Part shown: positions 1 to 64,000 of the stretch, one piece after another | Numbering within the stretch: the first letter of the stretch is position 1 | How the letters are laid out: each line of letters starts with the position of its first letter | DNA from: a virus | Virus record (IMG/VR): IMGVR_UViG_3300018057_000010 | Span: 1 to 64,000 of that record | DNA: 64,000 nt | Direction: 5' to 3' (one strand) | Translations under genes and position numbers: made by a program | Notes under the pieces: generated by a model | Told to the model about the DNA's origin: nothing | The model's input: the letters and a program-made list of their open reading frames with translations, nothing else | Database searches by the model: none

Positions 1-1353
1 CCAGTTATAACTGGTGCCGCCAAAGCTATCCGGACCGTAACCGCCAAAGAACAATAGATCGCTTACCTGAGTTGTGCAGGAGCCGTTTTCGTTGGTGGTG
101 ACCTGGATCTTCCAGGCGTTGGCGTTCTTGAATTGATAGCCGACGTTATACACGCCCGCATTCCCGACTGCGAAGAAGTTGGAGAGCTTGATCAGCACGG
201 GACTCCAGGTGTTCTCGCCGGTCGAAAGGGAGATAGATTGCACCACTCCGGACTCGAAGGCCCCAATCGCCGTGGCAAAGACCTCTTGATACAGGGCCTG
301 CGTCGATGTAACAACATCGGATACATTATTCTGGTAAACGGATGGCGAGACCACCTTGTAAAAATAGCTGCTCGTGAAGGTGCCGTCGCTCACATCGAAC
401 ATCACCCGTATCTCGGAGATGTTATTCGGGTCGCTGACGTTGATCCATACCGCGACGTAGTCCTCCGGATCGGCGGCGGTTCCGTTCGAAAAGGTATCGA
501 AAAATCCGCTGATGGTCGTTTGAATGCTGGCTACCGTGCTCGAAGCAACCGATCCGGATAACGCAAATTCCGTCAACGTCGCCCCTGTCGCATGAGTCTT
601 GGTGAAGACCGCGACAATGTAAGTAAGCTTGACATCCAGGACCTGGATATATTCCTGATCTGCGCCGCCGTAATTGACATACAGCATCTGGTATTGCTGA
701 ATATCGAGGATCGACGATACGTTTACCTTCTGCAGTCCGGTGCTGGTGATCGCCGCCGTGGTCGTCTCTGCTGTCCGGGTGATTGTCGACGGCGATGTGT
801 AGTTGGAGAAGGTGTAGCTGGTCCCATGAAACTCGTCGATGATTTCCAGCTCCGGAGCCAGCACCTGCACTTGCACCGGCACTCCAGGCTGGTAGATCCC
901 CCACTTCTGGGGAATGCTGAAACTCCCGTTGTCCTTCAGCATTACCGCGCTATCGGCAAAGAAGATGTAGGGATAGCTGGACAATGTCGGGCGATAGACG
1001 ACCGCCGTCCAGGCGCTTCCTCCCATCCCATTGAAAAAGGCGGAGTAGGCGCCCTGCGTCGCGCCGGTTTTGCGATAGAGGATCGATCCGGCTCCGGCGT
1101 ACCTCCACGCCGAGGAACTGTACCCGAACAGCGAAGCCAGGGAATGAATGCTCCCCGAAAGCGGATTGATGGTCGTGCCGGTGCGATTGAGGATGATCGA
1201 ACCCAGACGCGAAACCATGGCATTCTCGGTCGCTTCCTCGACATTGTCCATGTCGAGATACGTGCCGGAAGGCAGCGTGTCGTCCGCATAGCGCGCCGCG
1301 ATGCCCTTGGACTGGAGGATCGCCGGATATGTCTGGTAATAAGATTCGGCCAT
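1..1353 (-). CDS. Tail/nozzle (P22 gp10-like position) virion protein, 3'-truncated by window edge
   Basis: ATG at 1353 (MAESYYQTYPAILQSKG...), frame open to base 1; absent from ORF track because there is no stop; follows adaptor genes. Confidence 0.6.
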   Translation of the reverse strand, partial: MAESYYQTYPAILQSKGIAARYADDTLPSGTYLDMDNVEEATENAMVSRLGSIILNRTGTTINPLSGSIHSLASLFGYSSSAWRYAGAGSILYRKTGATQGAYSAFFNGMGGSAWTAVVYRPTLSSYPYIFFADSAVMLKDNGSFSIPQKWGIYQPGVPVQVQVLAPELEIIDEFHGTSYTFSNYTSPSTITRTAETTTAAITSTGLQKVNVSSILDIQQYQMLYVNYGGADQEYIQVLDVKLTYIVAVFTKTHATGATLTEFALSGSVASSTVASIQTTISGFFDTFSNGTAADPEDYVAVWINVSDPNNISEIRVMFDVSDGTFTSSYFYKVVSPSVYQNNVSDVVTSTQALYQEVFATAIGAFESGVVQSISLSTGENTWSPVLIKLSNFFAVGNAGVYNVGYQFKNANAWKIQVTTNENGSCTTQVSDLLFFGGYGPDSFGGTSYNW

Positions 1354-1356
1354 AAG

Positions 1357-2274
1357 TTATGCGTTCGTGTTTGCTGTCGGCCCTGCCGTTGACGATGCTG
1401 TTGGCGCTGCCGTTGCTCTGTTCTGCTGCGTAACCTGCTGCGCCTTCATGTTGTCGTAGAACTGCAATCCGACCTGCACTCCCGTTTCGTAGCGCCGCTG
1501 GCAATAATCTGCCCGCGCCGGGTCGCGCATCTCTCCGTCCTTGGCGAAGCACTGCGCCAGCACGTTGTACTTCACGTAAGTCAGGAATGGGTCTGGCAAC
1601 AGAAAGCTGCTGTTTAGAACCAAGGCGTTAAATTCATGCTGCGCATAGATCAGTTCCGCCGTGAAGGCATTCAGCGGAACCGGCTGCACCCCATACGTCA
1701 TGAAGTTCACACGGTCTTCGAACCATGTCGTCGGCAGACTCGGAATCGCCTGCTGCCAGGCCGGATTCAATAAATCCAGACTGGCCTGCCCTTGCTCCCG
1801 TAACGCTTTGCCGTTGACGCTGATCCGCTCGATCTGCAGACAATCGCCGGGGATGCTGTTGATCCGCTGCGTTGGCGTAAAACTGGCCGTCGCCACCTTG
1901 ATGCAGAAAGGCACACGAATCAGGTAATCGTGCTGCGCATGATCCATATAATTCAGCATTTCCTGCTGCGTGAAAAACGGATTCAGCGTTTCTCCCACCG
2001 GGAATGTTGCGCCAGCCACGGCCTCTGTCGAAGCATGCGCAAAGACAAACGTAGCCGTAAACGTCGTTGGGGTAACGGCCGTCACGGTAACGACTTCCTG
2101 CGTGACGCCGCTGCCGACAATCAACATGGCCGCGACATAAATCGAACTCATGCTTCCAGGAGTCACGGTCTGCGAACCGGCGATAACCGCCGTGCCCAGA
2201 GTCGTATTGACCACCGGCTCCACCAGCACGGAGCTGATCTCGTTCAGCACATCGTTGACGATCCTGTATCCCAT
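1357..2274 (-). CDS. Head-tail adaptor/tail ring-like protein with inserted beta-rich domain
   Basis: 305 aa; helical ends and C-terminal LPDPFLTYVKY..LAQCF pattern like podovirus adaptors; position after capsid. Confidence 0.55.
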   Translation of the reverse strand: MGYRIVNDVLNEISSVLVEPVVNTTLGTAVIAGSQTVTPGSMSSIYVAAMLIVGSGVTQEVVTVTAVTPTTFTATFVFAHASTEAVAGATFPVGETLNPFFTQQEMLNYMDHAQHDYLIRVPFCIKVATASFTPTQRINSIPGDCLQIERISVNGKALREQGQASLDLLNPAWQQAIPSLPTTWFEDRVNFMTYGVQPVPLNAFTAELIYAQHEFNALVLNSSFLLPDPFLTYVKYNVLAQCFAKDGEMRDPARADYCQRRYETGVQVGLQFYDNMKAQQVTQQNRATAAPTASSTAGPTANTNA

Positions 2275-2942
2275 CAGCGCACCTCGATCTTCTGGATACG
2301 CACCGGAGCGCCAACCGACCGCGTGAACACAATCGAGTCGTGCCGGGCCTGGAAGGTCGATAACGCCTTCATCGTGCCCAGATACTGCTGATACTGCGTT
2401 TGCGATAAGGAGAAGTCGTTCCCTGCCTCTTTCAAACGCAAGACATGCGCCGCATACTGTTCGAGAGCGTCGACAAACTCCTCCTGAAAGGGCACGGTCT
2501 CCGTGCCGGTATATGGAGGAGCGACCGTCACCGGATAGCCGAGATAAGTGATTAACACCTGTTGCTCGACGCTAAGCTGCGGATAGATGCCGAACTGCGT
2601 GACGCCGACCGGAAACCAAGCCGAGATCTGCGTGCCCGTATCGTTTTCCCAGGAACGATTGATCTGGTCCAGCGTGAACATCTCCGTTTTGCGGATCATG
2701 TTGGGTCCGAGAACCCGCAGCAGACAAACCGCATTCGCGGGCATAGCGACAAAATTCGTGCCGGTAGGCAGCGTAACCGGCGTTGTCTGCGCAACTTCGA
2801 CGACGCCGGTGATCAGCGAGGCCTCGTTCATCGCCTCCGCAATGGCGTCGTAGACTTCCTGCTCTGTCCAAAAGACTGGAGCATTCGGATCTTCCTGCAG
2901 GCGCTGCAGAGTGTGGTTCGCCAGTGTGCCGATGGTCGTCAT
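2274..2942 (-). CDS. Head-tail adaptor (T7 gp11/P22 gp4-like)
   Basis: 222 aa; RLQED..FWTEQEVYDAIAEA N-terminus, IYP motif, PFQEEFVDALEQYAA C-terminus. Confidence 0.6.
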   Translation of the reverse strand: MTTIGTLANHTLQRLQEDPNAPVFWTEQEVYDAIAEAMNEASLITGVVEVAQTTPVTLPTGTNFVAMPANAVCLLRVLGPNMIRKTEMFTLDQINRSWENDTGTQISAWFPVGVTQFGIYPQLSVEQQVLITYLGYPVTVAPPYTGTETVPFQEEFVDALEQYAAHVLRLKEAGNDFSLSQTQYQQYLGTMKALSTFQARHDSIVFTRSVGAPVRIQKIEVR

Positions 2943-2954
2943 CTCTCGACGTTC

Positions 2955-4361
2955 CTACTGGCCTAAACGTTCGATGGCGTAATCGACTCGGTACACGCCC
3001 CCGGTATTGGAAGTGACGGTCGTTGCTAAGGTCGCCGTTCCGGCTGCGGCAAGATAGATATCGCCCATGGAGGAAGCAGCGCTGCCCAGAGATGTTAAGT
3101 CGATAGTCTGACTTGCAGCTCCCCCGCTTACGGTCACGGTTACCGTTCCGGCTGATCCGGCAGTCGTTGTCTTAATGGCGCCATTGATCCGGTAAAACCC
3201 TGTAACCGGAGCTGTGAAGATTGTCGTCGCCGAAATGCTGGACGATTGCGCGGTGAGCGAAGCCCATGCCTGTGCAATTACGCTCTTCGGAGAATAAAAG
3301 GCATAAAATGCCGGACAAGAAGCTGTTGTCGGGGCGCTCGACAAGTTATCCCATGCCGCATAAACAGTGGCGCCGTTGCAACTCACTCCGCTTCCGGAGA
3401 CAAAGATAAGACCTTGGATTGCATGCGATGTGCCAACTGTGTTCGCGGTCGGAAGGTAGATGTTCGGTGAGCCAACCGTCGTCAGATATCCGCCATTCAG
3501 AGCCAGCATCCCGCCATTCGTCATGTCGAAGTTATAGCCGGAAGCTTTCTGTAAGTTGCTATTGTTCAAAGCGATCAGCGCCGAACTTCCGCCGCTTCGA
3601 AACTGCATTCCCCCAGTAGTAAAGTCTCCTGCTAATGTTCCGTTTACGGTTACAGTGTATCCGCCTGTGCCGCTAGCCTGGACTCCATACCAATGGACAA
3701 ATCCACTGACGATAACATTGCCGCCGCTATAGGAGCCGCCGTGTCTCTCGCTACGGGTTGTCCCCGTGTACGCATAGGTAACAGCGCCGACAGTATTGAG
3801 ATCGTAAACGACGGTAGGACCGTTCACTGTGACTCCGCCCGTCGCCGTAAGCGTGGATGAATTTCCGTAGATGACGACCGGCACGGCAGCCTGGGAAACT
3901 GCTCCGGATTCCGTATAGGCCCCAGGATTCATCCAGATCCCATAAGGCCCGGTTCCTCCGGCAGCTACCAAAGCGGCGATCTCTACCTGCGCGGCTCCAA
4001 AGGTTTTATACGGTTTATCGATTGATCCGTCCGGAGTGTAACTGTCGGTACGATTGACGTCGCAATAAAACATCGTGAGAGGGAAAAAGCTCGGCAGATC
4101 CGGCAGCGTCAGGCTGCGTGGCGACACGGCTCCCGTGCTTCCATTCGGCGTCGCCAATATCTGATTCGCCGTCAACCCGGATGCCGCCGTAAGACTGATC
4201 GCGGGGGTTGTGTTTGCCGTCGCGACGCTGGCCGATAACCACGACGGCGTCGTCGGAAAACTGACCGATGTTACTGTCCCCGTTCCACCGCTGCCTCCTC
4301 CTGTCCCTGTCTGTGCGAACAAGGGGAGACAAAACATAAGGAGAAAGATAAGACGTTTCAT
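2955..4361 (-). CDS. Fibre/spike-like protein with Sec signal peptide
   Basis: Start MKRLIFLLMFCLPLFA|Q; G/S/T-rich; TVTSV...PNGS..R...DLP repeat; DGSIDKPYKT motif typical of the start of beta-helix domains. Confidence 0.6.
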   Translation of the reverse strand: MKRLIFLLMFCLPLFAQTGTGGGSGGTGTVTSVSFPTTPSWLSASVATANTTPAISLTAASGLTANQILATPNGSTGAVSPRSLTLPDLPSFFPLTMFYCDVNRTDSYTPDGSIDKPYKTFGAAQVEIAALVAAGGTGPYGIWMNPGAYTESGAVSQAAVPVVIYGNSSTLTATGGVTVNGPTVVYDLNTVGAVTYAYTGTTRSERHGGSYSGGNVIVSGFVHWYGVQASGTGGYTVTVNGTLAGDFTTGGMQFRSGGSSALIALNNSNLQKASGYNFDMTNGGMLALNGGYLTTVGSPNIYLPTANTVGTSHAIQGLIFVSGSGVSCNGATVYAAWDNLSSAPTTASCPAFYAFYSPKSVIAQAWASLTAQSSSISATTIFTAPVTGFYRINGAIKTTTAGSAGTVTVTVSGGAASQTIDLTSLGSAASSMGDIYLAAAGTATLATTVTSNTGGVYRVDYAIERLGQ

Positions 4362-4363
4362 GA

Positions 4364-4948
4364 CTAGATCACTCCGATAGAAGGCAAATACCCATCGCCT
4401 GTCGTCCCGTCGATCCAATACTGGCTAAGAGTTTCTTCGTTCGCTAATCCCTGCCTTGAGGTTGAAAATTCGTAGGGCTGCACTCCGGAGACCGTAAATC
4501 CGATAAGGACAATCGTTCCTACCCCGGTAGCGGTCACCATTTGGGGCGTAGTGCCGATGTAAAGCAGGCCGGTATTTCCTGGCTTCCCTTGGATGTAAAG
4601 ACTCTGCGCAAAGGCTCCCAGGGCCACCCAAGCTCCCGTGCCGTAGGCTCCGCCTGGGTGTGCCTTCAAGATGCCGGTCACCTTGATGTGCGTGCTGTCT
4701 GTAACCTCTGCCACCATGCCGCGCTCGGTAACATATGTGGAAGGATCGACGACATTCACATAGTCGCTGCGCACAAACATGCTGCTGTCGGCCACGGTCA
4801 AGATCACCGGGTTGTTGATGTTCTGATCCCATCTCATTGCGTGCGCAGCGGCATTCGCCGTCACCGCCGCCGTCAGATAGGTTCCGACTACCGGCTGCGG
4901 CGTGCCTCCGGATTGGATTGTGAAATACTTGAAAGCCCTATTCGCCAC
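4364..4948 (-). CDS. Putative virion structural protein
   Basis: 194 aa beta-rich ORF in structural operon. Confidence 0.5.
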   Translation of the reverse strand: MANRAFKYFTIQSGGTPQPVVGTYLTAAVTANAAAHAMRWDQNINNPVILTVADSSMFVRSDYVNVVDPSTYVTERGMVAEVTDSTHIKVTGILKAHPGGAYGTGAWVALGAFAQSLYIQGKPGNTGLLYIGTTPQMVTATGVGTIVLIGFTVSGVQPYEFSTSRQGLANEETLSQYWIDGTTGDGYLPSIGVI

Positions 4949-5216
4949 CGGATAGCCTCCTGCCGATGAATTCGAGGACCGAAATTTGATCCACGGGACG
5001 TTTGCCGTCTGTGGTCGATTTGTAGTTCATCGTCTCCCGGCAGAAATACGTGCTCGGTTTCCCTGGCAGATACACCTGGGGATCGGCTCCGGTCTCGAAC
5101 GACATCGGCCTTGCTGTCGTATATTCCATGCCGATCACATCCGAACCGGGATAGCGCTCTACCTGTGGGCAAACTTCCTGACTGGGAATCCCCGATTGAT
5201 CGTTCTTCTTAGCCAT
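4938..5216 (-). CDS. Hypothetical protein
   Basis: 92 aa, SD upstream, operonic. Confidence 0.6.
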   Translation of the reverse strand: MAKKNDQSGIPSQEVCPQVERYPGSDVIGMEYTTARPMSFETGADPQVYLPGKPSTYFCRETMNYKSTTDGKRPVDQISVLEFIGRRLSGGE

Positions 5217-5227
5217 AACTTCTCCTC

Positions 5228-5599
5228 TTAAGACCTGCCGTCCGATCTCAATTCCGCTGCAGCCCGCAGGGCTCTTTCGACATATGCCGGTCGTTGCGAA
5301 ACCGGTTCCGGTCGGCGCTCGAAAGCGCTGCTGTCGTAATTCGCCGCGACGGAAACGACGCCATGCTCTTTTTCGAGCTGCCGCAGATGCTGCAAACTCT
5401 TCACATGCACCGGCCCCTTGCTGGGATCGCTGCTAAGGTGGGACGTCTCGAAGTCCCAAAGATTTCTCCCTGGATTCAGCTGATACTGCAAATGAACGCA
5501 GTCCTCGCAATACCACTTCCCGTCGCGGAAATGGAACTTGCCGCCCTTACGTTCCTTCGCCCATCGGCAATCCGGGTTCGCACAATATGTAGTAGCCAT
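5228..5599 (-). CDS. Zn-ribbon protein
   Basis: CxxxxC...CxxC motif, 123 aa. Confidence 0.6.
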   Translation of the reverse strand: MATTYCANPDCRWAKERKGGKFHFRDGKWYCEDCVHLQYQLNPGRNLWDFETSHLSSDPSKGPVHVKSLQHLRQLEKEHGVVSVAANYDSSAFERRPEPVSQRPAYVERALRAAAELRSDGRS

Positions 5600-5613
5600 C
5601 GTTACTGCCTTTC

Positions 5614-5700
5614 GCTCGGACGACCGTCAGGTCGTCGCTGTCTTTCGCTCGGAGCGCGCAGCGCTCGCTACTCCCCAGCTGCGGCGGCGAAGCCGCCACT
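5614..5700. repeat. REP-like hairpin cluster 1 (3 units)
   Basis: GACGACC-GTCA-GGTCGTC, GAGCGC-GCA-GCGCTC, GGCGGC-GAA-GCCGCC, each preceded by GCTNS. Confidence 0.85.
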
Positions 5701-6685
5701 AATGCCACTCACTGATCGGATGATTCTGCGCAAAGAGCGATCCTTGCCCGGTGTTATAGCCCCACTCCAACCCGTAAGCCCAAACCGAGTCCTGCTGCCA
5801 CATGCCGTCGTCGCTGCGTTCCATCATGTTGAGATCGGTTTCCGCTTCTCTCGCCTTCCAGCTGGCCACCGTGGGATCGTAATACTTGTTGTTCTTGCCG
5901 CCCCATAACAAGGCGTCCGCAATCGTCAGCTTCACCAGCACGTCGGCGCGGATAAAGGCCACCGGGCTATCTGCATCCGCATTCAGATTCGGTGGCTGGG
6001 TCGCCGCCCAGAACGGAAAGACCTGCAGGAAGAACGGCGAAGGATAGATCTCGATCTGCAACTGCCCATCCGGCGTCGGTTCCCGGTTGACAAAGAAATA
6101 CGACCAGCCAACGCTGGTGCGCCAAGCATCCGCCTCGTTCACGGACTGCACCGGCACATTGACGGACATGCGCCAGCCCTGCTGCTGATTCACCGCGTCC
6201 AGGATGTAACGCACGTTGGCGCCTAAGGTCCAATAGACTGCGGCGATCTGATAGCCGGTCGTCGTCAGCGTAGAGCCGCCGTAAGGGACGTCCAGAATCA
6301 AATGCGTTGCATCGATGACCTGCACAATCGTCTGCCAGGGATTGGTGAAGCCGACGCGGAATTGCTGCCCCTGCAGGGAGACGGTCCAGCTGGTTCCGAT
6401 TCCCGTCACCGCTGTCGATCCATTGACTACGGAAACAGAGCCGACGGTCGTCATCTGCGGCGTGTTGATCTGTCCGCGCAGCATCAGCCCGTACCAATAG
6501 CGCCGCTCGATCACCTTGCGGTAATTGTTGTTGATCATGCGGGCGATCAACAACGGATCGATATCCGGATTCCACAACTGCACCTCGCCGATCATCTGGC
6601 CGAAGTTCAGCTGCGTCGTATACGGCTGTGTGCCGTTGAACCCGTATTGATTCGGGAATAGCGGATTCCCAGGAACGATTGGCAT
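5699..6685 (-). CDS. Head-tail adaptor-like protein with inserted beta domain
   Basis: 328 aa; GSVSVVNGSTAVTGIGTSW insert; IEIYPSP motif. Confidence 0.55.
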   Translation of the reverse strand: MPIVPGNPLFPNQYGFNGTQPYTTQLNFGQMIGEVQLWNPDIDPLLIARMINNNYRKVIERRYWYGLMLRGQINTPQMTTVGSVSVVNGSTAVTGIGTSWTVSLQGQQFRVGFTNPWQTIVQVIDATHLILDVPYGGSTLTTTGYQIAAVYWTLGANVRYILDAVNQQQGWRMSVNVPVQSVNEADAWRTSVGWSYFFVNREPTPDGQLQIEIYPSPFFLQVFPFWAATQPPNLNADADSPVAFIRADVLVKLTIADALLWGGKNNKYYDPTVASWKAREAETDLNMMERSDDGMWQQDSVWAYGLEWGYNTGQGSLFAQNHPISEWH

Positions 6686-6728
6686 TACAGTTACTCCCAG
6701 CAGCGCCCTTAAAACTTCCTTGTTCCTC

Positions 6729-6784
6729 GCTCGGACGGCGAAGCCGTCGCTATCCGGACCTTAGCTTGGCGACGTAGTCGCGCT
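6729..6784. repeat. REP-like hairpin cluster 2 (2 units)
   Basis: GACGGC-GAA-GCCGTC and GCGAC-GTA-GTCGC with GCTYG/GCT flanks. Confidence 0.85.
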
Positions 6785-6983
6785 ACATCCCCCTCCCGGT
6801 CTTACGCTTGTGCTTCTTGGCAATCTTCTTCATGTTCTCGGCGAAGACGGCGCGTTTCTTTTGAACTCCGCCTTTCGCTTTGCCCCTGGCGATCTTCTTG
6901 GAGGTGGCCTTTCCGAATGCGCCCACCGTGCCCTTGCGCTCCATCCCTTCGCGTGCTTCCTGAATAAATTTCTCTCCCGCCAT
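6783..6983 (-). CDS. Small basic virion protein
   Basis: 66 aa, K/R-rich, ends KRKTGRGM. Confidence 0.65.
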   Translation of the reverse strand: MAGEKFIQEAREGMERKGTVGAFGKATSKKIARGKAKGGVQKKRAVFAENMKKIAKKHKRKTGRGM

Positions 6984-6985
6984 CG

Positions 6986-7345
6986 CTACATCCCCCTCCC
7001 GCTTTTGCGTTTCAAAAGCTTCTTGGCCTTCCGGGCTTTGTGGGCAGGGACGACATATTCGCCGCGATGCACCTTGGCGAGTCCGGTCTTTCTCACTGTG
7101 CCGCCATGCTTGTAAGAGGCGCGCACCGGCTGATTCGCCAAGCTGGCCGCTTCCTCGCGGGTATCTTCCAGCACGCCCTGCCCATAGCTCTGCATCGAGC
7201 GACCTGCCTTCTTTGCGGCTTTTCTATATCCCGAGGAACTGCTCTGGCTCCCTGACGTAGAGGATGAGCTAGGGCTAGAGCTGGAATTCGAGCTGGAGCT
7301 GGAGTCGCTGCCGCTGTCGCTATCGCCGTTGTCGAAAGGTCCCAT
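6986..7345 (-). CDS. Ser-rich/basic protein
   Basis: 119 aa; HGG..VHRGEYVVP motif; ends KRKSGRGM. Confidence 0.6.
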   Translation of the reverse strand: MGPFDNGDSDSGSDSSSSSNSSSSPSSSSTSGSQSSSSGYRKAAKKAGRSMQSYGQGVLEDTREEAASLANQPVRASYKHGGTVRKTGLAKVHRGEYVVPAHKARKAKKLLKRKSGRGM

Positions 7346-7371
7346 AATAGAGCCGTTCCCATAGCCAACCG

Positions 7372-7410
7372 AAAAAAGCGGTCAGCGGTGGCTATTACCG
7401 CTGACCGCTT
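7372..7410 (-). terminator. Intrinsic terminator after capsid-decoration genes
   Basis: AAGCGGTCAGCGGT/ACCGCTGACCGCTT inverted repeat followed by T-run on minus strand. Confidence 0.8.
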
Positions 7411-7433
7411 AGATAGCCCTATCTCCCCGTTAC

Positions 7434-7904
7434 TTAGTTGCCGAGCACCATTAACAGGAACGTGAAGCTCGACAAATCTGTACCCGCGCCAACTTCTGCG
7501 GCCTGAGCTGCAGCTGTTGCTGCACCCGTGAAGGTTGCGTTTGTGATGCTGGTAGCTGAGCCAGTTGTCGTGAACTGGTTGGCGACATTGCCTGCATAGA
7601 CAGGAGATGTCGTGCCTACGTTCGTAGCAATCGGAATTGAGATCGTGCCGCTTGGCGTGACGCTGCCCACGGAACGAATCATCAACTTGCCGGTTGTCGG
7701 CACCCATACGGGAAGGTAGCCGCCTTGCCCACCTATCGATACCACCCCATAGACAGCCCGCAAACTGATATTCACTCCGGGGGTTATTGCATAACCCCCG
7801 GTCGGATAATCGCTCGCGGCTGGTACGAGCTGAACAAAACGGACCTCTGTCTTTCCCCAGACATCCAGGCTCAGCGTCGCCATTAATGTGATCGTATAAG
7901 CCAT
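7434..7904 (-). CDS. Capsid-associated (decoration-like) protein
   Basis: 156 aa; YPTGGY motif; second gene after capsid. Confidence 0.55.
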   Translation of the reverse strand: MAYTITLMATLSLDVWGKTEVRFVQLVPAASDYPTGGYAITPGVNISLRAVYGVVSIGGQGGYLPVWVPTTGKLMIRSVGSVTPSGTISIPIATNVGTTSPVYAGNVANQFTTTGSATSITNATFTGAATAAAQAAEVGAGTDLSSFTFLLMVLGN

Positions 7905-7913
7905 CGCGTCTCC

Positions 7914-8552
7914 TTAGCTCTCCAGCGTGACCAGGATGTTGTACAAGCCGGTCGAAGGTGTCCCTGTCGCTGTCACTGCCCATCCGAGTACACGATTGGT
8001 CGGCGCAGTATTCGCTGTTACGAAAGCAGATTCGAATGCTGTCGTAGAACCAATGATCGCGGCTCCAGCTGTAATCGATCCTGTCGGAGAGGTAGCGAGT
8101 GCTCCGCTTACGTAACCACCAACACAGATCCAGATGAAGTTGTTATTCAGATTGGTTTGAACCGACGTGGCGCCGGATAGCACCAGATTCGGGATGGCGG
8201 TCGTATTCGGCATGATAAGTCCGGCGACGCCGTTAATCCCCCATCCTGAGGCGCTATAAAGCGGGGTGACTGATGTAAAGGTTGCGTCTACCCAATAACA
8301 GATCGCAGGCGCGGTCAGCAGTGTAATCGCCGTGTTCCCTGCATCGACATACTGCACGTAGCGGTACTTTCCCGGTACTCCCCAAGGATTTGAAAAGGTG
8401 CCGGTGGAGTCGTAATATGCAGCCCCCAGCGGATTGCGGTTGCCGGGATTGTTTGGGTAACCTGCATACCCGCTGACCGAAGGGTCAACTGTGGTCTGGA
8501 AATTACCCGAAGTAACTTGAGCGGTTTGAATTGAAGCTCCGAACTGTGCCAT
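7914..8552 (-). CDS. Capsid decoration/cement-like protein
   Basis: 212 aa directly after MCP; KYRYVQ and FIWICVGG motifs. Confidence 0.55.
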   Translation of the reverse strand: MAQFGASIQTAQVTSGNFQTTVDPSVSGYAGYPNNPGNRNPLGAAYYDSTGTFSNPWGVPGKYRYVQYVDAGNTAITLLTAPAICYWVDATFTSVTPLYSASGWGINGVAGLIMPNTTAIPNLVLSGATSVQTNLNNNFIWICVGGYVSGALATSPTGSITAGAAIIGSTTAFESAFVTANTAPTNRVLGWAVTATGTPSTGLYNILVTLES

Positions 8553-8579
8553 ATTTTTTCTCCTCTCCTCTCCGCTCGC

Positions 8580-9539
8580 TTAGCTCGTGTACCCAGCAAG
8601 TTGGAAGAACAAGCGTGGCGCGACAAACAGAAGGTTCCCGCCAAAGGCGTACTGTCCGCAGACATCGATGGAGTTCTGCGCTTCCTTCCAACCCGTGAAT
8701 CCGAATTGGAACAATGGCAGTGTCGAAATCCAGAACTGGATGTAGGCAGTGTTAAGTCCCCAGATCTTGCCGGTTGGGCAATACTGATCGACGACAATCG
8801 AGCTGCCGTTGAAGCGCAGCGACTGGAAGCCGACCTTCGCAACGTCGCTCGACTCTTCGAGGAAACGTTGCTGCGGTTGGATCTTCGACCAGATGCTGTC
8901 CCACAAGGGCTGAGTGGTGGCGATCAGATCGACATGCTCCGCGCCGAACCATGCGGCGCCGTAAGCTGTCTGCAGCTGAGAAAGGGCGAAAACGGCGTTG
9001 CTTGCGTAATACGCATTGATGCCGGTATTCGCTACCGTCGAAATGTCGGAACGGGTGATGCCGCCGTAACTTGCGTAGTTCGCAGGGATATTGATGGCGG
9101 CGTCGGCTCCATCCAAAGCGATGGGCTGGCTGTTGGTTCCCTGGCCGTCGAGATACATATCGGTAGCCAGCAACTGCGCCATGCGGCCGGCAGCGTTGAC
9201 CATCTTCGACTCGACGTAACTCATCGCGGCTTCGGGGCCACGGTTCAGAACGTTGTCGGTTCCGAACAGAGTCGCGTTGACATAGTAATACTTGACGTTG
9301 ACTTCGAGTGCGGTATCGGTCTGGACGTAGCTGGTGTCGAAAGAAGAGCCGCGTGCGAAGGGACCACCCTTCAGGGCCGCATACATGATCGGTTGACGGA
9401 TGGTCAGACCACCATCGAACCGCTCCATATTTCGCGTCCGCAACCGCGTCAACACAGGCGAGGACTTGTAAACTTCGTCGATCAGCCCCGGAATGATGAA
9501 CTTATTTGTTTTTGAACTTACATCGTCGTAAGTTAACAT
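8580..9539 (-). CDS. Major capsid protein (HK97 fold)
   Basis: ~319 aa after scaffold; DGGLTIRQPI, GFQSLRFNG..IVVDQYCP..IWGLNT motifs. Confidence 0.85.
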   Translation of the reverse strand: MLTYDDVSSKTNKFIIPGLIDEVYKSSPVLTRLRTRNMERFDGGLTIRQPIMYAALKGGPFARGSSFDTSYVQTDTALEVNVKYYYVNATLFGTDNVLNRGPEAAMSYVESKMVNAAGRMAQLLATDMYLDGQGTNSQPIALDGADAAINIPANYASYGGITRSDISTVANTGINAYYASNAVFALSQLQTAYGAAWFGAEHVDLIATTQPLWDSIWSKIQPQQRFLEESSDVAKVGFQSLRFNGSSIVVDQYCPTGKIWGLNTAYIQFWISTLPLFQFGFTGWKEAQNSIDVCGQYAFGGNLLFVAPRLFFQLAGYTS

Positions 9540-9544
9540 AGCTC

Positions 9545-9775
9545 CGTTATTGCCACCCAACTATCCGTGGCATTCCCTTTCAGCCCTAGATAGGGCAGAG
9601 ATATATCGCGTTCCTCAGCCGCAAGCTGCGTCCCAAGAGGAACCGAACCAAAGTCCGATTCCTGGACTTCTTGCTGACTGGATATCTCTGTCGCCTTCAG
9701 GCTGCGGAGCCGGGCTCCTTCCCTCTGGTGCAGATCGAACTGGTGGAGCCCGAAGGCCCCATAAAACTTGCGCCG
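9545..9775 (-). ncRNA. Candidate structured RNA in capsid 5' leader
   Basis: ~230-nt intergenic region with several hairpins (GGGGCC-UUCG-GGCUCC; CAGAGAUAU/AUAUCUCUG; GCCCUA/UAGGGC; GCCAC/GUGGC). Confidence 0.45.
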
Positions 9776-10696
9776 CTAAAACTTGTTTTCAGCCCGAAGC
9801 TCGGCGGCGGCCTGCGCGGCAAGTACGCCGCTTCCCGCTGCCTGCTTCTCGGCGTTGTCCTTCTCAATCTTCATTTGCAAGGCGCCCTTCGGGGCAAAGC
9901 CGCTCGAAGGAGTGCCACCGTTTAAAGCCTGTCCGGAAAACTGTTGGCGAAGTTCGGCTTCTCTTACCTTCATGCGCTCTTCGACCTTGGTCTCCAATTC
10001 CTTCTCCTGGCGCTTCGGTCGGACATACTCTTCGTAAGCCTTCTTCGGATCGACCAAATTGCGCTCTCGCATAAAATCGGCAAACTCCTGGCGGTTTAAG
10101 TTCCCGCCGAATTCCGCCTTATGATCCATCACCAGCTCCGTGACGTCGGCGATAAAGTTCGTCGTGGCAGGCAACGTCTCCTCGTAATACTTCTTGTTGG
10201 CGTCCTGCACATACTTCTGTGCTTCTTCCAAAGCCATCTCCGACTTATGCGTCTTGATGATCTCGCCGATCTCGGTCTTGGAAACATATCCCAACCCGGC
10301 GATCGTCTCTTTTACACGGCGTTCCAACTCAGCGGCGTCCACTTGATCTCCTCCCTCGGCTACACGTTGCACCTTCGCTTCTTCCAGCTGTTTCTGCAGT
10401 TCGTTTGCCTGCTTCTCCAGCTCCTGCGCATGCTCCAAAGCCCGGTCGTGAATGGGCTTGTTCTCCGTGTACCAGTCCTCAAGTTCTTTCGCTCGCTTCG
10501 TCGCCTTGTCTACGTCGCCTTTTGTTTTGTTCATGTAACGGTCGTAGTCCGATTGCCGCAAGCCGCGCTCCGCAAGCTTCTTATTGAAGTCGCCGTTTCG
10601 CTTCAGTATGTTTTCAAAGACCGCTGCATCTTCTTTCGCCATATGCGGAAGAAGTTCGGCCAGATCGTCAGCCGTCAAACCTGTGATTTCAGCCAT
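9776..10696 (-). CDS. Capsid scaffolding protein
   Basis: 306 aa charged coiled-coil immediately upstream of MCP. Confidence 0.75.
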   Translation of the reverse strand: MAEITGLTADDLAELLPHMAKEDAAVFENILKRNGDFNKKLAERGLRQSDYDRYMNKTKGDVDKATKRAKELEDWYTENKPIHDRALEHAQELEKQANELQKQLEEAKVQRVAEGGDQVDAAELERRVKETIAGLGYVSKTEIGEIIKTHKSEMALEEAQKYVQDANKKYYEETLPATTNFIADVTELVMDHKAEFGGNLNRQEFADFMRERNLVDPKKAYEEYVRPKRQEKELETKVEERMKVREAELRQQFSGQALNGGTPSSGFAPKGALQMKIEKDNAEKQAAGSGVLAAQAAAELRAENKF

Positions 10697-10780
10697 CTTT
10701 CCCTCTCTCCTTCTTCGCTTCCCATCTACTGCCTGGGCTGGGCAAAGCTGCGGAGTGCAAATTAGCTATCGACTCGTTAC

Positions 10781-11134
10781 TTATCCAGGCATGTTACCGG
10801 CAGACGCTCCCTGAGGAACCGCTCCGGCATTCTCTCTGCCTTGTGTCTGGCCTTCGGGCTTCTGCCCTCCGGCTTCTTCCATGCCTGCCTTTAAGATGGC
10901 GATGGCCCTCTGCACATATGGCCCCATCTTGTTGTTCATCCTGACCATGTTTGTCAGAACTTTTTCCACCCCATCGTAGGCATTCTTCAGCGGGTTACCC
11001 GCCGCGTCGCGTTGCGCCATCATGCCGCCGACGCCCGCGAACGGAGTCTCTCCACCGCCGCCGCCACCGCCGAGTTGCGCTTGTATGTCTGGAGAAACCG
11101 GAGGCCTCTCCATCGCCATTGGACGAGTAGCCAT
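10781..11134 (-). CDS. Hypothetical head-module protein
   Basis: 117 aa G/P/M-rich. Confidence 0.6.
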   Translation of the reverse strand: MATRPMAMERPPVSPDIQAQLGGGGGGGETPFAGVGGMMAQRDAAGNPLKNAYDGVEKVLTNMVRMNNKMGPYVQRAIAILKAGMEEAGGQKPEGQTQGRENAGAVPQGASAGNMPG

Positions 11135-11143
11135 CGTTATCTC

Positions 11144-11335
11144 TTACTGCTCCATGCCCGAGCTGGTCCCTGTTTTGACGTTCGGCGAGGTCGCCTTCGG
11201 AAAGGTGCTGGTCATGGCGCCTGCGTCCATGTAAGTGCCCACAGCCTCGAACTTCCCTTTGCGAACGCTGGGTGGCTGCGAATTCTCCCCGTGGTTCTCG
11301 TATCCGGGGTCAGTCTTTTTCTTCACGGAAGACAT
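11144..11335 (-). CDS. Hypothetical protein
   Basis: ATG start MSSVKKK; operonic. Confidence 0.5.
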   Translation of the reverse strand: MSSVKKKTDPGYENHGENSQPPSVRKGKFEAVGTYMDAGAMTSTFPKATSPNVKTGTSSGMEQ

Positions 11336-11426
11336 TGCATCGACTCCAATCGCTCTTTGGATAAAGGGGGTGAAAACCTGCGCGCCTTCACCCCTCTTGG
11401 TTAGTCTGTCTCCAGACAATCACTGC

Positions 11427-11486
11427 TTACCGCTTGGTTTTACGACCATGCTTACGACGGTTCGCGACAAAAGTCTCACCGAACAT
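11427..11486 (-). CDS. 19-aa basic micropeptide MFGETFVANRRKHGRKTKR
   Basis: Perfect AAGGAGG SD 5 nt before ATG; TAA stop. Confidence 0.6.
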   Translation of the reverse strand: MFGETFVANRRKHGRKTKR

Positions 11487-11614
11487 AGCTGCCTCCTTTT
11501 CTCCAGGTTTCCCTGGCGGGGTTTTATTGAGTGCGCGAGTAGCCTTGTTTGAGGTACTTCGCCCCTCGCGGCCTCCACCGCAACAACTATTGGAGGAATC
11601 ACTACTGCGGCAAA

Positions 11615-11651
11615 GAAAAAGCCCCCACAGAGCTGTTAACTCTGTGGGGGC
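11615..11651 (-). terminator. Intrinsic terminator/attenuator
   Basis: 12-bp stem GCCCCCACAGAG/CTCTGTGGGGGC plus T-run. Confidence 0.85.
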
Positions 11652-11705
11652 TAAACTTCGCTGACCGGACTCGCCGGAGGTCGGATTCTTTGCCCGTCGA
11701 CTTAG

Positions 11706-11734
11706 ATACTTATGTCATTCGCAACAAATGTCAA
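11706..11734 (-). promoter_or_regulatory. Sigma70-type promoter
   Basis: TTGACA-N17-AAGTAT. Confidence 0.55.
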
Positions 11735-11768
11735 GTCCTAAACAAATTTTGTTCCGTTTCTTGCTTTT

Positions 11769-11843
11769 GCTTGGAGGGCGAAGCCCTCGCTGACCGCTTT
11801 TTAGCTGACCGGCCCTTAGCTTGGAGCGGCGAAGCCGCTCGCT
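11769..11843. repeat. REP-like hairpin cluster 3 (2 units)
   Basis: GAGGGC-GAA-GCCCTC; GAGCGGC-GAA-GCCGCTC. Confidence 0.85.
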
Positions 11844-12045
11844 ACTTATACGTCCTCGCCACGTTCGCAAATATCTTCGCCACGCCCCCCTGCGAATAAT
11901 GCATTTCGATCCGTCCGCTGTCCTTATTGGAACGGAAGTCGACCATCGCTTTTACCAGCTCCAGCGGAAGTTCGAGATCGACATCTCCAGAACCGTACTG
12001 GACTTTCACGTTCACCACGTCACGTCTCTGCGCCATCGTCGCCAT
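11842..12045 (-). CDS. Small protein, DUF2292/YezD-like
   Basis: 67 aa; SGRIEMHYSQGGVAKI beta-hairpin pattern. Confidence 0.45.
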   Translation of the reverse strand: MATMAQRRDVVNVKVQYGSGDVDLELPLELVKAMVDFRSNKDSGRIEMHYSQGGVAKIFANVARTYK

Positions 12046-12050
12046 ATTTT

Positions 12051-13880
12051 TTATCCTGCCTTCTTCTGCCCTTTAGCTGGTGTTGGCGAAACCACAGCTC
12101 TCAGTTTAGCTTCCTCTAGCATCTCTTGTATCATGCGATCTACATCCACATTGATGTCGAGGATGCGATAAAGTTCCCGTAGCGACATCGCCTTTGCCAT
12201 GTAAAGCTTCATGGCATAGTTAACTCGTTCCATCCTTTGCGTGCTGAGGAGCGATCCGCGTTCGATCTTGAATTTAAACTTACGTGCATAGGCTTCGGGT
12301 TCCATCCCGGCAGGAACCAGGGTTCCCGGACTGGCGTCGAAATCTGCGGGCGTCATTCCCTGACTTCCCAGCAGCTCAACCCTTCTTTCTGCGGTATAGA
12401 ACTGTAGCACGCAGGGAATGAAAAGCATTCCCAAATCGCCGATGAATCCCTCGATGCTTCGGCCCATCATGCGGATCGGCGTATTGCGCGCATTTTTCAG
12501 CTGCTCCAGCGAGTCTCCACTGGGAATCTGTTTTTTCCGCGCTGCGTCGGCGACCGCCGACGCGCCGGACGACATGTCCATTTCCTGAGAAACAATCGAG
12601 TTAAGTTGCAGCACGTAGGCCGGGACATTGGGCGGCGGCCGGAACTCCGGTCGATGTGGAGAGTTCGCGCTGTATTGCGCCTTCTCGTTCGGCCGTGACA
12701 TGTCCAGCCCCTTCCATGCCTCCGGACTGAAAGCATTCTTCGGCGCCAGCAGCGGCGGGCTTACCGCCAGCTTGACCATGTTCAGCACGCCGCCGATGAT
12801 CTGGTTGATCACGTCCTGCATGCTCATCCATGGCTTGATGACGCTCTCTCCATGGAATTGCCATGGCACAGCCTGCAATCGCAACATCGCGAACGGATAT
12901 CTCCCATGCCAATAAGGATTCGGCTGGTCGTCCAGGATCACGTTGTTCGCCATGACGATCACCCGCCCTCGCGGATAGAGCGGCTGATTCGGCTGAACTT
13001 CGTAACACCAGTTGGTGTCTTTCTTCCCTACCAGAACCGGCTTGTTGGATTTATTTACCGTGGAATCGCGCAGCCAGAATTCCCTTAACTCCGCCTTGGG
13101 GAAGACGCTGAATGTTTGTTCGGCTGCTTGCCCGATCTTTCTGCGCATCCCTGGAGAAAGGCTCATAAAGAGTTGCGGCGATATGTGCGCCGGGGCGCTG
13201 GAGTTCATCTCGAACTTGGAATAGTTCGCATCCGGCTGCACCGCATAGCCGGTCAGAGGATACTTGCGCCGCAGAAATTCGAGCGTGACCACTCGCCGAT
13301 AGATCACCAGTTCTGCTTCTTGGATGTCGTTGTCCGCGCCCAGCTGCAGCAGCGACAAGGGCGATACCGGGAGAATCACGATATCGCCTCTTCCGCTATC
13401 CGCAAAGGGGTCCCACTCGATCTTTGCGTATCCCGTGCTGAGCATGGCGTACATCGTGACCATGCTTAGCTTTACGTCGAAGTTCGTCATCAGAGCCCAG
13501 GCCCGCGTGATTCGATTCAATATGTCCTGGGTGCGGGAATAGATCTCTGTCTTATCGATGGCATGCACTTCGAAAATCGGCCGGATATCCGTCAGCAGCC
13601 CGACCGTCTCCCAGAACAATCGGCGCATCCGGTTCGTCACCGGCTTAGCGCGATGAGCCGGAACCTGTCCCTTCCACTGCATGCCCGAGAGATAATCCAG
13701 ATACGTGTTCATCTGTTTCATCTCCTCGGCATCTTCGTTGTTGCGCTTAGCTTCTTCGTAGGCCGAGTTGCAGAATTGACGGATCTGCGCAGAGTAGTCC
13801 GACGTGGTAGGCGTCGTCGTTCCTCCCTGCGCTGCTCCGGCAGAGGAATGGATCTCCGATTCTGTGAGTATTGAAGACAC
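12051..13880 (-). CDS. Portal protein (P22-like)
   Basis: 609 aa after TerL; GYAKIEWD, YPRGRVIV, PYWHGRYPF, QDVINQI motifs. Confidence 0.9.
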   Translation of the reverse strand: MSSILTESEIHSSAGAAQGGTTTPTTSDYSAQIRQFCNSAYEEAKRNNEDAEEMKQMNTYLDYLSGMQWKGQVPAHRAKPVTNRMRRLFWETVGLLTDIRPIFEVHAIDKTEIYSRTQDILNRITRAWALMTNFDVKLSMVTMYAMLSTGYAKIEWDPFADSGRGDIVILPVSPLSLLQLGADNDIQEAELVIYRRVVTLEFLRRKYPLTGYAVQPDANYSKFEMNSSAPAHISPQLFMSLSPGMRRKIGQAAEQTFSVFPKAELREFWLRDSTVNKSNKPVLVGKKDTNWCYEVQPNQPLYPRGRVIVMANNVILDDQPNPYWHGRYPFAMLRLQAVPWQFHGESVIKPWMSMQDVINQIIGGVLNMVKLAVSPPLLAPKNAFSPEAWKGLDMSRPNEKAQYSANSPHRPEFRPPPNVPAYVLQLNSIVSQEMDMSSGASAVADAARKKQIPSGDSLEQLKNARNTPIRMMGRSIEGFIGDLGMLFIPCVLQFYTAERRVELLGSQGMTPADFDASPGTLVPAGMEPEAYARKFKFKIERGSLLSTQRMERVNYAMKLYMAKAMSLRELYRILDINVDVDRMIQEMLEEAKLRAVVSPTPAKGQKKAG

Positions 13881-14512
13881 TAGCTTATCCAGTCGTTCTC
13901 AAGTGCGTCCTGCAGATACTTGCTAAGAAAGTCCTCTAGTGAAACGGAATTTTCGTTGGCTTTGATCATGGCCTTCATCGTCCATGCACCCAGGTCGACG
14001 CCGACGCCTTGCACCGATCCCGTCGCTTTCCCGGCGCCCACCTGCTTTTCCAGCTGCTCTTTCTGAAAGCGGAGATCTTTGATCTCCTCGCCGAGTTGGA
14101 AGATCATCCCAAATAACTCGGAGGAGCTCTCCGGTTTCTTGCCCAGCCGCTGCCCGATCCTCTCGATGTCGGAACTGGAGACGATCAGCATCTCCGGCTC
14201 GGCGCAGGCCTGCAAGATACTGGAGATACTGGGAACCAGCTTGTCTCCATACTTTGCCTCCAACGCTTTGCGCGTATTCTCCGGCACGCCGACTTCGAAT
14301 TTCGTGTAGTTCTGCTGAACGATGTTGGGCTTCGGCGCAACCTTCAGCATTCGCGGCCTTAGCTCACGTAGCTCGTACATGTCATTCCAGGTGTGTGCAT
14401 CGTTTCCCGTTTCACAGGAGACTTTCATCCCCGGTACTTCTGCGTATAGTTCCGACGTAACTCCCACTATGTCGCATAGTGGACACGCCAGACCTGCTCT
14501 CACTCTAGGCAT
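13880..14512 (-). CDS. Zn-ribbon plus ribbon-helix-helix-like protein
   Basis: CPLC...C..H N-terminus; C-terminal strand-helix-helix pattern. Confidence 0.5.
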   Translation of the reverse strand: MPRVRAGLACPLCDIVGVTSELYAEVPGMKVSCETGNDAHTWNDMYELRELRPRMLKVAPKPNIVQQNYTKFEVGVPENTRKALEAKYGDKLVPSISSILQACAEPEMLIVSSSDIERIGQRLGKKPESSSELFGMIFQLGEEIKDLRFQKEQLEKQVGAGKATGSVQGVGVDLGAWTMKAMIKANENSVSLEDFLSKYLQDALENDWIS

Positions 14513-14726
14513 TTCCTATTCCCTCTCTTGCAATTCGCCCTTTAATCACGGCGGCGACAAACTCCACCATGCCGAGCTTCCGATGGTCGGCCGTCGTCGT
14601 CTTGTGCCAGGAGATCGACCCATCCTTATTCACGAAGATGATCAGGCAATCCTGCGCATCCTCGACCTCTTCGAGCGCGCCCATCAACGTCGCCGATGCG
14701 CTCCTGTCGGTTGTTGACTCTGCCAT
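14505..14726 (-). CDS. Hypothetical protein
   Basis: 73 aa, GGAGG SD. Confidence 0.65.
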   Translation of the reverse strand: MAESTTDRSASATLMGALEEVEDAQDCLIIFVNKDGSISWHKTTTADHRKLGMVEFVAAVIKGRIAREGIGNA

Positions 14727-14739
14727 CGAACTTCCTCCC

Positions 14740-14826
14740 GCTCGGACGGCCGCCAGGTCGTCGCTGTCTTTCGCTCGGAGCGGCGCAGCCGCTCGCTACT
14801 TCCCAGCAGCGGCGCTCCGCGCCGCT
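14740..14826. repeat. REP-like hairpin cluster 4 (3 units)
   Basis: GACGGCC-GCCA-GGTCGTC; GAGCGGC-GCA-GCCGCTC; GGCGC-TCC-GCGCC. Confidence 0.85.
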
Positions 14827-16960
14827 AAAATTGCAGCCATGCATTCGGATCGCTGATATCCGGAGGCTCCTCCGCTATCTGCTCCAGCGTTACCGTTTCG
14901 TGATTGATCGATTCCGGCGTATAGCCGAGGTCGTAATACATACGGCTACGAATGCCGCTGCTGTTGTAGATCGGCGAGTAGATCGTGTTGAAGTGATCCG
15001 TAGCCTGCGGCGCCGCCATAATCGAGCCGCCTGGATACTTCTGGAATTCCGCGTAGGCGACGGCCCGCTCTTTGTATTCCCCGATCTTCCGGTTGAACTT
15101 ATCGAGGACGTACCATGTGGAATTTCCAGCCGAGGAAGAGTTCATCGGCCTGGCTAGCGCCGCCTTCCCATAGTCGGACTCATGCGCGCAGTAACGGCAG
15201 ATCATCATGGCCATGACGCGGTCGTCTTTTGTAGCGCGGCCCTTCGCCTTGCCCTCTCCGTTTTCGTCGAAGGCGAAATCCATCATCTCGTCGATCAGCA
15301 ATTCGCTGCGCAGGACGATGGAGCGCTCCAGCAGCGCCTCGTTCATCTTGGCGATGATCGCGTCGCGGGATTTCCAGTTCGTCTCCCACCCCATGAAATC
15401 GGTCATGAAGTTCTTGACCTTGTCGAGATGCTTCCACCGATAGATGTTGTCGTACTCGATGACCCGGAAGATCTCGTTATTCGTGACCTTGCCGACGTTG
15501 TTGCATTCGACCGCCACCTGCGCCATGTTGTAGTAAGTGGCGACGGCGCAAACAATGTAGGCGAAGGGCGTCGGATTGATCCAGCCGCGCCACTCCGCTA
15601 CCTGAACATCGGGCTCCATGCCTGCGCCGATCTTCAGCACTTCGATGCAGCTGAAGTCGCCGCCCTCGACGCCTTGTGCAACATCTCCAGATACGTAATA
15701 GGTGGCCTCCTCCTCTGGCTTTTCCCAGACCCAGAAGCGGTCTTCTGTCTTGGGATTGTGGAGGATCTCTCCCTTGTTGACTGGGTGCAACGCCACTCGC
15801 TCTTTGCGCGCATCCCGGTCGTAATTGATTTCTCCGACAAACCGGGGCGCGACGCACGTTGTCGCCAGCAATTTATAGAGGAGACGCCGATTGAAGGCGC
15901 ACACGCCGGAGCCTTGGAAGGCCTCCATCCAGTTCGATGGATATTCCTGCATGAATCCGAATTCGTCGCCTTCGAGCGATACGAATTCCGCAGCTTTTAT
16001 GCGGCGCCAATTCAAGACTTCGTCGCTGATGTTGAACGCGGAATCTTCCAGGATCTTCTTCCGGTACTCCTCTTCGTCTGCCGTGGCGATGAAGGTCTCG
16101 CCCTTCTTGATCGGCAAGGAATACTTGCGCACGCGATAGAAAGGAATGAAGACAGGGTGCCAGGTCGTCTTGCCGTCGACCGTGTCGCGCCAGAAACGAT
16201 ACCAGAAGCCGCTGCGCCCTTCGGCCGTGGACTCCATGAAGGCCATCACGTCCGGAGCATTCATCGTCGGGAAGATCTGCTGCGTCAGGGCTTCGCCGTT
16301 ATCCCACGTAGCCAGCTCGCTCATATGGCAGCAGCGGATCGTCTTCCCGCGAGCGACGCCGGTATCTTTGTTCGCTGCTTCGACAAAGATGTTCGAGCGC
16401 ATGCCGGGACTCATCTTGCGCATCAGGTCGTCCTTGCGGTCGAACTGCAGCACGCGCCCCTTCTGGTCGTAGCGGACTTCGGGGCGCATCCACCAGGGCA
16501 AGCAGTCGTACGCCAGTCGGGACATCTCGAACTGGTCGTCGGCCTTCATCGTGTCCGTAGCGACGATCAGCGTGTTGCACGTTGGGGTGAAGAGCGTCTT
16601 CCAGAAGACCATGCCTTCGCAGATCGTCGACAGGCCCAGCTGGCGGGCCTTCAAAATCATGATCTTGACTTGCCCTCCGGCAGTCTTCAGTTCGATCACG
16701 GCTTCATAGAAGATTTCCTGCGAATCCCAGAAAGGAGAAAGCGTCTTCAACCCTTGGTGCTCGGTTCGGATGATGTGGTAGTTTTCCAGGTAATAGCGGG
16801 GATCGGTGACGCAGTGCAGGATCTCTCCCGCGATAAAATCCTTCTCGGTTGTGCCCAGCTTTTCCCAGGCGAGATACGTGTTGCCTTGCACGGCAATGTA
16901 ATACTCGTCCATCATTTCGATGAACTCGTTCAAGTGAGGATTGGCGCGGATAATGTCCAT
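14825..16960 (-). CDS. terL: Terminase large subunit
   Basis: ILKARQLGLST Walker A, HMSELA Walker B, ESTAEG, SGDVAQG..GDFS and DDRVMA nuclease motifs. Confidence 0.95.
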   Translation of the reverse strand: MDIIRANPHLNEFIEMMDEYYIAVQGNTYLAWEKLGTTEKDFIAGEILHCVTDPRYYLENYHIIRTEHQGLKTLSPFWDSQEIFYEAVIELKTAGGQVKIMILKARQLGLSTICEGMVFWKTLFTPTCNTLIVATDTMKADDQFEMSRLAYDCLPWWMRPEVRYDQKGRVLQFDRKDDLMRKMSPGMRSNIFVEAANKDTGVARGKTIRCCHMSELATWDNGEALTQQIFPTMNAPDVMAFMESTAEGRSGFWYRFWRDTVDGKTTWHPVFIPFYRVRKYSLPIKKGETFIATADEEEYRKKILEDSAFNISDEVLNWRRIKAAEFVSLEGDEFGFMQEYPSNWMEAFQGSGVCAFNRRLLYKLLATTCVAPRFVGEINYDRDARKERVALHPVNKGEILHNPKTEDRFWVWEKPEEEATYYVSGDVAQGVEGGDFSCIEVLKIGAGMEPDVQVAEWRGWINPTPFAYIVCAVATYYNMAQVAVECNNVGKVTNNEIFRVIEYDNIYRWKHLDKVKNFMTDFMGWETNWKSRDAIIAKMNEALLERSIVLRSELLIDEMMDFAFDENGEGKAKGRATKDDRVMAMMICRYCAHESDYGKAALARPMNSSSAGNSTWYVLDKFNRKIGEYKERAVAYAEFQKYPGGSIMAAPQATDHFNTIYSPIYNSSGIRSRMYYDLGYTPESINHETVTLEQIAEEPPDISDPNAWLQF

Positions 16961-17565
16961 TACGCCTGCACCATCCCTTCATCCTCGTCGCTGCTGTCGT
17001 CTTCCTTTTCCGCTTCGATGACGTCTGCCGTCTCTCTGGGTAGTTCGTTATGGGCGTGTACTTTATCGAGCACGGAGCGCAGCATGCTTTCGTAACCGCC
17101 GTTGCGCATATTCGTCTGGTTGGCTTGGTTCGCGTTATTCTGCTGTACGCTTACGCTGATGCCGCTGCCTTTGGGCTGCATCGCCTCCAGAAACTTGCCG
17201 TACACCTGCAGCGTTTTCAACTGCGTCTCCGTATCGTCTACGGGAACAAACTGGTTGCTTCCGTCCGCATTCTTGCGCTCCAGGAAGTTCTGCGCCTTTA
17301 GCCCTTTCTTAAAGGCCTGATCCACGCCGCGCATGTTTCCCATCAGCATCGAGATCACGGCCGTGCTCAGGTTTTGCTGAGTATGAACAGCGCGTTCCAT
17401 CGAAACCTGCCGGATGGATTTCTCGATAGCCTTTATGCTGACGCCTTCCGACTGAGCGATCTCTTCGACCTTCTCGCCCATATCCTTGCGCAGATAGCGC
17501 ATGTAGTGGCGCGCCTGTGTCTGCGCAAGCGTCGACGTTTTCGGGCTGGCTTTGGTTCGTGGCAT
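16960..17565 (-). CDS. Probable terminase small subunit
   Basis: N-terminal HTH (VEEIAQSEGVSIKAI), directly upstream of TerL. Confidence 0.65.
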   Translation of the reverse strand: MPRTKASPKTSTLAQTQARHYMRYLRKDMGEKVEEIAQSEGVSIKAIEKSIRQVSMERAVHTQQNLSTAVISMLMGNMRGVDQAFKKGLKAQNFLERKNADGSNQFVPVDDTETQLKTLQVYGKFLEAMQPKGSGISVSVQQNNANQANQTNMRNGGYESMLRSVLDKVHAHNELPRETADVIEAEKEDDSSDEDEGMVQA

Positions 17566-17575
17566 TCTTCCGTCC

Positions 17576-17615
17576 AAAAAGAAAAAGGCCCACGGAGAGA
17601 ATTTCTCCGTGAGCC
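17576..17615 (-). terminator. Intrinsic terminator/attenuator before terS
   Basis: GGCTCACGGAGA/TCTCCGTGGGCC stem plus T-run. Confidence 0.85.
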
Positions 17616-17676
17616 AATCTGCACTGAGCGGTTTCGTCTTTCGACCGCAGTTTAGATTCGGTGCTCGTTCGTATTT

Positions 17677-17705
17677 ATCCTGGAGCCAGCCAACTCGGCT
17701 GTCAA
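17677..17705 (-). promoter_or_regulatory. Sigma70-type (late) promoter
   Basis: TTGACA-N17-CAGGAT. Confidence 0.55.
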
Positions 17706-17715
17706 CAAGTCTTTA

Positions 17716-17799
17716 GCTAGGAGGGCGAAGCCCTCGCTGCTTCTTGCTCGGACGCCGAAGGCGTCGCTACCCTCCAGCTGCGGCGGCGAAGCCGCCGCT
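17716..17799. repeat. REP-like hairpin cluster 5 (3 units)
   Basis: GAGGGC-GAA-GCCCTC; GACGCC-GAA-GGCGTC; GGCGGC-GAA-GCCGCC. Confidence 0.85.
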
Positions 17800-17802
17800 C
17801 CA

Positions 17803-18315
17803 TCAGCTCTCTACATAGTTCACCTGAGAGGGGTCGGGAAGCGGGATCTTGTCCGGCGACGTCTCGATCCCCTGCGCCCTCAACTCATTCTCTAAGTCCA
17901 GCTTTGCCAAGTCGCTATCGCTTTGCGATAACAGTCCGGCATCTTCTGGCTTAGCATAGTCTTCCTCGTAGAAGTTCGGCGGCGCCGGTAGAGGCCCACC
18001 GCGAACAGCGAAGGCCGTTTCCGGATGTTCGGTCGGCGCCTGCACTACCAGCGCCGTGAATGTCTTGACCGCCGCCGCCATCGACTCTGTCGACGTTATC
18101 AGTCGCCGGTTCACCTGGACCATGGACGTCATCGACGACGATATCTGCGCAGCTCCTTCGAATACATTCGCTAATCGATCCATCCCGGAAACAACCAACT
18201 GCAATTGTTTATTGGTCGCCACAATCCATTTGGCGCTCCAGTAGATAAGAAAGCTCAAGGCCAGGATACAAGCTCCCATGATCCCGCCCACAAGGAGTTG
18301 ATCGAAGTTCGACAT
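17803..18315 (-). CDS. Membrane-anchored coiled-coil protein
   Basis: N-terminal TM helix, 170 aa. Confidence 0.6.
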   Translation of the reverse strand: MSNFDQLLVGGIMGACILALSFLIYWSAKWIVATNKQLQLVVSGMDRLANVFEGAAQISSSMTSMVQVNRRLITSTESMAAAVKTFTALVVQAPTEHPETAFAVRGGPLPAPPNFYEEDYAKPEDAGLLSQSDSDLAKLDLENELRAQGIETSPDKIPLPDPSQVNYVES

Positions 18316-18316
18316 T

Positions 18317-18532
18317 CTATTTCACTCTTGTCGCCATGCCGGTAAGTCGTTGATCGTGATGAATCTGGTAACTGCAACCCGTCTTTTCATTGCTGCAGGT
18401 ATACACAATCTGATGCAGCTTTCCATTTGGCCCCTTCTCCTGGGTTACCGTCATCTTCTCCCCGCACATGGAGCAGTACGCATCGGGAGCCATAATAGGA
18501 TTAAGTTCCGGTAGCATTGTTCTTCCTTTCAA
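18317..18532 (-). CDS. Small Zn-ribbon protein
   Basis: CxxC...CxxxxxC. Confidence 0.55.
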   Translation of the reverse strand: MKGRTMLPELNPIMAPDAYCSMCGEKMTVTQEKGPNGKLHQIVYTCSNEKTGCSYQIHHDQRLTGMATRVK

Positions 18533-18692
18533 TGTTCGTAACCTTGATATCTCGGCTTAACAGGAGCACTCTCCGGGTCTTGCTTTGCAGCTCTCCGCAT
18601 CGCTCTACTGGCAAGCTTTTTAAGGAAGACGCTGCATCCCGAACGGCGCTTCCTCCACATCGTTTCTCGTTGCTCGACTCTACGGTATTTCA

Positions 18693-18908
18693 TTAGATCT
18701 TCTTCTTGTGGAAAAAATCTGCTTCCGTGCAGGTCGTCCAATGAGGTATGGCCTTGTCGCTCCCACGGCCCATTGGATTTATCGGGATGCTCTTACCTTT
18801 CGGGGTGCGATACCATTCAATCGCTTCGCCGCAACCCTTGCATTCGGCGTCGTCGATGAAGACGTACCCCATTGCTTTCAAATCGTCGGATGTCTTTGGA
18901 AATGCCAT
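18693..18908 (-). CDS. Small Zn-binding phage protein
   Basis: CKGCGEAIEWYRTPKGK..P...HWTTC pattern. Confidence 0.65.
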   Translation of the reverse strand: MAFPKTSDDLKAMGYVFIDDAECKGCGEAIEWYRTPKGKSIPINPMGRGSDKAIPHWTTCTEADFFHKKKI

Positions 18909-18929
18909 GGCTAAAAATAGTAATCCGGT

Positions 18930-19475
18930 CTATCGTACTTTGTCGGCTCTTCCGGATCGTAGACTTTTTGTTTTTCCGGTTCCGCCGCACTTTCTTGTTT
19001 CAGAACAGGATCTTCGGGGGGGCGCCGATTGCGCCTCGGATGTTTTCTTTGTCCTGGCCGCAATCAACTCTTGCAGCCTCCGGTATCCAAGCGCAACAAG
19101 GCGATCGACCTTCGTTTGCGAGTCTCCTACGTGGATTCGTTCCTTCCCGATATTCAACGTCTGTCCGGCCAGGATCTCTCCCGACTCCATGCCGGGAAGA
19201 TTGACGTAGAGTGCGATGCTATATCCCTGTTCGTTTCTCGTCCAATAGATCCACTGCGCTACATAGGAAATATCCGACAAGGAATATTCGATAGTGGCAG
19301 GCGGCAAAAGCAAGGCGAGCTGTACTCCTTGAATGTCGCCCTTCCATCCAGTGAAGAAACAGGCGTTTTCTTTTTTCTCCGACCCTTCGCCAAGGAAGCG
19401 AATAAGAGTCCATGGATAGGCTGGCGCAAGCTCCTGGATATCCTTTTCGGCCAAGTCTACTGTCTTCCTTGCCAT
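18930..19475 (-). CDS. Hypothetical protein
   Basis: Start MARKTVD with GGGGAG SD. Confidence 0.6.
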   Translation of the reverse strand: MARKTVDLAEKDIQELAPAYPWTLIRFLGEGSEKKENACFFTGWKGDIQGVQLALLLPPATIEYSLSDISYVAQWIYWTRNEQGYSIALYVNLPGMESGEILAGQTLNIGKERIHVGDSQTKVDRLVALGYRRLQELIAARTKKTSEAQSAPPRRSCSETRKCGGTGKTKSLRSGRADKVR

Positions 19476-19477
19476 AT

Positions 19478-20020
19478 CTAACTCCCCGGAAGGTGCTTGA
19501 TTAGCAATTGCGCAATCGAATCGTCCTGCGATGGCCACGCTGCCCTGCGCGCCAGACCGAATCGTAGACCCTCCCTCTCTGCCGGGTTCTTGCCGATCCA
19601 ATCGCTATAGCTTCGATATTGCCGCTGTCTCCATGGGTTGAGTAACTTTGTCTCCGGGATATAATTCAATCCGGTTAGCGTAGCTGTTCCGAACTTACCA
19701 TCTACGGCGACAATACTTCCAACGGAACACATCGATTCCTGTAGTATGGTTACCGCTTCGTCGATCCCCTGGTTGATGCAGTCGTCTACCAACTTCGTTG
19801 CAAAAGTTTGGTTGACGATCTTATTGAAGAGCGGGCTCCAGAAAACCTCGCGGAAGATCTCGTCTGCCTCTTCTCTGGTTTGCGGTAACGGTTTCCCGAT
19901 AGACTTACAAAGGGCCGAACTAACTCCGAAGTTGGTTTCTCCTCCAGGATCTCCGGGGAGTTTCCCCTTCCCGCCCTCGTGCTCGTGAATGACCGGCAAT
20001 GCTGCTTCGAAGGTAGCCAT
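19478..20020 (-). CDS. Endolysin, glycoside hydrolase family 108
   Basis: HEGG...DPGGETNFGVS catalytic motif; VDGKFG..T peptidoglycan-binding motif. Confidence 0.9.
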   Translation of the reverse strand: MATFEAALPVIHEHEGGKGKLPGDPGGETNFGVSSALCKSIGKPLPQTREEADEIFREVFWSPLFNKIVNQTFATKLVDDCINQGIDEAVTILQESMCSVGSIVAVDGKFGTATLTGLNYIPETKLLNPWRQRQYRSYSDWIGKNPAEREGLRFGLARRAAWPSQDDSIAQLLIKHLPGS

Positions 20021-20437
20021 CTAACTCAACCTCACAGAACTTTGTACTAGGAGCTTCTTGAGTGGACCGGGAATATCTGCCTCGACGATTCGATTCCGCT
20101 GCGTATCCTGCTTCGACCACTCATCCGATTTCATCGTATGCAAGGCGCATGGACCGAAACGGCTGCAGCTGCAATCCTTATCCAGAAAGGTGTCCAGCCT
20201 CTCCTTCACCGCCGCTGTCCAGTCGAAGCCTGCCGGGTAATTCAACGGCAGATCGTAGGACGCGAAGTAGCTAGCGCCGTCGTCGCGAGTGGCATAGGCC
20301 TGCCCTGCGATAGCTACCAGCCCAACGCCGGGAATCACTCGCGGTTGCACCGTGTAGGCGATCTCAGTCCAGGAATGGGACTGCTCCGGAGTCTCGGCGT
20401 AGGATGGCCACCGCTCGATTCCATCTTCATCACTCAT
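20021..20437 (-). CDS. Hypothetical protein
   Basis: 138 aa; CxC..C..H. Confidence 0.6.
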   Translation of the reverse strand: MSDEDGIERWPSYAETPEQSHSWTEIAYTVQPRVIPGVGLVAIAGQAYATRDDGASYFASYDLPLNYPAGFDWTAAVKERLDTFLDKDCSCSRFGPCALHTMKSDEWSKQDTQRNRIVEADIPGPLKKLLVQSSVRLS

Positions 20438-20645
20438 CGATTTGTACCTCTAGGGAGTTTTTCTCGTGCTTGAAGGTCACAAATTCTCCCTCGCGAAGCC
20501 GGTAAACAAAAACTGTCTCGTCACCCAGATCTCCCACTAACGATCCGCCTTCGTGAAAGAAAAACGTGACATTCCCGTGGAATAACGTGGCGTTCCTGGC
20601 TCTTACTTGGCAGGATATGATCCTTGCACCCTCTTCCTTCTCCAT
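20430..20645 (-). CDS. Hypothetical protein
   Basis: 71 aa, SD. Confidence 0.55.
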   Translation of the reverse strand: MEKEEGARIISCQVRARNATLFHGNVTFFFHEGGSLVGDLGDETVFVYRLREGEFVTFKHEKNSLEVQIDE

Positions 20646-20656
20646 CGGCTCTCCTT

Positions 20657-21022
20657 TTAAAGAAGCCCCTCGCCACGCGTGAAATCGGGCAAAGGGTCAT
20701 TGTCGACACATACGAACAGATGCAAGCAGTTGGGATGAATGTTTACATGTTCCGACTTTGGCGGAATCACCTGGATAGCTTTGCGATCCTGTCCGAGAAA
20801 CAATTCCTTCATCTCCACTAATGTATCCCACGACGGCAATCTGTCTGGCGAAGCAACGGAGAAATGTATCCATCGCTTGCCGTCTTGCTCTGTGTCTCCG
20901 CTAACGATTACGCTAAGCCGCCGCATCCGATTCACGAACGATCTGCCGTCGTCGGTCTCTCCGGAAATCACCCAACCGTTAGGGAGTATCCAGGGAATAA
21001 CTTCGTCAACCCACTTTTGCAT
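20657..21022 (-). CDS. Conserved phage protein (HxSxS..PxW..K..F..VNIHPNCLHL family)
   Basis: Motif recognisable from many phages. Confidence 0.7.
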   Translation of the reverse strand: MQKWVDEVIPWILPNGWVISGETDDGRSFVNRMRRLSVIVSGDTEQDGKRWIHFSVASPDRLPSWDTLVEMKELFLGQDRKAIQVIPPKSEHVNIHPNCLHLFVCVDNDPLPDFTRGEGLL

Positions 21023-21278
21023 CTTCTGGAGTTCCTAAACAACTCTGCAGCGCTAACGATATTAGCTCAAAAGTGTCCCTCTTGTTACGGGGAAATCCAT
21101 AGACCGTCCCCTGCTTGACGATGGTTTCCTCGCCCGTGTCGGGATTCTTCTTGGCAAGAGTTACAAAATAGTTGGAAACCGGAGCCGACCCGGTAATGTT
21201 CACGATCTCGATAACGCCAATCGTCTGGCTGCGCTGAGCAATTCCACCCGGCCACACTTCCACCTTCGCCACAAGCAT
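21006..21278 (-). CDS. Hypothetical protein
   Basis: 90 aa; MLVAKVEVWPGG. Confidence 0.6.
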   Translation of the reverse strand: MLVAKVEVWPGGIAQRSQTIGVIEIVNITGSAPVSNYFVTLAKKNPDTGEETIVKQGTVYGFPRNKRDTFELISLALQSCLGTPEDAKVG

Positions 21279-21320
21279 GGATTCCCTTCCGCAGGGACTA
21301 ATGGTGGCTGGGGTCCAACA

Positions 21321-21785
21321 TCAATCCCGAGGAGGGTAGAGTAACACTTTTACGTCGGGGAGACTTTCGAAGGCTTGCCGGATAAGTGGCTCGACCTCTG
21401 ACCAGGAAAGCTGGCCGAATCCGCAGCCCAGCGCCGGGATGGCGATGGACTTTACCCGCAGGATGTGGAGCTTCGCGGTAAGGTCTTCTAATCCTTGAGA
21501 AATAAAGAGGAGTTCGCTGCGGTTTCTCCAATGCATCTTGGTTGGAAAGTTAAAAATAAACCTGGGATTGAACGTGTAGCTATTCAGATGCATGATGATT
21601 TCGCCGGGACGCATGATCCCGTTCCTGCAGGCAAGTTCGTACATTTTCTGGTTGCGCGGGAAGCGAACCTTGAATAGCAGCGCCAATCCCGCTCCGGAAA
21701 CTCCGACGCAGTTGACCGGGTTCACCAGAATCTCTGCGTTCGAATCGAAGATGTCGCCCTCGGCGATCGCAATCATCAGATCCAA
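21321..21785 (-). CDS. Macrodomain protein (DarG/Poa1p-like ADP-ribose hydrolase)
   Basis: GDIF, VNPVNCVGVSGAGLA, FNFPTKMHW, SIAIPALGCGFG motifs. Confidence 0.9.
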   Translation of the reverse strand: MDLMIAIAEGDIFDSNAEILVNPVNCVGVSGAGLALLFKVRFPRNQKMYELACRNGIMRPGEIIMHLNSYTFNPRFIFNFPTKMHWRNRSELLFISQGLEDLTAKLHILRVKSIAIPALGCGFGQLSWSEVEPLIRQAFESLPDVKVLLYPPRD

Positions 21786-21997
21786 CTTTCCACGATGCAG
21801 GGGTCGTCTTCGGGATTACGGGGCAGACAAACGACTCCGTAAGGTAGAAGCGCACGGGCCTGATTTATGGTGAGAGCCGTTCTGACCCAACGGCTTACCT
21901 GTACCGACCCCGGCATGATCTCCCAACGGCGTACGACAAACAGCCCTGGGTAATCTTTAGGATTCTCGTAGATGGTATATATCGCCAACTCGCTCAT
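21776..21997 (-). CDS. Hypothetical protein
   Basis: IYENPKDYP..VVRRW..DDPCIVESW phage family pattern. Confidence 0.6.
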   Translation of the reverse strand: MSELAIYTIYENPKDYPGLFVVRRWEIMPGSVQVSRWVRTALTINQARALLPYGVVCLPRNPEDDPCIVESWI

Positions 21998-22023
21998 CGA
22001 TTTATCCTCTTCGATCTTTAGCG

Positions 22024-22791
22024 TCACAACCATAGGTTGGGGCATACCTTCCTCGAAACGCCTCTGACCGCATTCGCAAGCAGCCTTCGCGTGGTAGTGT
22101 ATGATTTCCCGCTATGCGCGGCGATCCCGACTGGCTCTACGTTAACCGGAAACCTCATAGAGACTCTCGGTTTTTTCTGGTTGGCGAACGGGAGAACTTT
22201 GTCATAGAAGAGACCTTCCATATGCCCTGTCCCCATTTCTTTCCAGGATTCCTGCAGGTACGCAGCATAAAACCTGTGGGAGAACAGAATTAACTGGGTG
22301 CTCAAATACGGCTTGTCGTGCTTATGAAACAGGTCTCTCCACCCTCTGCCATCGGCCACAACGTCGAAATCGTCCTGACAGCGATCCAGCAATTTACCGA
22401 GCTTGGGAAATTGCAGCCTTCCGGTGACCTTGACAATATGATCGGTACATTGCCGCAACCGACTTGCTTTCAATCCAAAATCGATCATCTTGACTTCGGC
22501 ATATCCGTAATGGCCATTTGCGGGATAACTGTTGCAGTTCAAGCTTACAAATTCGAGATGCCTATCGTGAGCTGTTGCCATCGATCTCTCTTGTTGAAAA
22601 TCGGGGCCTAAAGGCCATCCGCTATTTTCGATGAACAAGATGCGAGACAGCCGAGGATCGCCGTTGCAAATCCACCACCTTAACGACTGTCTATATTCGG
22701 CCAATCTTTCTTTTGGATCGGCAATGGCTAACTTATAAGTTCCGGCAGATGGATCGACGCAAGCAGTTAAAACGAGTAGATATTTGTTCAA
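22024..22791 (-). CDS. Glycosyltransferase-like protein
   Basis: LLVLTAC, ILFIENSG, GYAE, IVKVTGR; resembles GT-A-like ORFs of polysaccharide loci. Confidence 0.5.
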   Translation of the reverse strand: MNKYLLVLTACVDPSAGTYKLAIADPKERLAEYRQSLRWWICNGDPRLSRILFIENSGWPLGPDFQQERSMATAHDRHLEFVSLNCNSYPANGHYGYAEVKMIDFGLKASRLRQCTDHIVKVTGRLQFPKLGKLLDRCQDDFDVVADGRGWRDLFHKHDKPYLSTQLILFSHRFYAAYLQESWKEMGTGHMEGLFYDKVLPFANQKKPRVSMRFPVNVEPVGIAAHSGKSYTTTRRLLANAVRGVSRKVCPNLWL

Positions 22792-23060
22792 TTTATCCTC
22801 GACCGAATAACACCGGCAACGGCCCTTATGATCGCCGCCTTATGTGGATTCTTGTTTGCGAATTCTGCGAACTCTCCTGGACGAAGAGTCCGCAGCGTTT
22901 CGTGCTCCTCGAAGACAAGGATCTCCGCGCAATAGCTACAGACGGTTACATCTCCTGGACGAGGGTGACCTATGCCGGTCACCGCCGTAGCTCCGTCCAG
23001 GATAGCCTTGCAGTTTGGGCAAAAAGGCTTAGAGTTCAGTCTGTAGTCGTGGCTCACCAT
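22788..23060 (-). CDS. Small Zn-binding protein
   Basis: CPNC..LDGAT..P.PGD..VCSYC. Confidence 0.6.
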   Translation of the reverse strand: MVSHDYRLNSKPFCPNCKAILDGATAVTGIGHPRPGDVTVCSYCAEILVFEEHETLRTLRPGEFAEFANKNPHKAAIIRAVAGVIRSRIN

Positions 23061-23236
23061 ATCACGGTAACTGCTTCCTGATGATGTGAAGTGGCCCGCC
23101 GCTGATCGTCTTGGGCACGCCTTTGCGATGCATCGCGACGATGTGGCAGCTGAGCCAACGCCATCTCCCCCACGGCGGAACGGTCCTCGGAGGCCGCTCC
23201 TCGCAATGCGGGCAGACGATGGCAAGACCCATGTAG

Positions 23237-24163
23237 TTACCGGCCCGCCGAGCGTGAAAGAAGTTCAGCGACTCGGAGGGTAAGCTCCTTGTAAGAGCAG
23301 TCGTGAGCCTTCGCGTATTGATCGATGATGGATTCGCACTTGGCGAATGCGAGGGTGATAGTGATTTGGGAGATGTCTTCTTCGTGTTCGTGGGAATCGG
23401 TGCTGGGGTTGTTGCCGCCATATTCTAGTTCTCCGTGAATGATCTTGACTGACTTCACTGTGATCGTTTGGTCTTCGTTCTGAACCAGCGCAGTCTGGGG
23501 CGACTGCCGTGTTAAGCCAAGTTTTTTCTCTTGAGCCTTTGCTTCTCTTGCTTCCCGGCGCACTGACCGCGCCCGAATCGAGGAAGCGGTCATGCCTTTG
23601 ACGCCGTGATCGTGGGATCGATGAATCCCCAACTGTCTGCGGTCAAGCATTTCGATGCCGCACTCGGGACAAACGAACTTACCGTTTCGTTTCGGTTTGA
23701 TCTTCATGGTAGAGATCGGCGTCGCAGCTGGGGCCTCGGGTAAGGCTGGCGCTGGGATCGGCTGCTCTGCAACAGCTTCTGTTTTTCTTTTTCTCATTGC
23801 CACCACCGAAGCGGAACTTCCGGCGACTCCATGTTGACGGCGATGAGAACCTAAGCCGGTTAGCTTTTCATAGGAACTCTCGATCCCTATCGCCAGACAT
23901 TCCGGACAGAGGTATTTCCCTTGTTTGTCGCGTTTGATTTCGGTAGAGATCTTCGTCGAATCTATCGCGTCCGATTCCTGGACTTTCGCTAGCTGTTCTC
24001 TTCGAGCCTTCGCGATTGCTCGTTGTTTCGCTGACTTGGAATGTCCCCTAATCCCATGAGCAGCCAGCTTGTGAATGCCAAGATGTTGTTTGTCCTTATA
24101 CTCGGCGCCGCACTTCTCGCATTTAAACTCTTGCGGCGTATCCCCTTGGGTTTTTGCGTTCAT
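23237..24163 (-). CDS. Protein with three C2H2-type zinc fingers
   Basis: CEKC-x12-H-x4-H, CPEC-x17-H-x3-H, CPEC-x12-H-x4-H. Confidence 0.8.
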   Translation of the reverse strand: MNAKTQGDTPQEFKCEKCGAEYKDKQHLGIHKLAAHGIRGHSKSAKQRAIAKARREQLAKVQESDAIDSTKISTEIKRDKQGKYLCPECLAIGIESSYEKLTGLGSHRRQHGVAGSSASVVAMRKRKTEAVAEQPIPAPALPEAPAATPISTMKIKPKRNGKFVCPECGIEMLDRRQLGIHRSHDHGVKGMTASSIRARSVRREAREAKAQEKKLGLTRQSPQTALVQNEDQTITVKSVKIIHGELEYGGNNPSTDSHEHEEDISQITITLAFAKCESIIDQYAKAHDCSYKELTLRVAELLSRSAGR

Positions 24164-24316
24164 TTGTTACCCTTCAACCTATGGCGATAAGTAAATTAGT
24201 GAATCTGTTGCCGTTTCTTGCGAACGTTTTAACAAATTGTGTAACAAAAATCTCCATTTTTCTATAGCTTAAAGAACAAAAAGTTGTCGAGGTTGATTCT
24301 TGCCGACTCGATCTCG

Positions 24317-24568
24317 TCAACCCGATATTACTCTCAAGCTCGTTTCGAAGATCAGATCGACATACTCTCCGGTTGCCGGATCTCCTAAGACCGGCAACAG
24401 GCCGACAATCAGACCGCTATCGAAACGAATGCCTTCCTCCCCGAGATCGAGCATCAGACTCTTCCGGTTTCCTGATTCGAAGAGAACTTTGGCCTTGTAC
24501 TCCCGGCCCGAGACTTCGATAGTGACGGCTCTCCTAGCTTTGGAGATCCGAAGCCTAGTCGTGGGCAT
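24317..24568 (-). CDS. Hypothetical protein
   Basis: Start MPTTRL. Confidence 0.5.
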   Translation of the reverse strand: MPTTRLRISKARRAVTIEVSGREYKAKVLFESGNRKSLMLDLGEEGIRFDSGLIVGLLPVLGDPATGEYVDLIFETSLRVISG

Positions 24569-24839
24569 CTGACTTAATCTCCCGGACATCGACGCGAGCC
24601 ATAAATTCCACAATATGCACCGTCTTGCCGGTCGCGCCCAGATAAGGCTGCAATCTTTCAGCTTCGGGTAGATAGATCCTCTTCCAGAGCCGTGGGTTGA
24701 CGGTGAGCATCGGTTGCATGCCCATTCCCGGCACCTTGAAGCCGACCACGCCTTCTTTGCCGTTCGCGTCGCGAGATAAGACTGCGTAGACCTTTTCGAT
24801 TCGGTCCAGCTCGTTTGGCGGATTGATGACTACATCCAT
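24555..24839 (-). CDS. Hypothetical protein
   Basis: GGAGG SD; SRD..GKEGV motif. Confidence 0.6.
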   Translation of the reverse strand: MDVVINPPNELDRIEKVYAVLSRDANGKEGVVGFKVPGMGMQPMLTVNPRLWKRIYLPEAERLQPYLGATGKTVHIVEFMARVDVREIKSDAHD

Positions 24840-25077
24840 GTATTCCTCCCTTGGATTTATTTCTCTTCGTCGAGAGCCTTGAAGAGTTTGTCGAAACACG
24901 ATTCACATATTCCGTTGATCAGGAGTTCGCGCTCCCCTGCGGTCAGCATGGGAAGAGCTTTCTGAATAAGCTCTCCATCCTCCCAGCGCTGATAGGCCTC
25001 GTCTGGAACGACGATCTCGAAGGTCTTCTTACATTGCCTGCATCGCGGAAACATCTGAGTAGTGCGCTCACGTCTTG

Positions 25078-25368
25078 TCATCTCAACTCCTGACCGCAGT
25101 CCCGGCAGTACCATGTCCCGCCCGTGAACCGCTTGCGGGTATGAGCGCAGCCCGCCTCTTGTCGATACGGCTCGTCGCCGTAATACTGTTGCCGTATCCG
25201 ATGCTCGAAGCGAGCGAAGGACCAAACCGGCGTGACGTTTCGGATCATGGGATAGAACTCGCCATCGGAGTCATAAGCGATCTTGGCTCTCTCTTCCGGC
25301 GTGATGTGCCCAGGAGGAAGGACCTCCGTGGGTTCGAGCGGCTTCGATCCATCGCTCAGATGTTTCAT
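25078..25368 (-). CDS. Hypothetical protein with C-terminal Zn site
   Basis: CAH...CRDCG. Confidence 0.55.
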   Translation of the reverse strand: MKHLSDGSKPLEPTEVLPPGHITPEERAKIAYDSDGEFYPMIRNVTPVWSFARFEHRIRQQYYGDEPYRQEAGCAHTRKRFTGGTWYCRDCGQELR

Positions 25369-25562
25369 TTGCTCGAACGAGGACCTTGAACAATCACTCG
25401 TCCCTCCAAATAGACCTGCATGGCTTCGCGCCAGTAGTGACCGGCCGAGTGTCCACTGACCTTCGCCATCGCCGAAACTTGTTGCTTCATCCAGGCTGGC
25501 ACCCGAAGCGAGAGTTCGGTGAGTTGTAAGTTATTCGGGCGTTTTAGTTTCGTTCGCGCCAT
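25365..25562 (-). CDS. Ribbon-helix-helix (CopG-like) regulator
   Basis: LSLRVPAWMKQQVSAMAK..S.GHYWREAM. Confidence 0.65.
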   Translation of the reverse strand: MARTKLKRPNNLQLTELSLRVPAWMKQQVSAMAKVSGHSAGHYWREAMQVYLEGRVIVQGPRSSK

Positions 25563-25781
25563 TTGCTTCTTTCCCCTTTAACGATGGGAGTTCTTGTAGC
25601 TTTGCGAGAGCTCTTCTCATTCTCCACATCTTGATTCGCCAGCAAACTGGTTGCCATCTTCGCCAAATCCAAACTCTGAGAGATCCGGAATAGAGACTTC
25701 GCATCGCCTTCAATAGGAAGTTGTCCCAAGACTCAGCCTGATCGACCAGCTCTTTGAATCGCACTAAAGCCTCGACGGAGT

Positions 25782-26192
25782 CTATCTCCACCATCTCGAC
25801 GGTCCACTTGACATCTCTATCCAGCAGATCGAGTCGGTTGACGGGATTGGCGATTCTTCTTTCGTTGAAGCCAGGATGTTTTCGACCTCCTCGGCGAAAC
25901 ACACCTTGTCTCCGGCATGGCCGTAATCCCATCCGTACCAGTAATACCCCTCAGGCAGATAGCCATCGCCGCCAGGGGCGTCGTAGGTGAGTCCGCCATG
26001 CACCCGCACATCGATAGATTTGTACTTCCGCCAAGCCAGGGGATGATTGAGCGGGATTCCGAGATAGGCGCATAGGGCTGAACGCCCTCGAAGAATGGCA
26101 AAGCGAAACCCGTCCTGCGCAATATCGACGAAGATCGTCCCTGGCGTTGCGGCTCGAACCTCCTCCCAGGAGGCCTTATTTTCGATAGTCAT
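25782..26192 (-). CDS. Conserved phage protein
   Basis: CAYLGIP..HP, VHGGLTY, GWDYGHAGD motifs. Confidence 0.7.
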   Translation of the reverse strand: MTIENKASWEEVRAATPGTIFVDIAQDGFRFAILRGRSALCAYLGIPLNHPLAWRKYKSIDVRVHGGLTYDAPGGDGYLPEGYYWYGWDYGHAGDKVCFAEEVENILASTKEESPIPSTDSICWIEMSSGPSRWWR

Positions 26193-26355
26193 TTCTCTCC
26201 CTCGGAATCGTTCGATTTCGCCCACAAATATCCAGCCCATAGCGCGAGTCCTATGATGACAGCGCCATTGCCCCATGGAGGATGTGGCTGACAGCCGAAC
26301 CCGAAGGCGAGGACAATACATATCGCGCCTTCAATGCGTTTCCGCTGTTTCAAAC

Positions 26356-26622
26356 TCATTGGCTGCATCTCGTTTTGAAGTAATCGCCCATCCACTCCAT
26401 GTCCCATTTCTTCCCGCAGCTGCAGTCGACATGGACAACGCTTCCGGCTTTCTCGGGAACTTCGGCCACGATCTGATTGCCGCAATAGCAGACATAGCGC
26501 AGCGCGGTCTTGTCTTTGGTTTCTGCCCTAGATATCGGAGCGCCTAAGCCAGCCACTGCGCCGACTACGGACCCGGCTCCGAGAAACTTGAAGAATCCCC
26601 TTCTCGTTGTTTGTCTGCTCAC
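26356..26622 (-). CDS. Twin-arginine (Tat) exported small metal-binding protein
   Basis: GTG start after AAGGGGG; TRRGFFK plus h-region; CYC...CSC. Confidence 0.65.
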   Translation of the reverse strand: MSRQTTRRGFFKFLGAGSVVGAVAGLGAPISRAETKDKTALRYVCYCGNQIVAEVPEKAGSVVHVDCSCGKKWDMEWMGDYFKTRCSQ

Positions 26623-26627
26623 AAGTG

Positions 26628-26855
26628 TTACCCCCTTCGTTTCGGTTCGTTGTTTCGATCTCCGATAGGCATCCAACCGACGATCAGTCCTTCCATCGGA
26701 ACGTCTTTGATGTCGTTCACCCACTCTCGAACGACATCGCTTTGGAGCAATTCCATGACCGCTGTATCGGGCCAAGCGAAGATCCCGCGATCCCGCAAAA
26801 ACTTGACTAGCATCCGGCCTGCTTTGGTGGCTTCGTCCAGATTTACATCGGGCAT
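26628..26855 (-). CDS. Hypothetical protein
   Basis: AAGGAGG SD, start MPDVNL. Confidence 0.6.
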   Translation of the reverse strand: MPDVNLDEATKAGRMLVKFLRDRGIFAWPDTAVMELLQSDVVREWVNDIKDVPMEGLIVGWMPIGDRNNEPKRRG

Positions 26856-27031
26856 TCTATGCCTCCTTCCGTTGTTCTTTGGGTAATGTGTACGGCACAA
26901 ATCCAGGAATGTCGCCGTTGATCTTGTTCAGCAACTTAAGAATCTCTCCTGCGAAGACCCGGTCGTTACAATGGAGAACAGCCGTTGCGGACGCCAATCC
27001 CAGTGCGATGTTAAGCGTATTCCATTCAAGA

Positions 27032-27364
27032 TCAGTTAACTCTACGATCTTCGTCGTCGGCCTCCGATTCCAAGATGCTCTGTATCTCTTTCATGCGTGT
27101 GTCGATGTCGTGCTTCTCTAGCATGTCGGCATGGAAGCGAAGCGTCTTGACGATCTCTGCTCGAAGCTCATTGGGGAGAATCTCCTTGTTGCCGAGAAAC
27201 ATATAAGGCAACCACATAAAATTGACGCATCCCTCCTGTTTTTCTGCATTGATGTTGAGCCTTAAGAAGGCGAGGGTGACGCCGTCATCGGAGACCGGGT
27301 CTTTAGTTAGTTGTTCGTAGGTTTGTGCAATCGCCTCGAAGGCCTTCGAGTATTTCCGAGTCAT
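27032..27364 (-). CDS. Hypothetical protein
   Basis: 110 aa, coupled stop/start. Confidence 0.6.
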   Translation of the reverse strand: MTRKYSKAFEAIAQTYEQLTKDPVSDDGVTLAFLRLNINAEKQEGCVNFMWLPYMFLGNKEILPNELRAEIVKTLRFHADMLEKHDIDTRMKEIQSILESEADDEDRRVN

Positions 27365-27549
27365 ATATGCATTCCTTTACAAGGCAACATCTTCGGATCT
27401 TTGTGAAGGTAGATCCCGGAGCAGTGTCTTTTCCCGCAGATGCAGCAGAATTCTTTGTTCCGCTCGATGAGGCGATGGGGGCGCCGGTCACCTTCGAATT
27501 CCTGCCAGCAATGATCGCAGATAGAATGCAGCCACTGATTCCCGCTCAT
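27361..27549 (-). CDS. Small Cys/His-rich protein
   Basis: HSICDHC...CCICG. Confidence 0.55.
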   Translation of the reverse strand: MSGNQWLHSICDHCWQEFEGDRRPHRLIERNKEFCCICGKRHCSGIYLHKDPKMLPCKGMHI

Positions 27550-27743
27550 TGCACTGTCCCTTTGCTTAATGAAACAACCCGTACAGCTCCATCGACTCCG
27601 GGAATAAACTTTGTGCCTCTCTCCAGATATTTCAGCAACTCCGCTGCAGGACGTCCTTCTTTCACATACTTCAGCAGTTCGACCTCATTCTCTTCGTAGG
27701 CGATCAATACACTGACGGCTGGATATTTAAAGCGCTTCAGCAT
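27546..27743 (-). CDS. Hypothetical protein
   Basis: 65 aa. Confidence 0.5.
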   Translation of the reverse strand: MLKRFKYPAVSVLIAYEENEVELLKYVKEGRPAAELLKYLERGTKFIPGVDGAVRVVSLSKGTVQ

Positions 27744-27796
27744 CCCGCCGCGTTCTGGCGCTTCGAGCGTAGCAGGATCGGCTTTTTTTCATGCGA

Positions 27797-28054
27797 TCAA
27801 GATTGTTCTTTTGGAGAACAATGATCAGGAAAGTTTCCTGACTCTCGTCGTTGTCGAGTATCGTGACAAGCATCTTCAAATCCCTTCTTTGCTCTCGCTT
27901 TCTCCAGCTGCGCTACTTGGAAGGCGACGAAGCTCTCCCAGACATCCTGCATGCTTTCGAAGTGATCCTCTTCGAGGATCTTGTGGAAGTCGGCATAGGT
28001 ATGCACGAGGTGGATCATGAGGTTCTTTTCGATCTCTTCAATGTTTAGCGACAC
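27797..28054 (-). CDS. Hypothetical protein
   Basis: 85 aa. Confidence 0.55.
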   Translation of the reverse strand: MSLNIEEIEKNLMIHLVHTYADFHKILEEDHFESMQDVWESFVAFQVAQLEKARAKKGFEDACHDTRQRRESGNFPDHCSPKEQS

Positions 28055-29074
28055 TCAAACTCCTCTCGTATACGGCTCAATCCAGATAGTCTTGCGCAGG
28101 CTACGCCCAGGTCCGTAGGGTTGTTGTTTCATTGCGCCACAGACCCAGTGGAATCTTGGCGAGGCATGCGTTCCGTCTCCGTGGATTCCTTCTCTACGGA
28201 TCTTATAATGCTCCCCGATAACATTGGGGTTCCAGAATTCTTTCGCTGTCTTCCCTTTTTTCGCAGTGACCTTCTTTTTCAGGCTTCCGGTCGTGACCAG
28301 TTCCGGACGGGCCTCCATGACGAAGAGGGTGCTGAAGACCAAGTGCATCACTTCGAGGCCGAGTTGGTTATCGGCGGGAGTCATGGTGACGCCCTCGCGC
28401 TCCCAGAAGCCGCCCTTATGGACGTTGTTCTTGTGTTGGTCCATGAGCGTGGCGATGTCGGGGATGCTGAGATAGGAGCCGTAGGCGTCGACGGGGATAT
28501 TCCAATGGCACAGAGCGCCGTTGACCATCCCGGCCATAAGGATGAAGCTTCCGTTCGTAATGCCGTACTGCTTTCCGGGGATCAGTTTGGACTCGAATTC
28601 GTCTCCGCTATGAAGGCGGGCATAAGCCACGAAGGCGACCTCGCCTTCGGCATCGTTCCGTAGGCAGCCCTTGGGGAGCATGAAGACGCAGGCTGGGAAC
28701 GGCAGCGGCATGTTATACCAGTCGAACTTCTGGGGAGGGGCTGTTTTCCGAATGGCCTGAGAGAGATCCTTGCCGAGCCAGTACATGGGAACGCCGTAGC
28801 GAACGAGGTGAGACATCGCGACGAACTGATAGAGTTCGCCTTCGCCGTTGGTGCCACTCATGACCTTGAGGCTATTGCTGACGATCTGGCTGGCTGGAAA
28901 ACGGGGCGAGAAATATTGCCCACAGCCGCTGGGTTCTTCGTAGTGCCGGGGATAGGCCAGACGGCAGAGTCGGGGTTCTACCTCGGCGATCCCGTCCATA
29001 TAGTTGCGCAGCTCCGTCCCGGTAAACTCCCGCTCACCGGTCGACACCGCCCGCAGATATAGCAGATCCTTCAT
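28055..29074 (-). CDS. Protein with HxSPRxHW C-terminal motif (AcrVA2/FinQ-like tail)
   Basis: HASPRFHWVCG..QPYGPGR..K.IWIEP. Confidence 0.6.
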   Translation of the reverse strand: MKDLLYLRAVSTGEREFTGTELRNYMDGIAEVEPRLCRLAYPRHYEEPSGCGQYFSPRFPASQIVSNSLKVMSGTNGEGELYQFVAMSHLVRYGVPMYWLGKDLSQAIRKTAPPQKFDWYNMPLPFPACVFMLPKGCLRNDAEGEVAFVAYARLHSGDEFESKLIPGKQYGITNGSFILMAGMVNGALCHWNIPVDAYGSYLSIPDIATLMDQHKNNVHKGGFWEREGVTMTPADNQLGLEVMHLVFSTLFVMEARPELVTTGSLKKKVTAKKGKTAKEFWNPNVIGEHYKIRREGIHGDGTHASPRFHWVCGAMKQQPYGPGRSLRKTIWIEPYTRGV

Positions 29075-29345
29075 TGCTTCTTCTTCGGCTTTGCGAGGAA
29101 GTCTTCCCAAGTAAGCCCGAGTTCCGCCTTGACCTCACTAGAAGCTGGCATTTCTACTTCCCTTCAGGACCCTACATTTGTAGCACAAGAATATTCCGAG
29201 AATACTATTCCAGAAATATTTCCACGCCAACTATTACTACTTGATAACCTGGATACCGAGCCGAGAAAACTGGATCTAAGTCCTTTAGATCCGTTAAGCG
29301 GAAAAGACAGATATCCACTCGAAAACCAAGGCGAAAGTTTATAAG

Positions 29346-29855
29346 TTAGTAACTAAGATCTTCCTCCCGCCGCCTTTCGCGCAACAGACAGAGATTACGT
29401 GGATAATCGAGCAGCGGCATTCCGCCTGCTTTGGAGACCACATCTAGCGGAAAAGTACAGCCCAGGTAAGCCGCCCCCTCGTTGACCCAAACCCCGTCGA
29501 TCAACCGTCTATCCCGATCCGTAACCCAAGCATGATGAGCCACGCGAGGAATACCGCGCTTAACCGCCACGCCCTCCACATAGCGCAATTGCGGATTGTT
29601 CAGACAACAGCGAAGCGAGTGCGCATAGCAGGCCCCTTCCGGCCCTCTCTCCCACTCCTCCCGCCACGGCTCTGGCGAATACCAGATCCCATGCCGCAGC
29701 AGATAATCCTCTGTCCCGCTGTAGCAGAACCCTTTAGCCTTCCGCTGAAAAGAGTGCTGCTGCTGCCTAAGTAGATCCAGCTGCTTCACAATCATCAACT
29801 GAAATTCGGAATCGAACTCGTTGAGCCGCCTTGTCCAGTCGCTATACGCCTTCAC
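29346..29855 (-). CDS. Putative transglutaminase/papain-like C-H-D protein
   Basis: GACYAHS...YVEG...HHAWVTD...LID. Confidence 0.5.
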   Translation of the reverse strand: MKAYSDWTRRLNEFDSEFQLMIVKQLDLLRQQQHSFQRKAKGFCYSGTEDYLLRHGIWYSPEPWREEWERGPEGACYAHSLRCCLNNPQLRYVEGVAVKRGIPRVAHHAWVTDRDRRLIDGVWVNEGAAYLGCTFPLDVVSKAGGMPLLDYPRNLCLLRERRREEDLSY

Positions 29856-30524
29856 TCGATCCCTACAAACTCGGAGGCCTTCAAGATCTCCTCCATCTTG
29901 TCCGTCTCCGGATGGAGTGGATACATCAGCGCCAGCCGCGCCTCGATCCGATGCATCACCCGCCACAAATGCGACAAACCCCTCACCCCTATCGTCACCA
30001 TCACCGCGATATGAGCCAATATCAACAGTTCCAAATACCCTCTCATCGTTCCTCCCTCTTTCTTATCAAGGCAAGACAGAACTTACAGGTCACGCTGTCT
30101 TGCTCCCCAGATGAGTTCATCCCATCTTTCGACTGCCGGTTGCTCCTGCCACACAACGTGGAGATGATCGTTGCCGGGACCCCAAAACGTATTGCCTCCC
30201 GACTCGTCGCGTAATGAACAACCGCTTTCGGAAGATCCTTCCCTCTGCATTGCGCCCACGAACATAAGCAATGATTCTTCTTGCACTTACGACAATATTT
30301 ACGCATCCCGTAACAGGCTGGACATGTGCTCATCTCAAATCGGTCTCGGGAGTCCCATCGTCGTCAGCCTCTTTTAAGGTCTGCTCTGCGACTGTAACGT
30401 CTCTTTCTCCTGCTATCTGCTGAACCGATTTAAGAACTTTTACAAACTGCTCACGAAGCCTGATTTCATTCTCCAGGTAGTCTATTTTTCTACGTTCAAT
30501 CTCTACAGCTTCTTCAATTGTCAT
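29852..30524 (-). other. Three small translationally coupled ORFs (30330-30524, 30043-30333 Cys-rich, 29852-30046 TM)
   Basis: ATGA overlaps, ORF track. Confidence 0.55.
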
Positions 30525-31369
30525 CGACGTTCACAAATCCCCTTTCCTGGTTATCGCTACGGAATACTTGTAGCACAAATAAGAAATAAAATCTGGAGAG
30601 AAAAATATTTCTACATGGGGAGTCAAGTCTTTTGGCGCGCCCGGTGTGTCTCCCTACCCCCTTGCCCCCGCCCTTCGCGCCCGCTGCCCACCCTCCTTTC
30701 GAGCGGAAAGCCGTCGCGTCCCGTTCACCAAAGGTGTATTCGGAGCTATCCGTACACCAAAGGACCGTAAGGGGAACGGTCTGAAAGCCGCTCCAGACGC
30801 GCATTTGAGCTATGTCGTAGCACCTAGGAGGGTTAGCGGACGCGTTATAGGGCATCCTAACGCCAAGTTTTAGGACGTTTGCGACCTGGCAACGCGACAT
30901 CGTTCACATAGGCGTCTGTGAGCTTGCCCGAATTCCACGCGACAATAACCCAATCGCACGGGCGACGAGCGTCAGACGTCTCTTTCATGGTCTTCGTAAC
31001 TTTATTACTGGTTTTCGTGCTGTTGTGGTGTTTTGCAGGGTGTTTCGAGTGCGGCTGTGCTTGCTGAGTGGCTGCGTGCTGGGTTTGTTGGGGATGTTGC
31101 TGAGTTTGGGCCAGGGGAAATGACTGAGGATTGCTTGCTGTGCAGGCTGTAAGGCTGTGCATTGCGTTTGAGGGTTTGTTGATATGCGATTGGATGACTT
31201 CGAGAGCGGCAGAGCGCTGAGAGGCGTTCGAGAGCTGAGAGCGTCTCTTCTCTCTCTTAGCATCTCTTGAGACTTGAGAAGATCCTAAGAGCCTAACGGT
31301 TTCGGGCAAGCGTTGACGGTCTTTGGAGTCCTCTTGCAGGATTACGGCCGAATCCGACCGAAGAGAGGT

Positions 31370-33937
31370 TTAGTCTTCTTCGATCACGTTCCATTCTCCA
31401 ACCTTGTTACCATTCTCATCATGGATAAACCCATTGATGGACGGGTTTAACACTTCATTAGTGTAAGTTGAACGTCCGATTGACCTAACAATTGCATCTG
31501 TCACTTCCCATGCCGTTTGCATGGCATCGTTACCCAACGTAATTTCAAGCTTCAACTTCATTCTTCCCCCTCTGCAACTTGCTCGAAGTCGAAGCCATCG
31601 ACGGCAGTTCCGCCTTCTGCGTCTACCACGGACCAAGCGGCGCCGGTTTCAGGTTCAGTAATCCACCACTGCCCATGTTCGAAGTGTGCGCATAGTCCCT
31701 CACGGTCTATGATTTGACTAGCTGCGTCCATGACTCTTGCTTCTATCGCTCGCGTATTGGTTTCGGTTTTCAGCATCTTTAATCTCCCTTGGAGTTATGG
31801 GACGGCCGAACCGTCCCATAATTGGACTCAGACTTGACTAGGATCAGGCAAGCTTTGCCAGACTTCCGCAGCTGGGAACGGTGTTGTCTGGAGCTCTCGC
31901 TCTAGACGCGCTGCGGTTTGGCGCTGGAAGTCTGCCTCAGCTGGGTTTGTCACGGCATACTTGGCGACGAGAGCAAGAGCCTTGTCTCTTTGCCATGCCT
32001 TGAGCTGGTAAGGGTGAATTGGGTTCACTTGTCACCGCCGACACTATCCCAGCCATAAGGCGCCCGTCCTGCAATGGCCCTGACGAACTCCTCTTGAGCT
32101 TTCTCACGCATCGCTACGGCATTGTTCAACGCTTCCAAGTGATAAACGGCAATGCTGTTGCGCTCTCGCAACATTCCATCGATCAAATCGCCCGCATCCT
32201 TTAGAAGAAACGTTGCTGTGTTGGCGACAATCACCGTCGCATCTTCTAGAACGCTTTGAGCATTCGCTACCCGTTTCTGGCCCTCTGGCGTCTGCAAGCC
32301 TATCGGAGTGATGTCAACGGTTTTCGGCTGCGGTTGCTCGTCTTCCGTCTCCGCTTCGTCTTCGTCCTCAGCTAGGGAGGCTTTTGCTTCCTCTTCCGTG
32401 TCGTATACGCTCCAATCGGTACAATCCAAGTAACCGGGGGCACTCAGCCGTGCGCCGTAACCTTGAATGTTCTTCCATTCATGCGGTTCCCCTGCTGTGT
32501 ATTGCCAAATCGCTTTCTTGTACTTCTCTCGCTCGTCATCGGTTAGCGGTTGCACTTGCGTTTCAGAATCGCGGACGAATAAGCCTAAATCGCCAGCTGG
32601 TAGAAACTCTGTTCCGTCGCTCGTCTCAACTTCAAGCCAATTCTGCTTTCCTGTAATCTGCTGTTGCATATGTGTCATTGCTTCATCTCCTAACGGCTGG
32701 TTTTACCGTTGTTCGTTAACGCGCTGAAATGTTACACGCATCTCTTTGTTAAAAGCTTCGTGAGCGGCTTCAACTGCATAGCGCTCATGCCAGAGGACAA
32801 TACCGGCCTTGTGATCAGCAAGGCCGCATTTACAGCTATTGAGTCCATAATGTGATGGGTTAATGCGTACAAAATGGTGACCTTGTGCATTAAGCAGGTT
32901 GCGCATATGGAATACTACGGTTGATTCCTTTGCGATGCGCTTATCTCCAGTTTCGCGTATCAGGCTACAGCTGCCTGTACCTAAATTTACTTTCATTCCC
33001 ATATCTCCTAACGGCTGGTTGCCGTTGCGTTACGGTTTTACAGCTTTCTGTCTAAACCAGCTGCATTTATCAGCACCATGAGCGCCAGCTGATCTAATGC
33101 AGTAAGGTCTTCATGGATGGCAAGCCAAATCTTCGATTTCCGCTCTAAATCCTCTAAACATGCAGCTATAAAGTCGTCATCCACGTAGAGTTCAGAGCGC
33201 ACAGCTACAATTTTTCCGTTTCCATGCGGGCGAAGGATGGCCTTCAGGTTTGCAATTAAATTGGGTTCGTCTGTCATTTGTTTACTCATCTGGGTTAGTG
33301 GCAATGATCGCAGCGATTACAGGATCAGCCGCGAACAGTTCCGCCGGAACGGTGAACATATTAAGGTTTTCTTGGTCGAAAGGTTCGCTTGCGTTCCCTA
33401 AGTTGATAATGCCTGCGTATTCCGGATAACCTTCGCTGTCCGTGCCTGTCTGGTAATCGGGCAGTTCTTTCTCTGTGACTAGCAAGAAATCAAGATGCCC
33501 ACTGTCCGCAGCTGCGTCGAAAGCATCTTGCTCGCAATAGGCAAAATACTCTGGAAAGACAATTGCGGCCACGAACCCAGCATTGTGAATCACATAAGCT
33601 TGAGGGTTGCTGTTTCCCCAAACGTGGTGATGGAAATCATAGGAATCAGGATTGACAAAGTCTTTTTCTGCGTAATGGAAATCAAGATTGTCAACGTGTA
33701 TCGTGCGCGTGGAAATGTCTAAGGCTGTCATTAGTCTTTCGCCCCTTTCCGCTTCGAAATTACGTATCCCTCAGGGAGAGAAATGGTCATTCTTAAGATG
33801 TCACCTGTGGTCTTCCTAACGTCAAGCGGCTCCACATAGGCAACGGCATAGGGTTTGGTGTATACGCGAACAGCTACTTCAATGCGGTCCTGATCGTTCA
33901 TCCCTGCGATTACTGCTTTCAGCTCTCCAACTGTCAT
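31370..33937 (-). other. Array of small early-type phage genes (31370-31561, 31558-31776, 31828-32028, 32025-32678, 32703-33002, 33038-33277, 33282-33731, 33731-33937)
   Basis: Tightly packed short ORFs with SDs; visibly lower GC than structural genes. Confidence 0.65.
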
Positions 33938-34344
33938 TACTGTTGTCCTTTCTCTGCATAGAAAGACGCCAAAGCTTCACAAGCTAGTTCAGCCTCAATC
34001 ACGCGTCTGTATTCGTTGTTGGCGTCATCAATACATCCGAGACTAGCAATAACATTGCCTTTTTCGTCACGGCAAATGCACTGCTCACAGCTATCAGGTT
34101 CGCGTTCCGCATAGGCGGAGTCGGCGCCGTACGCTTCCTTGTGGTTGCCTATGCTCCAATCATCGGACCACTCGAACGTATAGCCATAAGCGCGGGCGTC
34201 ACGCTCTGCTTTCGCAAGCTTGCGCGCTGTTTTGTAAGCGTCTACAGCAGGCCGTGTTGACGAAAATGGGGAGTGGGTGAATTGGGATATAGTCGTGTCC
34301 ACAGATGTTGCAAGTGGACACGACGAGAAGGAAATGTTGGTTAT

Positions 34345-34650
34345 TTACTTTGAGTGGGAATGATTGACTTCGTCGGTATAGATGTTACTGCTGAGGGCTT
34401 GGCCCACAGCCAGGTCAAGTCGTTGGAGGAGTTGGGGTAAAGATTCGCCGTCGCGGCGTACCAGCAGGGCCAAACTATTCTGTCCGTCGTGAGCTACGGC
34501 GACACAGTCGAAGGGGCGAAGCACGCCGAGGGTAATCTGGCCATAGCGGAGGATAAGCTCAGCGAGGTTGTGCCGCGATGAGAGATCCTTGCTTGTCTTT
34601 TCTACGCTGCCAGGTCGACCGGTTGCGGCAAGTTTGTTGCGACGTTCCAA
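34345..34650 (-). CDS. IS66 passenger ORF
   Basis: Inside the TIRs downstream of tnpC; start uncertain. Confidence 0.45.
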
Positions 34651-36194
34651 GGTAGCAGTTCCTCGACACGGTTGATGGGATGATCGGCGATATGCTCCAA
34701 GACATAACGCAGATACGCTTCCGGGTCCAGACCATTGAGCTTGGCAGAGCCCACCAGGGAATAGATAGCTGCAGCCCGTTCCCCACCTGAGTCCGAGCCC
34801 GCGAACAGGTAATTCTTTCGGCCCACGGCAATGGAGCGCAAGGCCCTCTCGGCAGCGTTATTGTCTATCTCAATCCGACCATCGTCGCAGTAAAGCACCA
34901 GTGCACTCCAAAGGGCAAGAGCATAGCGAATCGCCGCCGCAGTGACAGACTTGGGTGACAGCTTGGCTAAAGACTCCTCGAGCCAGGCATGCATAGAATC
35001 TAGCAGTGGCCGCGCCCTTTGACTGCGAACCTGTTGTCGTTGCGCTGCGGGTCGTCCTCGAATTTCCTTTTCGATCGCATACAGGGCCGCGATGCGTTCC
35101 ACCGCTTCGCTGGCGATCGAAGACTGATGCGCTTCCACCAAGTCATAAAACTTACGGCGGATATGCGCCATACAGGGAGCCTGTTGGATGGAACCGTCTT
35201 TATAAATTTGGTTGAAACCGGCATAAGCATCTGCCTGGAGGATGCCATGGAAGTTCGCCAGATGCTGTTGCGGATGTTCTCCTTTGCGATCAGGCGAGTA
35301 AGCAAACCATGCAGCAGGTGCGTCCAAAGATCCCCAGGGGCGATCATCGCGAACGTAAGTCCACAAACGTCCGGTCTTGGTCTTGCCGTTGCCGGGAGCC
35401 AGGACCGGCACGGGTGTATCGTCGGCGTGCAGCTTGTCGGCCGCCATTACGTAGCGGCGCAAGGCTTCCACCAGCGGAGCAAGTAACTGACTACCTTCGC
35501 CTACCCACTTGGCTAACGTGGATCGATCCAGTTCGACACCTTCTCGGGCATAGATATCGGACTGTCGGTATAAGGGCAAATGATCACAAAATTTTGCAGT
35601 TAGCACGTGAGCTAGAAGTCCAGGACCGGCAAGACCGCGTTCAATCGGGCGGCTGGGCGCCGCTGCCTGCACGATGGTGTCGCATCCACTGCAGCACAGC
35701 CTGGGGCGCACATGCCGAATCACTACGAAGCTGGCCGGAATGTACTCTAGCACCTCAGAAATATCTTCGCCGAGCTTCTTCAGCGTGCCGCCGCAATCCG
35801 GGCAGGACTCTTGCTCAGGGAGATGCGTCTGAACTTTACGCGGCAGATGATCTGGCAGTGGGCGCCGCTTTCTGCCTGCTCTTCTTGCTGGCGAGGACGC
35901 AGTCTTAGCTGGAGTTTCACTCTCTGGCTGCGAGGCTTGTTCCGCCTGCTTGGCTTCCAGTTCTTCCAGCTTCAGTTCCAGTTGCTCGATCTGCCGGGTC
36001 AGCTTCTCCGACCGCCGTCCAAACTGCATACGTCGCAACTTGTCCACCAGCAGTTTCAGATGCTCGATCTCACTGTCGCTGGAGACGATCCGCAGTTGTT
36101 GCGCCACAATGATCGCCTTCAAAGCATCTGGCTCCAGAGCGTCCAGATCAGGCAACGAGAGGTGCGCGGCAACCATGGAAAAAGTATGCCACAA
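34602..36194 (-). CDS. tnpC: IS66 DDE transposase TnpC
   Basis: [47 protein letters not shown]. Confidence 0.97.
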
Positions 36195-36252
36195 ACTATA
36201 ACTTTTGCACCATGCAAAATGAGCTATGAGGCATATAACTTATCAGATACGG

Positions 36253-36600
36253 TTACACTTCCATCAGGGGTGCAAAGCTACGCGCCGGCCTCCGCCAATC
36301 GATACCTTCGCATAACATCGAAAGTTGCGCCCGTGTCAGCGATACGGTTCCACTCTGCGCCTGAGGCCAAACATAGCGACCACGGTCAAGGCGTTTTTGA
36401 TATAGGCATAGACCGTCTCCATCGTGCCATAGAAGTTTTACCAGATCGCCTCTGCGCCCCCGAAAGATAAACACCTGACCGCAGAGAGGACTCTGTTGGA
36501 GCACAGTCTGCACCATCGCACATAGTCCCGTAAAACCACGTCACATGTCGGTCACTCCCGCCACGATCCAGATATCTGTGTTCGCCGGAAACGGAATCAT
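36253..36600 (-). pseudogene. tnpB: IS66 TnpB accessory protein with in-frame TGA
   Basis: MIPFPANTDIWIVAGVTDM*RGFTGL; stop at 36541-36543 replaces Arg of the DMRxG motif. Confidence 0.85.
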
Positions 36601-37001
36601 CCTCGTAGGCTCTCCAGCACCGCCCGTATCGCCGTCAAGTCGGCACTGCCCACCACCCTTACCACGGCCCTTCCTGGAAACTCGATCTGAATCGTTCCCC
36701 TCGAGCCTTCAGTCGATTTCCTTGCTGGGGCTTCTTCCTGTGTTGCTTCGTCGTTGACTAGCACTGGCAGCAGACGCACACCTGTGCCTTCTGTATTACT
36801 GGACGGCTCGCCCAGGAGTCCTGCCTGATACAGCTTGCGCCAATGAAATAGTTGGTTAGCATTTATGCCATGCTCTCGTGCCACCATCGCCACCGATTTC
36901 CCTCCGCATAGCGTCTCCTCTACGATCTGACTCCGCTCCTCTCGCGTACGATACCGCCGCGTCATCTTCCTTCCTGCAATCGCCTCTGTTCCTGTCTCCA
37001 T
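36597..37001 (-). CDS. tnpA: IS66 TnpA (HTH)
   Basis: SVAMVAREHGINANQLFHWRK. Confidence 0.9.
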   Translation of the reverse strand: METGTEAIAGRKMTRRYRTREERSQIVEETLCGGKSVAMVAREHGINANQLFHWRKLYQAGLLGEPSSNTEGTGVRLLPVLVNDEATQEEAPARKSTEGSRGTIQIEFPGRAVVRVVGSADLTAIRAVLESLRG

Positions 37002-37339
37002 CCTTGCCCTCTCCCTGTGCCACCTTCAGTTGCACCACAAGACAAGAATGCCTAGCTGCGTTCATCCCGTCTAGACGGCCATCGCTCCACGCTTACGCTG
37101 TTTTAGCCTTGCCTTGTGCAGGGGTTTCGGTTTGCGGGTTGTAGGAATAGCCTGCATTTGCTAGGAAAAACCGAAATGCGGCTTGCTGTGCGGTTTGCTT
37201 CTTGGCTGGAAACATCTCTCAGCTCCTTTCAGGTTGTTGCGGTCTGGTTACCGCTGTCCATGATTCAATCACGGCTCTAAACTCACGTCAAGAAAATTAA
37301 ATGAATTTGCGGCATGGAGTCCGATAATCGGACATAGGT

Positions 37340-37476
37340 GCGTGACTTGGCAAGGCTCCATCGTGCCAAGTTGGCATGATGCAAGGCGCCACATTGGCGC
37401 CATGGTGTGATGATACGAAAGGATTTAGATTGGGAAGAAATACCAGAGTGGCACGATGCAAGGCGCCACTCTGGCA
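37340..37476. repeat. Iteron-like palindrome cluster YGCCA-N3-TGGCR
   Basis: Copies at 37364, 37387, 37441, 37464 in pairs 23 bp apart. Confidence 0.75.
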
Positions 37477-37481
37477 TGATA

Positions 37482-37946
37482 CTAGGCAATTAGGCTGTTG
37501 TAAATCGCATCTGGCAAGTCATAAGTGCGCCGTGCTACAAAGATCGATACACCCTTTTCAGCACACATCTCGATACGGTTTTCGAGCGAAAGACTTTCCC
37601 AATAGGACATAGCTTCCTCATATTCAAGGTTGCTCCAGTCGTCCTCACACAACACGGGATAGTCTTCAAGCTTGCTTTCCATCTCTTCTGCTAGCTTAAT
37701 TTGTTCCGTTGCTGTCTTGTGTATCGCTATCCATTCAATCCAGCCGCAAGCCCAATGCGATTCTCGGACCACGGTTACAAGAGAGATGCCGTTGTCATCC
37801 TCTCCCGTTTCTCCGCCTAAACGCTCCAAGGCAACGCGGAAGTTACTCCGCTGCAATGCGCTGGAATCTCTGTTTTGACCAAGGAATATGTAATAGTCAG
37901 GCCATGAGGCGCCACAATAAGAGTCTGGAAGGGTCCAAAGGTTCAC
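37482..37946 (-). CDS. Conserved phage protein
   Basis: RDS.AL.RSNF, HWACGWIE, LEDYPVL motifs. Confidence 0.75.
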   Translation of the reverse strand: MNLWTLPDSYCGASWPDYYIFLGQNRDSSALQRSNFRVALERLGGETGEDDNGISLVTVVRESHWACGWIEWIAIHKTATEQIKLAEEMESKLEDYPVLCEDDWSNLEYEEAMSYWESLSLENRIEMCAEKGVSIFVARRTYDLPDAIYNSLIA

Positions 37947-38200
37947 AGGGAGCCGCCTTTCGTTGCAGGCAAGATGCGATATGCACGTGACAACTCTTCA
38001 ACGGTGCCTTTTGTAAAAGATTCCCATTTGCCATTGACTAGGCGCTCCGTATAAAGCTGTAAGACTCTGGAATCATTCACATAAGAATGTGCGGTAGAAA
38101 TTCTAAATATCTCTCCGGGGTATGCTGCCAGCCCAAAAGTAGCGGGAAACTTGGTTATCGCTGCATCTACTAAAGCTCTCTGTTCTGCGTATCCAATCAT
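37943..38200 (-). CDS. Hypothetical protein
   Basis: 85 aa, GGAG SD. Confidence 0.6.
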   Translation of the reverse strand: MIGYAEQRALVDAAITKFPATFGLAAYPGEIFRISTAHSYVNDSRVLQLYTERLVNGKWESFTKGTVEELSRAYRILPATKGGSL

Positions 38201-38298
38201 TTACTCATCTCCTGACAGCTGGTAGCTGTCAGATATGATCCTGCTACAAGCGGAGAGTGTACGTCAAGCAAATTTTATTATTTATCGGAGTGGCAATA

Positions 38299-38328
38299 GA
38301 AAAGGGGCGACCGTTACGCCGTCGCCCC
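38299..38328 (-). terminator. Intrinsic terminator
   Basis: GGGGCGAC/GTCGCCCC stem plus T-run. Confidence 0.7.
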
Positions 38329-38387
38329 ATGTGCAGGTAACCAGCCTGCAAGCGTTCTACCGTGCGGAGATTAAGCACGGAAAGAAG

Positions 38388-38624
38388 TTAAGAAGATCTT
38401 CCAAAGCTCCAACACTGCCATTGCGAGTCATCTGTAAGGTATTCAAGCACCTTCCCGAGATCTTCTGACTTGACTTTATAGGTGCGGTGATTGTAGCCAA
38501 GGTAATGAGGGAGATCTTTCCCGATATCGGATTCCTCAATCACCATAACCTGTCTGTAGCAGCTTGAAGGTCGCCCCCAAGCGTTAAGACCTGAGCTAGG
38601 CTTCCTCTCTGTGATGACTTTCAT
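38388..38624 (-). CDS. Hypothetical protein
   Basis: 78 aa. Confidence 0.55.
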   Translation of the reverse strand: MKVITERKPSSGLNAWGRPSSCYRQVMVIEESDIGKDLPHYLGYNHRTYKVKSEDLGKVLEYLTDDSQWQCWSFGRSS

Positions 38625-39250
38625 AGCTCCTCATCTCCCCATGCGGCTTTGGCGGCCGCTTTCTCGCTCGCGAGTAACGCTTTGGTCTCTGCATCGAACA
38701 TTTGCGTAATGTCTTCATCGCGGTCTAACAGAGCGATCCAATCCCGCTCAATCGAGCCTTGTCTCGCGATAATCAAAATACCATCCTCACGGGGAATAGC
38801 CTTAAAACTGGTAACGTAAGACAGTGGAGAAATAGGTGCAACATACGTGCCATAGAATTCACACCCAAAGTGGTGACGTACATCCGGTTGCGTTTCCGAG
38901 TACCCACGTTTGCCGCCTAGATGAGCGCAAAAACTAGCCGCACCGCCTAAGTAAACGAACCCTTTCGGCTGCCCGTGGGGGTATCCATTCGTGTTTGAGG
39001 ACGGAATAAACACGGCTCGCTCAAATAGATCGGAGAATTTTGAAGCGGCTGGAAAAGCTAAGGCGCGAGAGGTTCTCTTACCCGCTTTCGCAGTAGCAAA
39101 AACAGACGGAACCCATGTGTATTTAGCTAGACGCTCCCAGAGCTTACCGCCAACTAGAGAACAGAATTCTTGAAAGGTCGTTGCTGCTTCGAATTCTTTC
39201 GCGTGCTCGTCGAATTCGGCATAAAAATCAAATGCGTTACTGTATGACAT
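38621..39250 (-). CDS. Hypothetical protein
   Basis: 209 aa, GGGGAG SD. Confidence 0.65.
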   Translation of the reverse strand: MSYSNAFDFYAEFDEHAKEFEAATTFQEFCSLVGGKLWERLAKYTWVPSVFATAKAGKRTSRALAFPAASKFSDLFERAVFIPSSNTNGYPHGQPKGFVYLGGAASFCAHLGGKRGYSETQPDVRHHFGCEFYGTYVAPISPLSYVTSFKAIPREDGILIIARQGSIERDWIALLDRDEDITQMFDAETKALLASEKAAAKAAWGDEEL

Positions 39251-39289
39251 TGGTTCTCCCCGCAGTGATCGGTTATCACTGCCTGTTGC

Positions 39290-39514
39290 TTAGTTAGTCT
39301 TGCGTGCTCTCCAGTTGTAGCCATCGGTGTACAGAGTCCACCCTTCAGGCAACGCCAAAAGGCACTCTTGCTCAGTTGGCGATGGCCCAACAGCGCAATT
39401 CGTTTCAGGGTCACGCGCAACGAACGAAAGGTCGCCGTCTCCAGGTGCATAGGCATGGATAACAGCGATACGGTCACCGTATTCATCGCGTCTGACTACT
39501 TCACTCTTGCTCAT
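39290..39514 (-). CDS. Hypothetical protein
   Basis: 74 aa, SD. Confidence 0.6.
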   Translation of the reverse strand: MSKSEVVRRDEYGDRIAVIHAYAPGDGDLSFVARDPETNCAVGPSPTEQECLLALPEGWTLYTDGYNWRARKTN

Positions 39515-39615
39515 ACTCTTCCCCCTAACGGCTGGTTGCCGTTAGTCCAATAATCGGACAGACGCGCCTCTCCCGTCAAGATAATTCAAATAATTATCTA
39601 GCAGGGAGAGGCCTT

Positions 39616-39870
39616 TTACTGAGCTTGCTGTGTGTCCTGACGAGCTTCCACGCGCGCCAAACGCTCTAAAAGTCTAGCGTAATCAGTAACTTGCAAGATA
39701 TCCCGCTTGACGTCTACCCGCATTTCCTTAAGATCGGCGCCCAATGTTTGCAGCTGCTTTTCCAGCCGTTCGAATGAGCGGCGGATTTCGGCCATTTGTT
39801 CCGCCTGCGTGGCCAGCTGCGGAGCTAGAAAGTCTTGGATCACTTGCCGGATGTCTTCAATCGTTCCCAT
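39616..39870 (-). CDS. Small coiled-coil protein
   Basis: MGTIEDIRQVIQDFLAPQL, SD AAGGGGG. Confidence 0.65.
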   Translation of the reverse strand: MGTIEDIRQVIQDFLAPQLATQAEQMAEIRRSFERLEKQLQTLGADLKEMRVDVKRDILQVTDYARLLERLARVEARQDTQQAQ

Positions 39871-40088
39871 AGTTCCCCCTTGGTGCTTGTAGGTTATCGC
39901 TCGCGCAAATTCGGAGCAACCGAATCGCACGCCCGAATATTTGTAGCACATTTTCGGTTCGCTCTGCCTTAAAACAATCGCAGGTAACCGGATAGGGTAT
40001 ATAAAGGCAAGTGAAGAAATCCCACGCCCAAATGGACAACGGCATCTGGCCCCCATCGGAGATTCATAACTCGCGCCTAACTTCTTCC

Positions 40089-40119
40089 TTGACACACCCA
40101 GCAAATTGTTTTAATTTGC
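40089..40119 (+). promoter_or_regulatory. Promoter with overlapping operator palindrome
   Basis: TTGACA-N17-TAATTT; GCAAATT-N5-AATTTGC overlaps -10. Confidence 0.65.
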
Positions 40120-40154
40120 CGAATGTAGCAGATTCATCCAAGGGAGAAAAATAA

Positions 40155-40574
40155 ATGACTACACCGGCCGATACTCCAAAAGAGAAGAACCAACTTTTCG
40201 GAGAGCGAGAGCAAGCACAGCCGCAAGCGCAAGCGCAACCAGCGGCAGCGGCAAAGCGTAAAGGGGGAAGGCCAGCACAGCCAGAACCTAGCCCACATCA
40301 ACCGCCGAAGGGGAAACCGTTAACGGAACAAGTGATGCAAGCCTTGCGGAAGCTTGAATCCGACATCAAAATGCCTGTAATGGTATCGCAAGTGTTACGC
40401 CATTTGGGAAGCGATATCAGAAAAGCGGATTTCGATAGCGCTGTCGTTCAGTTGATCATGGCGAAAAAATTAACTCTTGTGTGGAATGTTCCGCCTGAGG
40501 GGCACTCGATCAATGAATACGAAGAGCTAACCGTACATACCTACTTCGCTGTGATGCGGACACAGGAAAGCTAG
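40155..40574 (+). CDS. Putative winged-helix DNA-binding protein
   Basis: KRKGGRP basic motif plus helical/wing C-domain; own promoter and downstream hairpin. Confidence 0.55.
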   Translation: MTTPADTPKEKNQLFGEREQAQPQAQAQPAAAAKRKGGRPAQPEPSPHQPPKGKPLTEQVMQALRKLESDIKMPVMVSQVLRHLGSDIRKADFDSAVVQLIMAKKLTLVWNVPPEGHSINEYEELTVHTYFAVMRTQES

Positions 40575-40635
40575 CCGATAGCACGGGCAAGGTTCGCCAC
40601 TCTGCCCGTGCTGTTCTAAACCCATCGCAAGTCAC

Positions 40636-40839
40636 TCAAGAGCCCGCCTTTTGGCGGGTTTTTTTGCAGCGTGGACAGGGGCAGCCCTCAAGATGCACGG
40701 GAGTTATTTTCGAACCCAGCATCGAATCGTTCCAATGGGAGGAACGGCAATGGGGGCAAGTCCGGCTAGGCGTTGGCTTGGGAAGCCAAACGTGCTCGCA
40801 CTCGTCGCACATACAGCACCATCGAAAGATATAGCCCAT
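40636..40839 (-). CDS. Double Zn-finger protein (paralogue A)
   Basis: CDECEHVW.P....P..CPHC....W...H..CPC..C. Confidence 0.65.
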   Translation of the reverse strand: MGYIFRWCCMCDECEHVWLPKPTPSRTCPHCRSSHWNDSMLGSKITPVHLEGCPCPRCKKTRQKAGS

Positions 40840-41015
40840 AACAAAAGAACGCCCCACACAGGAACTGTAGAGGCGTTTGGCATAACCGCAGATATAGGCA
40901 GCATACGACCGGCCGCCAGCGCGATGCAAGCCGAATAGCACGCCCGCAAAGAATAACTTGAAAGCTATCTGCAAATTATTTATATTTTCAGAGCGGAAAA
41001 GGGAGCCGCAACGCC

Positions 41016-41204
41016 GTGATAAAGAAAATCAAATCAATTGCCATCTCCAAAGAGCTGGACGAAGGCCACGTCCGGCTATACGCCGAAGCGTCCATCGAAA
41101 TCGAAGAGGTTTCTCAGACTATTCGCCAAGAAGTAATGTATCTCACGAAAACGCTGCTGCAGATCGGATTCACTGCACAGGAGATCATGGACGCAAAAAC
41201 CTAA
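41016..41204 (+). CDS. Hypothetical protein
   Basis: 62 aa. Confidence 0.5.
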   Translation: MIKKIKSIAISKELDEGHVRLYAEASIEIEEVSQTIRQEVMYLTKTLLQIGFTAQEIMDAKT

Positions 41205-41216
41205 CTGGGAGATGGC

Positions 41217-41627
41217 GTGACGGCAGACGAAAGGAACAACATGTCAGGGGGATTGGATGATTACACGCTGAAAGAATTACTTGATGCCGTGAAACGAAAA
41301 AGAGAGAAAGGAGAGAAACTTACACGGGGACGACCGGAAGCGCCACAGCCGTGTAAGTGGTGTGGCATACCGATGAATTGGAGAACGAGAGAACACCATG
41401 AACCTAGATGCGAAAAGAATCCTTTAGTGGGGATCGAAACAAAGGGATTTCATCGCCCTGTGAAGTCCTCTCAGCTGAAACGCATTCGCAAGACAGCTAC
41501 GCGAATGTTAGGCAAACCGATAGAAGTTACGTATGACAATGAAAAGGACCGCTTCATCGTCGTCGATCCGAAAACCGGCCAAAAGTGGATAGTTTCTGGA
41601 TCTTCGACGAATTTCGAGCTGGTCTGA
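41217..41627 (+). CDS. Putative Zn-binding regulator
   Basis: RGRP..CKWC...H...C. Confidence 0.55.
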   Translation: MTADERNNMSGGLDDYTLKELLDAVKRKREKGEKLTRGRPEAPQPCKWCGIPMNWRTREHHEPRCEKNPLVGIETKGFHRPVKSSQLKRIRKTATRMLGKPIEVTYDNEKDRFIVVDPKTGQKWIVSGSSTNFELV

Positions 41628-41654
41628 AACTATAAGCTCATCGCAAGTAAGGTG

Positions 41655-41697
41655 AAAAAAAGAAGGCCACCCAGGGCGAGTGGCCTTTTTCATTTTG
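41655..41697. terminator. Bidirectional intrinsic terminator
   Basis: A-run, AAGGCCAC/GTGGCCTT stem, T-run between convergent genes. Confidence 0.75.
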
Positions 41698-41737
41698 AAC
41701 CCATAGCAACAGAATCCCTCAAGCAGTATGCAGCAAT

Positions 41738-42382
41738 TTAGAGATCCTGCCAAATGTAAATCCGGTTTTTTGTCTGGTCGTGCGACCGGCTGCGCAGCCA
41801 GGGAAAATACAGGGTTGTGTGCTCTTCCCGCATGATTTCTTTATCTCCGTGAACCTCTTCGTTGCCGATTAAGACATAGGTAACGCCGGTCCTTAGCAGC
41901 TCGTCTTCCTTGATGCCGTACACGCTTCCCCCACCTTTGGGCGGAGCCTTGCGCGGGTCGGCATATTGCGTGACCCAGCAACCGATGACAACATCGGGGC
42001 GATAAGCCGCGATGGCCTCCAGGGCGTCTAGACGCTCCACAAATGCCCCGTAGCGAATCGTGGGCTGCCGCAGAGCCTTGTAGTATGCCGCGACGTAGGA
42101 TTGTTCCTGGATGCGGTTATCGGTTGCCGGGATCTTCAGATGTCTTGCCAGGTCGCCAGCGCCAGAGCCTATCTCGATTGCGCTGCGGTCACCGATAAAG
42201 GCTCGCAGCCAATCGACGAGTTCCTGTGTGGGCACGCCATAACGGGCATGGCAATGGCACCATCCACGTAACGAATCGTTCGAGAACTGATCGTAGTGTG
42301 AAGCTGGTAAAAGTTTTATGACGCTGTCGTCATCTAATAAGCCGAGGATAGCCTCGGGCTTAGGAAACACGTCGATCCGCAT
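41738..42382 (-). CDS. SAM-dependent methyltransferase-fold protein
   Basis: AIEIGSGAGDLA motif I; LDALEAI; VVIGCWV. Confidence 0.6.
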   Translation of the reverse strand: MRIDVFPKPEAILGLLDDDSVIKLLPASHYDQFSNDSLRGWCHCHARYGVPTQELVDWLRAFIGDRSAIEIGSGAGDLARHLKIPATDNRIQEQSYVAAYYKALRQPTIRYGAFVERLDALEAIAAYRPDVVIGCWVTQYADPRKAPPKGGGSVYGIKEDELLRTGVTYVLIGNEEVHGDKEIMREEHTTLYFPWLRSRSHDQTKNRIYIWQDL

Positions 42383-42414
42383 ACAGAATAAAATGCACGG
42401 AAACGGCGATAACG

Positions 42415-42669
42415 TCAATTGTATAAAGTGTGAGTGCCGTCATCGTTCCGTTTGCATAAAACGAGACGCAACTGTTCGCAATTGCGGAACGAACCATAGA
42501 TAATCCATTGCCCAGGCGGTAGCGCTGAGATGTCGATGTTACGCGCTATTACTCTTTCGCCGCTAATGCCAAATCGAGGAGTAGGAATGTAATCGATATC
42601 CTCGAAGCGGACTACATACAACTCGCCAAATTGCAGGTGAGGAGCTTTATCGATGATCTGATAACCCAT
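42415..42669 (-). CDS. Hypothetical protein
   Basis: AGGAGG SD. Confidence 0.6.
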   Translation of the reverse strand: MGYQIIDKAPHLQFGELYVVRFEDIDYIPTPRFGISGERVIARNIDISALPPGQWIIYGSFRNCEQLRLVLCKRNDDGTHTLYN

Positions 42670-42780
42670 ATAGCCTCCTGAGGCCGTATTTATGCATACT
42701 CTAACATAAAGGGGTTTATGTTGTCGCCTTTTCTTTCATGCGCTATGATTATCGGCACGGAGTACGAAAGGTTGACGGTC

Positions 42781-43467
42781 ATGCGAGTAGCGATTTACGC
42801 CAGAGTGAGCCTGCCCAAGCGGCTGCGGGAGCAAACAGACGAGGAATTGCGGAAGCGTCAGCAGGAAGTAAAGAACCAATTGCTGCAGCTGCGTAAGTTT
42901 TGCTGGGAACAAAAGTGGGAGATCGTCGAGGAATTCGTGGACCATAAGACCGGCAAAGACAGTGAGCGGCCTGGATTCCAAGAGATGTTTCAGGCGGCCG
43001 AGCGGAAACAATTCGATCTGCTCCTTTTCTGGGCGCTCGACCGGGTATCTCGCGAGGGAGTTCTCGCAACGCTTAAACACTTCGAACGATTGCGTTTGTT
43101 GGGGATTAAGTTTCGCTCCTTCACGGAACCGTACCTGGATACCTTGGGGCCTTTCGGGGATGTCATCATCGCTCTGCTAGCCGCACTCGCCCAACAGGAG
43201 CGCAATCGAATCTCCGAACGCACCAAGGCCGGGATGCAGCGAGCGGCGGCGGCGGGGAAAAAGTTCGGACGAACGGACGGCAGAAATATCGATCCGCAAC
43301 AGGCCGCCATGCTGTACGCAAGTAACTTATCGGTCTCGCAGGTCGCACAACGCCTTCAAATATCAAAGACATGGGCTCATAAACTCATTCGAAAGGGAAA
43401 TAAAATAGTAGAGAATCCAGTTTCCGGTAACCATGATACTCCAATCGCTACCACCAGCGTAAGCTAG
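42781..43467 (+). CDS. Small serine recombinase (resolvase/invertase)
   Basis: AIYARVS, RPGF, LDRVSR, ERNRISERTKAG..GKKFGR, C-terminal HTH. Confidence 0.92.
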   Translation: MRVAIYARVSLPKRLREQTDEELRKRQQEVKNQLLQLRKFCWEQKWEIVEEFVDHKTGKDSERPGFQEMFQAAERKQFDLLLFWALDRVSREGVLATLKHFERLRLLGIKFRSFTEPYLDTLGPFGDVIIALLAALAQQERNRISERTKAGMQRAAAAGKKFGRTDGRNIDPQQAAMLYASNLSVSQVAQRLQISKTWAHKLIRKGNKIVENPVSGNHDTPIATTSVS

Positions 43468-43485
43468 ATAGTAACCTGAACGCAG

Positions 43486-43896
43486 TTACGCGAAAATGAT
43501 CGGATTGGCGACAGGATCTTGAATCAGGTCGAAGGGCGTGATGATGCGCTGCACGTATCCGCAGAGAGGACACAGCACGAAGGCGGAAGGCACGACATAC
43601 GCGAAGATAAAGCTCGGAGGATTCCAGGCATTCTCCCGCACATCCCAGGAGTTGAACCAATGGGCGCAGCCTCCCACCCATAGCCCGATCTGCTCCCCGA
43701 TCTGCTGTTGGGGGTAGACAATAGTGCCCGGTCCCCCAGGTTGACTCCAGACCTTCTCCCCATTGACAAGCCCACCGAAGAACAGGCTTCCCAGCAGCGG
43801 GATCGTAGCGACGGGATAGGGAGGATTGGACGTGCCCACGGCAAAGACTCTATCACGCTTCTTTTTCTTGGGGAAGCTTCTTGATTTTGCAGACAA
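43486..43896 (-). CDS. Hypothetical Zn-binding protein
   Basis: CAHW...CPLCGY; start uncertain. Confidence 0.5.
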   Translation of the reverse strand: MSAKSRSFPKKKKRDRVFAVGTSNPPYPVATIPLLGSLFFGGLVNGEKVWSQPGGPGTIVYPQQQIGEQIGLWVGGCAHWFNSWDVRENAWNPPSFIFAYVVPSAFVLCPLCGYVQRIITPFDLIQDPVANPIIFA

Positions 43897-44119
43897 TGCA
43901 ATCGCAGTCGGGATGGTGCGGAAGCCGGATCTGCCGCTCGATCACCTGAGCCGGAGCCAGTTTGGGCGCCTTCTTCTGCCGGATGCGCTCATGAAACCAG
44001 TTGATCCGCCCGCATTGCGGACACATCTTAGGTGGAGTGTTATAGCGTGCGGGCCAGATAAAGTGACAGTCCTCGAATTCGCAAACCCAATGCGGAACCA
44101 ATAACTGTATCTGACCCAT
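43853..44119 (-). CDS. Double Zn-finger protein (paralogue B)
   Basis: CEFEDCHFIWP....PKMCPQC...W...HHPDCDC..C. Confidence 0.65.
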   Translation of the reverse strand: MGQIQLLVPHWVCEFEDCHFIWPARYNTPPKMCPQCGRINWFHERIRQKKAPKLAPAQVIERQIRLPHHPDCDCIVCKIKKLPQEKEA

Positions 44120-44124
44120 ACTTA

Positions 44125-44448
44125 CCTGCAACCATACATCGATGACATCGCTATGCCTGCAACGAAGAGACAATACCTGCAACTGTGGAATCCGATCCGT
44201 ATCGAGCCATTTGCGAGACCTGCAACTCAACTATATGACACGTGTATTTGCAATACCTGCAATATGACCCTGCTCTTCCCGCCTGCAACTTTCAGCGCCT
44301 TATCCAGTCTGCAACATAAGCCATTTGCCTGTAATAACGTTCTGCGAATCTGCAACGTGGACCAGCTGACAATCACCTGCAACGAACACAGCCCAAGGAA
44401 CAAACCTGCAACACTCGAATGGAACACATCCTCATTTCTACCTACAAC
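44125..44448. repeat. Array of ~13 YCTGCAAY direct repeats
   Basis: CCTGCAAC at 44125, 44156, 44176, 44219, 44282, 44376, 44405 plus variants. Confidence 0.8.
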
Positions 44449-44462
44449 CCTGCCCGCTACTG

Positions 44463-45014
44463 TTATCGGTTAGCCTGAGCCGCGATAAACGAAAATTCGT
44501 TTTCCATCCAAAAGTCTACTCGTTCTTGGAGCCAAGCGGTAACGGTCTGCTTGTTTTCGTCAGCCAGCTGCTGGACAGCTTCCACGTATGACTCTCTGAG
44601 CAGCACAGGCACGCGCAGATCGCCGGAGGGGATCAGCTCCACCACATCTGGGGTAATATTGGCCAGAGCATGGAGCATGAAATCGGGCAGCAACGGAGCC
44701 TCTTGGGGGGCAGGCGGTTCCTTACAGATTTCCCTACCGGCATCCTCGCTTTGGACTTCGGAGTCGGCCTCCAGGTTTTGAGATAAATCCGTACTATTTT
44801 TTGGGTTCTTTTTTGCGCGGCCGGAGGACTTCTTCGGCGTCATTTCGATCACTTCGGCAGCACTGAAACTGTGGCCGTTTGGACACACAAAGTCAGTTGT
44901 TTCGGGGTCCATTTGGAGGGCAAAATCGTTCCCTTCCAAAGTAGCTGGAATCCTTTGGTGAACGGGAGTCGACTCCCAGTTTTTGAGACATTTCGGACAG
45001 CTAAGAAGATCCAT
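44463..45014 (-). CDS. Zn-ribbon plus C-terminal RHH-like protein
   Basis: CPKC...CPNGH; LRVPVLLRESYVEAVQQLADE..TVTAWLQE. Confidence 0.55.
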   Translation of the reverse strand: MDLLSCPKCLKNWESTPVHQRIPATLEGNDFALQMDPETTDFVCPNGHSFSAAEVIEMTPKKSSGRAKKNPKNSTDLSQNLEADSEVQSEDAGREICKEPPAPQEAPLLPDFMLHALANITPDVVELIPSGDLRVPVLLRESYVEAVQQLADENKQTVTAWLQERVDFWMENEFSFIAAQANR

Positions 45015-45207
45015 TTTCTGCTCCTGATGGGGGCGCCATTGGCCCTTTGCGAATCTTTTTCGAACGTGCTTTTGTAGCGCTTTTGACGTTTTCGCGCACA
45101 GCGTTGACTTTTGCGTCACTGCGGCTCGCGCCACCTTTTTTCCCGCCTTGCGAACCTACACACTTTGGGCAGATGAGCGGAGTGTGGTGTATCGGACAAG
45201 TTGGCAA
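45001..45207 (-). CDS. Small basic Zn-binding protein
   Basis: CPIH..L.CPKC; GGKKGG..S..K. Confidence 0.6.
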   Translation of the reverse strand: MPTCPIHHTPLICPKCVGSQGGKKGGASRSDAKVNAVRENVKSATKARSKKIRKGPMAPPSGAENGSS

Positions 45208-45301
45208 TGCATCCTCGCGTACTTAGGGTTACCCCTTTATGTTGGGGATGCCTAATTTTGCACTTAGGAGCCGCGCCGACGCAAGGAGTCCGATTGTCGG
45301 A

Positions 45302-45700
45302 CTATTTCTTCATATGGTCGAAGATCATGAAGATGAAGGTGCCCACGGCCGGGATGCCGAGGATGATCGCTCCCACCCAGCCCAGGGCCTGCAGAGCGCC
45401 TTTAACCGTGCCCGTCATTTCCGACTTTGCGGCGATGAAATCCTCGCGCAGAACCGTCTGCCCGCTGGTGACCTTTTCCTGTAAAGCTTCCTGTCTCTGG
45501 CTCAATTCATGCCGCAATTCTTCATGCTTTTCTGTAAGTTCGCGCCGCAGGGCCATTTGATCGGCCGTAATCTCTTTCCGCATCACCACAAGCTGGCCGG
45601 AAATTCCGGTCGATTGTGGGCTCCCATAAATCTCCCTCATCACCTGCTCCATTTGAGCGCGTAACGTGCCTAGCAGTTCTTCAACGCTCTCCCCGGCCAT
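45302..45700 (-). CDS. Coiled-coil protein with C-terminal TM (XhlA/holin-like)
   Basis: Coiled-coil followed by hydrophobic C-terminus. Confidence 0.5.
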   Translation of the reverse strand: MAGESVEELLGTLRAQMEQVMREIYGSPQSTGISGQLVVMRKEITADQMALRRELTEKHEELRHELSQRQEALQEKVTSGQTVLREDFIAAKSEMTGTVKGALQALGWVGAIILGIPAVGTFIFMIFDHMKK

Positions 45701-45783
45701 CTGTGCTTTCCCCTTTGCAAATTTCTGCTGCGACGTCTTCAGCTCGAACAATTTTGCCGTCACACGACACCGTTCCATCTCGT

Positions 45784-46134
45784 CTACACTGCCGTTGCCC
45801 CGGTCAGCAGCGTCGTCAGAGAGCTACTCTGTAGCATCGCCAGATAAGCCTCTGTCCAAAGGATGTCTTTCACCGTAGTGGGGGCCGTCAAGGGAGAGGT
45901 ACCCGTTACGGAACCGAACGTCGAGCTGAACAGCGTCGAGTCGAAGGCATAGCCATCTGTCTTGATGGGCTGCTTCCCATTCGCTGCTGCTGTCTCACTC
46001 ACATAGATGGCAAAGGAAACGACAGCCGTTTGGGAAACATGCGCTATCGAAACATTCGTGATCCGTAAATACGCATTGGTTGCCGTAAGACCTGCATCCG
46101 TCGTATAACTCGGTAATTGATATGCCATATTCAT
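45784..46134 (-). CDS. Putative fibre-assembly/accessory protein
   Basis: 116 aa directly after fibre gene. Confidence 0.5.
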   Translation of the reverse strand: MNMAYQLPSYTTDAGLTATNAYLRITNVSIAHVSQTAVVSFAIYVSETAAANGKQPIKTDGYAFDSTLFSSTFGSVTGTSPLTAPTTVKDILWTEAYLAMLQSSSLTTLLTGATAV

Positions 46135-46135
46135 C

Positions 46136-49100
46136 CTATTTGTTCTTAAGCTGTTTGATTTCCTCTTGTAACGCTTCGATTTCCTTCTGCTGGCGTTGGA
46201 ACCCGGAAACTAATAGCGCCGTGATGTGCCCGTAGTCGAGTCCCACCAGTCCGCCGTCGTTGTCATAAGTCGCGATTCTCGGATTTACTTTCACAGCCTC
46301 CTCGGCGATAAATCCGACTTCCTCTCGATACGTTGTTTTGCTTCTGTAGTTGATAGGCCGGAGCTTGAGCAATTGATTCAGAGTAATTTCGGAATCCAAC
46401 GTTTCCACGTTTGCCTTATATTTAGCAAGCGAACTACAGGTTGCAATCTGATACTGGTATCCCGTAGTGCCGCTGTTCCCGTAACACACTTGATTAGTGG
46501 TACTCGCGTTGAACGTATTCCACTTGATATCGTTATTGGACAACAAACTTCCACTGCTATTGGTTGCTATATTCCCGCTCACATTCAACTTATATCCGCC
46601 ATCGGTCGTGGAGCCAATGGATACGTCGCCGCTCGCAAAGACGTTAAGGATGTTATCGCTAAACCCTGAAATCCCTATACTTGCAAAATTGGCAGTGCTT
46701 GAAGATCCCACATAGTGAAAACCAAAGCTTGCTGAGTTATCGGTAACAAGAGAATCTACCCCTACATTGATTACGTTATAGTTGCTTGTTGCTAAAGAAG
46801 GGGATAGGAACGTAGCTACGGTGTTGGACGCAGTGTTTGCGGTAGCAGCATGCAAAATTCCCCTGCTAACAGCTGTTCCGGTTATGTAAAACTTATCTCC
46901 GCTATCGGTTGTCGTCCCGACGGAGATGTTTCCGCTAGCAAACAAACTCATCGACGTACTAGACCCGGCAAAATCGAACTCTAGAAAATTGGAAGTGCTG
47001 CCACTACCAATGAAATGGTAGAGAAGCCCCATCGCGTTATTTGTAGTTAGCGCAGTGCCGAGTTGTATCGCCGTGAAGTTCGATGTGGCCAGACTGGGGG
47101 ATAAGAAAGTAGCTATCGACCCCGACGTAGTGGTAGAGCCGCTAACCCTGAAAGCAGTTCCACTCCCCGATATCGCTTCGTTTCCAATCACAAATAACTT
47201 GACCCCACCATCGGAAGCACCCCCTATGGTTACGTTTCCCGTGCCGAAAATATTGAAGACCCCATCGGTCCCGAAATCGAGTCCTATATAGTTGCTGCTA
47301 CTCCCCGAGCCCCCTGCATAATGGAAGCTTAAAGCAGCCGTGTTCAGCGATGTAGCGCTGTCATGACCAATTAAAATTTGAGCGAAGTTTCCTATGGACA
47401 GATTGGAATCTAAAAACGTAGCTAATGATGTGCTCGCGGCGGAAGGGTTGCTAATAGTTAAGATAGGAGTGGTAGACGATCCTGTCGCCGATACGGCAAG
47501 AGACGTGTTGATAGTTGGAGAAGTCTGCAACACAACCGATTCACTACCCGTTGTTGCTAAATTCCCCAGTGTCCCGGCATTGTCATAGAGCACATATCCC
47601 GATGTCCCGCTCGACACAGTGGTTGTTCCCACCGTGATGCCCGCAGCAGCTGCCGTGATAGTGCAGGTTGAGCCCAATGTGCAAGTTTGGCCGTTAACCG
47701 TGGTACTGGCCGACGAAGCCAACACGATAGATCCGCTGCCCGTGGTGCCATTACTCAAGTTGGACGCCGCGATCTGTGTGCCGTTTATTCGATAGACTCC
47801 AGTTGTATTGATATCCCCGGTTACAGTCAGAGCGTAACCGTTGTCTAACGTCGTCCCAATGGCTACATCGGTCGTCCCGAAGATGTTGAGAACATGCTCG
47901 GCGCCATACATTCCCATCGAAGCGTAGTTCGTAGGAAGACCTTCTCCTTCGTAGACAAACCCGAAGTGTGCTGAATCGAAATTCGTTACTCCTGTCGTTC
48001 CGATTTCGATGCCGACGCTGTTACCCGCTGTTGTGCTGTTCGGCGAATAGAGATTCGCAAACGTTGGCTGATCGCCCCCTGCCGAAGTAAAGACATTCAG
48101 CGCAGTATCGATCAATGGATTGTTCTGTAGAACAACGGCGCCCGTGCCGGTATAGCTGGTGAGCGTGACAGTAATCGTGCCGCCAGCCCCGGTCAAAGGA
48201 GAATTGCTCACAGACCATTGCGAGGGCATCGCCAAACCGACCGTGGCCAACGTGCCGGAATTACATGTGCCGGAAGTAGTCGTCAGCAGCCCGCCCGTGG
48301 TGGTCACGACGCATCGACCGGAGGTGAGACCGCTATCCGTAATGCTCGATGCCGAGAGTCCCGCGCTGAAGGTCTGCGCCGTCGTGAAGGTCCTGGAGAC
48401 ATCCGTGAAGGCCGTCGTCGACGGCAAATCTGCTTCCACACTAGCGCGAAAGCTTGGTGTGCCGGATGATCCATTCGGAGAGAAAAAGCCCAGATTCGCC
48501 GACTGCGATTGCAGCGTGATGGCAAACGTCCCGGAGGAAGTAATGGAACTCGGCGTGACTGCCAGCAGCGCCGAAGGCACAGTCATGCCGATGCTGGCCA
48601 CCGATCCACAGGGAAAGGCCGTGGTCGCCAGCAAGCCGCCCGTACTGGCCTGCACGCAGTCGCCAGAGGTCAATGCGCTGTCGGTAATATTGGGCGCGGT
48701 CAGTGCTCCGGTCATCGTGCCGCCCGACAAATTCAGCTTGGCGTTCAGCGCGTTTTGAAGGTCGGTTTGATTGCTCAGTGTGCCCGTGATATGTCCCCAG
48801 GCGACACTGGAAGCGGTTACTGCAGGGTAGAAGATGCCGGTCGTCGGATCTTCCCACACATGGATCAGATTGTTGACGGCCGCAGCCGCCAAAGAGGCTG
48901 AGATGTTGAGTGCTCCGCCCGCCGTGGTGAAGGTGGTCGACATGGCTCCGATGCTTCCATCGATGCCGGTGACGGCGATGTGCCAATGCGAGGGACTCGG
49001 AACAATCTGCAGGTTGTCCGGGATCGACAACGATAGCGACGAAGCGTTGTCCAGCGTGCCGGTAAAGGTCTGCGTCAGAGCGGCGCCGCAAAGCGTAGGC

Positions 49101-49510
49101 GTGACGGATTGCCCGCTATCGTTGACCCAGGTAATCGTGTAAAGCCCGTACTCGTAATAGTTGTTAATGGTGCCGCTAAGAGCTGCAGTTCCGGGAGAAG
49201 AGCAATCCGTGAACTTCTGCGTAGACGACTGCGTGCTTCCGCTCACGGCGGCATAGATATAGGTCGTACCTGCGGTCAGGCCGGAAATCGTGACCGTGTG
49301 CGAGGTCAACAGCGTGCTGTCTACGGGAGTCGCCTGCGATAGACTGCTGGTCCCATAGAGCAGCTGAGTGCTGGCGCCGATGCTTGTTGTCCAGCTGATC
49401 GTCGCCGTCGTGGAGCTCATCGCCGTCACGCCCAGGTTCGTGATCGTTTGCGCCTGCACGGCGATCGGAAGCAGACAGATCGGCAGCAAATATTTGAGAA
49501 GTCGAGTCAT
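46136..49510 (-). CDS. Long fibre protein with Sec signal, FN3-like N-domain and C-terminal intramolecular chaperone (peptidase S74)
   Basis: MTRLLKYLLPICLLPIAVQA|Q; ATISWTT..YG..HTVTISGL..GTTY; CSSLAKYKAN..LRP..GFIAEE..LDY..coiled coil. Confidence 0.85.
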   Translation of the reverse strand: MTRLLKYLLPICLLPIAVQAQTITNLGVTAMSSTTATISWTTSIGASTQLLYGTSSLSQATPVDSTLLTSHTVTISGLTAGTTYIYAAVSGSTQSSTQKFTDCSSPGTAALSGTINNYYEYGLYTITWVNDSGQSVTPTLCGAALTQTFTGTLDNASSLSLSIPDNLQIVPSPSHWHIAVTGIDGSIGAMSTTFTTAGGALNISASLAAAAVNNLIHVWEDPTTGIFYPAVTASSVAWGHITGTLSNQTDLQNALNAKLNLSGGTMTGALTAPNITDSALTSGDCVQASTGGLLATTAFPCGSVASIGMTVPSALLAVTPSSITSSGTFAITLQSQSANLGFFSPNGSSGTPSFRASVEADLPSTTAFTDVSRTFTTAQTFSAGLSASSITDSGLTSGRCVVTTTGGLLTTTSGTCNSGTLATVGLAMPSQWSVSNSPLTGAGGTITVTLTSYTGTGAVVLQNNPLIDTALNVFTSAGGDQPTFANLYSPNSTTAGNSVGIEIGTTGVTNFDSAHFGFVYEGEGLPTNYASMGMYGAEHVLNIFGTTDVAIGTTLDNGYALTVTGDINTTGVYRINGTQIAASNLSNGTTGSGSIVLASSASTTVNGQTCTLGSTCTITAAAAGITVGTTTVSSGTSGYVLYDNAGTLGNLATTGSESVVLQTSPTINTSLAVSATGSSTTPILTISNPSAASTSLATFLDSNLSIGNFAQILIGHDSATSLNTAALSFHYAGGSGSSSNYIGLDFGTDGVFNIFGTGNVTIGGASDGGVKLFVIGNEAISGSGTAFRVSGSTTTSGSIATFLSPSLATSNFTAIQLGTALTTNNAMGLLYHFIGSGSTSNFLEFDFAGSSTSMSLFASGNISVGTTTDSGDKFYITGTAVSRGILHAATANTASNTVATFLSPSLATSNYNVINVGVDSLVTDNSASFGFHYVGSSSTANFASIGISGFSDNILNVFASGDVSIGSTTDGGYKLNVSGNIATNSSGSLLSNNDIKWNTFNASTTNQVCYGNSGTTGYQYQIATCSSLAKYKANVETLDSEITLNQLLKLRPINYRSKTTYREEVGFIAEEAVKVNPRIATYDNDGGLVGLDYGHITALLVSGFQRQQKEIEALQEEIKQLKNK

Positions 49511-49520
49511 ATCCATCGCC

Positions 49521-50876
49521 CTATTCGTATGCCATGCAATCCATGGCGTAGATGGCTCCATTCGATCCGGAGTGGTCGTCGGAAATTAGATAGGTGAATC
49601 CTGTTGTCGATTGCGTCAGGCTGTACCAAGTTCCCTGAGCAGCCTTGGAAGTTCCATACGTGCCGCTAGGCCATGATCCGGCGCCGGGATACTGCATGGA
49701 GCAAGTAAGGTTGTAGTTGGCATCCGATAAAGTGGTGGACCAAGTGAAGGAGCCACTGCAGGACCAAAAGCCATTCGGATCGCTAGCTAGTTGGCACGAC
49801 GACTGCTTGGTGATCTTTGCCAAAATCTTAATGTTGCCAAATCCGCTGTCGATCACGTTGCCGCTGGCATCGGTCGTCAGGAAATCTCCAGCAGTAAAAG
49901 AGCCGCTTGCCGTAGCCAATTTTGTGGTATTGCCGGTGTAGGTAAAGGGCAAATCCGCCACCACAATCGAACGAAACGAGGGAACGCCGATGCTTCCATT
50001 CGGTGACATAAACGCGGCATTCGCCCCTTGTGTAGCGAGCGTCATGGTCAATGTCCCGCTGCTGGTGACCGGTGTATTGGAATAGGTGAAAATATTCGGC
50101 CCAGTGAGTCCGACCGAGGTGACCGTGCCGCAAGGCACGCCAGTGCCGACGACGGCGCCGCCCGTAGTTGTCTGCAGACATTGTCCGGAGCCGATGTAGC
50201 TCAAGATCAGGCTGGTCGAAATCGTGATCGTAGAGAGCGTCGAGCCGGAAGCGTTCACGATATTTCCCGAGGCGTCGGCAGCCAGCAGGCTATTGTTCGT
50301 CAATGTCCCGGAGACGGTGGCCAATTGCGAAGTGTTGCCGGAATAAGTGAAAGGCAAATCGAGTTTCACAATGGAGCGAAAAGTCGGCGTGCCAGACGAT
50401 CCATTCGGAGAAAGAAAGGCCAGATTTGCCGACTGCGAAGCAAAGGTCACCGTGAAGGTCCCCGAGGTTGTCACCGGTGATCCGCTGACCGTAAAGATCC
50501 CAGGCATCGATAGCGACACGGAAGAAACGCTGGCGTTTCCATTCGCCGTGAACAGCTGGCTATAGGTCACCGTGCCGACCGTGATCTGGACGACATACGT
50601 GCCCAGGCCGACATAAAAGGCAAAGTTGCCGTTGCTGTCGGTGGTGTAGGGATTGCCAATCGAAGTCGTCAGCGTAATGTCGGAATAGATCGAGGAGAGC
50701 GGCGTGCAAGGGATTCCCGTCGACGTGTAGGCGCACACGCGCACAGGGACACTCGCGGCCGGGTATCCGTTCGGCGTGAAGACTTGGCCGGACAGAGCCG
50801 AGCCTTGCCCCCAGGCCGTCAGCCCGCTAAGACAAAGAAGAAAGAAGAGAAAAACGATTCGCCGCTGCGCCAGCAT
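49521..50876 (-). CDS. Fibre-like protein with Sec signal
   Basis: MLAQRRIVFLFFLLCLSGLTAWG|Q; two TVTSV..PNGS..FR..DLP repeats. Confidence 0.75.
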   Translation of the reverse strand: MLAQRRIVFLFFLLCLSGLTAWGQGSALSGQVFTPNGYPAASVPVRVCAYTSTGIPCTPLSSIYSDITLTTSIGNPYTTDSNGNFAFYVGLGTYVVQITVGTVTYSQLFTANGNASVSSVSLSMPGIFTVSGSPVTTSGTFTVTFASQSANLAFLSPNGSSGTPTFRSIVKLDLPFTYSGNTSQLATVSGTLTNNSLLAADASGNIVNASGSTLSTITISTSLILSYIGSGQCLQTTTGGAVVGTGVPCGTVTSVGLTGPNIFTYSNTPVTSSGTLTMTLATQGANAAFMSPNGSIGVPSFRSIVVADLPFTYTGNTTKLATASGSFTAGDFLTTDASGNVIDSGFGNIKILAKITKQSSCQLASDPNGFWSCSGSFTWSTTLSDANYNLTCSMQYPGAGSWPSGTYGTSKAAQGTWYSLTQSTTGFTYLISDDHSGSNGAIYAMDCMAYE

Positions 50877-50976
50877 TGGATTGTCCTCGAAGAGGAGACT
50901 CCGCACCCGGCGCAGCGAGTGCGGAGACATTCCGCAACTAAACGGTAAGCGGAAGAGCTATATGAATTCAAGCGGT

Positions 50977-51783
50977 TTATAGCATTTCTTCGAACTTCTT
51001 CTCGGCCCAGACATCGATGTAAGCGAAATTCTCCGAATAGGTTTGAACGTATCCGGGAGGAAAGACAGAGCCGTTACCCAAATAGATATCGGGCCTGGGA
51101 AGAACAACCAGCATAAAGGGATCGATATGCAACTCTTCTACCCAAAATTGACTCTCCGGCAACTCCTTTTTGATGGAAACGCATTTGTTTAGCACGAACT
51201 CCGGCACCGGATCGTTGTAACTGGTAAGCGGTTTGATCTTCCATGTGGGATCGAAGATCTTTCCCGTTGCGTAGACCACCATCTGCGCCTTATAGGCCTC
51301 CACGCTATCTGGGTCGAGCGTGGAGATCTCCAGCTTGTCGAGCGCCAAACGCAGCCGGGGTTTAAGGCCGTGAGCGGAAGCAAGTCGGCGATACCCAAGA
51401 AGCTGTTGCGCTTCCATCGCCAGCACCTTCATGCCGTCGGAAAAGTCCGATTCCTGGACTGGCTCCGGTTCGATCCGCTTCAGATCGTCCATCTTCGGCG
51501 GTTCCATCACCGCCACAGAGGATGGCGGGGCAGCAGGTATCGCTTCCTCTGTAGTAGCTGGATATTGTGTAGCAAGTGGACCGGTCCAAGGCACGGTGGA
51601 AAGGGAAGGCATATACGCATACGAGCGTCTGGGTATCGCCCCATATGTGGGTTGGCTAATCGTATTGTTTGAAGTCAACGGCTCAGTCGAAAGCCGCGTC
51701 AGAGTACGAGCGGTTTCTCTCTGTATCATAATTTCCACCATCTCGGCTGGGCTGAGACGGCGAGCTTCTTTTTCGTTTGGCAT
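50977..51783 (-). CDS. Hypothetical protein
   Basis: AAAGGAG SD; Y..PVPEFVL..DPF motif. Confidence 0.6.
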   Translation of the reverse strand: MPNEKEARRLSPAEMVEIMIQRETARTLTRLSTEPLTSNNTISQPTYGAIPRRSYAYMPSLSTVPWTGPLATQYPATTEEAIPAAPPSSVAVMEPPKMDDLKRIEPEPVQESDFSDGMKVLAMEAQQLLGYRRLASAHGLKPRLRLALDKLEISTLDPDSVEAYKAQMVVYATGKIFDPTWKIKPLTSYNDPVPEFVLNKCVSIKKELPESQFWVEELHIDPFMLVVLPRPDIYLGNGSVFPPGYVQTYSENFAYIDVWAEKKFEEML

Positions 51784-51863
51784 GGGTTCTCCTTTGGTAT
51801 CGAGCAACGCTACTCACGGAGATCTTACTTATATTGAATGCCTCCGAGTTTACACCCGTTTTA

Positions 51864-52610
51864 CTACAAACTGGCGAGATCCGATTGCAGTTGCACGAAA
51901 TCGAATCCCTCTGGACTCTTATCGTTATCGCCGACAATATCTTTACTCACACAGGCATACGCTTCGTCGCAATAAGTGTAGTAAAACTGCCAAGTCATCT
52001 GCTTAAGTTGGCCCCAGGTAATGCAGACCGGACCCGTTTCGTTATACGCCACCACTGGAACGGCATGGCCTCCCCAGCTTCCTGGCGCTCCATCGCCACG
52101 CGCTCCCTGTTCGGGGACGCTCCAAATATCCTGACTCGCAGCTGTCCACGGCAACAGCACTCCGATATAGCAGGCCCCAAAGTAATAGATCGCCTGCTCC
52201 AGCTCGTCGCGATTTGCTGGCGCCACGGAAACATACCCCGTGATCGTATGGTTATCGACGCCCGTCTTGCGCCAATAATTCAAGACGTCGAGAACTGCGG
52301 CGCCCTGATCGGTTGCCGGATCGCTGGCGTTGTATCCCGTGATCGCCGAATACATCCCCAGGATGTCGCTGTCGGGGAGAATCACTTGCGCTCCATCCTC
52401 TGCCGTCCAGGCTTGAATCATGTGCCCGACCGTCGCGCAAGTGCAATCGCCCACCTCGTCGTTGCCCATCATGCCCAGTTGCGTGATCTTTGCGGTTTCA
52501 TCGCACGCTTCCGGAGCGGGGGCTAGCGCGGCGGTATACCGCGCTAGCTTAAGCGTCCTCCTGTCGAATCGAACAGGAAGTTTCCCAAGTTTTCTACGAA
52601 TTTCCGCCAT
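51864..52610 (-). CDS. Papain-like (C1-related) cysteine peptidase
   Basis: GNDEVGDCTCA nucleophile motif; GGHAV; ITWG. Confidence 0.7.
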   Translation of the reverse strand: MAEIRRKLGKLPVRFDRRTLKLARYTAALAPAPEACDETAKITQLGMMGNDEVGDCTCATVGHMIQAWTAEDGAQVILPDSDILGMYSAITGYNASDPATDQGAAVLDVLNYWRKTGVDNHTITGYVSVAPANRDELEQAIYYFGACYIGVLLPWTAASQDIWSVPEQGARGDGAPGSWGGHAVPVVAYNETGPVCITWGQLKQMTWQFYYTYCDEAYACVSKDIVGDNDKSPEGFDFVQLQSDLASL

Positions 52611-53257
52611 TAGAATCCCATCGCAATTTCGTGGCTATACAACGTGGAATAGTTGGAACCGAAAGCCTTCGCAATCGTGGTCTTATCTTGCTCCGACCAG
52701 TATTGACTGACGACTTTCAACTTGGCGGCGCGGCGCGCTGCCGTTGCTTTGACTGCGGAAGTCGACTGAGTCGATTGCACCAGTCCATCGACCGTATGCA
52801 AGATCGCGTCGAGCGAAGCCATCAAGACAACCGCCTTCTGCTGGCTGGTGGAAGACTTAATGCCTGCCAGGGTTGTCAGCGCGGAATCGCCGTTCGTTAC
52901 CAAGTCGTCGACCAAGGAAGTGATTTGGCTCCAAACCGATGTCGAAGGATTGGAGGTGTAGGTATTGCAAAGCGTGACCAAAGATTCCAACTTCGTCTTA
53001 ATCGTCGCGCCAACTGTAGAGACAGTCGTCGAAGTAGTGGAATCGGATGCGCTTAAAGCCGTAATTACCGTAATGACATCGGCAATAATCGGCTCTGCCT
53101 CGGAGGCGTAAGTCGCTATCTCGCTCACTACTTTTGCGACGCTGCTGGCGTTGCAACCCATAAGACCTGGCATGGTTCCCAACATCAGAATCGTGCAAAG
53201 CATTGCGGCCGCCAGCTGACGATTGGAAGAACGAAAAAATGCAATGATCGTGTGCAT
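52610..53257 (-). CDS. Lipoprotein
   Basis: Hydrophobic signal with lipobox LMGC. Confidence 0.7.
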   Translation of the reverse strand: MHTIIAFFRSSNRQLAAAMLCTILMLGTMPGLMGCNASSVAKVVSEIATYASEAEPIIADVITVITALSASDSTTSTTVSTVGATIKTKLESLVTLCNTYTSNPSTSVWSQITSLVDDLVTNGDSALTTLAGIKSSTSQQKAVVLMASLDAILHTVDGLVQSTQSTSAVKATAARRAAKLKVVSQYWSEQDKTTIAKAFGSNYSTLYSHEIAMGF

Positions 53258-53266
53258 GAAATCTCC

Positions 53267-53617
53267 TTAGACGTAGCGTAGAACTATCCGGACATTCCTG
53301 CGCGATCCCTTCAGCGAGTTGCATATTCCATGTACAGCAGCGTTCTGTTTTACCAGCTTCCCATCCTGAACCACTTCGATGCGGTCATCGCGCCACCCTC
53401 CCCCGGCGCCGCGTGGTCTCTCATGATCGAAGGTGGCCTCGGCCCTGGCGAGGGGCCGACCACATAGAGGGCAGATGCCATTCTGGCGCAACCACATCTG
53501 CTCTAAAAGAATGCTATAGATACGACGGCCTTCGTCTGTCTCCAGATTACAGATCATCCGACCGTCATCTAGATAAAGAACAGGTTCTTCAATTGGGACG
53601 ACCCGAGGGAGAGACAA
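53267..53617 (-). CDS. HNH endonuclease
   Basis: QNGICPLCG, TFDH, N..VH..CN..KG. Confidence 0.8.
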   Translation of the reverse strand: MSLPRVVPIEEPVLYLDDGRMICNLETDEGRRIYSILLEQMWLRQNGICPLCGRPLARAEATFDHERPRGAGGGWRDDRIEVVQDGKLVKQNAAVHGICNSLKGSRRNVRIVLRYV

Positions 53618-54329
53618 TATCGATCACCTCTACAAGTTCTTCGATGTGGGTTTGCAGTGTTGTGCGAAGCTGATCGATTGTCGTTGCTTGAGCCAGACTT
53701 TCGCGAAGTCGTGGAAGGGATTCGTTGAGGTATCCCACCATCGTTATTCGATCCGTGTATTCTGCGACAAGAAGTTCTAAACCGTAACCGGGATCGGAAA
53801 TGCCGTGATCGCGGCACCACTTTTCCAGGCCTCGTTCGATGACTTCTTTTTGCCCCATGGCCAGATTGAGTTTGAGTGTAGTGCGCGCTTCCCGGAGGGG
53901 GATATTCTTGGTTCTCGCTTCATATTTGACGATCTCGTCTTCTAATTTCGGCCCCGTCAACGTTGCCGCTCTTTCGATCCATTCCGGCTTAATGCGGTCG
54001 CTTTCGGAGAGAAGGGTTAACTGTTCGGCATTGTCCGCTGTCATGGTTAGGAAGGCGTCAAGCGGAACTTTGGTGAAATGCTCTGCGATACGAATCATCC
54101 TGTACCACGTTGATCGGCTAATACGAACTTCTTGCCGATAAGCAGCCTCGGACTCGAACCCGAGCTCTAGGAATAAGGATTCTTCTCGCAGGATGCGCCC
54201 ATACCATCCAATCTCCATAGTCGATTGACGATGCGACTTTTCCGCTCCCCTGATCTTCCTGTCAACCTCTATGGCTTTCGATGTTAGCTCTGGGCTTAAA
54301 CTCTCAATGGAGATAGCAAGTGTGCTCAT
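53589..54329 (-). CDS. Hypothetical protein (HTH-like)
   Basis: LGFES..AY...ISRSTWYRMI. Confidence 0.6.
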   Translation of the reverse strand: MSTLAISIESLSPELTSKAIEVDRKIRGAEKSHRQSTMEIGWYGRILREESLFLELGFESEAAYRQEVRISRSTWYRMIRIAEHFTKVPLDAFLTMTADNAEQLTLLSESDRIKPEWIERAATLTGPKLEDEIVKYEARTKNIPLREARTTLKLNLAMGQKEVIERGLEKWCRDHGISDPGYGLELLVAEYTDRITMVGYLNESLPRLRESLAQATTIDQLRTTLQTHIEELVEVIDIVSPSGRPN

Positions 54330-54465
54330 ATTATGTTTCCTTGCATTCCAAGCAGTGGCTCCATTTCAACGACTGGGGACTCGATTTCGTCTTCCTTTTG
54401 CCCTCTGCTTTAGGAAAGTTATTTTTTGTCCAACGTACACAGGCAAAGCAACGAAACAACTTTTA

Positions 54466-55767
54466 TCAGGCAACAAAGCTCAAACTATCTGCATCGTATC
54501 TGCAAGAAACTCTCCCGCGCCTTCCCTCCCGCTGTTTGCGGATCGCGATCTCAGCATCGGAGCTTTCTTCCTCGGTTCTGAGTTCGAATAGGTTCTGGCA
54601 CGACTGCATCAACGACGACGATCCCTTAAGCCGCTTTTTCCCCTTGGAGTCTTCTCCATAGGAGTGTTGCGACAAGGCGATGACGTGAACCCCTTTTTCT
54701 GTCTTCGCCAAATCTCGTAGCCTGTAAGTGACTCGGTCCAATCTCTGGACGTCGTCTTTCACATCCGGGACTTCTACAATTTGCAAATAATCTAGAACAA
54801 TAATTCTCACACCGTACCGTGCAATAGCAAGTCGGGCGCGGGCGAGAATCTTGTCTAACGATAGACGCGAATTATCATCTACCCATAGTGGCAACTCAGC
54901 AAGCTTTTTTGATACATTTTTTAACTCCAGATAATCGGTGACATTTAAACTCCGTGGGTCCCGTATATCTTTGGCGCGAAGAAACTCCGACATAGGAGCG
55001 AAACACCGTCTTATTAACTGCTCTTTTGTCATCTCCAGAGAGAACCATAAGACGGGAATATCCTTACGCAAATTCGCCAAACTTATCTGGGTAGCGAACG
55101 CTGTTTTCCCGCCTCCAGTGTCTCCGGAAATGATCGTGTATTCGTTGGGATACAAGCCGCAAGTGCGCTCGTCGAGACCGGGAACTCCGGTGGTGAATCC
55201 CACGGTTTTCTGGGATCTATCGATCTTCCTTTGTTCCTCGATTTCAACTAAAACTTTGGGCAAAATAGCGGAGGCCCGCTGCATTTCCCCTGGCGCATCG
55301 GCGCTAATATCGAGCGCTTCGCTTTGCATCTCCGCCAGCAACTGATCGGGAGTTTCCGCCCCGTCCATAGCCCGAACGCCGATGCGGTCGCAGATCGAAA
55401 CTACCTTCCGTAACTGCGACTTTTTCAGGACAATATCGACATAGTTTTTGGGATCGAAGTGTCTCGGAATCCCGTCTGTGAGACCGGAAAGATAGGCCAC
55501 TCCTCCTATAGTTTCCAGCTCTCTTGTTTCGCGTAGCTTATTCGATAAAGTAATAATGTCGACATGTTGTCTATCTTCCAGGAGACCGGCAATAGATCCA
55601 AAGATTTTGCGGTGGGAATCCAGTCCGAAGTCCCCAATCGAGAGCTGCTCGGTCACTTCGAAATAGGATGAATTCTCCATCAGAATTAGGCCGAGGATAG
55701 CCTTCTCTGCCTCCACATTCATGTGGGACCAGTTGGCTTGCGGAGAGTTTCCCAAAGCGCTTCTCAC
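54466..55767 (-). CDS. dnaB: Replicative DNA helicase
   Basis: EAEKAILG, GDTGGGKT, FSLEM, VLDYLQ, ALSQ, KQREG. Confidence 0.95.
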   Translation of the reverse strand: MRSALGNSPQANWSHMNVEAEKAILGLILMENSSYFEVTEQLSIGDFGLDSHRKIFGSIAGLLEDRQHVDIITLSNKLRETRELETIGGVAYLSGLTDGIPRHFDPKNYVDIVLKKSQLRKVVSICDRIGVRAMDGAETPDQLLAEMQSEALDISADAPGEMQRASAILPKVLVEIEEQRKIDRSQKTVGFTTGVPGLDERTCGLYPNEYTIISGDTGGGKTAFATQISLANLRKDIPVLWFSLEMTKEQLIRRCFAPMSEFLRAKDIRDPRSLNVTDYLELKNVSKKLAELPLWVDDNSRLSLDKILARARLAIARYGVRIIVLDYLQIVEVPDVKDDVQRLDRVTYRLRDLAKTEKGVHVIALSQHSYGEDSKGKKRLKGSSSLMQSCQNLFELRTEEESSDAEIAIRKQREGRRGRVSCRYDADSLSFVA

Positions 55768-55982
55768 TATGCTATTTCCGATTGCTTTCTGGAAGTTTTT
55801 TGTGTGCGAAGCGTGGCGAGTTTGATCCACCAATCGATTTGTATCTTCTGCTTTTCTACATCCAAACCGACCTTTTGCTCGGCGGCAATATAGAGAGCAT
55901 CGGCCAGAGAACTTTCGAGAATGCGGTCGACTTTTTCGGCCGTATCCAGCGCCTGATGGGCTTTGTCGTAGAGGGATTTCAT
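55767..55982 (-). CDS. Hypothetical protein
   Basis: MKSLYDK, coupled. Confidence 0.55.
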   Translation of the reverse strand: MKSLYDKAHQALDTAEKVDRILESSLADALYIAAEQKVGLDVEKQKIQIDWWIKLATLRTQKTSRKQSEIA

Positions 55983-57337
55983 GCAGTTTTCTCCGCTATG
56001 GTTTCGACAGCTTCCATGCGCTCCCCGATCCATCGCATGACCGGAACGGCCATGGAATTTCCGAGTGATCGATAGCGCGCCGAGTCCGAGGCCCAGCGAT
56101 TTTTGTGTTTAATCAGGGTGTAGTCATCAGGGAAACCCTGGAGTCTTTCGCATTCGATTGGCATCAGTCTTCGGACGGCCATCTGACTTTCGATATAGCT
56201 CCTGCTGCTGCCTCCGGATGCTGCGCGCATACTCGCTACCTCGTCGCATTCTGGCATCGCGCCACCCTCACGACCGCGTAAGTTTATGGCTACGGCCGGA
56301 TAACCCATTCCCGGTTTTCCGCCAGCACAAGAGAGCTGCATCGATACATCGCTGGTCCTGATTTCGCCGCGCTGGTTCTCCGCGAAGGCAACGGCATGCT
56401 GCTTTCCCGACTGGAGGGTAAACATCGGATCGCCTTCGTCTCCGATGCCGATGCCGCAACGCTGATCGTCGGTAGATCTGCCAGTGCGGGCGCCAGATTC
56501 GAGGATCGGCATGACCGTTATCAAGGCTTCGCTTGTGAAGTCCATTCGCCTCGATCCTGCGGAGTTGCAGGCGGGAGCGATGTCGATGGAACTGGATCTA
56601 TTGTTACCTCCGTAGGCAGTTGAAACGAGCAGGTTCCGGTCTGCATCTTGGCCTGTATAGGAGTTAGCTGTTGAGAGGGTTCCGGCAGTTGGGGGGTGGG
56701 GGACAACTCCTCCTTGTCGCTCAAAGCTTTGAGTGCGCGCTCTAATTGTTCCGGCAGTTTCTTGCGTCTTCTTGCGGCGCGGCGCAAAATTCCCGAGCAG
56801 GCTTTGGCGCTCAAAAAGTACCGCTGCGGCACGTCTCCAGTCACCAAAATATCCGACAACGAAGATGCGGCGGCGGCGTTGGGGAACTCCGAAGTATTGA
56901 GCGTCAAGAACTCGGTAGGCGAACCCATACCCGATGTCCCCCAGCTCCCCAAGGAAGGCGCCAAAGTCTCTTCCTTCGTTAACCGACAGGAGGCCGGGGA
57001 CGTTCTCCCACACCACCCACCGGGGCCGTGTTCGTTGAGCAAGTGCAAGGAATTCCTTGGCCAGGACACCACGGTTTCCATCCATTCCAGCTCGTGGTCC
57101 AGCGATGGAAAAGTCTTGGCAAGGAGTTCCTCCGACCAGAACATCGATTGAACCGGCATCGTCTTCTCCAATCATCCGGAAGTCGCCAAAGTTCGGGATA
57201 TCCGGATAGTGATGAGTTAAAAGAGAGCAGCAAAAGGGATCGATTTCCGAGAATGCGACCGGCTCCCAGCCAAGCACATTCCAAGCGACGGATGCGGCTT
57301 CGATCCCGGAGCAAACGGACAAATAGGAGAGCTTCAT
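55979..57337 (-). CDS. DNA cytosine-5 methyltransferase
   Basis: SVCSGI, GGTPCQDFS, ENVPG, PQRRRR, RRL.P.ECERLQGFP, LGNS. Confidence 0.95.
   Translation of the reverse strand: MKLSYLSVCSGIEAASVAWNVLGWEPVAFSEIDPFCCSLLTHHYPDIPNFGDFRMIGEDDAGSIDVLVGGTPCQDFSIAGPRAGMDGNRGVLAKEFLALAQRTRPRWVVWENVPGLLSVNEGRDFGAFLGELGDIGYGFAYRVLDAQYFGVPQRRRRIFVVGYFGDWRRAAAVLFERQSLLGNFAPRRKKTQETAGTIRARTQSFERQGGVVPHPPTAGTLSTANSYTGQDADRNLLVSTAYGGNNRSSSIDIAPACNSAGSRRMDFTSEALITVMPILESGARTGRSTDDQRCGIGIGDEGDPMFTLQSGKQHAVAFAENQRGEIRTSDVSMQLSCAGGKPGMGYPAVAINLRGREGGAMPECDEVASMRAASGGSSRSYIESQMAVRRLMPIECERLQGFPDDYTLIKHKNRWASDSARYRSLGNSMAVPVMRWIGERMEAVETIAEKTA
56521..57171 (-). CDS. Nested alternative-frame ORF, EcoHK31I beta-subunit-like
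   Basis: WGTSGM...NTSEFP...SLSDIL...YFLS.KAC.GILRRA..R.K.LP..L; 216-codon open frame inside MTase. Confidence 0.7.
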   Translation of the reverse strand: MEKTMPVQSMFWSEELLAKTFPSLDHELEWMETVVSWPRNSLHLLNEHGPGGWCGRTSPASCRLTKEETLAPSLGSWGTSGMGSPTEFLTLNTSEFPNAAAASSLSDILVTGDVPQRYFLSAKACSGILRRAARRRKKLPEQLERALKALSDKEELSPTPQLPEPSQQLTPIQAKMQTGTCSFQLPTEVTIDPVPSTSLPPATPQDRGEWTSQAKP

Positions 57338-57597
57338 TTGTCTTTCACTCCATAGAACATTCGGTGAAAAACCAGGGCGTCGATGGCCTGATTCTCGCGA
57401 ATTTGGAGAAGCGGAAGCCCTCTGCTACGCAGTTCTTCTTCCTTGTAGACGTCGAATCCTTTTGGCACCAGCAGCAATATTTCAATGACTTGCTGAAGGC
57501 CAGTGTGCTCCGAAAAGATGATTTTGAGAGCCTCTATGACGCCTTTTTTGGCGAAGAGTTCGTTCATTTCTTTTACCGTTGAATTGTCAGTAGTCAT
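57334..57597 (-). CDS. Hypothetical protein
   Basis: Coupled ORF. Confidence 0.55.
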   Translation of the reverse strand: MTTDNSTVKEMNELFAKKGVIEALKIIFSEHTGLQQVIEILLLVPKGFDVYKEEELRSRGLPLLQIRENQAIDALVFHRMFYGVKDK

Positions 57598-58007
57598 TGC
57601 ATTCTCCGGTGAGTTTTGATCCATTCCGCGATGTCTTCCGGCTTATAAGCGACCAGATAGAAGTGACCGTTATCGGTCACCCAATCGCGAAAACTGTGCT
57701 GAAATTTGCTAAGTTTTTTCCCTTCTTGCTTGCACTCGATCCAGAGGGGAACGGGGACGATATGCCCAAGATTTCCGACCTGCATGGTGGGCATAGCGAG
57801 GATGTCGGCCATGCCTTTGACGCCGAAGGCGACTTGCCGGAAGCCACCTTTTTTGTTCTGGAGGGCAAGGCTGCCGGTATTCATACGGACGGCCCAGATA
57901 TGTTCCGCCTGCAGGAAATCGAGGCAAGCATGGAGGACGTAACTTTCTGGAGTCCTCTTGCTATCGTTGGGCGAGTAGCGGATCTGGAGGCCGGAGTTGG
58001 AGTTCAT
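57594..58007 (-). CDS. VRR-NUC / PD-(D/E)XK nuclease (Holliday resolvase-like)
   Basis: RMNTG, G.ADI, WIECK..GK.LS..Q. Confidence 0.85.
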   Translation of the reverse strand: MNSNSGLQIRYSPNDSKRTPESYVLHACLDFLQAEHIWAVRMNTGSLALQNKKGGFRQVAFGVKGMADILAMPTMQVGNLGHIVPVPLWIECKQEGKKLSKFQHSFRDWVTDNGHFYLVAYKPEDIAEWIKTHRRMQ

Positions 58008-58201
58008 GGCAGGGCCTCCAGATCGTCAGCGAGTTTGGAAAGAAGGTCGAAGGCGCGGGAAATGAAGTTATGGCCGAGGTAGTCCGATTGTTGGACTTCC
58101 TGGTGGATGTCGTTCAGTTGGAGGCAAGCATCGCGGAGCAGCATATTGCGATCCTTCAGCTGCCCCGGCTCCGCTTTCGCCCCATAGAAACCAGCGTCCA
58201 T
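58004..58201 (-). CDS. Hypothetical protein
   Basis: GAGGT SD, 65 aa. Confidence 0.55.
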   Translation of the reverse strand: MDAGFYGAKAEPGQLKDRNMLLRDACLQLNDIHQEVQQSDYLGHNFISRAFDLLSKLADDLEALP

Positions 58202-58212
58202 ACGACCTCAAA

Positions 58213-59958
58213 TCACTGCAAAGATAGGTAGATCTGGTTACTACCAATTTCGTGTCCAAAGTAAGGTGTGGCCTCATTATCGGTAGTAGAAAAAAGTGCT
58301 TTATTTTCAGCTACATCAGAAGCCCGTCGACTGGCAATATCGATCAAATTCCCATCCATCCCTGCAACCGAGATCCAGAAACCGTCGATTCGAATCCGAA
58401 CATCCTTCCGGTTCTTCTCCGCATAGACGGCGACCTGAAACCCTACCCCAATAGAAGCAAGAAGTTTCCTTTTCGCTTCGTTATTCAGATAATCCCACTC
58501 AAGCAGAGGCTTCAACAGATCTAAGAATTTGTCCGTATCGACCGGTTCTTTGCGAGAAGTCATACCGTTCAACATACGCTTTGTTGCCTTCAGTTCTGCC
58601 TGCAACTTGTCGTCTTTTTCCGCGAAGACTTTTCTGTCGATTCTGCCATCGACATAGAGATCCTGGAGGCGATTAATCGAGCTTTCAAGGTTTGAGATCT
58701 CTTCTTCCAGAGCGCGGCGCTTCGAGGAGATTTCCTCTTCGGATTCCGAACCGATTTCGACCGAGAAGAGCTTCTCAACAAACTCTGGGTTCGCCAAGTT
58801 CTTAATCGCTTTATCGAGTTCCGTTTCGATCTTGTCCTTCGATACATTGGGGGATTTGCAAGCGAAGGGTTCCCCGGAAGCAGGGGTTATTGTCCGGCCA
58901 CGTTCGGCATTTCCGCAACGATAATAGAGGTAGGACAGGCTGTGGTTAGTAGTGTGCCTTTGCTTCTGGGTTTGCAAAAGACCACCGCAGAAGGAGCACC
59001 GCAACCGTCCACGATAAACGTACTGATCGTTCGTGCTCCACTTGCCTCGCGAAGTAGAAAACTCCTCGCGAATTTTCAGGATGCGTTGGACCTGTTCGAA
59101 AATCTCTTCGCTTATCGGCCCGCCATTTTCGAATCCAGCCAGCCTGATTCTTTCCTGTTCTTCTTGGTCGAAATACTTGAAACGCTGATACCGAAGCCTG
59201 CCATCTTCACGATAGACATTCAACTCTGGATCGACGGTTCTCCGTATAACGTTGTAGCCGGTATATACAGGATTTCTAAGAATGTATTGCACTCGGTCAC
59301 GGTTGAATCCAAGGTATCGTGCAATGCCAAGAATGTTCGTATTGCCGGAAATAAACTCGTTGAAAATCCACTTCACTTTCTCGATCTTGGCTTCGTCGAC
59401 GACTAGCTGTTTCGACTTCGGGTCTTTCTTGAATCCATAGGGAACATGGTCACCGCCTGTTACCCATTTCCCCGCCGACCGGAGGGATCTCCTGCCGGAA
59501 GTTGTCCTCTCGCGGATGACAGCGCGCTCGTGATCGGCCATGCCAAATTTCATCGACGCCCACAATCTTCCATGGGGAGTGCTGAAATCAATCACTCCGT
59601 CCGGGAGATAAATCTTGACGCCGTTCGTCTGGAGAATGCCGAGAACCATATAATCCCCAAAGGAGCCTGGACGAACCAATCTCGACTCTTCGCGCATGAT
59701 CACGCCATGGCATAAACCGGTCGCGCAGATCCTAAGCAGTTCTCTCATTCCCGGACTGCGCATTACCTGAGCGCCGCTTACGCCTTCGATCTCAATCGTC
59801 CATTTCACTTGGAGGTTGTACTCCGTTGCGATATCGCGGCAAGCTAATTTCTGAGCCGGGATGCCTCCACGGTCCTCTTCTGCCTGCTGCTCTGTCGATA
59901 CCCGAATCAGCTCAATCGCCGCCTTCTTCGGTTCAGCTTGCTTGTCTTTCGTTTTCAT
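58213..59958 (-). CDS. Large serine recombinase (integrase-like)
   Basis: IRVSTEQQ, EGVSG, SRL.R, PYGF, ILRNPVYTG, CSFCG..YYRC..C Zn ribbon, coiled coil. Confidence 0.93.
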   Translation of the reverse strand: MKTKDKQAEPKKAAIELIRVSTEQQAEEDRGGIPAQKLACRDIATEYNLQVKWTIEIEGVSGAQVMRSPGMRELLRICATGLCHGVIMREESRLVRPGSFGDYMVLGILQTNGVKIYLPDGVIDFSTPHGRLWASMKFGMADHERAVIRERTTSGRRSLRSAGKWVTGGDHVPYGFKKDPKSKQLVVDEAKIEKVKWIFNEFISGNTNILGIARYLGFNRDRVQYILRNPVYTGYNVIRRTVDPELNVYREDGRLRYQRFKYFDQEEQERIRLAGFENGGPISEEIFEQVQRILKIREEFSTSRGKWSTNDQYVYRGRLRCSFCGGLLQTQKQRHTTNHSLSYLYYRCGNAERGRTITPASGEPFACKSPNVSKDKIETELDKAIKNLANPEFVEKLFSVEIGSESEEEISSKRRALEEEISNLESSINRLQDLYVDGRIDRKVFAEKDDKLQAELKATKRMLNGMTSRKEPVDTDKFLDLLKPLLEWDYLNNEAKRKLLASIGVGFQVAVYAEKNRKDVRIRIDGFWISVAGMDGNLIDIASRRASDVAENKALFSTTDNEATPYFGHEIGSNQIYLSLQ

Positions 59959-60145
59959 CCCTTGGGTTCCTTGTTGCTGGATTCATCGCGAGGTATTCCC
60001 GCATGGCGTCGAGAGCTTCAACATCTTTACTCTCTTGCAGCAGAACTCTTATTTGGCGAAGTTGTTCTGTTCTCTGCGCGCCGATTTCCAGTAGTACCGT
60101 CGCAACGCCTTTAAGTGTACCTTGACTCGGTTTCTTAGTCGCCAT
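59933..60145 (-). CDS. Small protein overlapping recombinase start
   Basis: 70 aa. Confidence 0.55.
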   Translation of the reverse strand: MATKKPSQGTLKGVATVLLEIGAQRTEQLRQIRVLLQESKDVEALDAMREYLAMNPATRNPRDENERQAS

Positions 60146-60151
60146 AAATTT

Positions 60152-60484
60152 TTACCCAATTACTTCGTCGAGTGTCGGGATAATTAATCCTGGTACCGGA
60201 AATACAGTTCCGTGGCTGAGGTATCGCGTGAAAGCTTTATCGAGCTTTTTCCAGCTATAGCCTTTTACGAGATCCCACCATTCTTCGATGAGTTCCTCAT
60301 TTACCGGGCGGTTCCAAAACACCGCGCACTTGTACAGGAAGGCCGCCAGGAGCGCTCGCTTTTCCTGATCCTCCACTGAGCCATTTAGACAGATGTTCCC
60401 GATTATTCCTGTTGAGGCTTTCTGCTTGATCATGCTTTCCACCGACATCGAATTTCCTCCCATATCTATCGAGCGGGCTCTCAT
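60152..60484 (-). CDS. Probable helicase loader/inhibitor
   Basis: WW.LV..Y....L..AF..Y.....FP.PG pattern following rep gene; start uncertain. Confidence 0.5.
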   Translation of the reverse strand: MRARSIDMGGNSMSVESMIKQKASTGIIGNICLNGSVEDQEKRALLAAFLYKCAVFWNRPVNEELIEEWWDLVKGYSWKKLDKAFTRYLSHGTVFPVPGLIIPTLDEVIG

Positions 60485-61295
60485 AATAACTCATCAACCT
60501 GCGTATCCAATAGCGAATTGGTTCGCTATGAATAACCTCGCTGCGCGCTCTATGTTGCAGACATTGACGCCATTGTTCCTGAGTAAGCAAGGGAAAGTCG
60601 CGAAGGAATTCTTTTACTGCCTTGCCATCGATCTTGCCATTGAAAGGCATCTCTACGCCGGGATTTTTCGTATCCCAGTAAAGCTTTAAATCCTCACGAA
60701 TCGGATTCCAACGAAGATCGCGAGCTTCCTTCTCCTGTTTGGGCTTCGCTTCTTGCGAAGTCAAAACAAGGGGTTCTTCTGTTTTTCTATGTTCTTTCTT
60801 CTTGATATAAACATGGCGCCAATTTGGCGCTATCGATGACGTCAATTTGGCGCTATCGATGGCGCCATTCTGGCACGATGCATCGACCGCTTCTGGCGCA
60901 GCTAATTGCGTATTTGCTGGGATTTCTGCAGCTTGCTGCGTCAAGTTGGCGCCATGGTCGATTTGGTCTTCCAGCTGGTCCAGGCGCTCATAGTCGATGG
61001 TGTAATACTTTGTCCTATCCCATGAACTTCTGACGCCCTGGCGGGTCTTCAGCAGGCCCCGGCGCTCCAGGCTGAGAGCGATTCGCTGGATGGTTCTAGC
61101 GCTGCAATGGGTTAATTTTTCTCCCCACTCTTCGTAGGATCTGGATGTCCAAACGACTCCGTCTTCGACGAACTCTCTCCGATTGAGAAGGTAATGGACC
61201 TGTTGCAACAACAATGCTTCATTGACGCCGACTCTGCGAGCCAAGCTCGGCAAAACAAGCAGAGGAGCTTCCTCGATCAGTAACTTGCTAGACAT
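60297..61295 (-). CDS. Phage replication initiator (wHTH N-domain)
   Basis: LLIEE.PL.VLPSLA..VG.NEALLLQQVHY, SYEEW, DRTKYYTIDY. Confidence 0.85.
   Translation of the reverse strand: MSSKLLIEEAPLLVLPSLARRVGVNEALLLQQVHYLLNRREFVEDGVVWTSRSYEEWGEKLTHCSARTIQRIALSLERRGLLKTRQGVRSSWDRTKYYTIDYERLDQLEDQIDHGANLTQQAAEIPANTQLAAPEAVDASCQNGAIDSAKLTSSIAPNWRHVYIKKKEHRKTEEPLVLTSQEAKPKQEKEARDLRWNPIREDLKLYWDTKNPGVEMPFNGKIDGKAVKEFLRDFPLLTQEQWRQCLQHRARSEVIHSEPIRYWIRRLMSYYESPLDRYGRKFDVGGKHDQAESLNRNNREHLSKWLSGGSGKASAPGGLPVQVRGVLEPPGK
60775..60958. repeat. Probable replication origin: 23-bp iterons plus AT-rich tract inside rep gene
   Basis: ATGGCGCCAATTTGGCGCTATCG, ATGACGTCAATTTGGCGCTATCG, ATGGCGCCATTCTGGCACGATGC in tandem (60813-60881). 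Confidence 0.75.
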
Positions 61296-61328
61296 ATATG
61301 CCTCGGAATTAGGCAGGGGAAGTGAGAT

Positions 61329-61440
61329 AAAAATAGGGCCGGTCGCCATCCGGCCCTACCGCGTTGAGCTACCCAAGGGAGTGGGTTGCCGGATTAACAT
61401 CTAAGTTTGGAAACTTCGATGTTAAGGCCCTCCGGCAACT
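61329..61440 (-). promoter_or_regulatory. Structured leader plus terminator upstream of rep
   Basis: Long hairpin GTTGCCGGA..TTAACATC..GATGTTAA.TCCGGCAAC followed by TAGGGCCGG/CCGGCCCTA plus T-run. Confidence 0.65.
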
Positions 61441-61444
61441 AAGC

Positions 61445-61738
61445 TCAACGCAACTTAACAACTCTTCCGCCAGAAATCAATGACCTATTGAAAACCGGTC
61501 TTCTGGCGGAAGAGTCTAATTCGTGGCCCCAAATATCTTCGACCGTGACTTGAAAATAACGCGCTATGGCGATCGCCACGGGAAGCTTTGGATATTGTCC
61601 GGCCAGGATTAACGCCGCCGAGTTATAGCTGACTCCAAACTGGCTCGCAAACTCGCGTACGCTCATTTTATTGAAGCGCACCATGCGCTGCAGCGGATCT
61701 AGTCCTGGTTCGTCCCATGGTTGATTTTTGAATTTCAT
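61445..61738 (-). CDS. XRE/Cro-like HTH regulator
   Basis: MSVREFASQFGVS..P....AIAIARYF.V.VEDIW. Confidence 0.85.
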   Translation of the reverse strand: MKFKNQPWDEPGLDPLQRMVRFNKMSVREFASQFGVSYNSAALILAGQYPKLPVAIAIARYFQVTVEDIWGHELDSSARRPVFNRSLISGGRVVKLR

Positions 61739-62029
61739 CTACTGAATTGTCGGTGCTTCTTCTGCGTTTGTCTTTACTATTTTGGCTCCTTCGATACGCG
61801 CCAGAATGTAAATGAGATCCTTCTTTTCCAATCCGTTTAAAATAAGGGCTATGGCGTCAAGAATACAGCTTTCGCATCCTTTTTGGAAGGTTTCCAGGTA
61901 CGATCCCGGCTCGTCCAGGTTCCTTTGTATTCCAGCCACAAAGACTGCATGGTACCCGAGTTTGTCTATGACGGTCTCCATTTCCCGCTGGAATTCGTCG
62001 GATTTTTTGTTCGCTTTTTTCGTAGCCAT
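61739..62029 (-). CDS. Hypothetical protein
   Basis: Start MATKKANK. Confidence 0.55.
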   Translation of the reverse strand: MATKKANKKSDEFQREMETVIDKLGYHAVFVAGIQRNLDEPGSYLETFQKGCESCILDAIALILNGLEKKDLIYILARIEGAKIVKTNAEEAPTIQ

Positions 62030-62067
62030 TAATTTTCCCATCCCTTGAGAGGTTGATGGTAATCGAT

Positions 62068-62415
62068 CTAATTCATCTTTGAAATGTCCTCCACTTCCGG
62101 AGGAAACTCTCCCTGCGTTGTCTCCCCGAAAATATCGGCGTGCCTTGTCAGAAATTCGGTTGCATACAACAAATCCGTCTTTTCGTAATCTTCCATTTTG
62201 ATTAAATGCGCTGCATGAGCGAGAGCTGTGCATTTCTCGCAGCCGCCCGAGATCTTCCCTACGACAGGGATATCGGTATGACTGGATCTTGGCGCTAAAT
62301 AACAAAGAAATGCGTGGATCTCATATTGTGCCGCCAACAGCTTTAGTTGTTTCATGAAGGCAATCAGCCTGTTTTGATCCTGCTTGGCTATGTCGGGAAT
62401 TCCTGATTCGCTCAT
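62068..62415 (-). CDS. Hypothetical protein
   Basis: 115 aa, GGGAG SD. Confidence 0.6.
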   Translation of the reverse strand: MSESGIPDIAKQDQNRLIAFMKQLKLLAAQYEIHAFLCYLAPRSSHTDIPVVGKISGGCEKCTALAHAAHLIKMEDYEKTDLLYATEFLTRHADIFGETTQGEFPPEVEDISKMN

Positions 62416-62597
62416 AACTCTCCCTTGGTGATTAAGATGGGAGAAATCATACCAGCTGATGGAAACTCGGATCGGAGAAATTCAGGGAAGGGATCGGCCT
62501 CCTGAAAATCGACTACTTTCCGTTCTATAGAATCGCGTTTTACCGGATTACAGACAACGGAGCTTTCGTTCGTCTCTTCAGGAGGCCCACAAGCTGG

Positions 62598-62930
62598 TTA
62601 TTTCTTCTCTGCCTTAGCAGGTTCCTGCGTCGTATGCATGAACTTCCTGCTCTGGTAATCGTAATAATAATCCTTACCCCAGCCACGATTCACTTGAATA
62701 GAAAGAACGGCATTCTGTAGCGCGAGCTGCGCCTTTTCGACGTCCTGCCAGCGAACGAGAAGCACAGTCTCTTCTTCCTGAGATAGGGAGACGGGAGCAG
62801 GCGCGGAGCCAGCTTTTGCCACTGGAGGCGCTGCGGGTTGCTCTTGTTTGTTCTGGGTAAAGGCCGGAGACGCCAGCGCGATGATTACGACCGCCCCGGC
62901 AAAAAGGGACGTCCAATTCACTATCTTCAT
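62598..62930 (-). CDS. Secreted small protein
   Basis: Signal peptide ...LASPAFT|Q. Confidence 0.65.
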   Translation of the reverse strand: MKIVNWTSLFAGAVVIIALASPAFTQNKQEQPAAPPVAKAGSAPAPVSLSQEEETVLLVRWQDVEKAQLALQNAVLSIQVNRGWGKDYYYDYQSRKFMHTTQEPAKAEKK

Positions 62931-63211
62931 TTGCTCTCCTCAAGTTTTTCCGCGACATACTGATACACCTGCCCCAGCGTTCGCAGCTTTTCGAAATCGG
63001 CCTCGTCTGTTTCGATTTCGAACTCGTCTTCCAATTCGAAGAGGACAAATTCGCAATCGAGAGAGTCGGCGCCAAGGTCTTTTACGATCTCCGCTTCCGG
63101 AGTCAGCTGATTGGAGCTCAAGTGGTGAAGCTGCTTTATGACGATCAAGTCGATCTTGTCTTTAAGCTCTTTCATGGCCTCAGGATCGGAAGTGATGGGT
63201 TTGTTCTTCAT
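62927..63211 (-). CDS. acpP: Acyl carrier protein
   Basis: DLGADSLD phosphopantetheine motif, LEDEFEIE, acidic 94 aa. Confidence 0.9.
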   Translation of the reverse strand: MKNKPITSDPEAMKELKDKIDLIVIKQLHHLSSNQLTPEAEIVKDLGADSLDCEFVLFELEDEFEIETDEADFEKLRTLGQVYQYVAEKLEESK

Positions 63212-63938
63212 ACGTCGACACTCCTGGATAATTCAGGCCTCCCTGATATTGGGTGGCTTGCTTGTCGAGCCAAGCCTGATCGATCTTTACCGCCTGGATG
63301 GGCACGCTGCCGGCCGCAATCCCTTTGATTAGCAGCGTGGGATCGTTGACCTGAGCATGCCACTTCCTGCGATGGACCGAGCCAGGGGATTTCTTTGGAA
63401 TCGAAGCCTGCACAATGACTGGAGGCGCCAACTCTTCGCTGTCCAATAATCGGACTGCTTCCTCTTTGTAGCCCTCCTGGTCCAGTTCGATGGCGCGTTC
63501 CAAACGGCGTTCCTGCTCCGCTTTCGCTACCGCTTCTCGTGCAATCTTTTCTGCTGCCTGCCTCTGGCGCTCCTGCTCCGCTTCGAAGATAGAGACTTGA
63601 ACGCTAAGGTGATTCTTGGCGGCGTTAACAAGTCCGGCGTCGAGTTTCTCATTGTCGAGCACGATTTTCTTTGCGGCGTCGAAGACCTGTTTTACTGGCT
63701 TATAAAACTCTGTGACCTTGCCAGAGAGCGCCTGTAACATGCTGCCCATTCCGACAGCTTCTTGATAAGTGAAAAGGTTCGTAACTTCGTATTGTTTTGC
63801 TGAGACGACAACCGGCAAGAACTCAGCGCGCAGCTGTTGCCTTTGTCGCGCATATGCCCCATCCGGAGCTTCTATCTGGCCCTTGAGAACGGTGACCAGC
63901 CCATATTGATCCGTTTCCTCTGGCATGAAATCCCTCAC
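63180..63938 (-). CDS. Coiled-coil phage protein (recombination-module associated)
   Basis: 252 aa; long helix and C-terminal W...V.D....PGV. Confidence 0.55.
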   Translation of the reverse strand: MRDFMPEETDQYGLVTVLKGQIEAPDGAYARQRQQLRAEFLPVVVSAKQYEVTNLFTYQEAVGMGSMLQALSGKVTEFYKPVKQVFDAAKKIVLDNEKLDAGLVNAAKNHLSVQVSIFEAEQERQRQAAEKIAREAVAKAEQERRLERAIELDQEGYKEEAVRLLDSEELAPPVIVQASIPKKSPGSVHRRKWHAQVNDPTLLIKGIAAGSVPIQAVKIDQAWLDKQATQYQGGLNYPGVSTYEEQTHHFRS

Positions 63939-64000
63939 TGAATGACGATTTGGACGGTGCCGGATATTTCTATCGTTTGGTGGGAACTAGCGTCTTCGAA

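Follow-up and report, generated by a model that had tools for sequence, protein, structure and literature searches.

Covarying mini-hairpins at late-gene boundaries of a peat-soil phage: candidate intercistronic stem-loop modules

The late operon of a phage from peat soil carries thirteen small hairpins in five intergenic gaps, with stems that differ in sequence while their pairing is kept. We propose, tentatively and with a probability of about 0.4, that these are non-terminating stem-loops of the late mRNA which delimit cistrons and which, in the manner of PeSL or REP elements, have been copied from one gene boundary to another. The window (the whole stretch of DNA analysed, 64,000 nt of IMG/VR record IMGVR_UViG_3300018057_000010) belongs to a phage genome of 79,137 bp that is 95%-complete. 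The sequence evidence supports a hairpin family that is real and specific to the phage lineage, and that is selected, or at least maintained, for structure.

A hairpin family in five late-gene gaps

Each unit takes the form AG(C/T)-stem(5-8 bp)-loop(3-4 nt)-stem-NN-(A/T)GC, and the genome holds exactly 13. Both strands of the whole genome were scanned for AG(C/T), a stem of 5-8 bp with at most one wobble or mismatch, a loop of 3-5 nt, the returning stem, one or two free bases and (A/T)GC. In its relaxed form the scan placed 13/13 units on the minus (gene) strand, within five gaps between 5.6 and 17.8 kb, with one further, unrelated match at 21451 and none on the plus strand. The strict form returned 10 units on the minus strand and 0 on the plus strand, whereas 100 dinucleotide shuffles gave 0.31 on average and 3 at most. 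About 40 other non-coding gaps of at least 60 nt in the genome are free of units. The five clusters, their common orientation and their confinement to this region had been named in the original prediction, and all were recovered.

Read on the plus strand, the loops are GTCA, GCA, GAA, GAA, GTA, GAA, GAA, GCCA, GCA, TCC, GAA, GAA and GAA, so that 12 of the 13 read G-N(N)-A (U..C on the sense strand), with variation confined to the middle loop base; the exceptional loop, in the unit at 14808-14826, is GGA on the minus strand. This agrees with what was first noticed, down to the exception, as does the loop-closing pair, which is C-G in every unit. The stems covary: 98% of cells are paired, double changes occur at five of the six stem pairs, and 14 double-changed cells were observed versus 3.7 +/- 1.7 in shuffles, a count reached in 0/500. 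G.U pairs are absent from 54 aligned stem cells, and the swaps are mainly G:C to C:G flips together with a symmetric one-base-pair insertion. The covarying stems and the constant flanks and closing pair uphold the idea of a phage-specific, structure-encoded family; the N4-type and REP/RAYT readings attached to it fared worse (see below).

The flanks are more uniform than the stems. Direct AGC repeats flank the units, the distance from loop to 3' AGC shifts with stem length, and the minus-strand GTAGC head that had been ascribed to several units is present in 5/13, the others beginning with ATAGC, CAGC, TTAG(C/T) or GGAGC. As RNA, each hairpin has a predicted stability of -5 to -16 kcal/mol. 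On the sense strand no unit is followed by a U/T tract. Rfam covariance models gave nothing near gathering score over 5000-18500, nor in focused scans of clusters 1 and 5.

Because the half-sites vary with pairing kept and the orientation is fixed, a folded strand is indicated and not a sequence-specific duplex site. The alternative, that the units are duplex palindromic operators bound by a dimeric protein, has a parallel in Cluster O mycobacteriophages, whose 17-bp repeats show the same 7+3+7 geometry and also lie in short gaps (PMC4351075). Yet Cluster O repeats have invariant half-sites and random orientation (PMC4351075), whereas the half-sites here vary freely, and we consider duplex operators very improbable.

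Placement at gene boundaries and in the late transcript

All genes of the cluster region lie on the minus strand. As foreseen, four clusters start at or within a TAG stop (5701-5699, 6785-6783, 11844-11842 and 14827-14825), with TAG making up 24% of minus-strand stops genome-wide; the fifth cluster is preceded by a TGA stop (17805-17803). From the last unit to the next start codon there are 14-45 nt, and the three promoter-less gaps measure 99, 97 and 98 nt.

All units that follow are on the minus strand. Cluster 5 contains a type-B hairpin (17780-17798) with an 8-bp all-GC stem and sense loop UUC, which lies 4 nt past the TGA of ORF 17803-18315 and is followed by AGCTGG. Its two type-A units are GTAGC-GACGCC-UUC-GGCGUC-CGAGC (17746-17768) and CAGC-GAGGGC-UUC-GCCCUC-CUAGC (17716-17738), the second being identical to a cluster 3 unit, CAGC-GAGGGC-UUC-GCCCUC-CAAGC (11769-11791), except for one flank base. 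The other unit of cluster 3 (type A, 11819-11843) begins at the TAG of a 67-aa ORF that follows the portal gene, and its outer TAGC/GCTA pairs could lengthen the helix across a CAA bulge. In cluster 4, the 8-bp stem of the type-B hairpin (14808-14826) includes the AG of the terL TAG stop, and its sense loop, GGA, is the sole one of opposite polarity; a type-A unit, GTAGC-GAGCGGC-UGC-GCCGCUC-CGAGC (14773-14797), and a type-A tetraloop unit (14740-14765), in which a sense A.C mismatch corresponds to a G.T wobble on the plus strand, complete the group. Cluster 2 comprises a type-A unit with a 5-bp stem and UAC loop that begins at the TAG of a 66-aa ORF (6764-6784), and a second, AUAGC-GACGGC-UUC-GCCGUC-CGAGC (6729-6751), upstream of the fibre-like gene at 5699-6685. 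The TAG of that gene is overlapped by the type-B hairpin of cluster 1 (5681-5699), paired through 6 bp, a U.G and a G-C; three metagenome runs show C in place of the sense U at 5698, and the 8-bp stem is then perfect. Type-A units of this cluster are GTAGC-GAGCGC-UGC-GCGCUC-CGAGC (5647-5669) and one with a UGAC tetraloop and 7-bp stem (5614-5639), with the ATG of ORF 5228-5599 14 nt on. A decayed copy had also been suggested near 10747-10768. The stretch 10745-10780 (minus strand), directly past a TAA stop, is a plausible relic as judged by reading, with flank-like GTAAC..., ...AGCTAA, CGCAGCT and GCAGTAG; the hairpin itself is gone.

The clusters align with each other, and at the sequence level the modules are shown to have multiplied by duplication. 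Clusters 3 and 5 lie in the two copies of a duplicated cassette of ~250 nt, made up of hairpins, a TTGACA promoter, a leader and a terminator. The remainder of the cassette past cluster 5 (17587-17705, minus strand) consists of TTGACA at 17705-17700, a 17-nt spacer, CAGGAT at 17682-17677, the leader and a strong intrinsic terminator at 17615-17587, which precedes a terS-like ORF; past cluster 3 (11620-11734, minus strand) come TTGACA at 11734-11729, a 17-nt spacer, AAGTAT at 11711-11706, the leader and a 15-bp terminator at 11652-11620. The TTGACA boxes expected beside two clusters are therefore in place, each following its cluster. The cassette promoters (TTGACA-N17-(A/C)AG(T/G)AT) have weak -10 boxes and were missed by a consensus scan; clusters 1, 2 and 4 have no promoter. 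The region's three true terminators have stems of 12-15 bp and a T run, so that the mini-hairpins, with no U tract, are not intrinsic terminators.

Since both late promoters are directly followed by terminators, some antitermination is needed, and the hairpins could be nut- or put-like sites, transcribed with their flanks to load a factor or to act on RNA polymerase, giving read-through of the terminators 100-200 nt downstream (17615-17587 and 11652-11620) and beyond. The order gene-hairpins-terminator at clusters 3 and 5 mirrors that of phage lambda, cro-nutR-tR1, and a conserved single-stranded flank with a small hairpin resembles boxA plus boxB. Nonetheless, 13 hairpins in five places far exceed known nut and put systems, terminators are missing from the vicinity of clusters 1, 2 and 4, no module lies within the 3 kb upstream of the terminator at 7410-7376, the pyrimidine triloops are unlike the GNRA-like pentaloops of boxB, and no N-like or Q-like protein was recognised in the phage. 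This role seems distinctly improbable.

We favour lineage-specific intercistronic boundary modules of the late (virion-gene) operon that would act in the sense-strand mRNA. Each module spans the untranslated gap that opens at the upstream stop, for which it often provides the TAG, and reaches close to the next ribosome-binding site or promoter; the gap is filled by two or three very stable non-terminator stem-loops joined by purine-rich, single-stranded linkers. By inferred mechanism, the stem-loops would block 3'-to-5' exonucleases, protect the 5' ends that endonucleases create by cutting the linkers or the A/U-rich stretch that follows, and hold the untranslated gap folded. The late transcript would in this way be split into segments of separate stability and translation for the packaging, portal, head and fibre genes. 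The single-stranded flanks (AGC ... C-N-AGC) are conserved while the stems vary freely, which suggests a sequence-specific factor reading the flanks and the hairpin shape. Consistent with the mRNA reading are the non-random occurrence of 13 units on one strand in five gaps where 0.31 would be expected, the maintained pairing, the predicted RNA stability, a placement that tracks stop codons and next starts, and the dissimilarity to the phage's terminators. The duplicated cassette also follows the logic of PeSL elements, in which a stem-loop precedes a promoter where genes meet (PMC2839356). On the other hand, the genes before the clusters (terL, the portal module, small ORFs and fibre) are not the abundant ones, and a logic of stabilising the abundant message does not fit, as no module follows the major capsid gene. 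The phage was not found in any RNA run.

Strand evidence and occurrence elsewhere

Evidence on which strand folds is mixed, the G..A loop rule favouring the plus strand and two of three wobble cases the sense strand. On the sense strand, G.U accounts for two of the three imperfect pairs, namely the polymorphic U/C at 5698 and a unit in foreign context (GAGGCC/GGUCUC), and both speak for mRNA. The third, in unit 14740-14765, pairs properly on the plus strand only and speaks against it. We know of no special stability of c-UNC-g RNA triloops comparable to that of the corresponding DNA. The preserved sense U..C, plus-strand G..A, matches the loop rule of cGNAg, a DNA mini-hairpin of very high stability (PMC13037366), and stems without G.U, changed by flips and a symmetric insertion, look more like maintenance of a DNA palindrome than stepwise RNA compensation. 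Co-orientation with transcription is inseparable from co-orientation with replication, because the region's genes share one strand.

These features are the substance of a DNA-level account, in which the plus (template) strand folds into cGNAg mini-hairpins read by a candidate structure-specific protein such as a nickase, primase, recombinase or SSB-excluding factor. Folding would come about by supercoil-driven extrusion behind heavily transcribed late genes, or when the strand is single-stranded in replication. Twelve of 13 loops, the invariant C-G closure and a middle loop base that alone varies obey the loop and closing rule seen in N4 promoter hairpin extrusion (PMC4496689) and in the ssDNA priming signals of G4 and ssiA (PMC13037366). 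The wobble-free core stems and the unit that is perfect on the plus strand only point the same way, as does the appearance of one B stem with both loop polarities (sense GGA here, sense UCC in a foreign contig), a DNA-type flip. Loop polarity is largely inherited, all units deriving from one ancestor, and is weak statistical evidence for that reason. No candidate enzyme was found in the genome among Y1/HUH transposases, T7/N4-type RNA polymerases and tyrosine recombinases (PF00589 without a match in the 95%-complete genome), a signal for replication or priming in general would be expected beyond 12 of 79 kb, and the two sense-strand wobbles count against it. We regard a DNA-level signal as unlikely. 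A narrower version would have the template strand extrude cGNAg hairpins where the packaging, portal, head and fibre modules meet, to be read by a putative phage or host enzyme for strand-specific nicking, priming or attC-like cassette exchange; it is more doubtful still.

The N4-type form of this account, with the template-strand hairpins as start signals for a phage single-subunit RNA polymerase on late genes, is close to refuted. The geometry matches N4 P1-P3 (PMC4496689), but no gene for the virion or T7-like polymerase that this reading needs was found in the 95%-complete genome. PF00940 found no match in the genome, a null that is weak by itself since control genomes likewise gave none; no unassigned ORF is long enough for the 1,106-aa mini-vRNAP domain either. 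The biggest ORFs are those of fibre, Cas9, terL and portal, of which the first two (1,141 and 1,067 aa) are the sole ORFs above 711 aa. Tandem groups at stop codons, where single sites with a conserved start region would be called for, and the sigma-70-like TTGACA promoters also oppose it.

Whether the units have a dedicated function in the phage at all is a further question. They could be selfish or neutral palindromic repeats (REP-, SMAG- or MITE-like, or by-products of slippage or template switching) that spread into permissive intergenic sites, for instance in a prophage exposed to a host RAYT, and were kept perfect by hairpin-templated repair. Suggestive of this are the GTAGC heads of five units, the flanking AGC repeats, the palindrome-type mutation pattern, and the relic, which implies that modules decay without loss of the phage. 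The phage encodes a serine integrase and IS66, and for this reason is probably temperate and open to invasion. Peat metagenome contigs, moreover, carry the same modules between foreign genes: unit 5647-5669 with its linker lies between foreign sequences, and contigs match the window only over module segments (5637-5669; 17716-17785; break at 6738) before continuing into sequence not in this genome.

Complete relatives do without the modules, which fits a dispensable repeat. Relatives with a portal identity of 59% or less lack the units, complete genomes included. At the junction matching cluster 3, the closest available relative (L126, 73% portal identity) carries a GGGTTAG-like repeat, G-rich on the sense strand, a further element whose folding is restricted to the mRNA-like strand, and in other relatives the intercistronic gaps are also structured, with unrelated sequence. 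Both observations accord with the mRNA reading.

Several results weigh against a selfish repeat. PF01797 had no match at E <= 1 in the 95%-complete genome, with control matches in 10/14 genomes, and neither the Y1 transposase nor the many dispersed copies that a REP/RAYT reading needs were found. Bacterial genomes, one for each of 185,579 species, were scanned with the degenerate unit, a two-unit pattern, the linker 19-mer and a 21-mer unit, and all four scans returned single chance or coding matches only. Spill-over of host REPs, which had been named as one outcome that would undo the original prediction, therefore finds no populated genome as far as public genomes show; the host itself may be missing from this collection. 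The copies all point the same way, the inverted pairs that are typical for BIMEs and REPINs being absent, and placement runs strictly from stop codon to RBS in gaps of 97-99 nt. As the units belong to a duplicated promoter-terminator cassette, a role in expression can be argued, and we hold a purely selfish origin to be unlikely.

Late operons are usually seen as plain polycistronic units, and here the module boundaries bear dedicated, rapidly evolving, structure-constrained punctuation, common also to co-occurring phages. If the modules act in RNA, they would be a compact natural insulator that sets separate stabilities within one transcript. If they act in DNA, they would extend the cGNAg mini-hairpin signals of N4, G4 and RSF1010 to a temperate peat phage without an N4-type polymerase and might explain module exchange; should a strand-specific enzyme read the extruded hairpins, the shuffling of phage modules would be guided by a recombination signal of its own, encoded in structure.

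Comparison with known systems

Like integron attC sites, the units lie directly past a gene's stop, are co-oriented and keep structure while sequence varies. attC sites measure 57-141 bp and have their functional hairpin on the bottom strand; a match was rejected, with GTTRRRY/RYYYAAC cores absent from the units, a very different size and no IntI-type tyrosine recombinase (PF00589).

Repeated stable, non-terminating hairpins between cistrons of long phage transcripts have reportedly been described as RNase III sites in T7 (Dunn & Studier 1983) and as C(UUCG)G hairpins in T4 (Tuerk et al. 1988). The present units differ in having UNC triloops instead of UUCG tetraloops, conserved flanks and varying stems. 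RNase III processing sites of the T7 type span about two turns of double-stranded RNA, for which stems of 5-8 bp are too short.

The early promoters P1-P3 of N4, which the virion RNA polymerase recognises as hairpins, share the template-strand location, a 5-7-bp stem, a 3-nt G-N-A loop, C-G closure and a variable stem with pairing kept (PMC4496689). Unlike them, the units here accompany late genes as tandem arrays abutting stops, lack a conserved start region at fixed distance from the loop, and occur in a genome without a virion or T7-like polymerase gene.

With REP, BIME and SMAG elements the units share small size, GC-richness, palindromic form and an extragenic position at the 3' ends of genes, sometimes in clusters, and some have a GTAG-type tetranucleotide on the 5' side; REPs stabilise upstream mRNA. 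They differ in their 13 copies within one 12-kb phage stretch, with no RAYT gene and no populated host genome found, in their uniformly direct orientation, in far shorter, mostly perfect stems (5-8 bp) and in the presence of GTAG in only 5/13.

The PeSL (promoter-early stem-loop) cassettes of T4-type phages (Arbiol et al. 2010; PMC2839356) differ in several respects. Only two of the five clusters here have a promoter, no U tract accompanies the mini-hairpins, the canonical terminator is a distinct element past the promoter, stem sequences covary whereas PeSL stems are conserved G/C runs, and the modules sit in the late core operon and not in hyperplastic early regions. What the two seem to share is a GC-rich stem-loop with a sigma-70-like promoter, present in many copies per phage genome at the boundaries of genes that may be exchangeable and common to related phages in differing contexts. 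Since such repeated hairpin-plus-promoter cassettes at phage gene boundaries are already known (PMC2839356), the label of an undescribed system, originally given to these hairpins, was too strong.

Hairpin units and their cassettes

Thirteen GC-rich mini-hairpins occupy five intergenic gaps of the late operon, at 5614-5700, 6729-6784, 11769-11843, 14740-14826 and 17716-17799 (clusters 1 to 5), with the minus strand as their sense strand. Searched with a relaxed pattern, the whole genome returned exactly these 13 units in five clusters, as originally predicted, all on the minus strand and none on the plus, besides one unrelated match at 21451. A strict scan found 10 on the minus strand and 0 on the plus, compared with a mean of 0.31 (maximum 3) in 100 dinucleotide shuffles, and some 40 other gaps of at least 60 nt in the genome are free of units. 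On the sense strand, a unit comprises AG(C/T), a 5-8-bp GC-rich stem, a loop of 3-4 nt, the complementary arm, two nucleotides and (A/T)GC. Ten units are of type A, AGC-GA-NNN(N)-loop-NNN(N)-UC-C(G/A/U)AGC; in the three of type B, (A/U)GCUGG comes after a stem made up of G and C alone, and the unit is always the first element past a stop codon. Read on the plus strand, the loop begins with G and ends with A in 12 of the 13 units, the middle base alone varying. The earlier tallies for loops, loop-closing pairs, TAG stops and TTGACA boxes were likewise borne out.

The five clusters are mutually homologous. Clusters 1, 4 and 5 have the order B-A-A, repeating every 29-33 nt, with purine-rich linkers such as GGGGAGU and GAAAGAC; clusters 2 and 3 each consist of an A-A pair and have the linker CCAAGCUAAGG in common. 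The three gaps lacking a promoter measure 99, 97 and 98 nt. The first unit of a cluster overlaps or abuts the stop codon, which is TAG at four of five clusters compared with 24% genome-wide (p ~0.013), so the unit's own (U)AGC head often supplies the stop. A probable relic without a hairpin lies just past the TAA stop at 10781-10783.

Clusters 3 and 5 form the upstream ends of a larger duplicated cassette of ~250 nt, with minus-strand copies at 11600-11850 and 17570-17806, in which the hairpins are followed by TTGACA, a 17-nt spacer, (A/C)AG(T/G)AT, a ~60-nt leader and a strong terminator; the leaders match base for base in several blocks. The two copies correspond to two promoter-leader-terminator attenuators predicted separately, whose layout is thereby confirmed. 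The perfect -35 box, weak -10 box and terminator directly after imply a late activator or antiterminator. This arrangement brings to mind nut- or put-like antitermination sites, an improbable role for the hairpins. Minus-strand intrinsic terminators with 12-15-bp stems and T runs lie at 11652-11620, 7410-7376 and 17615-17587. No mini-hairpin has a T run on the sense strand, and terminator-like plus-strand matches at three units were rejected as not above shuffle expectation. The terminator at 7376-7410, with a 14-bp stem and a T run, falls inside the longest mechanical ORF (7093-7983), which is therefore probably spurious, the real genes being 7434-7904 and 6986-7345.

The record is 79,137 bp long (53% GC, estimated 95% complete), the window being its first 64 kb, and the minus strand carries nearly all of its genes. 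The virion operon, running on the minus strand from 18 kb down to 5 kb, includes a terS-like ORF, terL (14825-16960), the portal gene (12051-13880), the major head protein gene (8580-9560) and a fibre-like gene (5699-6685), all minus. No function could be assigned from PHROG to the small ORFs that adjoin the clusters. A three-finger C2H2 protein (23237-24163) is a candidate binder of the hairpins. The genome also encodes DnaB, a C5 methylase and, at 34602-36194 and 58213-59958, an IS66-family transposase and a large serine recombinase; given these last two, the phage is probably temperate and was entered by at least one mobile element. Beyond the window, CRISPR-like repeats of two classes (periods ~66 and ~73 nt) at genome positions 76082-76250, 77428 and 78950-79130 adjoin a plus-strand 1,067-aa Cas9-like ORF (72855-76058); the hairpin units bear no convincing likeness to these repeats.

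Stem covariation and strand of folding

The predicted covariation of the stems holds. Loop-centred 15-mers of the eleven triloop units were compared, MAFFT whole-unit alignments having been discarded for their wrong structural register, and 98.1% of the 54 stem cells are Watson-Crick paired. Both sides have changed in five of six stem pairs, giving 14 doubly changed cells compared with 3.7 +/- 1.7 in shuffles (0 of 500 reach it), a signal that is lost when the register is slid. The loop-closing C-G pair is invariant, no aligned stem cell shows a one-sided G.U state, and the variable core changes mostly by G:C to C:G flips. Moreover, clusters 1 and 4 differ by a symmetric one-bp insertion in a stem beside an identical flanking linker of 27 nt. 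Such flips and the symmetric insertion are of the kind that hairpin-templated correction of DNA palindromes yields, and are atypical of stepwise RNA compensation through G.U. Folds of whole clusters do not exceed those of shuffles in stability (z from +0.5 to -2.4), a consequence of the GC-rich sequence; the signal resides in covariation, not in energy. The covariation shows that pairing is kept, compatible with function on either molecule. Duplex operators are a very doubtful reading of units whose stems change in sequence while pairing persists.

Nearest-neighbour energies are equal on both strands except at imperfect pairs, leaving a few features to speak for one strand or the other. The G..A loop rule, followed by 12 of 13 units, counts for the plus strand, being that of the unusually stable cGNAg DNA mini-hairpin (PMC13037366) and of the extrusion of N4 promoter hairpins (PMC4496689). 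Promoters of the N4 type, a comparison drawn in the original prediction, match this loop, but no T7-like RNA polymerase domain was found in the 95%-complete genome and, of its ORFs, only a fibre and Cas9 exceed 711 aa, making such promoters highly improbable. The unit at 14740-14765 again counts for the plus strand, on which an A.C mismatch of the sense strand becomes a G.T wobble. Two units count for the sense strand: in the cluster 1 B hairpin, pair seven is U.G on that strand, and a unit on a foreign contig, GAGGCC/GGUCUC, contains a sense-strand G.U whose plus-strand counterpart would be A.C. Plus-strand 5698 A>G (sense U to C), seen in three of four peat runs, turns the cluster 1 stem into a perfect one and gives it back its AGC head. 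Since all units come from one ancestor, their shared loop polarity is largely a matter of descent, and one B loop occurs on the same stem in both polarities, as sense GGA here and sense UCC in a foreign contig. A structure-specific signal acting at the DNA level, for which the loop rule and the wobble speak and against which the two sense-strand G.U pairs stand, is possible though unlikely.

Distribution among relatives and peat metagenomes

The phage is present in at least 24 public DNA runs from peat and wetland, with no RNA run among those containing it. Contigs of four runs, which are blind to rare variants and molecule ends, show 19 variant positions across 4.5-18.5 kb, with one in a hairpin (5698). 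Some contigs match the window solely over module segments, namely 5637-5669 (three runs) and 17716-17785 (two runs), and in one run a contig breaks at 6738. These contigs continue into sequence found neither in this genome nor in any compared locus, and there too the modules lie between a stop and a start codon. The modules are therefore common to co-occurring genomes with different neighbouring genes. Contigs also break within genes, at 5260-5300, 6075, 11052-11072 and 14667, among them the fibre-like gene in its N-terminal part, which suggests mosaic relatives of the phage in the same peat samples. A 34-nt stretch of terL (15421-15454) is the sole window match of contigs in three peat runs, with foreign sequence on both sides; it could be a conserved terminase motif that other phages have as well, or mark a mosaic junction or a site of insertion.

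Portal homologues number 285 at E <= 1e-10, and the portals P0002-P0014, of close relatives, are 61-68% identical. No unit arrays occur in the portal-bearing relatives compared from IMG/VR and JGI metagenomes (L117-L153), those at <=59% portal identity having none within 10 kb of the portal, and two complete relatives (96.9 and 96.5 kb) gave zero pattern matches. The phage collection yielded no match to megablast or tblastn, no Rfam family was matched, and pattern scans of IMG/VR returned isolated chance or coding matches only. The closest relative compared, L126, which is represented by 1.7 kb and has 73% portal identity, carries in the gap past a conserved 67-aa ORF (L126:1400-1460), the site of cluster 3, a sense-strand G-rich telomere-like tandem repeat (GGGTTAG / GGGAATA) with the potential to fold into a G-quadruplex as RNA or as non-template DNA. 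Other relatives have structured gaps of unrelated kinds. Past the head genes of two loci with 44% portal identity (L132:13883-14109 and L135:12856-12940), purine-rich gaps hold repeated GAAGC and small hairpins, another implementation of structured intercistronic gaps.

Ordinary spill-over of host REPs, against which the original prediction was to be judged, found no support: scanning one genome per species across 185,579 prokaryotic species gave isolated chance or coding matches only (for example, a 21-mer encoding SERLRRS in high-GC genomes). Nor does the predicted REP/RAYT link have its enzyme, as the 95%-complete genome contains no Y1 transposase (RAYT); a tyrosine recombinase is also absent. 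A selfish or neutral palindromic repeat, to which the modules shared among unrelated gene neighbourhoods would be congenial, is a minority possibility.

Boundary modules and known systems

We tentatively favor, at a probability of about 0.4 and from sequence comparison, a reading in which duplicated boundary modules would punctuate the mRNA. It draws on the ties of the modules to translation signals, their place in a promoter-terminator cassette, their clearly not being terminators, and the other sense-strand structures that relatives place at the same kind of junction. Its weak points are the G..A loop rule, the absence of G.U pairs and the position of the modules beside genes other than the abundant ones. 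The alternatives are partly compatible with one another; REPs, for example, are mobile and mRNA-stabilizing at once.

The nearest known systems are PeSL cassettes, REP/SMAG elements, N4 promoter hairpins and phage intercistronic hairpins. The hairpin family belongs to none of the four, because at least one defining feature of each failed. By analogy, it nevertheless appears to act like a known kind of element, the repeated structured boundary elements of phage genomes.

Follow-up and report, generated by a model that had tools for sequence, protein, structure and literature searches.

The 64-kb window, which is the whole stretch of DNA analysed here, comes from an uncultured, temperate-type peat phage whose genome of 79 kb is 95% complete. 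Six hairpins on the minus strand, all of them found where the original prediction had placed them and with the sequences it had given, are confined to one block of small ORFan genes with sigma-70-like promoters, where they span about 4 kb, or 6.9 kb with the IS66 insertion counted. The first hairpin, h1 (39545-39525), reads CUAACGGC-AACCA-GCCGUUAG, and its 8-bp stem is followed by the SD GGGGGAAG and the AUG (39514) of a 74-aa ORFan. The next, h2 (39282-39262; GCAGUGAU-AACCG-AUCACUGC), also has an 8-bp stem and precedes a GGGGAG SD and the AUG (39250) of a 209-aa protein. A third 8-bp stem, that of h3 (38232-38212; CUGACAGC-UACCA-GCUGUCAG), for which an alternative pairing gives 9 bp with an ACC triloop, overlaps at its end the AGGAG of an 85-aa gene starting at AUG 38200. 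The stem of h4 (37254-37239; GCGGU-AACCAG-ACCGC) is 5 bp long, with AGGAG 11 nt downstream and the AUG at 37215, in a gene later cut by IS66. Two 6-bp stems complete the set: h5 (33026-33010; AACGGC-AACCA-GCCGUU) adjoins AGGAG before a likely AUG at 32996, and h6 (32710-32692; AACGGU-AAAACCA-GCCGUU), with a U.G closing pair, adjoins AGGAG before the AUG (32678) of a 217-aa gene.

All six loops conform to WACCR, with AACCAG identical in h1, h4, h5 and h6, and the asymmetric loop faces the same way relative to the gene in every copy. The SD starts at the stem end in five cases, the exception being h4, which bears out the expectation of five abutting copies and one about 10 nt away. From the hairpin 3' end to the AUG the distances for h1 to h6 are 10, 11, 11, 23, 13 and 13 nt; measured to the 8-bp-equivalent stem end, the distance is 10-11 nt in five of the six. 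The minimum-free-energy fold of each leader contains the hairpin and leaves the SD and the AUG largely unpaired. None of the hairpins is followed by a U run or has a polyG/polyC stem. Three of them (h2, h5 and h6) lie, as had been proposed, at gene junctions, with an upstream stop codon 0-11 nt before them: h2 begins 7 nt and h5 11 nt past the stop, and in h6 the UAA of the upstream gene falls at the stem/loop border. The genes of the block that have no hairpin all overlap their upstream neighbour (ATGA, GTGA or TAATG), i.e. they are translationally coupled, and the hairpins thus coincide exactly with the independent starts. The pattern extends a little further downstream, to 31.8-31.5 kb, with two more SD-proximal hairpins that have the loops UUCG and CGAGC.

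A promoter with an AT-rich tract precedes h1, h3 and h4; h2, h5 and h6 have no promoter. All three promoters lie on the minus strand and share a TTGACG -35 box: P1 (39579-39550) combines TTGACG at 39579-39574 with an 18-nt spacer and GATTAT, P3 (38267-38238) has TTGACG at 38267-38262, an 18-nt spacer and CAGGAT, and P4 (37291-37263) has TTGACG at 37291-37286, a 17-nt spacer and TTGAAT, the -10 boxes of P3 and P4 being weak. The hairpins begin 4 nt (h1), 5 nt (h3) and 8 nt (h4) past the -10 hexamer, close to the predicted transcript 5' end as the original prediction had it. Transcription is predicted to start at the first bases of h1 and h3 and 0-2 nt before h4, which would place these three hairpins at the 5' end of their transcripts, the starts being read from promoter consensus only. 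The sequencing runs listed as containing the phage sequence comprise no RNA run. An operator-like 17-bp palindrome (39544-39560; consensus AGTCCGATTATCGGACT) spans the -10 box of P1 and reaches 2 nt into h1, and a second copy lies upstream of P4 at 37318-37334; the window holds eight such sites against 0.1 expected. The first operon ends just before P3 in an intrinsic terminator on the minus strand (38328-38298; GGGGCGAC...GUCGCCCC plus a U run).

Three promoter-proximal hairpins and a terminator after the first operon recall boxB-like nut sites, where a phage N-type antiterminator binds the hairpin as it emerges and lets RNA polymerase read past terminators. The phi21 N-boxB element (PDB 1NYB, loop CUAACC; PMC12550061) is likewise a short phage hairpin near early promoters and shares AACC in its loop. 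Such a role is nevertheless very improbable here. No boxA-like match (YGCTCTTWA) occurs near any hairpin, the count of the pattern being at chance level, and because the hairpins sit at the predicted start there would be no room for an upstream boxA. No arginine-rich N-like protein was found in a credible gene; arginine-rich windows occur only in alternative-frame ORFs, although a divergent protein could be missed in this way. The tight tie of the hairpins to the SD and the three internal copies would also not be expected of a nut site.

A covariance model built from all six hairpins (R1) scores its members at 36.3 (h1), 33.1 (h2), 34.8 (h3), 26.4 (h4), 34.8 (h5) and 32.5 bits (h6), and the best other match on both strands of the 79 kb reaches 16.3 bits. 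Double-sided changes occur in all eight stem pairs, a degree of covariation reached in none of 500 shuffles, and the claim that the stems differ but pair around a constant ACC loop thus holds. When sites were counted as a stem of at least 6 bp with an ACC loop, an SD and a start codon, five were found on the minus strand and none on the plus strand, against a mean of 0.65 and a maximum of 4 in 200 dinucleotide shuffles. The hairpins are real and are kept paired by compensating changes. Since the stems covary, the orientation of the loop is fixed and each copy accompanies a translation start, the element is of RNA type and strand-specific. This supports the RNA part of the proposed regulon-wide RNA element, while the “regulon” comprises the six sites of a single phage, within about 4 kb.

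The copies are not equally related to each other. Four of them, h1, h3, h5 and h6, clearly derive as paralogues from one module of about 24 nt, with a near-identical core of 20-22 nt common to h1, h5 and h6, and h3 differing from h1 by two compensatory pair changes and one loop base. In stem sequence, h2 and h4 have next to nothing in common with the other four. A second model (R2), built from h1, h3, h5 and h6 only, finds h2 as its best non-training match, if marginally (15.8 bits, E 0.05), and does not recover h4; the membership of h2 and h4 therefore rests on loop and position.

This kinship raises the question of whether the hairpins have any function of their own, or go back to recent duplication of a single leader segment and have a loop in common by chance. 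Clear paralogy links four of the six, the motif is missing from all relatives examined and, to judge from the contigs of four metagenome runs, the phage population is nearly clonal. We consider this explanation improbable, since the hairpin has been retained in copies whose flanks cannot be aligned, the two changes of pairs between h1 and h3 are both compensatory, and h2 achieves a perfect 8-bp stem from unrelated sequence with the same loop and spacing. A similarly low probability attaches to the module acting at the level of DNA, as a homology patch through which ORFan cassettes are shuffled by recombination, with the hairpin incidental. The shared core would suit this role, as would the position of the hairpins beside ORFans, in a plastic block where IS66 insertions are tolerated, and the same role has been proposed for the promoter-early stem-loops (PeSL) of T4-type phages (PMC2839356). 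Recombination homology, however, requires neither compensatory changes that keep the pairing nor an asymmetric loop always in the same orientation to the gene. The joints present in the contigs of the four metagenome runs are IS66-related only; none of the deletion or circle type was seen between hairpins in these contigs, which cannot show rare circles.

Absence of the motif from homologous loci had been named as evidence against the original prediction, and here the outcome is mixed. Searches with R1 gave no match in homologous loci (L001-L007, L009-L010 and L106-L111) or in two complete related phages (G001 and G002), but the relatives compared are distant, with at most 50% amino-acid identity, and the absence counts only in part against the prediction. 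Five Acidobacteriota genomes also lack the WACCR-loop hairpin. The motif is lineage-specific. What G002 does carry is four repeated promoter-like boxes, each followed directly by a 5-6-bp hairpin with a different stem and loop, and G001 has at least one promoter-like box with a hairpin directly after it. The design of promoter plus 5' hairpin is therefore conserved, and the ACC loop is not. The 5' hairpins of G002 do not end exactly at the SD.

No Rfam family matched the window at gathering score. The architecture is a familiar one. The PeSL of phages RB49 and phi1 (Arbiol et al. 2010, PMC2839356) consist of a repeated AT-rich tract, a sigma-70-like promoter, a stem-loop, an SD and a start codon before small ORFan genes in a plastic region, and in one subclass the stem-loop lies between the -10 box and the SD. 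The promoter is shared by three of the six copies described here (those behind P1, P3 and P4). PeSL stems are G/C tracts acting as terminators, with loops that are not conserved (PMC2839356), whereas the present hairpins have no U tract, covary around a constant WACCR loop, are promoter-less in half of the cases and belong to an unrelated temperate-type peat phage; the first operon has its terminator in another hairpin. A second parallel is found in 5'-terminal stabilisers such as ompA, papA and the aprE leader, where a stable hairpin at the 5' end or a few nt from it is followed by a strong ribosome-binding site (work of Emory, Bouvet and Belasco and on the aprE leader, referenced in PMC3997798). 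Hairpins h1, h3 and h4 are predicted to have this geometry. Known stabilisers are single and independent of loop sequence, unlike the present family with its conserved loop and three internal copies.

Most likely, the hairpins protect and co-ordinate the six messages. The reading that we favour, with a probability of about 0.45, is that they are cis-acting leader or intercistronic stem-loops that stabilise the 5' end of the mRNA and keep the ribosome site free, the effect on stability and translation being inferred. As such they would belong to the translation-initiation region of every independently initiated cistron in one early/accessory block. The primary transcripts of the three sigma-70-type promoters would have h1, h3 or h4 at their very 5' end, where the hairpin would block the 5'-end-dependent entry of decay enzymes, with the strong SD just 3' of the stem kept single-stranded and insulated from upstream sequence. 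The promoter-less h2, h5 and h6 may serve as decay barriers and ribosome-site insulators for internal cistrons, melted by the ribosome terminating on the upstream gene. The family would have spread within the block by copying of the module, followed by divergence under selection for pairing.

This stabilising role is supported by the covariation at all eight pairs, the fixed orientation and the folds with free SD and AUG. Distances of 4, 5 and 8 nt from the -10 box would provide the geometry required of 5'-terminal stabilisers, and the PeSL subclass with its stem-loop between -10 and SD offers a further analogy. The restriction of hairpins to independent starts, the promoter-plus-hairpin design in G002 and G001, and the two additional SD-proximal hairpins downstream are also in its favour. 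Against it, a purely structural hairpin leaves unexplained why WACCR is constant while the stems of h2 and h4 differ, and why five of the six end exactly at the SD, unlike the 5' hairpins of G002; moreover, the transcription starts are predictions, with weak -10 boxes in P3 and P4, and the motif is absent from the relatives. The constant loop implies a putative reader, and some common factor may additionally recognise WACCR.

If that reader were the primary function, the hairpins would be a shared translational operator, at which a phage or host RNA-binding protein on the WACCR loop and stem switches six cistrons together, blocking or helping the 30S subunit next to the SD, for example in early-gene shut-off. 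This is the main rival, although we regard it as doubtful. The loop is conserved while stems change, five of the six hairpins adjoin the SD at the distance from the AUG given above, and the stops shortly before h2, h5 and h6 would let upstream translation displace a bound factor. Precedent exists in the gene 43 operator of T4/RB69, which combines a hairpin whose loop is sequence-specific (-UAAC-, against YAACC in most copies here), lying upstream of the ribosome site, with sequence overlapping that site, and at which bound protein blocks initiation; it is a single autogenous site for DNA polymerase (PMC3014915), compared with six sites before unrelated genes in this phage. The operator is weakened by the absence of any CsrA, RegA, Com or ProQ homologue from the 95%-complete genome and of any RNA-binding Pfam domain among 45 non-structural ORFs, the sole lead to a binder being a 308-aa multi-zinc-finger protein with sub-threshold matches; a binder from a novel protein family would have escaped these searches. 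The distance of h4 from its SD also speaks against it, as does the lack of any relative with the motif in which a partner could be seen to co-occur. A CsrA-type GGA hairpin was considered separately and rejected: the loops have ACC in place of GGA, which lies 3' of the stem in the SD, and the genome has no CsrA gene.

The 3'UTR of the first operon provides a further lead in the form of a complementary loop. The stem-loop SL2 (38350-38332, minus strand; UGCAGG-CUGGUUA-CCUGCA) lies 3 nt before the terminator, and its 7-nt loop (38344-38338), which begins with a YUNR turn, is complementary to UAACCAG. If it accumulated as a 3'UTR-derived RNA, it might pair with the loops and 3' arms of the hairpins, so that the transcript of the first operon would feed back on the six cistrons and hence on the whole block in a private post-transcriptional circuit. 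Antisense control is known from c4 of phage P1; an SL2 circuit would resemble it, but would act on a repeated covarying leader hairpin. Complementarity extends over 9 nt with h4 and 8 nt with h1, h5 and h6, and the duplex energies of -17 to -18 kcal/mol were matched by none of 2000 composition shuffles. The complement of SL2 is the best or second-best non-member match of R1 and R2, at E-values of only 0.06-0.12. We nonetheless judge such a circuit unlikely, for both the pairing and the feedback on the block: without prior opening of the stem, a target loop of 5 nt offers too little room for a loop-loop helix, complementarity with h2 is weak (-6 kcal/mol), and SL2 may be an inverted module copy or part of the terminator.

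One other family invites comparison. The SAS/ESAS of Cluster K mycobacteriophages (Pope et al. 2011, PMC3203893) are likewise repeated at the translation starts of some non-structural genes, half of them with an inverted repeat upstream, and a host- or phage-encoded reader has been suggested. They comprise a 13-nt conserved sequence containing the SD and 17-bp repeats of conserved sequence, kept cluster-wide (PMC3203893), while the present element is a short covarying stem with a conserved loop in one genome only, not shared across related phages. The suggestion that the element was undescribed consequently holds in part: the architecture is known from PeSL, 5'-terminal stabilisers, SAS/ESAS and SD-adjacent hairpin operators, only the WACCR-loop version is new, and the favoured reading is a variant of PeSL and of ompA/aprE-type stabilisers.

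To our knowledge, most early and accessory genes in uncultured phages are ORFans of unknown regulation, and we know of almost no phage molecular biology for the Acidobacteriota as a host group. In this phage the leader hairpin recurs with covarying stems around a constant loop, precisely at the landing site of the ribosome. Mutants of the stem versus the loop would be a small handle for separating mRNA protection from factor-mediated control, and the hairpin may serve as bait for a new RNA-binding regulator in phages of Acidobacteriota.

The six minus-strand hairpins h1 to h6, which lie before the ribosome-binding sites of six small genes between 32692 and 39545 and carry a WACCR loop, are present exactly as the original prediction described them, each within the minimum-free-energy fold of its own leader. 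In a structure-consistent alignment all eight stem pairs (8/8) show double-sided change, and 85% of cells are paired, a share that drops to 14-37% once the 3' partner is displaced by 1-3 columns; the observed covariation was reached by 0 of 500 shuffles. R1, a covariance model built from all six hairpins, scores the members at 26-36 bits against 16 bits for the best other match on both strands of the whole genome. ACC-loop hairpins with a stem of at least 6 bp, followed by a Shine-Dalgarno (SD) sequence and a start codon, number five on the minus strand and none on the plus strand, with a mean of 0.65 in dinucleotide shuffles. Chance copies are among the less likely explanations of the family. 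The six are not six independent witnesses, however, as four of them (h1, h3, h5 and h6) are copies of a single module of ~24 nt; between h1 and h3 there are two compensatory transitions and one changed loop base. That the copies serve as recombination linkers at the DNA level is also a less likely reading. A second covariance model, R2, restricted to these four hairpins, ranks h2 first among non-members at an E of only 0.05 and misses h4, and the placement of h2 and h4 in the family rests on loop, perfect stem and position. The loop is AACCG in h2 and AACCAG in h4, the latter hexamer being identical in h1, h4, h5 and h6. No hairpin variants were seen in four metagenome runs, so there is no covariation within the population sampled by these runs.

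The association of three hairpins with look-alike promoters was likewise borne out. P1, P3 and P4, the predicted promoters just upstream of h1, h3 and h4, each combine an AT-rich tract with TTGACG, a spacer of 17-18 nt and a -10 hexamer (GATTAT, CAGGAT or TTGAAT). The stems begin 4, 5 and 8 nt past the -10 hexamer, and therefore at the transcription start predicted from sequence. Hairpins h2, h5 and h6 have no promoter and lie 7, 11 and 0 nt from the upstream stop codon. The remaining genes of the block all overlap the preceding gene (ATGA, GTGA, TAATG), so that every independent start in the block carries a hairpin. The 3'UTR of the first operon contains three hairpins, the last being an intrinsic terminator (38298-38328). 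Downstream, at 31.8-31.5 kb, two further hairpins at or near an SD have other loops (UUCG, CGAGC), and beyond them the pattern ends. The UUCG-tetraloop hairpin (31780-31805, 11 bp) lies 10 nt ahead of the SD belonging to the gene that starts at 31776 and overlaps an operator-like palindrome at 31812-31828.

The window contains eight sites of this 17-bp palindrome (consensus AGTCCGATTATCGGACT), at 9652, 31812, 37318, 39544, 45287, 51444, 58081 and 63440, against 0.1 expected. One copy has the -10 hexamer of P1 at its centre, and another stands upstream of P4. Conserved in sequence between sites, the palindrome resembles a DNA operator read by a protein; it is a candidate target of the phage's main repressor or regulator, and it supports calling the promoters of the hairpin block regulated or early. 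In contrast, the arms of the hairpins vary from copy to copy, which rules out the hairpins themselves as a double-stranded DNA operator. A serine-invertase site is ruled out by sequence reasoning, as the odd 5-bp centre and the differing arms are unfit for one.

The best-supported reading is that the hairpins are cis-acting leader or intercistronic stem-loops. At the three promoters the stem-loop would form the 5' end of the message, given the predicted starts, and at all copies a strong SD shortly 3' of a stable stem would remain free. The geometry of 5'-terminal mRNA stabilisers matches that of the predicted 5'-end stem-loop (references collected in PMC3997798). This reading leaves the constant loop and the exact abutment of the SD unexplained, and on account of these two features a shared translational operator is a rival to be taken seriously, by analogy with that of T4 gene 43, where a hairpin with a specific loop adjoins the ribosome site (PMC3014915). 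We do not regard the two readings as exclusive.

Searches for a factor that reads the loop gave no match to Rfam families in the 64-kb window, no homologues of CsrA, RegA, Com or ProQ in six frames, and no RNA-binding Pfam domains among 45 non-structural ORFs. Antitermination is less likely than the stem-loop reading; no boxA was found, nor any credible candidate for an N-like arginine-rich protein. The only nucleic-acid-binding lead is a 308-aa protein (23237-24163) with several zinc-finger or zinc-ribbon-like motifs, its Pfam hits all below threshold, which is a possible nucleic-acid-binding regulator. The one RNA lead is SL2, a hairpin at 38350-38332 on the same strand as h1 to h6, in the 3'UTR of the first operon and 3 nt before its terminator, whose CUGGUUA loop is the complement of the loop shared by the family. 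Its reverse complement matches 9 nt of h4 and 8 nt of h1, h5 and h6, the duplex energies of -17 to -18 kcal/mol are equalled by 0 of 2000 shuffles, and its complement is the first or second non-member match of both R1 and R2. We nevertheless rate this pairing low, because target loops of 5 nt suit loop-loop interaction poorly on steric grounds and the statistical comparison was made post hoc. Base pairing between the loop and the 3' region of 16S rRNA is also rejected: CCAGCC fits the complement of helix 45 but is on the wrong side of the SD, and helix 45 is paired in ribosomes.

The virus record is 79,137 bp long and estimated to be 95% complete, the window being its first 64 kb. The window encodes a large serine integrase, a DnaB-type helicase, a DnaD-like initiator, a large terminase, a portal protein and tail fibres, with almost all genes on the minus strand, and phage DNA is present in many peat and wetland metagenome runs. 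Within the region lies an IS66-family element of 2,863 bp (34234-37096; ends GTAAGCG..., 8-bp target duplication AAAACAGC), which interrupts the gene after h4. The nearest copies of its transposase are in Acidobacteriota MAGs at 65-73% identity, so the host is probably a member of the Terriglobia; an exact 41-mer of the element had no match in genome contigs. One contig from metagenome run X10 joins 34224 to 37096, an empty site, and the insertion is thus polymorphic. The tnpB-like ORF has an in-frame TGA at 36541-36543 where contigs of other copies (runs X10 and X24) have CGA (plus-strand A>G at 36543), so the copy in the window seems to carry a nonsense change. In contigs from X10 and X17 the end of the element (34234) meets position 38265, which falls within the -35 box of P3; this junction marks a second, independent insertion into the hairpin gene block, carried by part of the population.

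The genes of the block (39.6-31.5 kb) are ORFans with one exception, a 78-aa protein (38388-38624, phrog_22234) whose homologues (36-48% identity) lie in the early regions of N4-like phages of Achromobacter and Pseudomonas; the phage itself is not N4-like despite these homologues. Against 50,697 phage records the block gave no blastn match, and in IMG/VR no relatives turned up when the proteins at 38621-39250 and 32025-32678 were searched singly. The first of these, a 209-aa protein downstream of h2, is modelled confidently by AlphaFold (pLDDT 91) with a helical N-domain and a beta-rich domain, and comparison of the model with solved structures gave nothing significant (Foldseek E>0.2; best Z 4.1, over the first ~60 residues only). 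An atlas search with the 217-aa protein downstream of h6 gave no usable match.

The 209-aa protein has 16 homologues at 38-56% identity. The comparison covered seven loci obtained through it, eight obtained through another two proteins, and a pair of complete related genomes of 75.9 and 71.8 kb. The covariance search of related phages put forward with the original prediction did not extend the family: R1 gave only chance-level matches in these 15 loci and both complete relatives, and the motif was found in no fetched homologous locus. Across five Acidobacteriota genomes, which may not include the true host, the best R1 matches were 18.6-22.9 bits (E 0.04-0.9 per genome), all in coding regions. 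As far as can be seen among the loci and genomes compared, these results point to a hairpin specific to one phage lineage. An exact 20-mer of the h1/h5 core had no match in IMG/VR. Two loci contain ACAGCGGU-CUACCAA-ACCGCAAC, closely like h4 and its flanks (L108, 4573-4604; L109, 3027-3058; both minus strand), in coding sequence, in the 3'-terminal part of an unrelated ORF. The 154-aa protein (37482-37946) has a homologue ~0.7 kb away in L108 and ~1.5 kb away in L109. One of 2000 shuffles attained the local alignment score, in a large search space, and the likeness may be chance or a remnant.

The 39%-GC relative (G002, the record of L003) has four promoter-like AAAACCTTTTCATAGTC boxes within 2 kb (62480, 62832, 63115 and 64388), each leading directly into a hairpin of 5-6 bp whose stem and loop are different, then an SD and a start codon, probably its own early promoter cassette. 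At least one similar case occurs in the 55%-GC relative. Judged from these predicted elements, the design of a promoter followed by a hairpin at +1 is common to the phage and its relatives, whereas the loop and its position relative to the SD are not. The closest known architecture is that of the PeSL cassettes of T4-type phages (PMC2839356); also close are the start-associated sequences of Cluster K mycobacteriophages, which have inverted repeats upstream and a function still unknown (PMC3203893), and the family loop resembles both the CUAACC loop of phi21 boxB (PMC12550061) and that of the gp43 operator. The WACCR hairpins lack the defining features of these systems, namely terminator function, conservation across phages, and boxA/N, and we therefore class the family not as a member of any of the systems compared but as a variant of known designs.
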